A stretch of 14,285 nt of DNA from Bdellovibrionia bacterium. Its GTDB lineage: Bacteria; Bdellovibrionota; UBA1018. The notes under the pieces were generated by a model. That model saw only the letters and a list, made by a program, of their open reading frames with translations. It was not told the origin of the DNA and did not search any database. The translations under genes were made by a program, and so were the position numbers. This document shows positions 1-14,285 of the stretch, piece by piece. Position 1 is the stretch's first letter; each line of letters begins with the position of its first letter. The stretch lies in the NCBI GenBank assembly GCA_049424145.1, contig JBMSSC010000071.1, forward strand, positions 1 through 14,285, given 5' to 3'.

Positions 1-13
1 AATCTAGAAGAGG

Positions 14-53
14 AAAAAAAAAGGGACAAAGGAGAAAAGATTCTCCTTTGTCC
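14..53 (-). terminator. Rho-independent terminator of the 172-aa gene
   Basis: Perfect 13-bp inverted repeat GGACAAAGGAGAA (24-36) / TTCTCCTTTGTCC (41-53) with a 4-nt loop. On the minus strand it is followed by C and a T9 run (A14-22). It lies 25 nt past the stop at 79. Confidence 0.9.
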
Positions 54-78
54 GGATTCGATCCAGCTCAGAAATCGA

Positions 79-597
79 TTAGATCGTGTCTTGAGAAGGA
101 GCGGAAGTCTGGTCGCCAGCTGGCTCAAGGGTGAGGATGGAGAGGCCGGTTTCAAAGCCGAATCCTAAGGAGCCAGAGACGCCGAGAGAAAGTCTCACGC
201 CGTTCATTGGATTTTGGAAGTTCGAGCTCACGCCAGCGCCCAAGATCACAGCAGCTTGAACGTCAGTGGTCACGTAGTGGCCATAGAGGTCTTCCAGGCT
301 GCCATTGAAGCCGAAGCTGCTTGAGAGGCCGTAGACGTGCAAGTAGCCAGCGCCCACGCGTGCAGAAACGGGGTGACCGCCAATGGTCACGTTGACAGCG
401 CGTTGGCTTTCGTTGCCGTGAACGTCTTTGCAGGTCACCATGCCGGTGCCGCTGAGTTTGAAGTAACCGAGGCCGACTTGGAGTCCTCCGCCTTTTACAT
501 CATAAGCTAAACCGCAGGTGTAAGTGTGAGCCAGAGCAGGTGTGGTTGCACCGAGGGCAGCTAGCAAACCTAAAGCAGGAAGTAAAAACTTTCTCAT
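79..597 (-). CDS. Secreted Gly-rich beta-strand protein, possibly DUF992-like
   Basis: Strong RBS (AAGGAG, 6 nt before ATG) and a Sec signal peptide MRKFLLPALGLLAALGATTPALA|H. The mature part has two Cys and alternating Gly/hydrophobic strands (GGGLQVGLG, LYGHY...AAVILGAG, GSLGFGFETG). The gene has its own terminator. Family resemblance is by eye only (about 0.35). Confidence 0.85.
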   Translation of the reverse strand: MRKFLLPALGLLAALGATTPALAHTYTCGLAYDVKGGGLQVGLGYFKLSGTGMVTCKDVHGNESQRAVNVTIGGHPVSARVGAGYLHVYGLSSSFGFNGSLEDLYGHYVTTDVQAAVILGAGVSSNFQNPMNGVRLSLGVSGSLGFGFETGLSILTLEPAGDQTSAPSQDTI

Positions 598-624
598 AAT
601 TCACTCCTTATTTATTGATAATTG

Positions 625-646
625 TATACCGCTACGTAGCAGTATA
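625..646. promoter_or_regulatory. 22-bp near-perfect palindrome, candidate operator or 5'UTR hairpin
   Basis: TATAC-C-GCTACGTAGC-A-GTATA has one mismatched pair, which is a U-G wobble in the minus-strand RNA. It lies about 28 nt upstream of the 172-aa start in an AT-rich intergenic region and overlaps a minus-strand TATACT. Confidence 0.45.
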
Positions 647-816
647 ATTGGGCTCACTATTACAAAAATCGAATTTAGCTGTCTATTCTTTTTATGGATT
701 TTTTAAAATTTTAGAAAAAAAACTGCTTCAGTATGTTTTGACATGGCGCAAAAATAGATGGAAATTTGATCTATTGAATTTAGTGATTTATTGTTGATTC
801 AGCTTGGATTAATGTT

Positions 817-1686
817 TTACGAATTTTTGCAAATTGAAACATAGAAGTCTAAAATTCGATAGATTTGAGTCGTAAATAATCGGTCTCTCCAACGAATTTG
901 ACCTAAAAAACTAGGGTAAAAAGCAGTTGTTTTTTGATTCAAACTGAGCTTCACTTCTAGTTCTAAGAGGTCGACGCTTAAGCCTAGATCTAAGGCTTTG
1001 AGTAAGGCCTCTTTAGCAGTCCAGATCGCATAAAAAAGTGAAGGATCCGTTCGAATTTGGGCTTTCTCATGCTCAGTTAGCGCGATTGAAATTAAGTCCG
1101 AGTCAAGCGGGAGTTTGATTTTCTCAAGGTCGATTCCAATTTTTGGCTGAAGCCATCTGTGTTTACGTTCATCTCGAGTGTTCGATTGCTTGAGGCTTGG
1201 TTTTTTTTGGCAGGAGAGAAGTGCTGCGCAAGCCCATTCATTGGAATGAGAGATAGAAAGATCATTAAAAAATAGAGATAATATAGAATTGAAATTGGAC
1301 CTTTTATCTGGGTTGAGTTGAGCTTGAGGTCTTCCACTCGGTGAGTTGATGATTTCAAAGGAATGAAGGCAATCCTGCAGCAAAGAATCAGTTCTGGGGC
1401 AGTCAATAAAGAAAGTAAAAGCAGAGTGGTTCACCCATTGAAGTACGACTTTCTTTGCCGCAATTCGTCCGGCAAGCCATTCGTTTTGTCTTTTTTTTGT
1501 TTTCAGTCGATAAAAGAGATCCAGCTCGCGCGGGCTGAGCGAAAACCAGCTCAGGGTCTTCGAGCGCATCAGCTCATTGAGATCTGCTGGAATAGGAGTG
1601 AACGCCCATTCGAGGTAAGTGTTAGGTTCTAGGTCATGAAACTCAGGTTTAAATCCACTGACAGCTGGAGAATCCACAGTCCACAT
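817..1686 (-). CDS. Sfp-type 4'-phosphopantetheinyl transferase
   Basis: Motifs EWLAGRIAAKK, SGRP, SISHS, IGIDLE and FYAIWTAKEALLKALDLGL. The track ORF starts at 1842, 194 nt inside the ER gene. The ATG at 1686 (289 aa) or the GTG at 1677 is more plausible; the start is uncertain. Confidence 0.92.
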   Translation of the reverse strand: MWTVDSPAVSGFKPEFHDLEPNTYLEWAFTPIPADLNELMRSKTLSWFSLSPRELDLFYRLKTKKRQNEWLAGRIAAKKVVLQWVNHSAFTFFIDCPRTDSLLQDCLHSFEIINSPSGRPQAQLNPDKRSNFNSILSLFFNDLSISHSNEWACAALLSCQKKPSLKQSNTRDERKHRWLQPKIGIDLEKIKLPLDSDLISIALTEHEKAQIRTDPSLFYAIWTAKEALLKALDLGLSVDLLELEVKLSLNQKTTAFYPSFLGQIRWRDRLFTTQIYRILDFYVSICKNS

Positions 1687-2554
1687 AGAGGGTTTGACCC
1701 GTGATTTTTTTCGATCGATCGCTGCATAAAAATACGATCGTGTCGGCAACGTCCTGAGCTGTGATGGATTCCTGAATGGCGCTTTTGGACGCAAAGGCGG
1801 CTTGGATTTTTGTCCAGCAGGCTTTGGCAAATTGGAGCTCATCGGTTTCTTGTCCTAGTTCTTGTTCGACTTGTCTTAGGATTTCTAGAAGTTGTGGATC
1901 GGCCTGGAGGCGGAGGGCTTGTGGGTCACGCTTAAGTGCAATAATTTCCGAGAGCGAAGCGAGGGTTTCAATTGGGCCCGCTGAAACGGCATTGATCCGA
2001 ACCTTGTTTTCTCGTCCAAGCTCGAGGGCGAGGAGTTTAACGAGGCTCTCCAAAGCTGCTTTAGCCACTCCCATCATGCCATAAAGGGGCATGGCTCGCT
2101 GTGAGGCCTGAAAGGTGAGGGTAACAATACTCGATCGGGGCCTCAAGTAGGGACGAGCAAATCGAACGAGCTTGGCAAGAGAATGGGTGGAGAGCTCCAG
2201 GGTTTCGGTGAAGTCAGTTGAGCTCACCTCCGAGGCTGCGCAGGTGAAAAGGCTAGAAGGAGCATAGGCAATGGAGTGAATCAGTAGATCGAGGCCATCC
2301 TCTTGAAAGCGCCAGAAGAAGTCCTCAAGCTCATCTGGATTTAAGACATCACACCGTTGTGCTTGAACTCCGGGATACTTCTCCAACAGAGGGCTGATGC
2401 GGCTTAAGAACTTGTGCTGATAGCCAAGGGTGACTTGCGCGCCTGCTTGGTGAAGGCTCTGAGCAATCGCCCAAGCGATGCTTTGGTGATCAGCCACACC
2501 CAGCACGGCTGCTTTTTTTCCAAGTAGAGGAAGGTTCTCATTTGAGTGGTTCAT
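1649..2554 (-). CDS. fabI: FabI/InhA-type enoyl-ACP reductase (SDR) with extended substrate-binding loop
   Basis: GKKAAVLGVADHQSIAWAIA, LIHSIAYAP, catalytic Y158-xx-M-xxx-K165 (YGMMGVAK), RINAVSAGPIETLA and ITGQTLYVDCG. ATGA start/stop overlap with the upstream gene and a GGAG RBS. Confidence 0.9.
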   Translation of the reverse strand: MNHSNENLPLLGKKAAVLGVADHQSIAWAIAQSLHQAGAQVTLGYQHKFLSRISPLLEKYPGVQAQRCDVLNPDELEDFFWRFQEDGLDLLIHSIAYAPSSLFTCAASEVSSTDFTETLELSTHSLAKLVRFARPYLRPRSSIVTLTFQASQRAMPLYGMMGVAKAALESLVKLLALELGRENKVRINAVSAGPIETLASLSEIIALKRDPQALRLQADPQLLEILRQVEQELGQETDELQFAKACWTKIQAAFASKSAIQESITAQDVADTIVFLCSDRSKKITGQTLYVDCGFSSCQWI

Positions 2555-5500
2555 GTCAGAAGGCTCCGAAATGGGATCATTTTTAAGTCTGAAATTTCAG
2601 TGTGAAGCAGGAGATGATGAGGTGAGATCTGTGAAGGATCTGAAAACGGCGTTTTGGACTGATAGAGAAGGAGGTGAAACAAGCCAGGGGATGGGGTTCT
2701 TGCATGAAGGAGAAAAGGTCCTGTTCCTAAGCGTTCAGAAGCAGCCCCGGCTATGACCTTGAGTCTCCCAAGAGAGTGGGGAATGAGCGACTCTCCCTCT
2801 GTCTGACTATGAAGCCACGAGCAGAGGTGAAAGCCTGCTTCGTATGCCCAAGGCTCTGAGTGGTAGAGGTGTGCATCCGGCAGATGAACCAGTTGAGCGT
2901 GAGCCCAAGCTTCGGTTCGGTTCAGAGGTCGAATGGATCGTAAAACCTGAAACCTGGGGCCTAAGGGTATTTGAAGGCGCTCAGCACCGTAAATGGTTGA
3001 ACGCAGCCAATCCGATGACGAACGCATCCCTTCGGGTAAACGGGGAGACTCGCCCGGGCATTCTGGGGCCTGGCCTAAATCCACTTGGGCTTCAAACAGG
3101 GGGGTGAGCTGGGTCTTTTGCTGCACGAATAACTCCACTCGAACCGAGCGCAGGTGAGGTTGAAGGCCAAAAGACGCCTGAGCTTTAATAAAAACTTCGA
3201 CTGAGTGTTGATCGGGAATCTCTAGGCTTTGGAAAATTCTAAAATTTCTCACTCCAAGATACGGATGCTCGGGCAAAATAGCGCGTGCGGCTTGCACCAT
3301 CATTTCCAGTGCAAACGTAGCAGGCAAGAGCAGAACCTGGGAGAATCGATGATCTTCAAGCCAGGGGAGCTCGCCTACGCTGATGGAAGTGCAGGCGTGG
3401 AGGGAGGATCCAGGGTAGAAACGGTGGATTTTTTGAAGAAAGCAGAATGAATCCAAGACGTAGGAATCCTGGAATGCTGGATGGCTTGGTGCTTCTTGCT
3501 TAGGACCAATGCTTTGAGTCTCTCGTTGAATGGTGAGCCCAAGAGCGGGGTTCTCAGGAGTCTTAGATTCAGCGCCCTTCAGGGGAAGAGGAATGGGATC
3601 CTGCTTCTTTTTTTCAATCACCACTTCGCCTGCTTCTCGTCCATAAAGAACCTCCTCGAAAAAAGCCTGTACGCCCTCTGCAGGATTCAGTGGCTCAGCC
3701 TCAGTGCCGCGGATGAGTTCAGCCACTCCGCTGCGGGCTGCCATTCCCACCTCATCCCAAGCACCCCAGGAAAGAGCCAGCCATCGCGTCTCGGGATAGC
3801 GGTGGCCCAGATCCTCAAGAAGGCTCACTGACGCAGCATTAGCAGCAGCGTAGTCACATTGCCCTGGGTTGCCAAAAGTCCCCGCCACGGAACTAAAGAC
3901 ACAAAAAAGTTTTGCCTTTTTCTTGCCTCCCCATTCCCCGAGGTGCTTCAACCCTTGTACTTTGCTTTGGTAAACGCGTAAGAAGGAATCGAAGGTTTTT
4001 TTTTCAAACCTCTGGTCTTCGAGAATTCCTGCGGCATGGATCACCAGGTCGATGGACTCGGGATCGAGTCGTTCTGCTGTCTTGTTCCAGCATTCGTTTT
4101 GCGAGAGGTCACAGCTGATGTATTGAACCTGAGCTCCCGCCTTGAGCAAGGATTCGAGTTTGAGGATCACCTGAGGGTCACTGGCTGGGGTTCTCCCCAG
4201 GAGAATGATTCGCAGGTCGGGTGCGTGTTGAGTCAGAGCAAGAGCAATCTTGTGTCCCAATCCTCCTAATCCTCCTGAGATCAATACCGTACTTCTGGAG
4301 GTGATCTCAAAAGACGCAGAGAGGGAAAAATCAATCTCACTGGGGTGAAGCGTGGGAGTGAGAAATTCGGTCGGAGCCCCTCCGTCCGTGATCATGCGGA
4401 CTTCGGAAACACTTCCTCCAGTCAGGAGCTTCTTCAGTAGGGTAGGAATCGCCTCTGAGGAAGGCTGCAGCGCTTTTTGTTCTTCGACTTCAGCGCGGAG
4501 TTCTCGTTGCTCGATCCAGATGAACTGAGAAGTGGGGAATTCCCATCGGAGCGTTCTGAGTAGACCTTGGGTTGCTCCTGCGAGCTCAGTCATTGCCGAG
4601 AAATTCGGTGAGCCGAGAGGGGGAGTTTTTAAGATGACGGCCACCTGGGCTTGACCTTGGATTTCCTTTAATCGTCTGCTGAGCTCATGAAAGAGCGTGT
4701 CTAAAATGGATTGGGCATGAAGGAGGCCAGTGGCTGGGGGCTCGCAGAGAAAGACCAGTCTTGAGCTCGGGTGTGGTTTAAGAGCTGAGTCATCTTCTGC
4801 TGTTGGAATTTCCGAGGAAGCAGTGGGATGAAAGAAATTCACCGCTGCAAGCTGTCGCGTGAGGTGTTCGGTCCATGGGCTTAAGGCGCAAGTCAACGGG
4901 ATCACACCACCTAAGTAGGGTTCGACTAACGGGATTTCTCCTCGGCTTTGAAGGGGAGTGTCCCAGGTGCCTCTCAGTGATGACCAACAGACGATGGCTC
5001 GTTTTTTTTGGGCCCGCTTTTTCTCCTCTCGGGGAGCGAGGCTCCCTTTTTCAATGAATCGCACCCAATGTCCAAGCGTAGGGAAATCCTTAATACGGAG
5101 GCCAGATTCAAACTGGAGAGCAAAGTACTTTCTTAACTGACCTGCAATCTGTGCTTGCTTAATGGTGTCAATCCCCAGGTCGGCCTCCAGGTCGGCATCC
5201 CGTTGTAACAGATTCAGGTCGTAGCCCGTGTGCGCTTGAGTGATTAAGCAAATCAAATGGAAGATCTCTTCAGCGGTGTAGACCTTTCCTGGTACTGGCT
5301 CAGGGAGGCAGACTCCGCCTAAGACAGAGGAGGAAGAAAGACCTGAGAAGAGGCTGAAGGAGGCTTGGGGGCGTTCGATTCTTCTTTGAGCTAAACGAGG
5401 GAAAAATCCCTCGAGGGTTTCGAGGAACTCGTTGAGAGTCTTTGCTTTTTCTAGAGCACTTGCTAGCTCGGAGAACGAGGGTTGCATCCAGCGGTGGAGT

Positions 5501-5772
5501 GAGGTTTGAGCTTCCAAATGCGAGAGGAAGCGCGCTAGAACCTTTCTTCGTTGAATGGAGCTCACGCCCAGGTCCTCTTTTAGGCCAAGCGGTCCTAAGA
5601 GATTTTCTCGGCCATATCCAGTCACTTCCGCTAGGGCTAACAGCAGGAGTTCTTGAAAACCCATGGGAGGATCCCCGGGATGGGTCGTGGTGCAGCGCTG
5701 GGAATCAGTCCATGCTTCCTCTGCAACACGGGATTTGATGAGGCGAGGCGAGTGATCAAGGCTAGGTTGCAC
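2551..5772 (-). CDS. Iterative PKS/FAS subunit B: ACP-ACP-KR-DH (PfaA C-terminal-like)
   Basis: ACP1 (TGY...EDLGVSSI) and ACP2 (TGY...LEADLGIDTIKQ). KR: ISGGLGGLG, HAAGILED, SSVAGTFGNPGQCDYAAAN, WGAWDEVGM. DH: WLEDHRFSQVLLLP, GPRFQ. GTG start with AAGGA RBS 6 nt upstream, overlapping the upstream gene by 11 nt. An alternative ATG lies at 5664. Confidence 0.9.
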   Translation of the reverse strand: MQPSLDHSPRLIKSRVAEEAWTDSQRCTTTHPGDPPMGFQELLLLALAEVTGYGRENLLGPLGLKEDLGVSSIQRRKVLARFLSHLEAQTSLHRWMQPSFSELASALEKAKTLNEFLETLEGFFPRLAQRRIERPQASFSLFSGLSSSSVLGGVCLPEPVPGKVYTAEEIFHLICLITQAHTGYDLNLLQRDADLEADLGIDTIKQAQIAGQLRKYFALQFESGLRIKDFPTLGHWVRFIEKGSLAPREEKKRAQKKRAIVCWSSLRGTWDTPLQSRGEIPLVEPYLGGVIPLTCALSPWTEHLTRQLAAVNFFHPTASSEIPTAEDDSALKPHPSSRLVFLCEPPATGLLHAQSILDTLFHELSRRLKEIQGQAQVAVILKTPPLGSPNFSAMTELAGATQGLLRTLRWEFPTSQFIWIEQRELRAEVEEQKALQPSSEAIPTLLKKLLTGGSVSEVRMITDGGAPTEFLTPTLHPSEIDFSLSASFEITSRSTVLISGGLGGLGHKIALALTQHAPDLRIILLGRTPASDPQVILKLESLLKAGAQVQYISCDLSQNECWNKTAERLDPESIDLVIHAAGILEDQRFEKKTFDSFLRVYQSKVQGLKHLGEWGGKKKAKLFCVFSSVAGTFGNPGQCDYAAANAASVSLLEDLGHRYPETRWLALSWGAWDEVGMAARSGVAELIRGTEAEPLNPAEGVQAFFEEVLYGREAGEVVIEKKKQDPIPLPLKGAESKTPENPALGLTIQRETQSIGPKQEAPSHPAFQDSYVLDSFCFLQKIHRFYPGSSLHACTSISVGELPWLEDHRFSQVLLLPATFALEMMVQAARAILPEHPYLGVRNFRIFQSLEIPDQHSVEVFIKAQASFGLQPHLRSVRVELFVQQKTQLTPLFEAQVDLGQAPECPGESPRLPEGMRSSSDWLRSTIYGAERLQIPLGPRFQVLRSIRPLNRTEAWAHAQLVHLPDAHLYHSEPWAYEAGFHLCSWLHSQTEGESLIPHSLGRLKVIAGAASERLGTGPFLLHARTPSPGLFHLLLYQSKTPFSDPSQISPHHLLLHTEISDLKMIPFRSLLT

Positions 5773-8700
5773 GGTCGATCCTTGTGGAAAGCGTTCTTAA
5801 GGAGTCCATCCCACTGTCTGAGACAAAAGAGTGATGGGGTTTTGATTCTAAAATTTTCTCGGTAAATCGCGTGAGAATGGACTTGGGTCCGACCTCAACC
5901 CAGATGCGGACGCCCTGATGGAAGAGGGACTCGATGCATTGGGTCCAATTCATGGGGCTTCCGATTTGATTCACGAGGTTTTGACGGACCTCCGAACTGA
6001 GAGAGGAGGATTGGCGGTAGTCCAACTGAGTGAGGTTGCTCATGACGGAAACCCGAGGCGAAGTGATGGGGAGTTGGTCAAAAGCCATTCGGGCTTGGTC
6101 TTCTCCAAGGGCTTTGGCTAAGGGAGAGTGCCAGGCAACGTGGATACCCAGAGGCTCGGAGTCAATTTTGTGTTGGGAGAATAGAAGCCTGAGCGGGGTG
6201 ATGAGCTCAGTGGGAGCTGCGATCACGGTTTGGGTTGAGCAGTTTTTCACGGCCAGGGTGGTCTGAGCGCTCAGGGGTTGAGACCCTTGCAGAATCGCTT
6301 GCGTCTGAGGAGCTGAGCAGAAAACAGCCATCATCCGGCCCGTGTCGCGTCCTTGGTTTTGGTGGGATTTAAAAATCCATCCCCGCTGGTAAGTGGCCAC
6401 TAACGCCTCTTCAAAGGGCATCATCCCTCCTGCGACGCATGCGGCAAATTCTCCTACGCTGTGGCCTAAGTACACATCGCCTGATACGCCCAGTTCGCGA
6501 AGGAGACGGTAGTAGGCCAGGTTGAATGTCAGCAGAACCGGTTGAACCATATGAGTCTCGAGCAAATTCTTCTGAACCGATTCGCGCGAGCTCCACGAAG
6601 TGAAAACTAGTTTCTCCACGGTTTGACCCAGCAGAGGTTCAAGCACTGAGTTGGCCTCTTGGATCGTTCGGCGAAAGACAGGGAATCGCTCATAGAAGGC
6701 TCGACCCATGTCGGGATAAGGGGAGCCGTGTCCGGGGAATAAAAAGGCAATCCTGGGTTTTCTTCGGTGAGTTTTCCGGCGCGATGGACTGAAGTGTGGC
6801 TGGATGGGTTTTTCTCCAACAATCAGGCTCCAGTTGGTTCCCCCGAAGCCAAACGCGTGGACCGCAGCCTGGCGATTGCTTCCCTGATGGCCCGGAGCCC
6901 AAGGGATGAGGTTCTGTGCCACCTCTAAACCTCGTGCCTCGAGCTGAAGTGCAGGGTGGACTGCGTTTTCTACTCTCATGGGAGGGATTTGTTTTTTCTT
7001 TAGGCCTAAGATCACTTTCAGCAGAGCCACGGCCCCTGCAGCCCCGAGCGTATGACCCACCTGGGATTTTACGGATCCAATGAGTAACGGAGGGGAGGAC
7101 CTTGGGCCATACACTTCTGAAAGAGCGCTGAGCTCGATGGAATCCCCTACAGGCGTTCCCGTTGCGTGGCACTCCACGTATTGAATCTGATCGGCTGATC
7201 CTTGAGCGCTCTCCAAAGCGCGTCTCATGGCTAAGGTTTGCCCGAAAACATCGGGTGCCATCATGGAGTGACCCCTGCCGTCGCTGGAGGCTCCGATGCC
7301 GAGAAGAACGGCGTGTACAGGGTCCCCATCTAAAAGCGCATCATCGAGTCGTTTTAGAATCAAAGTGGCCGTTGCTTCGCCCAGTAATATCCCATTGGCT
7401 TGCGTGTCAAAGGGTCTGCTTCCATCGGGCGACAGAGCATGGCATTGAGAGAATAAAATCTGAGTTCCTGGCGTGAGGCTGACGCCTGCTCCCCCGGCCA
7501 GGATCACGCGATGTTTTCTCATTTGTAAGCTGTGCATGGCTGCTCCGATGGCGGCTAGAGAAGAAGCACAGGCTGCATCGAGCGTGGAAAAGGAGCCCTT
7601 TTGAAGATCGAGAGTTTTTGCCACTCGGGCTACGACGGAGTGGAATTGAAGAGACGCTAAGGATTCCTCTGAGGGAAATAGGGACTTGAGTCCCAGTTGG
7701 GAAATGAGACTTTGAAACAAGGCCTCCTTCTCCGTAATGGAGATGACTTTCACTTGAGGAAGATAAAATTCGAGTCGAAACAGGAGGATCTGAAGGGAAA
7801 GCATCCAGCCTGCTTGATTGCAGCTTTTGGACTCCCCAATGAGGATTTCATCGATGGGAAGGGTGCTGAGTTCGGGGCTAGATCCAGGAGGGAGCCCGAA
7901 TGGGTTTTTCGACGTCCCTAAGCCCCAGTGCTTAAGGCTCTGGAGGGTGGAGTCCAGAAATTGCCGTTGTATGGGATCGAGAATGCTTAGAACCGATGGC
8001 GGGATTCCTAGCCCAAGCTCCGGTAGAGTGGGAGTCCAGGTGAGTGCCGCTTGATCGGCTCGGGAGAGTGCCAGGTTCGTGGGTGCGTTGGGGTGCTTCT
8101 GGGAGTGAACAAAGAGCTCTTTGTGTTCTGCGTAAAAAGAGTCTGAAAGCGGTGCGATGAAGGACTTTTGAGATACGAGGTTCTCCCAGAAGTTCTCGGG
8201 ATTTGAGCTTCCGGGAAGATTGGCGCCATATCCGATAACAGCAATGGGAGTTGGTTTTTGTTTGGGTCGCTGTTCTAAGCTGCTCCAGCGATTCTTCAGG
8301 ACAAAATTTTTGGGGTTCCATTTTTCAATAATCAGATGGTAGGCCGATCCCCATCCTCCAAAACTGCTCAGGGCAGCTTGAATAGGCTTGTCAGGGCTCT
8401 CACCATGAGATCGGGGATGATCGGTGACCCAGGAAAACGGCAGCGGTGAAGCTGGGGGGAGTTCTGGAAACCACACGTCTTGATTGAATGCCAAGAGCAC
8501 CTTGGCTAAAGAGGCCGCTGCGTGGGCTCCTGCCATAAAGCCGTGTTGACTCGCCAGGTGTCCAAGCTGAAGGTCCGGGTGTTTGCCGTACACCGATTCA
8601 AGTGCTTGCCGTTCTGCCTGATCCTCCCAGGGGACTCCAGATCCTTGGGTCTCCAGATGATGAATCTGCTGGGGATCGCTTTGGGCTTGATGAAGAGCCG

Positions 8701-10966
8701 ACTGCATGGCTGAAATTAACGCTTGCGGGGAGGTCTCTTCAATTCCAAAGCTTCGCCCTGAGCTGCTTTGACCGAGGCCTCGGATCAATCCCCAAATGGG
8801 ATCTCCTGCTTGTAAGGCTGAGGAGAGTTTTTTTAAGACAAACAGTCCGCATCCTTCAGAGGGAAGAATCCCTGAGCCTGAAAATGGAGAGTTCGGAGCG
8901 CCGCCCAATCGCTCCTCTAAAAAGAGGAGAAACCAATCTAACGGGTCAATGAGGGTGTGGGCTCCTCCGGTGATGACGGCCTCAGCCCCGTCCGTGCGAA
9001 GTAGCGTGATGGCGTGATCCAAGGCCGCCAATGTGGAGGAGTGTCCGGAGTTCACCACGTAGCTTGGCCCGTGAAAATCAAAGTGACTCATCACGCGACC
9101 GACAGCGACATTGAGGAGCCCTCCTGCAAGCGAGTCCTCCGTGCAGGCGATGGAGGGAGGGGCCATCAGTTGATCGAGGTGAGAAAGCTCCTCGGGGGAG
9201 AATCTTGGGAGACCCAAAGAGGATTGGGATTTGAGCAGGGATCCAATGAGTCGGAAGCCCAGTTGCTGATTTTGCAGATCGTCGACTTGCAAAAACGATT
9301 GACTGCAGCCTAAGACGAAGGCGGTTTTTAGCGGGGGGAGGCCCGAGGGAGGGATATCACTGAGGGCCTGATGAGCAGTGAGCAAAACGAGTTTTTGAAT
9401 TCGATCCATGGCCTGAACGGTCAGAGGAGGAATCTTAAAGATTTCAGGATCCAAGTTGAGGGGATCGAGAAATCCTCCCCACTTCATGGGGCGCGCGGGG
9501 GTGGGACCGATCTTGGATTTTTCGAATCCCATGCGATCGAAGAACGCCTGCTCCCAATCTTTCCAGGCGTGAGGCGAGAGGGTGCGACGGGCGGAACGGA
9601 GGTTCTGCTCAAAGGCCCTTAGGTTTAAAGCTTGTGGAAACCTGCCTCCGAGTCCAACAATCGCAATGGGCTCGTTCTTGGGCTCTGGGGCTGACCTCGG
9701 GGCGCGTGACCCGTTTGAACTGACTTTGGAGGCGGCAAGGGGGGGAGGCAGGGGAGGGGCAAACGGGCAAGAGCCCAGCGGGGGGCGGGGTTCTTTCAAT
9801 CTCCCCCATTGCGTTCGAATACAAAAATCCACCAAAACGGGGAGTGAATCCCGGATATTCGGAACCTCTAGTCCTGAGTCTTTTAAAGCCTCCCTGAGTT
9901 GTGAGTTGTCGTAGACGTAGGGATCAAACGCATAAGGAAGCAGTCGCATGAAGACCTGCCAGGATTCCCGCAAAATCGGATCCGCTTGAGCTAGGCTTGC
10001 TTTGAATTCCTCGGGCTTCACATCGGGAATCTCTTGCCACTCGGGTTGAGGTGGGACTTGAAGTCGAGATCTTTGGGCGTGGGCTTGAAAAACTTGAGCG
10101 CAGCGGCTGAGCCCCTCTTGAAGCCGGGTGGCTTGGTGGCCTGAGGTGAGGTGGTAGATCTGAAATCCCGGGTGCACGGGGCGTGTCCGCAAAACGAACA
10201 GGGCGTTAGTCACCCAATCCACGGTGACTGCATCAATTCGACTGCCTTGCGGTAAAACAATGGGATTGATCTTGCCCACAACCTCATAGAGGAAGAAGCG
10301 GACTCCGAGATAAAAGCTATCGAGTTTGGGCGTCCATCCGGTTTTTGAGTCTCCTCCGACCATCGATGCGCGATAAATGACGACGGGGATGAAGTGGCTT
10401 TGTTCGATGAGAACCGCTTCAGCTTCTACTTTGGTTTGTTCATAGGTGTTTTTAAACTCACGTGGAAATGTTGGAGGCAGTTCTTGAGCCTGTCCAGAAG
10501 GATCGATGGGTGCGACTGTGAATGTGCTTAAGTAGTGAAAACCGAGGAAAGATCCACTCTGCTGAGCGGCTTTTGCAAGTTCACAGAGGTTTTTAGTCGA
10601 GAGCACTTGGGAAATTCGTGCTTGATCGAGGGGTTGATCGAATCGAACGTCGGCAGCCAAATGGTAGATTGCTGAGACCTTGCGAGCTAAAGTCTCATAA
10701 TCGGCCTCTGATAGACCTAAATGGGGGTCTTTGAGGTCGCAGGCAAGAAAGCTCAGTCGATTCAGCACGGGTTTGGGATCGGAAAGCTCACGAAAGAGTT
10801 CTTGAGCGAGGGTATCAAATTTCTGGGCAGCAGTTTGGCTTTGACCCTGAGTCCCATCGCGAATGAGAAGAATCACTTGGCAATGGGGATCCCAAAGGAG
10901 GAGTCTTCTTAAGAATTCGCTTCCAATAAATCCTGTGGCTCCAGTGATGAGAACGCAATGCTGCAT
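5762..10966 (-). CDS. Iterative PKS/FAS subunit A: thioester reductase - inactive KS - KS - AT
   Basis: N-terminal extended SDR (ITGATGFIG, HLAADVRF, YLST, YEQTK, YRASMVGGDSKTG) and a Pro-rich linker. KS1 lacks the catalytic triad. KS2 has DAAC(1133), HATGT(1267), KSQVGH(1305) and AFGFGGTN. AT has FPGHGS, GHSVG(S1503) and AWHS. AGGA RBS 7 nt before the ATG. Confidence 0.93.
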   Translation of the reverse strand: MQHCVLITGATGFIGSEFLRRLLLWDPHCQVILLIRDGTQGQSQTAAQKFDTLAQELFRELSDPKPVLNRLSFLACDLKDPHLGLSEADYETLARKVSAIYHLAADVRFDQPLDQARISQVLSTKNLCELAKAAQQSGSFLGFHYLSTFTVAPIDPSGQAQELPPTFPREFKNTYEQTKVEAEAVLIEQSHFIPVVIYRASMVGGDSKTGWTPKLDSFYLGVRFFLYEVVGKINPIVLPQGSRIDAVTVDWVTNALFVLRTRPVHPGFQIYHLTSGHQATRLQEGLSRCAQVFQAHAQRSRLQVPPQPEWQEIPDVKPEEFKASLAQADPILRESWQVFMRLLPYAFDPYVYDNSQLREALKDSGLEVPNIRDSLPVLVDFCIRTQWGRLKEPRPPLGSCPFAPPLPPPLAASKVSSNGSRAPRSAPEPKNEPIAIVGLGGRFPQALNLRAFEQNLRSARRTLSPHAWKDWEQAFFDRMGFEKSKIGPTPARPMKWGGFLDPLNLDPEIFKIPPLTVQAMDRIQKLVLLTAHQALSDIPPSGLPPLKTAFVLGCSQSFLQVDDLQNQQLGFRLIGSLLKSQSSLGLPRFSPEELSHLDQLMAPPSIACTEDSLAGGLLNVAVGRVMSHFDFHGPSYVVNSGHSSTLAALDHAITLLRTDGAEAVITGGAHTLIDPLDWFLLFLEERLGGAPNSPFSGSGILPSEGCGLFVLKKLSSALQAGDPIWGLIRGLGQSSSGRSFGIEETSPQALISAMQSALHQAQSDPQQIHHLETQGSGVPWEDQAERQALESVYGKHPDLQLGHLASQHGFMAGAHAAASLAKVLLAFNQDVWFPELPPASPLPFSWVTDHPRSHGESPDKPIQAALSSFGGWGSAYHLIIEKWNPKNFVLKNRWSSLEQRPKQKPTPIAVIGYGANLPGSSNPENFWENLVSQKSFIAPLSDSFYAEHKELFVHSQKHPNAPTNLALSRADQAALTWTPTLPELGLGIPPSVLSILDPIQRQFLDSTLQSLKHWGLGTSKNPFGLPPGSSPELSTLPIDEILIGESKSCNQAGWMLSLQILLFRLEFYLPQVKVISITEKEALFQSLISQLGLKSLFPSEESLASLQFHSVVARVAKTLDLQKGSFSTLDAACASSLAAIGAAMHSLQMRKHRVILAGGAGVSLTPGTQILFSQCHALSPDGSRPFDTQANGILLGEATATLILKRLDDALLDGDPVHAVLLGIGASSDGRGHSMMAPDVFGQTLAMRRALESAQGSADQIQYVECHATGTPVGDSIELSALSEVYGPRSSPPLLIGSVKSQVGHTLGAAGAVALLKVILGLKKKQIPPMRVENAVHPALQLEARGLEVAQNLIPWAPGHQGSNRQAAVHAFGFGGTNWSLIVGEKPIQPHFSPSRRKTHRRKPRIAFLFPGHGSPYPDMGRAFYERFPVFRRTIQEANSVLEPLLGQTVEKLVFTSWSSRESVQKNLLETHMVQPVLLTFNLAYYRLLRELGVSGDVYLGHSVGEFAACVAGGMMPFEEALVATYQRGWIFKSHQNQGRDTGRMMAVFCSAPQTQAILQGSQPLSAQTTLAVKNCSTQTVIAAPTELITPLRLLFSQHKIDSEPLGIHVAWHSPLAKALGEDQARMAFDQLPITSPRVSVMSNLTQLDYRQSSSLSSEVRQNLVNQIGSPMNWTQCIESLFHQGVRIWVEVGPKSILTRFTEKILESKPHHSFVSDSGMDSLRTLSTRIDRAT
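5800..6751 (-). other. Domain: acyltransferase, probably malonyl-CoA:ACP
   Basis: IAFLFPGHGS, GHSVGE, conserved Arg in YQRG, VAWHS (AFHS-like) and WVEVGP. Boundaries approximate. Confidence 0.88.
6812..8251 (-). other. Domain: active ketosynthase
   Basis: Intact Cys-His-His triad in DAACASS, ECHATGTPVGD and GSVKSQVGH. Boundaries approximate. Confidence 0.9.
8321..9673 (-). other. Domain: degenerate ketosynthase (KS0 / chain-length-factor-like)
   Basis: Begins EPIAIVGLGGRFP and retains MDRIQ, EGCG and SFGGWG. The active-site motifs read NSGHSS, ETQGSG and ASQHGF. Boundaries approximate. Confidence 0.85.
9790..10966 (-). other. Domain: N-terminal thioester/fatty-acyl reductase (NAD_binding_4 / FAR-like extended SDR)
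   Basis: TGATGFIG Rossmann motif, DL..P.LGLS...Y..L, ST catalytic pair, Y175-EQT-K179 (10430-10444). Boundaries approximate. Confidence 0.85.
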
Positions 10967-11054
10967 GGCTGAGTCCTGCTTGGTTGCTCACCATCGCACA
11001 AAATGCGGGAGCTCGCAATTTGACTTCACTTGAAAAAAACGAGAGTCTGAACTC
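10967..11054. promoter_or_regulatory. 88-bp divergent promoter region between the PKS operon and the lgt-like gene
   Basis: Head-to-head starts at 10966 (-) and 11055 (+). No clean sigma70 -35/-10 pair was identified. Confidence 0.5.
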
Positions 11055-11885
11055 ATGCGTGCAATTCTTTTTGTGATCGCGGGTCGCCCTGTGATTAGTT
11101 GGGCATTCTTTGCTGTTGTGGGGATGTGGGCCGCCTTTTTTAAGATTCAAGCAGAGCTCAGACGAAAAGGAATCTCTGACCTTCGTTTGATGGCCCTATT
11201 TTTAAGTGGCACCGTGGCGTGGTTTTTGGGCGCACGCCTGGCGCAGGGGCTGACCGTCGATCCGTCGTTTTCAATCAACCAGTTTTCTCTCTGGTGGAGA
11301 GCATCCACAGGCTATGTTTTGTATGGTGGGGTATTGGGTGTCTTCCTGGTGGGGTGGGTGTTTTGGTGGTTTTTGGGCTTAAAACGGGCATTATCTTTAA
11401 GTGAGTTTTGGGACTTTGGAGCCGCAGCCTTAGGGTGGGCTCTATTTTGGGGGCGGATTGGGTGTGGATTTTACGGGTGCTGCTATGGAACACCGGCAGG
11501 GCCTTGGCCTGGTTATGAGCTGCGTCCTGAGTATTGGGATTTTCAGAACCGTGAGTTTCCCTGGACTCTTCAAGGAGTGAGGCTTCATCCCACTCCTTTT
11601 TACGAAGCGCTGGGGATTTTTCTTTGTCTCGTGATCATCAGTCGTCTTCAACGCTGGGGAAGGGGGCAAGTCCGGCTCGTGCCGCCCGGGGTTTCTGGAT
11701 GGCTGTTTTGGTTTTTGTATGGCGTGCTTCGATTTTTTTTGGAATGGATTCGATTAGATCTCAGGGGCATTGGATTTGCTGGGCTTTCACCCAGTCAATG
11801 GGTTTCGATCGGGCTCATGGGGATTGCGCCGGGTTTGATGGTTTTTGAGTGGTATCGAAATCAGGTTTCCACAGAGGGCCGTTGA
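11055..11885 (+). CDS. lgt: Prolipoprotein diacylglyceryl transferase (Lgt)-family membrane protein
   Basis: Multiple hydrophobic helices. Motifs GARL, LYGG, WD..A......WGRIGCGFYGCCYG, HPTPFYE, YGVLRFFLEWIR.D and LSPSQWVS. Possibly a divergent paralogue. Confidence 0.85.
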   Translation: MRAILFVIAGRPVISWAFFAVVGMWAAFFKIQAELRRKGISDLRLMALFLSGTVAWFLGARLAQGLTVDPSFSINQFSLWWRASTGYVLYGGVLGVFLVGWVFWWFLGLKRALSLSEFWDFGAAALGWALFWGRIGCGFYGCCYGTPAGPWPGYELRPEYWDFQNREFPWTLQGVRLHPTPFYEALGIFLCLVIISRLQRWGRGQVRLVPPGVSGWLFWFLYGVLRFFLEWIRLDLRGIGFAGLSPSQWVSIGLMGIAPGLMVFEWYRNQVSTEGR

Positions 11886-12738
11886 GCCTTGGCGCTGATG
11901 CCTGGGGTTTTGCCTCCTTCCGCACGATTAGGCGATAGGTGAGTCGGTGGGAGAAGATCTCGTGGAGGAGTGAGTCAAGAAGCAGTCCTGCCAACACGTC
12001 AAACAGGGAGTGTTGCTTGAGGGTGAGCGTGGAGAAGCAAATGAGCACGCACCAGAGAATCATCAGGGGAAAGTAGGGTTTTTGATCCTCCCTAAAGCCT
12101 AAGGCGATTTGAAAAGCGAGGCTCACATGAAGGCTGGGCAGACAGTTCATGGGTCGATCCAGTTGCCAGAGTCCATTGACCATTTTTTTAGTCCACAGGG
12201 ATCCAAGTGTGAAAAGGCTCCAAGGATTTTGGGGATCAGGTGAGATCTGAGAGAGAAACTCCTCTCGCGGATAAGTCGTGGGATAAACCCAAAAAATGAA
12301 GCAACTGCAGATCACTAAGGTTGCGAAAGAGTAAAGATGGATGTGCAGACTCACTAAGCAGCGATTCAGAGCAAATGCCGTGAGCACGAGCAGGAGCTCG
12401 CTGTCATAAATCCAAACCGACTCTGGGATGAAAGGAATTCTTTGATCCAGCTTGCCCAGAAAAACGGGATGAGGCGTTTTTTCAATGCCATGATTTGTGG
12501 CAAGATATGCGCTCAAGCCAAGAGCTAGTAATGTGGGTCCTGCGATCCATTTGTACTGCCAAGGGATCCAAAGAGGCAGCAGTCCGTCCTCGTGAATTCG
12601 ATCCCAGAGAAAAATGGGAGGAGATTTACCGTTTTCTTGGCGTGGTGAGATCGGATTTTTTTTCGTTTTGTTTTTTGTCTTGGATGACCGGTGGAGTCTT
12701 TTTTGATCCAGGAAACTCAAGGACCTCAGTAGTGCCAT
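11815..12738 (-). CDS. PAP2-superfamily membrane enzyme, Aur1/inositol-phosphorylceramide-synthase-like
   Basis: LDQRIPF...WIY, YPTTYPR, D.PMNCLPSLH (C2) and STLTLKQHSLFDVLAG (C3 His/Asp), with several TM segments. GGAGG RBS 9 nt before the ATG at 12738. Confidence 0.82.
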   Translation of the reverse strand: MALLRSLSFLDQKRLHRSSKTKNKTKKNPISPRQENGKSPPIFLWDRIHEDGLLPLWIPWQYKWIAGPTLLALGLSAYLATNHGIEKTPHPVFLGKLDQRIPFIPESVWIYDSELLLVLTAFALNRCLVSLHIHLYSFATLVICSCFIFWVYPTTYPREEFLSQISPDPQNPWSLFTLGSLWTKKMVNGLWQLDRPMNCLPSLHVSLAFQIALGFREDQKPYFPLMILWCVLICFSTLTLKQHSLFDVLAGLLLDSLLHEIFSHRLTYRLIVRKEAKPQASAPRLNGPLWKPDFDTTQKPSNPAQSP

Positions 12739-13339
12739 TGCCTTTGACCTCCGTCTCAGGCGAAGTTGTAGAGGGGGAGGGATCAGGGATCAAGCGATTT
12801 TTTTTTGGCTTTTCAAATTCGATTTCTTTAGGAATTTGACTTCCATCTAAGATGGTTTCAGCTCGAGGAGACTGAGGAAGTCGGGGGGGTGATTTTTTTG
12901 TCTGAGTCTCGGTGTCTTGTGGATCGGGCTGATTCAAAGAATCAGCACTTGAACCTTTTGAGCCGGCTTCAGGCTGGCTCCCCATCAAACCCAAAAGCGA
13001 TTTGGGGATAAATTCTCGAGAGAGGCTTTTAAAAATGGTTGATGCGATATCGCTTTGAGCTTGGCGATAAAATTGGGTGTATTTTTCATTCATCGAGCTG
13101 GCGTAGTTGAGAATTGCAGGTTCCAATAGCGTCTTTTTGAGTTGATTGATCTTTTCAGGCGTTCTCGAATCCCCAAGCTTGTTGAGTTCCGAGTAGTACT
13201 GATGGAAGGCTTGGTCTCTTGCTTTTAGGGCCTCAGTTGCCGATCGGGCGTGGGCAATTTCTAGGTCAAACAAGACACAGAGGATGCCTGAGCTGACTAA
13301 GGCGAAGACTTTGAGTAAGAAACGAAGGTAAAAAGACAT
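12626..13339 (-). CDS. Hypothetical exported protein with helical N-domain and low-complexity P/S/K/T-rich tail
   Basis: 237-aa ORF with an N-terminal hydrophobic stretch ending AHA, an amphipathic helical segment and a disordered-looking C-terminal half. It starts at an AT-rich intergenic region. Confidence 0.7.
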   Translation of the reverse strand: MSFYLRFLLKVFALVSSGILCVLFDLEIAHARSATEALKARDQAFHQYYSELNKLGDSRTPEKINQLKKTLLEPAILNYASSMNEKYTQFYRQAQSDIASTIFKSLSREFIPKSLLGLMGSQPEAGSKGSSADSLNQPDPQDTETQTKKSPPRLPQSPRAETILDGSQIPKEIEFEKPKKNRLIPDPSPSTTSPETEVKGNGTTEVLEFPGSKKTPPVIQDKKQNEKKSDLTTPRKR

Positions 13340-13417
13340 AAGTATTCGGTTTATTCTGTTTCGCTAGATTCTTCTTTTTATTATTTTAATATAGTGTATT
13401 ATAAATGTATAGTTTAT
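13340..13417. promoter_or_regulatory. Very AT-rich divergent promoter region
   Basis: 78-bp AT-rich gap between head-to-head ORFs, with several TATAAT-like hexamers on both strands. Confidence 0.5.
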
Positions 13418-14285
13418 ATGTTGAAATTACTTTTTTTATTCCTTTTGATAGGCTCTGAGAAAGTGGTCTTAGCTCAAGCTCCGGTTGGATCAGCCGGAGG
13501 AAGTTCTTTAGGAAGTCCTACGCAGTCTGAGTCGATTGTTCCGGGTTCGTTTGTTCAGGCACCCTGCCTGGACTTAGATGAGAAGCAAGCTTTGTCGCCT
13601 CCTTTGTCCGCTCTTTTTATTCCCAAATGTTCGGAGTTTTTGAACAATCAGACCAAGGATGGATTTTTGAGTCGCTATAGTCAGTTCTTTCGCGAGCGAA
13701 TCCAATGTTTTTATGAGGGGACGATTATTGAACTCTCTAAAGATGTGACTCTGATTTCGGGCCCTCAGAGCTGCTCACTGGGGAAGCCAATCTACCCTCC
13801 TCCTCTACCTAAGGCTGTGGTTTGTTCCATTGCTGATGGAGAGGGAGATCGTTTAGGGTCTTCATCGGGAGCAACCACCCCGAACTCCTTAAAGGAATCC
13901 TGTGGTGTTCTTGCTGACAGCTCGGGCCAGTGGGAGCGAGCACAGGAATTGGGTCTTGAGGTTCAAGCAACGAAGTTTTATAGAAACCAGCTCATCCAAG
14001 AGCTGCTGACTCGTAAGAGTTTTCAGCTCACCTCAGCCATGTGTCAATCCCAAGCCGACGATTACAGTCGTCTGTGGTTAGAAACCAAGGATCTGGTTCA
14101 AAAGAGCTTATTGAAGTTCTCCTCTGATCAGTTTGAAGCCTTTCGACAGTCGAAGTCCAATCTGTGTGCTGTGGAGTCGATTCAGCTGAAAAATGGAGCG
14201 GTTGCACCTCCGAGTCAAGCCTCTTGTTACTTAAAAAGTCTGATGGATCGGCTGGCTTTGGTTTTTTTCTACCTAGTTGAGTGTG
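13418..14285 (+). CDS. Secreted Cys-rich hypothetical protein (partial, runs off window)
   Basis: Manual translation from the ATG at 13418 gives MLKLLFLFLLIGSEKVVLA|QAPVGSAGG..., open for 289 codons to the window end, with 10 Cys. Absent from the ORF track because there is no stop in the window. Confidence 0.8.
   Translation, partial: MLKLLFLFLLIGSEKVVLAQAPVGSAGGSSLGSPTQSESIVPGSFVQAPCLDLDEKQALSPPLSALFIPKCSEFLNNQTKDGFLSRYSQFFRERIQCFYEGTIIELSKDVTLISGPQSCSLGKPIYPPPLPKAVVCSIADGEGDRLGSSSGATTPNSLKESCGVLADSSGQWERAQELGLEVQATKFYRNQLIQELLTRKSFQLTSAMCQSQADDYSRLWLETKDLVQKSLLKFSSDQFEAFRQSKSNLCAVESIQLKNGAVAPPSQASCYLKSLMDRLALVFFYLVEC

Follow-up and report, generated by a model that had tools for sequence, protein, structure and literature searches.

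A Putative Lipid Synthase with an N-Terminal Reductase, Encoded beside Lgt-Like and PAP2_3 Membrane Enzymes in a Bdellovibrionia Genome

Described synthases and the layout of the locus

Pfa synthases contain FabA-type DH/isomerase domains and work with a PfaD-type enoyl reductase (ER); in the Hgl and Zmn systems, the ER is PfaD-like and the reductase either stands alone or follows the ACP. As presented in the available portions of PMC3098273 and PMC13291983, Hgl and Zmn are Pfa-like synthases in which a thioester reductase releases the chain as a fatty alcohol, diol or amino alcohol; the same portion of PMC13291983 describes secondary lipid synthases as widespread, with products known for only a handful.

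Here we have analyzed a stretch of 14,285 nucleotides (the window), which is a contig of a MAG from an uncultured Bdellovibrionia bacterium. Its synthase block comprises four minus-strand genes, encoding R-KS0-KS-AT, ACP-KR-DH, a FabI-type enoyl reductase and an Sfp-type PPTase, with overlaps between successive genes of 11 nt, 4 nt and 194 nt. A gene for a paralogue of Lgt lies on the opposite strand, divergent from the synthase gene across 88 nt, and its 3' end overlaps a PAP2_3 gene. Every ORF of the cluster is intact, and the ORF coordinates and the Pfam and NCBIfam domains agree with the first-pass annotation in the placing of all six genes. The features are as follows (positions in the window):

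817 to 1842, minus strand: Sfp-type 4'-phosphopantetheinyl transferase, PPTase (PF01648)
1649 to 2554, minus strand: FabI-type trans enoyl reductase, 301 aa (PF13561, E 2.9e-59)
2551 to 5772, minus strand: P0002, 1073 aa, ACP-like / ACP (Thr203) / KR / PKS-type DH (Pfam, alignment A2, motif scan)
P0002 residues 183 to 240, minus strand: PP-binding domain (Pfam, 22 bits versus a cut-off of 20.8)
5164 to 5166, minus strand: Thr203 codon of P0002 (alignment, motif scan)
P0002 residues 495 to 673, minus strand: KR (Pfam)
P0002 residues 795 to 1010, minus strand: PKS-type DH (Pfam PF21089, PF14765)
5762 to 10966, minus strand: P0001, 1734 aa, R-KS0-KS-AT (Pfam, NCBIfam, translation, alignment A1)
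about 9797 to 10966, minus strand: R domain of P0001 (NAD_binding_4, PF07993, residues 7 to 255, E 1.2e-49, 169 bits)
between R and KS0, minus strand: Pro-rich linker of P0001 (translation)
about 8312 to 9691, minus strand: KS0 of P0001, His642 at the place of the catalytic Cys
about 6782 to 8266, minus strand: KS of P0001, Cys1133/His1267/His1305
about 5792 to 6754, minus strand: AT of P0001, residues 1408 to 1709, GHSVGE
10967 to 11054, no strand: intergenic region of 88 nt separating the divergent synthase and Lgt-like genes (coordinates); a promoter scan here found nothing above chance
11055 to 11885, plus strand: Lgt paralogue P0123, 276 aa (PF01790, 96.9 bits)
11815 to 12738, minus strand: PAP2_3 membrane phosphotransferase/phosphatase, ORF of 307 aa (PF14378, 41 bits versus a cut-off of 27)

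The longest ORF of the PPTase is 341 aa; its start is likely the ATG at 1686 (289 aa), in which case the 194-nt overlap would shrink to 38 nt. The PPTases of two related loci (L036 and G006) are 224 aa.

The locus has much in common with PfaA-E and the other secondary lipid synthases, to the extent that these are covered in the available text of Shulse and Allen (2011, PMC3098273): iterative type I KS, AT, ACP, KR and DH domains, a KS with a KS-like partner that lacks Cys, a neighboring Sfp-type PPTase, a type II FAS alongside, and a patchy distribution with the look of horizontal transfer. In this broad sense the label "Pfa-like" given in the first-pass annotation is apt; membership in the Pfa family itself is not borne out, since P0001 and P0002 reach only 401 and 126.5 bits with TIGR02813 (PfaA), for which the cut-off is 1010.1. 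The DH is of the PKS type and the ER is an SDR of the FabI type, rather than FabA-type and PfaD-type, respectively, and a single PP-binding domain with Thr203 takes the place of tandem Ser-type ACPs (DSIKRVEI type). Moreover, the Cys-less KS comes first instead of second, and the reductase is fused N-terminally. Compared with Hgl and Zmn, the reductase lies N-terminal to KS0, and no Lgt-like or PAP2_3 partner has been described for either system. This domain order is not among the cluster types of secondary lipid synthases in the available part of PMC3098273, and no characterized system that has it was found in the literature searched, including the available parts of that paper and of PMC13291983; to this extent, the earlier statement that the architecture matches no known system is upheld.

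The synthase and its relatives

The R domain of P0001 has the fold and motifs of a thioester reductase, namely, the NAD_binding_4 domain, TGATGFIGS (for TGxxGxxG) and Y-x3-K. In the PDB it matches MxaA best (4U7W, E 1.9e-21), the nearest solved structure for R, as CurL is for KS-AT; it scores under the TIGR01746 cut-off (124.2 versus 213.35). The NAD(P) motif and Y-x3-K are shared with MxaA-type terminal reductases and fatty acyl reductases; however, unlike the MxaA-type terminal reductases, R of P0001 is N-terminal and must act in trans on the carrier of another polypeptide. No thioesterase is encoded in the cluster, and this reductase is the only visible release activity; the proposal of a self-contained reducing synthase holds. 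The first KS (KS0) is inactive, His642 replacing the catalytic Cys. KS0 is without Cys in all six reductase-type proteins, whereas the second KS retains the Cys-His-His triad in every one of them.

In the KS tree, the KS2 domains of the reductase-type proteins formed one clade (support of 100), sister (99) to the KS2 domains of reductase-less, FabI-using synthases, and the KS0 domains behaved similarly (100 and 95). In this topology, the reductase-tipped architecture is a derived clade inside a wider family of synthases that use a FabI-type reductase. The reductase-less sisters (L006, L007, L008, L010 and L018, from MAGs labeled Acidobacteriota or Deltaproteobacteria) have the arrangement KS-KS-AT-ACPn-KR-DH, together with a FabI-like ER and a PPTase. 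They share with the window the insert-bearing FabI-like ER (47 to 51% identity), a Thr-type ACP motif (DLGIDTIKQAQ) and a PKS-type DH, but both of their KS domains keep Cys-His-His, unlike KS0 of the window; they have one to three tandem ACPs and no reductase, Lgt-like or PAP2_3 gene. In L010, a PlsC-type acyltransferase gene follows FabI, pointing to acyl transfer instead of release by reduction.

The first-pass annotation had assigned two ACPs to P0002, which overstated the case: Pfam recognizes one carrier domain, and its attachment-site residue, which aligns with the Ser of PigH carrier domains, is Thr203. The ACP-like stretch upstream (motif DLGVSSI) was not detected in the Pfam scan of P0002, and in L036 and L037 there is no Ser at that place (alignment A2). 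We know of no established phosphopantetheine site at which the residue is Thr. Nevertheless, Thr occupies the carrier site in both the window and L036 and does so family-wide, tandem repeats of three to seven ACPs included, so that a clade of synthases comes to light with Thr where the phosphopantetheine Ser is expected; among the labels of its MAGs are Acidobacteriota, Actinomycetota, Deltaproteobacteria and Poseidoniales archaea. Should these Thr carriers prove functional, carrier-protein priming would call for a wider rule than the present one. Further along P0002, the His and Pro of the HxxxGxxxxP-like motif of the DH are invariant (alignment A2).

The FabI-type reductase (PF13561 at 200.9 bits) contains the catalytic pair Y-x6-K, its best PDB matches are all FabI, and it carries an insert of approximately 45 aa after residue 200. 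Because it falls under every NCBIfam FabI equivalog cut-off (best, 195.3 versus 391), it is not the housekeeping enzyme; a housekeeping FabI with 39% identity to it is encoded on another contig (C83). FabI-like genes with 47 to 58% identity to that of the window are found in L006, L007, L010, L018, L036, L037, L038 and L127. The PPTase has the domain pair of Sfp-type enzymes (PF01648 at 55.2 bits, preceded by an N-terminal ACPS-like stretch), and a carrier gene adjoins it. The genome of the window encodes a separate AcpS-type protein (contig C130), as well as FabF and FabD.

The two membrane enzymes and their linkage to the reductase

The Lgt paralogue retains R134, G136, C137, H178, Y183, R226, E230, R233 and D235, which are invariant across canonical Lgts (alignment A3), and the sole match of its predicted structure (pLDDT of 83.5) at an E of ≤0.001 was E. 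coli Lgt (5AZB, E 3.8e-8, TM of 0.67). The paralogue shares its Pfam family and fold with E. coli Lgt, as well as conserved Arg, Tyr, Glu and His residues with canonical Lgts, and, with catalytic residues kept and a model that has the Lgt fold, it looks active. It does not, however, score as the cell's own lipoprotein-modifying Lgt, since it lies under the NCBIfam equivalog cut-offs (TIGR00544, 48.7 versus 118.9; NF000778, 84.3 versus 334). The canonical Lgt of this genome is on contig C1 (206 bits), and in all three genomes compared (G000, G006 and G407) a canonical Lgt (172 to 206 bits) accompanies the paralogue (71 to 99 bits). The N-terminal segment of the paralogue differs from that of canonical Lgts, as does the longer periplasmic loop past the GCCYG motif (alignment A3), and, in contrast to canonical Lgt, its gene is linked to that of a reductase or PKS. 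The subfamily is tiny, with five close members before a drop to an E of 9e-19, and a search of 401 genomes of the phylum turned up only 2 that carry it.

The PAP2_3 protein, which is above the PF14378 cut-off, contains PSLH and H-x3-D, which we take to be the catalytic motifs; the domain match and the His-containing motifs are shared with the Aur1/IPC-synthase-like family. Because close homologues are 236 to 255 aa in length, the ORF as called probably reaches too far in the 5' direction, the true start lying later. The protein forms a small subfamily of its own, with seven homologues at an E of ≤6e-18 and generic PAP2 proteins beyond. The names in Pfam and the Atlas are generic, apart from one distant Pseudomonas match labeled "inositol phosphorylceramide synthase", and no ceramide pathway was seen in the window. 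The known chemistry of the PAP2_3 family would fit a 1-alcohol or a 1,3-diol as the acceptor.

In each of the four loci that show the relevant flank of the reductase (the window, G407/L005, L039 and G006), the Lgt-like gene adjoins it; PAP2_3 was present in all three loci that allowed a check, and a fourth case is inferred. These counts are small and the relatives few. P0249, the nearest homologue for PAP2, and P0003, the nearest for the synthase, each come from a 6438-bp contig, equal size alone being the link between them. Neither membrane enzyme was found in any of approximately 100 reductase-less relatives. When the nine window proteins were compared by tblastn with 115 loci, Lgt-like matches were confined to L001 (the window's own), L005 and L039, all of which carry the N-terminal reductase; L036, L037 and L038 are truncated at the 5' end, which hides whether they have the reductase, Lgt-like and PAP2 genes. 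In G407, whose locus has a GC content of 75%, the Lgt-like gene and R-KS0-KS-AT share one contig, and a second contig carries ACP-KR-DH, FabI (55% identity) and PAP2_3 (34%), with no PPTase adjoining. In G006, which belongs to the same family as the window's genome but to another genus, the Lgt-like gene (47% identity), the PPTase, a stand-alone reductase and PAP2_3 (35%) lie within 4.4 kb without any PKS; therefore, the PKS is one of at least two chain sources for this module and not its core. The gene set thus recurs in genomes of 49%, 54% and 75% GC despite rearrangements, and this conserved adjacency across very distant genomes strengthens the tie between the two membrane enzymes and the synthase that the first-pass annotation had proposed. 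The architecture is rare and the cluster is patchily distributed: in a library of 1.84 billion, an alignment spanning both R and KS0 was obtained for only 5 of the 150 best-matching representatives, and the synthase is absent from all 40 relatives examined.

A proposed pathway and its alternatives

On balance, we lean toward a patchily distributed lipid module in which the synthase would make a reductively released long-chain alcohol or diol that the two membrane enzymes would turn into a new lipid. The sequence reveals a cytoplasmic iterative type I synthase, split over two proteins and with one active KS paired with the Cys-less KS0, which is served in trans by the dedicated FabI-type enoyl reductase and the dedicated PPTase. 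This synthase would take malonyl units through full KR/DH/ER cycles to give a long saturated chain. The reductase, whose nearest solved relative is the alcohol-forming MxaA, would free this chain as an aldehyde and then as a primary alcohol; if the last beta-hydroxyl were kept, the product would be a 1,3-diol. Upon reaching the outer face of the inner membrane, the neutral product could be acted on by the PAP2_3 enzyme through IPC-synthase-like chemistry, and the Lgt paralogue may contribute glycerophospho leaving-group chemistry, with phosphatidylglycerol as the probable donor, resulting in a polar or ether-type lipid. The N-terminal reductase probably arose by fusion of the PKS genes behind a once stand-alone reductase, a form still found in G006.

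More tentatively, the module may represent an undescribed class of lipid or anchor that combines Thr-primed carriers, alcohol or 1,3-diol release, an IPC-synthase-like enzyme and the first member of the Lgt family to act beyond ordinary lipoprotein maturation, either on a lipid acceptor or by the transfer of a polyketide-derived alkyl group. The cluster suggests a candidate role for a paralogue of Lgt, whose family is so far known only for lipoprotein maturation. At four to six genes, the locus is compact and open to testing, and its tailoring enzymes have already been named by comparative genomics. Since one source labels the lineage Bdellovibrionales, the lipid might be relevant to envelope biology in that group.

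It is unlikely that the product is a protein anchor instead of a free lipid, with the PAP2_3 enzyme making an alkyl-phosphoglycerol, a phosphatidylglycerol analogue, and the Lgt paralogue passing the alkyl group on to a Cys of a dedicated secreted protein as a new thioether lipid anchor. Such a scheme would give each of the three enzymes a role and would suit the full conserved catalytic set and fold of the paralogue; to our knowledge, thioether formation on Cys is the only known chemistry of the Lgt family. Secreted Cys-rich proteins do adjoin the module in both the window and G006; however, no lipobox was found, by eye, after the signal peptides of orf172, orf237 and orf297, the annotated flanks of G407 contain no such neighbors, and the periplasmic loop of the paralogue is unlike that of canonical Lgts. 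Furthermore, the orf237/orf297 pair recurs in G333 on a 14-kb contig with none of the module genes, and we have rejected the neighboring secreted-protein genes as part of the module, regarding them as genomic backbone.

Less likely still is the absence of any functional link, whereby the reduced lipid would serve some separate purpose, be it as a wax, a hydrocarbon precursor or a signal, and the Lgt-like and PAP2 proteins would be unrelated envelope paralogues encoded next to the synthase by chance. Gene order does vary: PAP2 neighbors Lgt in the window but follows FabI in G407, and in G006 it lies on the far side of the reductase; the Lgt-like gene is transcribed apart from the synthase, and the PAP2 names are generic. 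Against this stand the recurrence of the gene set across such different GC contents, the absence of both membrane enzymes from every reductase-less relative fetched, and the small size and restricted occurrence of the Lgt-like subfamily.

That the favored lipid module is in fact decaying or inactive seems very improbable. The Cys-less KS0, Thr203 at the attachment site, the degenerate first ACP-like stretch and the over-long PPTase ORF might be taken as signs of decay, but the ORFs are intact and both the altered KS0 and the carrier Thr are conserved in relatives, as described above. Near-identical sequence was found in runs of two other studies (X2, covering 30 of 30 bins, and X4, covering 28 of 30) and in no RNA run among those searched; strains from other studies retain the whole window, and an 18-nt insertion seen in X2 and X4 is in frame.

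The DNA is real, as its typical tetranucleotide profile and the near-identical sequence in X2 and X4 show, and least credible of all is a mis-binned or chimeric contig, with the neighborhood an assembly artifact. The contig is short (14.3 kb in a MAG of 193 contigs), the GC content of the cluster is 52.2% versus 49.1% for the genome, and none of the 40 relatives has the synthase, yet the tetranucleotide distance of the contig (0.0084) is typical of the genome: the mean is 0.0090, and 49% of the 144 windows compared lie no closer. Also against an artifact are the synteny with the G006 locus and the overlap of the contig end with contig C12, on which orf297 continues. In addition, contigs of a possibly non-independent run span positions 7945 to 11974, and one X2 contig spans 11341 to 12200.

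Gene content and catalytic residues of the locus

The window is the entire contig C71 (14,285 bp) of a source genome that amounts to 2.69 Mb in 193 contigs and is 95% complete. Open reading frames and Pfam and NCBIfam domains, all as located in the first-pass annotation, confirm the place and content of its six-gene locus:

817-1842, minus strand: PPTase
1649-2554, minus strand: FabI-type SDR, 301 aa
2551-5772, minus strand: ACP-KR-DH protein, 1073 aa, with PP-binding, KR, and PKS-type DH domains
5762-10966, minus strand: R-KS0-KS-AT protein, 1734 aa, with a reductase (PF07993, residues 7-255), then two KS domains, then AT
11055-11885, plus strand: Lgt-like protein, its gene diverging from the synthase gene with 88 nt between them
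11815-12738, minus strand: PAP2_3 protein, its gene convergent with the Lgt-like gene

The ATG at 1686 is the probable start of the PPTase, and the PAP2 open reading frame is probably over-long at its 5' end, because close homologues have 236 to 255 aa. No thioesterase was present in the window. Promoter-like and terminator-like sites in the window were at chance level in our scan (8 found versus 7.5 expected and 20 found versus 19.9 expected, respectively), Rfam gave no match to it, and there were no RNA runs among the listed holders of the stretch.

Translation of the reductase shows Y-x3-K as well as the NAD(P) motif, and among solved structures the domain is closest to the alcohol-forming MxaA (E = 1.9e-21). 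His642 occupies the catalytic Cys position of the first KS, and the triad of the second is intact (Cys1133, His1267, and His1305). Alignment showed that the DH retains its His and Pro. Y-x6-K is present in the FabI-like protein, which also carries an insert of about 45 residues. In the cluster FabI-like proteins of the window, L036, L037, L006, L010, and L127, the insert follows approximately residue 200 and the Pfam model was matched in two stretches; the FabI of the Poseidoniales loci was matched end to end, without the insert.

This type of synthase was rarely encountered. A word-indexed search over 5.8 billion proteins, with 8000 candidates scored, gave as full-length homologues of the R-KS0-KS-AT protein (P0001), among the matches listed, P0003, P0004, and P0005 (46%, 40%, and 39% identity, respectively) and, as a partial homologue, P0006. 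Scanning 1.84 billion representatives in full with HMMER, using residues 1-900 of P0001 as the query, yielded 48,839 matches at E <= 0.001; the reductase and KS0 were both aligned in 5 of the best 150 of these (P0001, P0003, P0004, P0005, and P0302), and the other 145 were multi-KS modular PKSs. The synthase was absent from 40 genomes of the same family or order, in which the best hit was a partial match (2.4e-68).

The Lgt paralogue and PAP2_3 enzyme beside the reductase

When nine window proteins were compared with 115 loci by tblastn, Lgt-like matches were found only in the window's own copy, L005, and L039. These two were also the only other loci showing an N-terminal reductase, and each has the window's divergent arrangement of Lgt-like and synthase genes. 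In G407 (75% GC), the genome to which L005 belongs, another contig begins inside an ACP-KR-DH gene and continues with FabI-like (55% identity) and PAP2_3 (34% identity) genes and then unrelated genes. Among 401 genomes of the phylum, the Lgt paralogue was detected at E <= 1e-25 only in the source genome (G000) and in G006, a member of the same family but a different genus that has no PKS. The gene order in G006 is homologues of the secreted-protein genes orf297 and orf237, PPTase, Lgt-like (47% identity), radical SAM/SPASM protein, stand-alone NAD_binding_4 reductase, PAP2_3 (35% identity), AhpC, and HD. The module, from PPTase to PAP2_3, occupies 8873-13251 of L120 (G006:C3:62000-81999), and its genes leave no space between them for a carrier-protein gene. 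Since AhpC and HD also lie downstream of the L037 FabI gene, L037 occupies the same genomic neighborhood. P0249 (51% identity), the nearest homologue of the PAP2 protein, and P0003, the nearest of the synthase, each come from a 6438-bp contig, and we infer that they adjoin; an Atlas search with the PAP2 protein matched generic PAP2 clusters only. The G006 locus suggests that the core consists of three genes, for the reductase, the Lgt-like protein, and PAP2_3, with a variable source of the chain.

A canonical Lgt is also encoded in G000, G006, and G407, at 172-206 bits versus 71-99 bits for the paralogue. In an alignment with canonical Lgts (A3), the paralogue keeps all of the invariant residues (R134, G136, C137, G141-C143, G145, H178, Y183, R226, E230, R233, and D235); it is unlike canonical Lgts in its N-terminal segment and in a longer, distinct loop after GCCYG. 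Searching PDB sequences with the Lgt-like protein by phmmer gave nothing at E <= 1. The AlphaFold model of the paralogue has a pLDDT of 83.5, and its sole match at E <= 0.001 in a fold search was E. coli Lgt (5AZB; TM, 0.67). By its residues and predicted fold, the paralogue looks active.

Established at the level of sequence are the domain content with its intact active sites, the dedicated second gene copies, and the conservation of the partnership. We consider it moderately probable that the locus makes a reductively released long-chain alcohol or 1,3-diol that is tailored by the PAP2_3 enzyme and the Lgt paralogue, which is the best scheme we can offer. Malonyl extension with full reduction would give a long saturated chain, which the reductase would release as an aldehyde and then an alcohol; if the last hydroxyl were retained, a 1,3-diol would be released instead. 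The active sites of the PAP2_3 and Lgt families lie on the periplasmic side of the membrane, and it can be envisioned that both enzymes modify the neutral product there. PAP2_3 would transfer a phospho-head group, by analogy with the action of IPC synthase on the 1-OH of ceramide, and the Lgt paralogue would catalyze a reaction in which phosphatidylglycerol or an analogue loses glycerol phosphate as the leaving group. The odd N-terminal position of the reductase would be accounted for by a gene fusion, as the reductase of G006 stands alone. A version of the scheme in which the product is a protein anchor seems unlikely to us. It is less probable still, given a partnership conserved in this manner, that the Lgt-like and PAP2 genes have no functional link to the synthase.

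Carrier sites and evolutionary position of the synthase

Pfam recognized one carrier domain in the ACP-KR-DH protein (P0002; residues 183-240). Its attachment motif is DLGIDT(203)IKQAQ, where Thr203 (codon at window 5164-5166) aligns onto the Ser of PigH carrier domains. The first-pass annotation had proposed two ACPs; the upstream ACP-like stretch is probably not a carrier, because the Ser-Ser at its attachment position in the window is replaced by Asp-Pro in L036 and Asp-Arg in L037.

The five ACP-KR-DH genes that group with the reductase-type clade have Thr in two cases (window and L036) and Ser in three (L037, L038, and G407). Over all FabI-associated loci, Thr was found in 12 of 15 true ACP motifs (the motif scan counted 13, of which one match in L010 was excluded as a chance motif), and it was found in all 13 ACP motifs of the Poseidoniales loci. 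L008, L020, L025, L026, L027, and L044 also have Thr at the carrier site; the remaining loci have 111 Ser motifs, predominantly of the DSIKRVEI kind. Thr at the carrier site is not a local defect. Ser and Thr replace one another at a single hydroxyl position, and this recurs in tandem ACPs, which argues that the site is functional. That the cluster is in decay is very improbable, even with the first KS lacking its cysteine: Thr at the carrier site recurs across loci, tandem arrays included. The motif DLG[IV]DT[IV]KQA[QE] is shared by an entire clade of type I synthases, a few members of which have Ser; it occurs in the window, L006-L008, L010, L018, L020, L025-L027, L044, L012-L014, L016, and L019, and the Thr-type arrays include 3 to 7 tandem ACPs.

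A FastTree phylogeny was built from 122 KS rows (HSPs from 85 loci that had no stops and spanned 380 or more of the 495 query residues), with 8 domains from four proteins added and the genome's own FabF as the outgroup; 19 loci that duplicated the window or L127 or had been fetched for other genes were excluded. Support figures are local values, not bootstrap values, and unnamed Ser-ACP Pfa-like loci served as stand-ins for the named PfaA, PfaC, HglE, and Zmn. The second KS domains of the reductase-type synthases formed a single clade (10 rows; support, 100), sister (99) to those of the reductase-less, FabI-using L006, L007, L008, L010, and L018. Likewise, the KS0 clade (100) was sister (95) to the first KS of reductase-less, FabI-using synthases, which keep Cys-His-His in both KS domains; the Ser-ACP Pfa-like loci were placed elsewhere. 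Because it is nested in this way as sister to synthases with intact KS domains, the window's type is, by this phylogeny, a derived branch, in which the KS1 cysteine was lost and the reductase, Lgt paralogue, and PAP2_3 were gained.

In the reductase-less Acidobacteriota cluster L010, a PlsC-type acyltransferase gene (PF01553; 23011-23733) follows the FabI-like gene, which suggests that the chain is transferred directly into a glycerolipid where the window would use reductive release. On contigs with the label Poseidoniales (Marine Group II archaea; L012-L019), MAGs of archaea contain a fatty-chain synthase of bacterial style; in L014, for example, 9141-19862 encodes FabI, a 3092-aa KS-AT-ACP3(Thr)-KR-DH protein, and PPTase. 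In the literature, a search on polyketide and fatty acid synthesis in this group listed a single paper (PMC8049014). L012 is labelled "Yoonia sp.", and its KS is nearly identical to those of Euryarchaeota/Poseidoniales-labelled contigs (branch lengths, 0.0025 and 0); it is probably mis-binned in its MAG.

NCBIfam scoring, DH type, ER type, and ACP type all place the cluster outside the Pfa family. The cluster would work like the Hgl and Zmn synthases, which are likewise reductively terminated secondary lipid synthases. Its domain order, FabI-type ER, and Lgt partner are not described in the consulted passages of PMC3098273 or PMC13291983. A literature search, with subscription journals and ~1.7 million PMC articles outside its range, found no publication on the domain order, on an Lgt-like gene paired with a PKS, or on the Thr carrier site or its motif strings. 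What is most unusual about the cluster is its Lgt paralogue, together with its Thr carriers.

Integrity of the contig and the adjacent secreted-protein genes

Mis-binning and chimera formation were considered and rejected on the tetranucleotide profile, the G006 synteny, the overlap of the contig end with C12 (which bears the remainder of orf297), and spanning contigs from sequencing runs. The cluster has 52.2% GC and the genome 49.1%. An assembly artefact is the least credible explanation of the locus, given that the tetranucleotide distance of the contig from the genome (0.0084; mean, 0.0090 for 144 comparison windows, 49% of which were equally or more distant) is typical. Near-identical DNA was found in runs from other studies (X2, 30/30 bins; X4, 28/30; X3, 19/30); run X1, possibly the source sample, is non-independent. 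An 18-nt in-frame insertion at 3481, in the ACP-KR-DH gene, is common to X2 and X4, which come from two other studies; it is strain variation that keeps the reading frame.

Three genes for secreted proteins flank the locus:

79-597, minus strand: orf172, small Gly-rich secreted protein, no family match
12626-13339, minus strand: orf237, secreted protein, divergent pair with orf297
13394-14284, plus strand: orf297, Cys-rich secreted protein, running off the window and continuing at G000:C12:15-1403

The orf237/orf297 pair is conserved in G006 and G333, and the C-terminal ~100 residues of orf297 have matches at E <= 1e-8 in 27 of 61 genomes of the family, G000 included. Since the pair lies in G333 on a 14-kb contig that bears no module gene, both are backbone genes; they were rejected as module members or Lgt-paralogue substrates on this ground and because no lipobox was seen after the signal peptide of either. 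The product of orf172 was likewise rejected as a module member, having no similarity to the 172-aa ORF downstream in L036 (E = 0.32). Directly 3' of orf172, at window 24-53 on the minus strand, is a strong intrinsic-terminator-like hairpin with a 13-bp stem and T9.

Follow-up and report, generated by a model that had tools for sequence, protein, structure and literature searches.

A PfaA-type carrier domain with threonine at the phosphopantetheine position in a probable Pfa-like synthase operon of a Bdellovibrionia bacterium

To our knowledge, descriptions of fatty-acid, polyketide and non-ribosomal peptide synthases all take the serine that bears phosphopantetheine (Ppant) to be invariant. 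The PfaA synthases of the Shewanella, Photobacterium and Schizochytrium type carry their ACPs in tandem between AT and KR, with the frame LE.[DE]LGID.IK and Lys at +2, and have a dedicated PfaE-like PPTase of the Sfp type. Passages in PMC3098273, PMC8436480, PMC13291983, PMC4882568 and PMC5067506 name serine alone or do not mention the site, and a Thr site for phosphopantetheine was not described in the full-text literature searched, subscription journals lying outside this search.

The window, which is the whole stretch of 14,285 nucleotides analyzed here, most likely contains a four-gene operon for a Pfa-like secondary-lipid synthase on the minus strand, judging by the domains of its predicted proteins. 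The gene order is reductase-KS0-KS-AT, ACP-like-ACP-KR-DH, FabI-like ER and PPTase, with the following features:

5762 to 10966, minus strand: gene 1 (P0002, 1734 aa), with an N-terminal thioester reductase, a KS-like domain without the Cys, a predicted active KS and an AT
2551 to 5772, minus strand: gene 2 (P0001, 1073 aa, GTG start), with an ACP-like domain, an ACP, a KR and a DH
5389 to 5664, minus strand: ACP1, a degenerate ACP-like domain (residues ~37-128, motif EDLGVSSIQRRK), recognized as a homologue of the leading ACP in Ser-type didomains
5557 to 5562, minus strand: codons of Ser71 (AGC) and Ser72 (TCC), Ser72 being at the canonical site and the other Ser replacing the preceding Asp
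5038 to 5280, minus strand: ACP2, a PfaA-type ACP domain (residues 165-245, motif LEADLGIDTIKQAQ), over the Pfam PP-binding cut-off
5164 to 5166, minus strand: codon ACC of Thr203, at the position of the phosphopantetheine-bearing Ser and first residue of helix II
3754 to 4290, minus strand: KR domain of P0001 (residues 495-673; Pfam KR, E 9.4e-38)
2743 to 3390, minus strand: PKS-type DH domain of P0001 (residues ~795-1010; Pfam PKS_DH_N and PS-DH, motif HRFSQVLLLP)
1649 to 2554, minus strand: FabI-like enoyl reductase gene (Pfam adh_short_C2, E 2.9e-59)
817 to 1842, minus strand: Sfp-type PPTase gene, as the longest ORF (Pfam ACPS, PF01648, 55.2 bits against a cut-off of 25)

In P0002, Pfam recognizes NAD_binding_4 (residues 7-255), two ketoacyl-synt/Ketoacyl-synt_C pairs and Acyl_transf_1 (1408-1709), and the NCBIfam match of the N-terminal domain is Thioester-redct. 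The first KS-like domain reads NSGHSS, with His replacing the active-site Cys (residues 639-649), the second KS reads DAACASS (1130-1140), and the AT motif GHSVG lies at 1501-1505. Genes 1 and 2 share 11 nt, the end of the former containing the GTG start of the latter, and the start of the ER gene overlaps the stop of gene 2. The top NCBIfam models for the ER are FabI ones, with scores under their cut-offs, and the PfaA model (NCBIfam omega_3_PfaA, TIGR02813; cut-off 1010.1 bits) was reached neither by P0001 (126.5 bits) nor by P0002 (401 bits). The locus L055 is a syntenic orthologue with an identical gene order, and the search with P0002 revealed one full-length orthologue (P0287); a profile search, with an output dominated by tandem-ACP proteins, added no further orthologue. 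Using P0001, the cluster was not found in 40 genomes of the same family or order (completeness 56-99%), an ACP match being present in only two of them. No RNA run is listed as containing the stretch.

The original prediction stated that neither ACP of gene 2 has the canonical DS motif. Re-reading of the codons confirmed Ser71-Ser72 in ACP1 and Thr203 in ACP2; the coordinates given for them, 5044-5661, span both domains, and the residue numbering agrees with the GTG start. The second carrier domain is LEADLGIDTIKQ, where Thr203, in the context DADLEADLGIDTIKQAQ of the minus-strand ORF, stands in place of the conserved Ser of the GxDS motif. The PP-binding match (PF00550) in P0001 is confined to this domain, with 22.0 bits against a cut-off of 20.8 at residues 183-240, and 23.1 bits in a scan of the whole genome. 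ACP2 models as a canonical four-helix ACP, with a mean pLDDT of 82.9 for the whole two-domain AF2 model and 10-residue block means of 80-94 across ACP2. Compared with solved ACPs (VIA; model residues 130-213, whole chains), it gives Z of 11-13 and rmsd of 1.4-1.9 A. Thr203 and Ser72 are each the first residue of helix II in the AlphaFold model, which is the canonical attachment position.

A phmmer search with ACP2 as query against 1.84 billion representatives returned 3123 relatives at E<=1e-3. The first set comprised 158 of 159 proteins with ACP matches and 603 domains (Thr 394, Ser 207, Ala 1, Arg 1), and after the profile search 282 of 285 proteins were matched, with 1148 domains (Thr 932, Ser 212, Arg 2, Ala 1, Pro 1); since both a Thr-type query and a mixed profile were used to collect these proteins, the balance of Thr and Ser among them does not reflect natural abundance. 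The site is thus Ser or Thr in 1144 of the 1148 domains. Scans with [TS] in the search pattern found Ser to be commoner than Thr (37 vs 18 and 105 vs 46). The recurrence of GIDT-type ACPs in Pfa-like synthases, mentioned in the original prediction, is verified, and Thr proves to be conserved family-wide while interchanging with Ser. To regard it as a peculiarity of this cluster was too narrow.

Counted by protein (n=282), 225 are all-Thr, 52 all-Ser and 5 mixed, and leaving out the window's own protein, 220 of the 224 all-Thr proteins have the domain in 3-6 tandem copies. Ser and Thr are mixed inside single proteins such as L124 (S-T-T) and P0071 (T-T-T-T-S), and the stand-alone ACP orthologues of two relatives read GVDT (ACA) in one and GIDS (TCA) in the other. 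At the site, Thr is encoded by ACC (9 cases and the window), ACG (7), ACT (2) and ACA (1), and the flanking motif is nearly invariant, with the class consensus LEADLG[IV]DT[VI]KQA. The use of all four Thr codons within near-invariant flanks suggests selection for Thr. Maximum-likelihood trees built with the site column removed require at least 5 changes in 302 domains and at least 10 in 393, against means of 58 and 102 for shuffled labels, these counts being approximate since the ACP-domain trees have ~68 columns and are weakly resolved. Concerted evolution may partly explain the uniformity within tandem arrays, and the conservation could be partly structural, Ser and Thr both being good helix N-caps.

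Among the named sources of Thr-type proteins are Acidobacteriota, Gemmatimonadales, Elusimicrobia, Polyangiaceae and a 'Deltaproteobacteria' MAG. One Thr-type relative, P0013, passes the omega_3_PfaA model with 1153 bits against the cut-off of 1010. Within the all-Thr proteins of at least 2400 aa (n=44), a crude regular expression found the KS Cys motif in 37 and GHSxG in 43, and by these motifs the Thr-type synthases look active.

In all 5 genomes with other Thr-type clusters that were checked, the cluster regions (8 kb to either side of the match) contain no PF00550 match besides Thr-type ACPs. Besides the site Thr, the conserved hydroxyl or thiol residues in Thr-type domains are only the Thr of TGY and the Thr of FPTL, both also present in the aligned Ser-type relatives. 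In the window's own genome, which has a second PPTase, the PF00550 matches are limited to an AcpP-like gene, an ACP fused to an adenylating enzyme, and ACP2.

The PPTase of the operon contains the motifs SISHS, GIDLE and WTAKEALLK, with its catalytic motifs intact, and its true start is probably later than that of the longest ORF because the L055 orthologue has 224 aa. Its nearest relatives sit immediately downstream of Thr-type ACP genes, and a related PPTase is directly downstream in 6 of 7 Thr-type genome loci. An E. coli ACP with a Ser-to-Thr change is reportedly not modified by AcpS, so that a tolerant PPTase would be required for a Thr acceptor. In a comparison of Thr-linked and Ser-linked PPTases (13 sequences, confounded by phylogeny), both kinds had identical catalytic motifs, with no Thr-specific motif signature. 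The family-wide conservation of Thr, its swaps with Ser and the lack of any other carrier in the checked clusters point to ACP2 as most likely the working carrier, its Thr203 receiving phosphopantetheine from the adjacent PPTase.

The first carrier-like domain of P0001 reads EDLGVSSIQR, in the context LKEDLGVSSIQRRK. Contigs of the further runs X2 and X3 keep AGC TCC, and that of X4 does not span the ACP1 site. No PP-binding match was obtained for residues 37-128 at E<=0.01; in the phmmer search with ACP2, two stretches of the window's own protein were matched, the second of which may be ACP1. The AF2 model of ACP1 has a pLDDT of 87.7, from an input alignment of mainly true ACPs that favours an ACP fold, and all 50 matches listed by VIA are ACPs (Z 8.4-9.8, rmsd 1.9-3.1 A). 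The site column holds Ser in the window and Pro in L055, and Arg in both P0007/P0162 and P0008. ACP1 is probably a degenerate non-carrier domain that kept the ACP fold with a site that is not conserved.

Among four orthologous lineages, a hydroxyl residue survives at the ACP1 site in the window only, and this Ser leaves ACP1 a small probability of acting as a carrier.

It is unlikely that ACP1 Ser72 and ACP2 Thr203 are both modified, forming a didomain carrier. The ancestral layout, with two good ACPs, would agree with it, and alignment A3 shows that layout in 18 relatives (17 Ser-Ser, 1 Thr-Thr); so would the hydroxyl that the window, alone of those lineages, has at the ACP1 site. However, the ACP1 motif has degenerated to LKEDLGVSS, against LEADLGxDS, with a basic helix II (SIQRRK) and the failed PP-binding match, and the ACP1 orthologues cannot be modified at the site column.

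Even less probable is the arrangement in which ACP2 is structural or docking and the acyl chain is carried on Ser72 of ACP1. This was one of two readings put forward in the original prediction, and the roles are reversed here, comparative sequence evidence favouring the other one, a phosphopantetheinylated Thr. Ser72 does lie at the canonical start of helix II in a domain that models as an ACP, and known PPTases are described as Ser-specific, with reviews naming serine alone. On the other hand, the Arg, Arg and Pro of the ACP1 orthologues contrast with their ACP2, where the residue stays Ser or Thr and the surrounding motif is highly conserved (Thr in P0008 and L055, as in the window, and Ser in P0007/P0162). 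ACP1 also has no Asp before its Ser and fails PP-binding, while the Thr-type ACPs are the sole carriers in the five other Thr-type clusters.

We consider it very improbable that Thr-type ACPs are never phosphopantetheinylated, the housekeeping AcpP working in trans or the attachment being of another kind, for example direct acylation of Thr. The FabI-like ER stands alone and is of a kind that works with free AcpP, the genome encodes both the AcpP-like gene and the second PPTase, and biochemical precedent for Thr was not found in the searched literature. This would nevertheless leave without a role the 3-6 strictly conserved tandem ACPs of hundreds of PfaA-like proteins, and it fits poorly with a site that is Ser or Thr almost throughout, with the mixed S/T arrays and with the co-encoded dedicated PPTase. 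Judging by the known chemistry, a Thr oxoester would be ill suited to Claisen condensation and, lacking the ~2 nm arm, too short to enter the buried active sites.

A sequencing or assembly error, or a mutation private to one strain, would need a single base change, ACC being one base from both AGC and TCC, and it is refuted by contigs of three further runs from two other studies (X2, X3, study P2; X4, study P3), which keep ACC at 5164-5166, and by the orthologues P0008 and L055, which also have Thr. X4, a variant strain, differs in 5 places over 236 nt, mostly synonymously. A fourth run, X1, may represent the sample from which the window derives. The Thr203 codon is genuine.

We hold it to be probable, as a whole, that ACP2 belongs to a Thr-type class of the PfaA family, that Thr203 is modified by the co-encoded PPTase, and that ACP2 is the carrier and ACP1 is not; within this reading, the sequence, the reads, the predicted fold, the conservation across the family and the exchange of Ser and Thr are results, and the Thr modification itself and the role of ACP1 are what we infer. 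The class would be a very large one, with Thr for Ser at the start of helix II, and its chemistry would be ordinary except for the changed nucleophile, the Sfp-type PPTase transferring phosphopantetheine with CoA as donor and the Thr203 hydroxyl as acceptor. Holo-ACP2 would then serve the KS, AT, KR, DH and ER and the releasing reductase. ACP1 would be a diverged copy of the first ACP in an ancestral didomain, with its four-helix fold kept and the conserved site lost, and its role would most likely be structural or docking.

With somewhat less assurance, although we still favour it, we propose that a large and phylogenetically broad PfaA-like clade attaches phosphopantetheine to Thr, which would make O-(4'-phosphopantetheinyl)-threonine the first natural non-serine site of a carrier protein. 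The switch from Ser to Thr may have been selected rather than neutral; possible benefits are the insulation of these ACPs from housekeeping PPTases and ACP phosphodiesterase, and a phosphodiester less prone to beta-elimination. Modified Thr-type ACPs would call for a wider substrate rule for PPTases, and motif annotation that requires Ser would then miscall or miss thousands of working carrier domains. The expression of such clusters with Sfp or AcpS might also fail for a simple and fixable cause. It would become testable what a PPTase requires to use a secondary alcohol, and how the Thr linkage affects cofactor turnover. For the window, ACP2, not ACP1, would be the carrier in a rare reductase-terminated Pfa-like lipid pathway, whose reductase domain would be expected to yield an aldehyde or alcohol.

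The only solved structure matched by sequence is the doublet ACP of PigH from the prodigiosin pathway (PDB 5y08; E 5.3e-14), which Foldseek also ranks first for the two-domain model. It has two tandem ACPs as in the window, but with the canonical DS in both and in a different pathway; the PDB holds no solved structure with a Thr-type ACP. The PPTase of the window shares SxSHS, GxDxE and WTxKEAxxK with the Sfp- and PfaE-type enzymes and differs from them in its presumed acceptor, Thr. The PfaA tandem ACPs are of the same domain family, and their classic Ser-type motif LETELGIDSIKRVEI is among the matches to ACP2. Thr-type domains differ from them in having Thr at the site and [VI]KQA[EQ] instead of IKRVE in the next helix, and the window's protein, with one good ACP and one degenerate, is far under the PfaA cut-off. 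The closest Ser-type relatives of ACP1-ACP2 from named organisms are didomain synthases of Planctomycetota (Planctomicrobium, Pirellulaceae). They differ in having DS in both ACPs, with no degenerate first ACP seen, and in the fusion of KS, AT, ACPs, KR and DH in proteins of ~2600-3000 aa. As in the window, two ACPs precede KR-DH, and the second reads GIDSIKQAQ against GIDTIKQAQ, differing at the site residue only.

Four close-packed genes lie on the minus strand of the window, gene 1 overlapping gene 2 by 11 nt at its end and the stop of gene 2 being overlapped by the start of the enoyl reductase (ER) gene.

Genes of the cluster (domain assignments, except that of ACP1, from Pfam, and for P0002 also from NCBIfam)
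5762-10966, minus strand: gene 1, product P0002, with an N-terminal thioester-reductase, two ketosynthase-like (KS) domains and an acyltransferase
2551-5772, minus strand: gene 2, product P0001, with two ACP-like domains (ACP1, ACP2) followed by KR and PKS-type DH
1649-2554, minus strand: FabI-like enoyl reductase (ER)
817-1842, minus strand: Sfp-type PPTase

Judged by its domains, the cluster encodes a Pfa-like synthase of secondary lipids that includes a domain for reductive release; P0001 (126.5 bits) and P0002 (401 bits) are both below the NCBIfam PfaA cut-off of 1010.

Codon reading of P0001 bears out the Thr at the ACP2 site and the GVSS of ACP1 that had been noticed in the DNA. ACP1 reads LKEDLGVSSIQRRK, with Ser71 (AGC) and Ser72 (TCC) at 5557-5562, and ACP2 reads LEADLGIDTIKQAQ, with Thr203 (ACC) at 5164-5166. 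Within the two-domain region, the Pfam PP-binding match is restricted to ACP2, with a score slightly above the cut-off. The AlphaFold model of residues 35-250, built on an alignment of 21 sequences, has two helical bundles (mean pLDDT 82.9), with Ser72 and Thr203 as the first residue of helix II in their respective bundles, the canonical attachment position. The ACP2 half matches solved ACPs with Z of 11-13 and rmsd of 1.4-1.9 A. ACP2 has the fold and profile of an ACP but not its defining Ser.

The original prediction called for checks of the reads at 5164-5166 and of Thr conservation in homologues. For the former, contigs from four public runs (X1-X4, X1 being possibly the source sample) were aligned to positions 4600-5800. 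A sequencing or assembly error at the Thr203 codon is ruled out, since ACC is present in X2 and X3 (second study), which cover the codon with zero differences, and in X4 (third study), a diverged strain with 5 differences in one 236-nt piece. The AGC TCC of ACP1 is retained in X2 and X3, this site being outside X4 coverage, and 9 of the 15 contig differences listed across the stretch are synonymous.

For the homologues, the 81-aa ACP2 query was searched against 1.84 billion representatives (E ≤ 1e-3), giving 3123 matches, and the site column was read after alignment to ACP2. A first set of 603 domains in 158 proteins has Thr in 394, Ser in 207, and Ala and Arg in 1 each (104 proteins all-Thr, 51 all-Ser), and the set enlarged by profile search, 1148 domains in 282 of 285 proteins, has Thr in 932, Ser in 212, Arg in 2, and Ala and Pro in 1 each (225 proteins all-Thr, 52 all-Ser, 5 mixed), ratios that do not represent natural frequencies because the query was Thr-type. 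The residue-neutral pattern ID[TS]IKQAQ found Ser 37 times and Thr 18 times in genomes (26 loci), and LGID[TS]IKQ found 105 and 46, respectively, in metagenomes (79 loci). The ACPs of most all-Thr proteins form tandem runs of 3-6, and the motif LEADLG[VI]DTVKQAE.F is nearly unvarying among aligned Thr-type domains. Their named sources are MAGs of Acidobacteriota (Terriglobales, Blastocatellia), Gemmatimonadales, 'Deltaproteobacteria', Elusimicrobia, Polyangiaceae and others, while the closest named Ser-type relatives are Planctomycetota, including cultured Planctomicrobium strains. On these alignments, Thr at the ACP site is a family trait.

Ser or Thr occupies the site in 1144 of the 1148 domains, with swaps among close relatives. 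Among the orthologous lineages of gene 2, ACP2 has Thr in the window, P0008 and L055, and Ser in P0007/P0162. In the window's family, two genomes encode orthologous stand-alone ACPs (loci L024, G023:C415, and L025, G016:C101), one reading GVDT (ACA) and the other GIDS (TCA). These ACPs, 168-196 aa in length with a long N-terminal extension, each form a small conserved trio with flanking genes for a PPTase and a protein of ~230 aa. Both residues also occur within single polypeptides, S-T-T in L124 and T-T-T-T-S in P0071. L124 (1-9711, plus strand) is a metagenome synthase of 3237 aa whose three tandem ACPs (GIDS, GIDT, GIDT) mix Ser-type and Thr-type carriers in one array. On maximum-likelihood trees of ACP domains made without the site column, at least 5 (302 domains) and 10 (393 domains) Ser/Thr changes are required, against means of 58 and 102 for shuffled labels. 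These counts, approximate because short-domain trees are weakly supported, indicate a clade-linked trait with repeated switching.

Every one of the four Thr codons occurs at the site while the rest of the motif is frozen, a sign of selection acting on the residue itself. In the cluster regions (8 kb on either side of the match) of 5 of 5 genomes with Thr-type clusters, PF00550 matches only Thr-type domains. These domains have no further conserved Ser or Cys, and their remaining conserved Thr (TGY, FPTL) are shared with aligned Ser-type relatives. The Thr-type synthases look catalytically intact from their motifs: by a crude regex, long all-Thr proteins keep the KS Cys motif in 37 of 44 and GHSxG in 43 of 44, and one Thr-type protein is above the NCBIfam PfaA cut-off. 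Of 7 Thr-type genome loci, 6 are followed immediately by a gene for a PPTase related to that of the window, as is the syntenic orthologue L055; the catalytic motifs of the PPTases are complete, with Thr-linked and Ser-linked enzymes alike in 13 aligned sequences. Considering codon use, Ser/Thr interchange, the sole carrier, intact synthases and the downstream PPTase, Thr203 probably bears the phosphopantetheine arm. An E. coli ACP Ser-to-Thr mutant is reportedly a non-substrate of AcpS. Conservation of the site could also be partly structural, since either residue caps the N-terminus of a helix well.

The original prediction offered two options, Thr203 modified by the cluster PPTase or a structural ACP2 with ACP1 as sole carrier; Thr203 stands as the likely carrier site, and the second option is disfavoured by the ACP1 data. 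Alignments A3 and A4 make ACP1 a homologue of the first ACP in a didomain, and in 18 relatives that ACP retains a well-formed LEADLGxD[ST]IK motif. Within the orthologous group of the window this motif is decayed and the site unconserved: Ser in the window (GVSS), Arg in P0007/P0162 (SIDR) and P0008 (GVDR), and Pro in L055 (GIDP). The helix II start is basic (QRRK in the window; KRRK, KRAK and KKNK in orthologues), and the Pfam scan of P0001 gave no PP-binding match for ACP1. Modelled alone (pLDDT 87.7), it matched ACPs only among the 50 matches listed (Z 8.4-9.8), from an input alignment of mostly true ACPs, which biases towards this fold. We take ACP1 to be a degenerate domain of ACP fold with a putative structural or docking role, and with a small chance of still being modified in the window's organism, given its Ser.

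Other features of the cluster were also observed. In P0002, the first KS-like domain has His in place of the active-site Cys (NSGHSSTLAAL, 9020-9052, minus strand) and the second retains Cys (DAACASSLAAI, 7547-7579, minus strand), placing an inactive CLF-like partner ahead of the active KS, whereas PfaC is described as having the opposite order, KS-CLF. In P0287, the one full-length orthologue, a crude pattern search recovered only the second-KS Cys motif. The thioester-reductase (NAD_binding_4; 10100-10966, minus strand) is N-terminal and not C-terminal behind a carrier domain, which suggests product release as aldehyde or alcohol in trans. The DH motif HxxxGxxxxP of P0001 reads HRFSQVLLLP (3322-3351, minus strand), with Gln for the Gly kept in P0007 and L055. 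The PPTase ORF (341 aa) has a basic, Pro-rich N-terminal extension of ~90-115 residues overlapping the ER gene, and its true start is probably internal because the L055 orthologue has only 224 aa. Upstream, Lgt (prolipoprotein diacylglyceryl transferase) and a PAP2-family phosphatase (11055-12738) raise a possible connection to lipid or envelope metabolism.

The assembly (2.69 Mb, 95% complete) encodes two PPTases, and PP-binding matches three of its genes: that of ACP2, an AcpP-like one, and one in which an ACP (GIDS) is joined to an adenylating enzyme. In this last, at L002 (G000:C26:15401-18541), the ACP (EEDLGIDSLARAQ) is N-terminal to an adenylate-forming, FAAL-like enzyme and is the sole non-housekeeping carrier of this genome besides ACP2. 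The cluster is rare overall, and a search with P0001 did not find it in 40 related genomes; gene 1 has a full-length relative in P0287 (46% identity), and gene 2 has such relatives in P0007/P0162, P0008 and L055.

A Thr attachment site found no description in the open full-text literature searched, and such a site in a carrier domain would surprise specialists. ACP2 is a relative of the PfaA tandem ACPs and would work as they do, with Thr where the definition of an ACP requires Ser.

Follow-up and report, generated by a model that had tools for sequence, protein, structure and literature searches.

Four adjacent, co-directional minus-strand genes (10966 to about 817) carrying KS0, KS, AT, carrier, KR, DH, ER and PPTase encode four proteins that together form, as judged from their sequence, a small iterative type I FAS/PKS in the PUFA-synthase or "secondary lipid" class, and the first of these, P0001, opens with a thioester/fatty-acyl reductase (R) domain. 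The resulting layout, R-KS0-KS-AT, is a rare, conserved and as yet unstudied arrangement within a known type of machine. The window analyzed here is a whole 14.3-kb contig (14,285 nucleotides) of a 193-contig metagenome-assembled genome from an uncultured Bdellovibrio relative. By analogy and from its sequence, the R domain probably takes the completed saturated chain off the subunit B (P0002) carrier and frees it as a fatty aldehyde or alcohol. Reductive release is usually performed either by a domain that immediately follows the carrier or by a stand-alone protein; fusion ahead of the condensing subunit would be a third arrangement for this step, which decides whether a lipid synthase yields an acid or an aldehyde/alcohol.

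P0001 is encoded by one unbroken ORF of 1734 residues (10966..5762, minus strand), without internal stop in an open frame spanning 1741 residues, and its domains are ordered as R, a Cys-less KS, an active KS and AT. The R domain covers residues 1-399 (9770..10966, minus strand), with positions 9790-10966 corresponding to residues 1-392, and shows a TGATGFIG Rossmann motif at residues 8-15 (10922-10945), HYLST at residues 144-148 with S147-T148 as the predicted catalytic Ser/Thr, and YEQTK at residues 175-179 with Y175 and K179 as the predicted catalytic Tyr and Lys, which agrees with the numbering of Y175 proposed earlier. After a C-terminal substrate subdomain, the domain ends in the conserved tail W387-G...R394-P-P-L-G398 (RPPLGS, residues 394-399, 9770-9787). 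Pfam NAD_binding_4 (PF07993) matched residues 7-255 (E = 1.2e-49; 169.2 bits, cut-off 20.1), and the PDB sequence matches were MxaA R (4u7w, E = 1.9e-21), a PKS TR (8v1x), the M. tuberculosis Nrp R and CAR. The AF2 model (pLDDT 94.1) is predicted to adopt the two-subdomain fold of solved R domains (Rossmann plus C-terminal substrate subdomain), and Foldseek placed 4u7w first (E = 1.5e-22, TMq 0.73, about 400 columns), followed by 8v1x, 7eoz and 5msu, with rice FAR DPW and CAR R also among the top matches. TGxxGxxG, S-T and YxxxK are retained in all seven fused proteins (35-50% overall identity), and in a 60-sequence alignment (A3) Y175 is invariant and T148 and K179 are at least 90% conserved. 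The NCBIfam thioester reductase domain model TIGR01746 gave 124.2 bits, below its cut-off of 213.35 (E = 7e-36), and PRK07201, an SDR family whose N-terminal half is FAR-like, scored about equally (E = 8e-37). The Sterile domain of FAR proper (PF03015) was absent from P0001 at E ≤ 0.01, and Pfam found no PP-binding domain in P0001, where R starts at residue 1 and not behind a same-chain carrier. Secondary Pfam matches to Epimerase (E = 4e-11), GDP_Man_Dehyd and RmlD_sub_bind would fit an SDR of the sugar-nucleotide epimerase/dehydratase type with no role in thioester reduction, an alternative that is hardly credible given that NAD_binding_4 matched better by 38 orders of magnitude, that the best sequence and fold matches were all R, TR, FAR or CAR, with epimerases and dehydratases ranking below them in Foldseek at about 1e-15, and that Pfam detected no sugar-pathway gene in the window. 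The domain does not cluster with such SDRs, and the Epimerase match reads as the usual superfamily overlap. The domain is thus assigned, by sequence and predicted fold, as a thioester/fatty-acyl reductase with all cofactor and catalytic motifs intact, and the KS-AT protein begins with it, as originally predicted.

The same R-KS0-KS-AT order recurs in six other metagenomic database proteins (P0003, P0032, P0033, P0038, P0151 and P0154; 35-50% identity), two of which bear JGI labels; the seven fused proteins are distinct cluster representatives, each with R at residues 1 to ~400. The view that an N-terminal reductase of this type does not occur in front of a KS is contradicted by these at least six other proteins, and no R-KS-KS-AT protein described in a paper was found. 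In sequencing run X1, which may be the source sample, a 4030-base contig over 7945-11974 with one base differing bridges the R/KS0 junction, and near-identical DNA of the region is present in runs from two further studies, with depth in the bin 9541-10017 in runs X2-X4. Across the four runs of three studies, the stretch 9600-10966 had no indel, joint or loose end listed, and among the longest pieces listed no independent record bridged the whole junction. The runs of the three studies hold near-identical as well as 95-99% identical strains and list no indel that would break the P0001 frame. That either the fusion itself or the assignment of the contig to this genome is an assembly or binning artefact could be suspected from the window being an entire contig of a 193-contig metagenome-assembled genome and from the GC content of the cluster (53.1% vs 49.1% for the genome, about +1.9 SD); six independent proteins with the same architecture, the X1 contig, the lack of any joint or loose end near 9670-9800 and flanks syntenic with the same-family genome G006 make it extremely improbable. 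The R fusion is not an assembly artefact.

Residues 400-431 (9674..9769, minus strand) form a variable Pro/Ser-rich linker that is unalignable between P0001 and P0003 and differs in length among the seven members. A Pro-rich linker had been proposed behind the reductase; the start of that proposed linker, W-G-x4-P-R-P-P-L-G, turned out to be the conserved C-terminal tail of a stand-alone reductase family, whose members, including P0155 on a 385-kb contig, stop just past W-G-x4-P-R-P-P-L. In a 76-domain R tree, the fused domains were nested inside stand-alone reductases of ~380-400 residues. A branch with SH-aLRT 99 set them apart from all but one of the 21 C-terminal megasynthase R domains, the exception being long-branched P0162, which was placed on the stand-alone side; the branch separating that side from the C-terminal megasynthase R domains received 99-100% support in both trees. 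A single clade of the seven fused domains was not rejected in a 64-row test (p-AU = 0.606). On this phylogeny the fused R domain descends from free-standing reductases of ~380-400 residues and not from C-terminal megasynthase R domains, and its N-terminal position is explained by a free-standing reductase gene having joined the 5' end of a KS0-KS-AT gene, without migration of a C-terminal megasynthase R domain. The stand-alone relatives adjoin PilZ-carrier proteins (L022, L023, L026 and L028), acyl-AMP/CoA ligases (L020, L021 and L024), a wax-ester synthase (L029), an aminotransferase (L019) and KS+FabA (L027), which suggests trans action on carriers or CoA esters.

Behind the linker, the KS region opens with EPIAIVG at residue 432. 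In the first KS-like domain, KS0 (residues ~432-880; 8327..9673, minus strand; Pfam ketoacyl-synt at 432-717), His stands in place of the active-site Cys (NSGHSS, residue 642), and Gln in place of the His of EAHGTG. The Cys position reads H, D, D, D, N, D and N across the seven fused proteins in alignment A2, and the R-less homolog P0037 keeps Cys there. Two KS copies had been predicted and are present; since the first is Cys-less in 7/7, it is better described as chain-length-factor-like, and the layout is therefore R-KS0-KS-AT. The second KS (residues ~905-1390; 6797..8254, minus strand; Pfam Ketoacyl-synt_C at 1218-1330, NCBIfam PfaA/FabF-type at 1109-1391) is catalytically complete, with DAACASS (C1133), CHATGT (H1267) and VGHTLG (H1305), all three residues being invariant in A2. 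The AT (residues ~1405-1712; 5831..6754, minus strand; GHSVGE at 1501) matched Pfam Acyl_transf_1 (E = 1.5e-27) and NCBIfam FabD TIGR00128 (E = 1.2e-41, below the model cut-off). Against the PfaA model TIGR02813 (cut-off 1010.1), P0001 and P0002 scored 401 and 126.5 bits, respectively, both below.

Subunit B, P0002 (1073 residues; 2551..5772, minus strand), whose ORF shares 11 bases with the end of P0001 if read from the GTG start, contains a carrier domain (PP-binding, 183-240), a KR (495-673; E = 9e-38) and a PKS-type DH (PKS_DH_N and PS-DH, 795-1010). A word-based search with P0002 returned only 14 other proteins, all distant (26-37% identity over 12-29% of the query), none of which lay on a length-matched contig. 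In the carrier motif DLGIDTIKQ, Thr203 (codon ACC, 5164-5166) occupies the phosphopantetheine Ser position and aligns with the Ser of solved ACPs, and its codon is covered without differences by contigs from X1, X2 and X3. An ACP-like stretch with DLGVSSI (residues ~37-130) had no Pfam support even at E ≤ 1, leaving a single Pfam-supported carrier domain. Thr was found at the carrier site in 63 of the 117 motif-bearing proteins compared, and related synthases contain whole tandem arrays that are all-Thr, on which basis P0002 may have a loaded carrier. A large set of PfaA-like synthases with Thr at the cofactor attachment site is a lead that may outweigh the fusion itself.

The loss of the Cys and of the first catalytic His in KS0, the replacement of the attachment Ser by Thr203 and the presence of the synthase cluster in just 1 of 401 genomes of the phylum could be taken together as signs of decay, that is, of a non-functional cluster with one KS lacking its Cys, a carrier lacking its Ser and an R domain lacking a substrate. 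We hold this to be improbable, as the Cys-less first KS is common to 7/7 fused homologs, like a chain-length factor, the carrier-site Thr is itself conserved in more than half of the proteins compared, all long ORFs are open, and the only indel listed in P0002 across the strains of the three studies is an in-frame 18-base insertion.

The two remaining genes encode a FabI-type enoyl-ACP reductase (ER; 1649..2554, minus strand; Pfam adh_short_C2, E = 2.9e-59), which overlaps P0002 by 4 bases and matched the NCBIfam FabI models at E = 1e-57, below their cut-offs, and an Sfp-type 4'-phosphopantetheinyl transferase (PPTase; 817..1842, minus strand; Pfam ACPS, E = 8.5e-15, and 4PPT_N), whose true start is uncertain because its ORF overlaps the ER gene. 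Another FabI-like gene, on contig C83, is 33% identical to the operon ER. With KS0, KS, AT, carrier, KR, DH, ER and PPTase, the operon fits the broad definition of secondary-lipid synthases, which asks for one or more KS, ACP and KR domains plus combinations of AT, CLF, DH, ER and PPTase in a single cluster (PMC3098273). In line with the original prediction, no thioesterase family was matched by Pfam among the 9 ORFs scanned in the window, and release catalyzed by R would stand in for the missing thioesterase. In the proposed mechanism, AT would load malonyl units, the KS0/KS pair would elongate the chain, and full reduction of each unit by KR, DH and ER would leave a saturated acyl chain on the subunit B carrier, whose thioester R would attack using NAD(P)H and its Ser/Thr-Tyr-Lys centre, so that the chain would exit as a fatty aldehyde or, following a second hydride, as a fatty alcohol. 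Action of R in trans on the "ACPs" of subunit B had been suggested; it remains the best, inferred reading, and the plural overstates a protein with one Pfam carrier, bearing Thr. The carrier as substrate, the cofactor, the transfer of two or four electrons and the chain length are likewise inferred, and the product is probably a long-chain fatty aldehyde or alcohol, in which case the four genes would form a compact, directly expressible route to long-chain alcohols.

Alternatively, R may be a fatty acyl-CoA or discrete-carrier reductase merely fused to the synthase and acting on free thioesters, for example after CoA transfer, with no direct offloading from the subunit B carrier. The clade of R consists of stand-alone reductases, of which several lie beside acyl-AMP/CoA ligases, the nearest of these relatives may themselves use acyl-CoA, PRK07201 scores about as well as TIGR01746, and the thioester reductase Zmn14 takes acyl-CoAs in vitro (PMC5811116). 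We nevertheless consider this unlikely: Pfam identified no acyl-CoA ligase, thioesterase or acyltransferase in the window that could move the chain to CoA, other stand-alone relatives lie directly behind carrier proteins, and retention of the fusion across seven proteins that share 35-50% identity points to a coupled function.

On the far side of an 88-base gap, oriented away from the synthase operon, lies a second Lgt paralog (Lgt2; 11055..11885, plus strand; Pfam LGT, E = 1.5e-27), 31% identical to the housekeeping Lgt (G000:C1:17327-18046), followed by a PAP2_3-family membrane protein (11815..12738, minus strand; E = 2.3e-10) that possibly belongs to the same lipid island as the synthase. 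Among 401 genomes of the phylum, Lgt2 turned up in two, this one (G000) and G006, where it adjoins a stand-alone reductase and a PAP2_3 gene (35% identity to that of the window, E = 5e-29); the flank synteny with G006 comprises Lgt2 (47%), PAP2_3 (35%) and homologs of orf297 and orf237. As a lead only, Lgt2 and the PAP2_3 membrane protein may use the synthase product. A more far-reaching and rather doubtful idea is that the island makes an undescribed membrane lipid, in which Thr-type carriers, a widespread ACP variant, would be phosphopantetheinylated on threonine by the operon's own PPTase and serve to build a long saturated chain, R would release it as a fatty alcohol, and Lgt2 and the IPC-synthase-like PAP2_3 protein would add a glyceryl/phospho head group taken from ordinary phospholipid, the pairing of reductase and Lgt paralog being a general lipid module. 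The pairing recurs in G006 and in one Omnitrophota genome, in the latter with another Lgt paralog that is translationally overlapped. The recurring neighborhood of a reductase, an extra Lgt-family gene and a PAP2_3 gene, a second lead that may outweigh the fusion, hints at a so far undescribed class of lipids made by uncultured bacteria.

Compared with PUFA synthases, which are described as having KS followed by CLF, a FabA-type DH pair, a PfaD-type ER and tandem LGIDS ACPs (PMC3098273), the window has its Cys-less KS ahead of the active KS, a PKS-type DH (PKS_DH_N/PS-DH), a FabI-type SDR ER and one recognizable carrier, with LGIDT. The heterocyst glycolipid (Hgl) system resembles it in being a secondary-lipid synthase with a KS-CLF-AT subunit (hglC; PMC3098273), a dedicated PPTase and a long-chain alcohol formed by thioester reduction, for which a thioester reductase (TER) domain is given (PMC11804610). 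The window differs in having the Cys-less KS first, R fused in front and no glycosyltransferase nearby, and the HetI model NF042922 scored 21.5 bits against a cut-off of 370. HglB is reported to hold the TER and a carrier domain on a protein of its own. The closest solved structure, MxaA R of the myxalamid PKS-NRPS (4u7w/4w4t), shares the two-subdomain extended-SDR layout and the Thr-Tyr-Lys centre, whereas it is C-terminal, right after a carrier, and about 24% identical to the window R. An N-terminal FAR-type domain of the ElbD kind, cited in the original prediction, does exist in P0013 (NAD_binding_4-Sterile-AMP-ACP-acyltransferase, likened to ElbD by architecture alone), with a carrier downstream; unlike P0001, it has Sterile (FAR C-terminal), adenylation and acyltransferase domains and neither KS nor AT. 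PigE of prodigiosin biosynthesis also has an N-terminal thioester reductase domain in a fusion protein, in its case fused to a transaminase and not to a ketosynthase, in a different pathway (PMC8341465). The zeamine system of Serratia plymuthica (Zmn10-13 with Zmn14) differs in its aminotransferase steps and PfaD-type ER, where the window has a FabI-type ER and no aminotransferase, and in that Zmn14 is a separate protein whereas the window R is fused to the N-terminus of KS0-KS-AT; it is likewise an iterative PUFA-like type I synthase without a thioesterase and with a TR not behind a carrier, in which Zmn14, a stand-alone NADH-dependent thioester reductase that can proceed to the alcohol, is proposed to release the chain from the PUFA-like synthase ACP (PMC5811116).

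The gene for the KS-AT protein P0001 is a single stop-free open frame on the minus strand (10966 to 5762) encoding 1734 aa (1741 aa as the open-frame length by genome search), and its product opens with an NAD_binding_4 domain at residues 7-255 (Pfam E = 1.2e-49, 169 bits against a cut-off of 20.1), followed by two ketosynthase (KS) units and an acyltransferase (AT) at residues 1408-1709. The thioester/fatty-acyl reductase (R) domain that the original prediction had located at 9790-10966 corresponds to residues 1-392, and its motifs were indeed present, with TGATGFIG at residues 8-15, S147-T148 within HYLST and YEQTK at residues 175-179, the last of which bears out the numbering of the proposed Y175F mutant. 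The glycine-rich motif, the S-T pair and YxxxK are intact in 7 of 7 fused proteins, and Y175 is invariant in an alignment of 60 sequences. In the first KS unit, His replaces the active-site Cys (NSGHSS) and Gln replaces the first catalytic His; at this Cys position the seven fused proteins carry H, D, D, D, N, D and N, and P0037, a homolog that has no R domain, keeps Cys in both units. Since the second KS unit of P0001 retains the complete Cys-His-His set, the layout is R-KS0-KS-AT, with KS0 resembling a chain-length factor (CLF).

By sequence, the R domain is closest among solved structures to that of MxaA (4u7w, E = 1.9e-21) and to a Streptomyces PKS thioreductase (8v1x), with the R domain of M. 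tuberculosis Nrp and carboxylic acid reductases (CARs) as further matches. An AlphaFold model built with 60 relatives in the alignment reached a mean pLDDT of 94.1, and Foldseek again ranked MxaA R first (E = 1.5e-22, TM 0.73), ahead of 8v1x, DPW (a fatty acyl reductase of rice) and the R domains of CARs. Matches to sugar epimerases and dehydratases came further down (~1e-15), which rules out the clustering with such SDRs that had been raised as the competing identity. The score against TIGR01746 (124 bits) lies below the cut-off of 213, and by this measure the domain is no canonical megasynthase R domain.

The other concern, that the fusion might be an assembly artefact, was addressed with homologous proteins, public sequencing runs and the flanking genes. 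P0003 (1801 aa) shares 50% identity with P0001 over the full length; P0032, P0033 and P0038 carry NAD_binding_4 at residues 7-254 and then KS, KS and AT; and P0151 and P0154, which the exhaustive representative search recovered by a match to residues 1-390 of each, are alignable over the full length. The R-KS-KS-AT architecture thus occurs in seven distinct cluster representatives (35-50% identity, all metagenomic), whose clusters contain one or two members each. A 4030-base contig of run X1, which may be the source sample, spans 7945-11974 with one difference, and in runs X2-X4, from two further studies, the matching DNA is near-identical or 95-99% identical and the stretch 9541-10017 has depth. 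Among the public-run pieces listed, no joint, loose end or indel falls within 9600-10966, and among the longest of them there is no independent record across the whole junction. The window flanks show synteny to G006, which belongs to the same family: the genes in common are the Lgt paralog (47% identity), PAP2_3 (35%, E = 5e-29) and homologs of the open reading frames orf297 (E = 3e-20) and orf237 (E = 9e-6), and this synteny places the contig in this lineage. Collectively, the recurring architecture, the public-run contigs and the lineage-consistent flanks establish that the fusion is real.

With regard to the origin of the R domain, the exhaustive search returned 10304 proteins at E ≤ 0.001, and the best 150 of these are nearly all free-standing proteins of about 365-420 aa. 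A profile built from the seven fused domains served to excise R domains from 183 proteins, and a 76-row tree was built from the 7 fused, 45 best-scoring stand-alone and 21 C-terminal megasynthase domains and 3 other long proteins. Stand-alone reductases surround a clade of 13 rows (SH-aLRT 95) that contains the fused domains. Of the 21 C-terminal megasynthase domains, 20 are cut off from the stand-alone side by a branch with support 99, and the remaining one, the long-branched P0162, lies on the stand-alone side. After removal of three fragments (P0163, P0156 and P0159) and nine long-branch rows, the resulting 64-row tree splits the megasynthase group from all other rows by a branch with support 100. 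Constraining the seven fused domains together gave a likelihood 4.8 units above that of the free search (p-AU = 0.606, 64 rows), a result that does not reject one fusion event for all seven. The stand-alone proteins also share a conserved tail, W-G-x4-P-R-P-x-L, with RPPL in six of eight relatives examined and RPPLGS at residues 394-399 of P0001; the C-termini of P0150, P0152, P0153, P0155, P0157, P0158, P0160 and P0161 lie 3-19 residues past it, and P0155 is not truncated, as it is encoded on a 385-kb contig. Of the Pro-rich linker described in the original prediction, a variable linker at about residues 400-431 therefore stands, while its start is the C-terminal tail of the reductase family itself. 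In the simplest history, loss of its stop codon would have joined a stand-alone reductase gene to a KS0-KS-AT gene lying 3' of it.

The gene neighbourhoods of stand-alone relatives are typical of acyl-thioester reduction: acyl-AMP/CoA ligases directly downstream of the reductase (L020, L021, L024), a wax-ester synthase (L029), a class-III aminotransferase (L019), KS and FabA (L027) and an extra Lgt-family gene (L015). In four loci the gene directly upstream encodes a fusion protein that combines PilZ with a phosphopantetheine carrier domain (L022 2212-2973, L023 397-1077, L026 1178-1882 and L028 9311-9994), with a FadL gene further upstream in two of them; such a fusion would equip a carrier protein with a c-di-GMP-sensor-like domain. 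From this gene company, the stand-alone relatives are probably enzymes that act in trans, on fatty acyl groups bound to a carrier or to CoA. In a separate protein, P0245 (775 aa), a stand-alone-type reductase domain (residues 13-254) is fused to Sulfotransfer_3 (residues 466-711), which suggests that alcohol formation by reduction and subsequent sulfation may take place within one protein.

The fused gene is absent from 40 relatives examined, in which the best other match covers only residues 905-1712, and from 400 other genomes of the phylum, 8 of which have only stand-alone reductases (25-34% identity). A scan of one genome per species, made with just two peptide patterns from an alignment, yielded 129 stretches and 3 confirmed relatives, none with the architecture, and 386 stretches from a metagenome contig scan resolved into 13 loci, all of them stand-alone reductases (26-30% identity). 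A word-based search with P0002, the second synthase subunit, returned 14 other, distant proteins (26-37% identity over 12-29% of the query), and the contigs of these agree in length with that of no fused homolog. This patchy distribution suggests horizontal acquisition, for which composition alone is insufficient: the cluster GC of 53.1% against a genome value of 49.1% (about +1.9 SD) is too weak to call a transfer. Promoter and terminator scans were at chance (8 versus 7.5 and 20 versus 19.9 expected), and as no RNA run is among the sequencing runs matching the window, these have no bearing on expression.

P0002 (5772-2551, minus strand), which would overlap the end of P0001 by 11 bases with translation from its GTG start, comprises a carrier domain, a ketoreductase (KR) and a PKS-type dehydratase (DH). 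It is followed by a FabI-type enoyl reductase (ER; 4-base overlap) and an Sfp-type phosphopantetheinyl transferase (PPTase) gene at 817-1648, whose GC of 41.8% (GC3 0.41) is far below the 51-54% of the three synthase genes upstream and whose true start is uncertain because its open frame overlaps the ER gene by ~190 bases. The presence of KR, DH and ER together predicts a saturated chain. None of the 9 ORFs scanned with Pfam matched a thioesterase family, in agreement with the predicted absence of such an enzyme from the window. Contigs of X2 and X4 have 18 additional bases behind position 3481, inserted in frame between the KR and DH of P0002, a strain-level length variant.

Pfam supports one carrier only in P0002, at residues 183-240 (E = 7.7e-5 for the isolated stretch); an upstream DLGVSSI stretch gave no PP-binding match even at E ≤ 1 and is weakly similar to the supported one (E = 0.001). 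The supported carrier (5053-5226, minus strand) contains DLGIDTIKQ, in which Thr203 (codon ACC, 5164-5166) takes the alignment position of the Ser that bears phosphopantetheine in the PigH ACPs and in bacterial ACPs. Contigs of X1, X2 and X3 cover this codon without difference, so Thr203 is not a sequencing error. Thr occupies the site in 63 of 117 motif-bearing proteins examined and 173 of 250 motif instances, a sample biased towards the best matches to this query. Whole tandem arrays are all-Thr (consensus EADLGIDTVKQAE), among them those of relatives of the KS-KS-AT part of P0001 (P0035, P0036 and P0041-P0043) and of many PfaA-like proteins about 2800 aa long; P0039 has Ser, and some Thr-carrier proteins contain a fused PPTase domain (P0070, P0112 and P0134). 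Such arrays occur in synthases that are otherwise intact, which suggests that Thr may serve as a working attachment site; literature searches on Thr-type carriers gave no relevant description. Thr203 is the chief uncertainty over whether a loaded carrier is available to the R domain. Complex prediction of the R domain with the carrier stretch (residues 160-250) scored 0.00, which has no bearing either way.

Divergent from the synthase operon lies a second Lgt paralog, Lgt2 (11055-11885, plus strand), beside a PAP2_3 gene (11815-12738, minus strand). Lgt2 shares 31% identity with the housekeeping lgt product encoded on contig C1 of this genome, and of the 401 phylum genomes just two, this one and G006, encode such a paralog. 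The G006 locus (contig C3, 8873-13251) carries PPTase and Lgt2 on one strand, a radical-SAM/SPASM gene together with a stand-alone NAD_binding_4 reductase on the other, and then PAP2_3. This reductase shares only 26% identity with the window R domain; the two cassettes differ while their gene company is alike. In an Omnitrophota locus (L015 9941-13356), a reductase gene overlaps the start of an extra Lgt-family gene, followed by a DAGK-type kinase. The reductase-Lgt association, found in two genomes of one family and one distant case, is thin but repeated, and suggests that the reductase product may be handed to membrane group-transferases; the main conclusions on the R domain do not rest on it. 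A WS/DGAT family search of the source genome gave no match, and its control likewise matched nowhere. Next to this island is a divergent pair that matched no family, the Pro/Lys-rich orf237 (12626-13339, minus strand) and orf297 (13394-14284, plus strand) with a signal-like N-terminus, which is kept beside the Lgt2 island of G006 (5788-8871) as ORFs of 227 and 782 aa.

In the mechanism we propose, the synthase would assemble a saturated acyl chain on the P0002 carrier, and the N-terminal R domain, beside the KS0/KS core where carriers must dock, would reduce the carrier thioester with NAD(P)H to an aldehyde, or to an alcohol after a second hydride. The type, integrity and descent of the R domain are established; that it reductively releases the carrier-bound chain is in our judgement fairly probable, and we infer the substrate, cofactor, hydride number and chain length. 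The system fits the broad definition of a secondary-lipid synthase. It does not qualify as a Pfa system in the specific sense, as it scores far below the TIGR02813 (PfaA) cut-off and has a DH other than FabA-type and an ER other than PfaD-type. P0001 is similar to the KS-CLF-AT arrangement of hglC and pfaBC, but has the Cys-less unit first; the source for that arrangement (PMC3098273) makes no mention of reductase domains. N-terminal reductase domains occur in other fusions, namely the ElbD-like architecture of P0013 and PigE (PMC8341465), the latter being the sole relevant case among the papers retrieved on N-terminal reductase/TR domains, none of which describes a reductase fused ahead of a KS or of a KS0-KS-AT subunit. 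The fused architecture is itself present in public protein sets under generic automatic labels, and the Thr-type carriers and the Lgt2/PAP2_3 link are more surprising leads than the fusion. Reductive release in secondary-lipid synthases is already known, from Zmn14 and from the heterocyst glycolipid TER named in a figure legend (PMC11804610). In zeamine biosynthesis (PMC5811116), Zmn14 is a stand-alone, NADH-preferring enzyme that is proposed to offload the chain carried by the ACP of a PUFA-like synthase and that can reduce further, to the alcohol; this is the closest characterised parallel, the reductase being separate in the zeamine system, whereas in P0001 it is fused.
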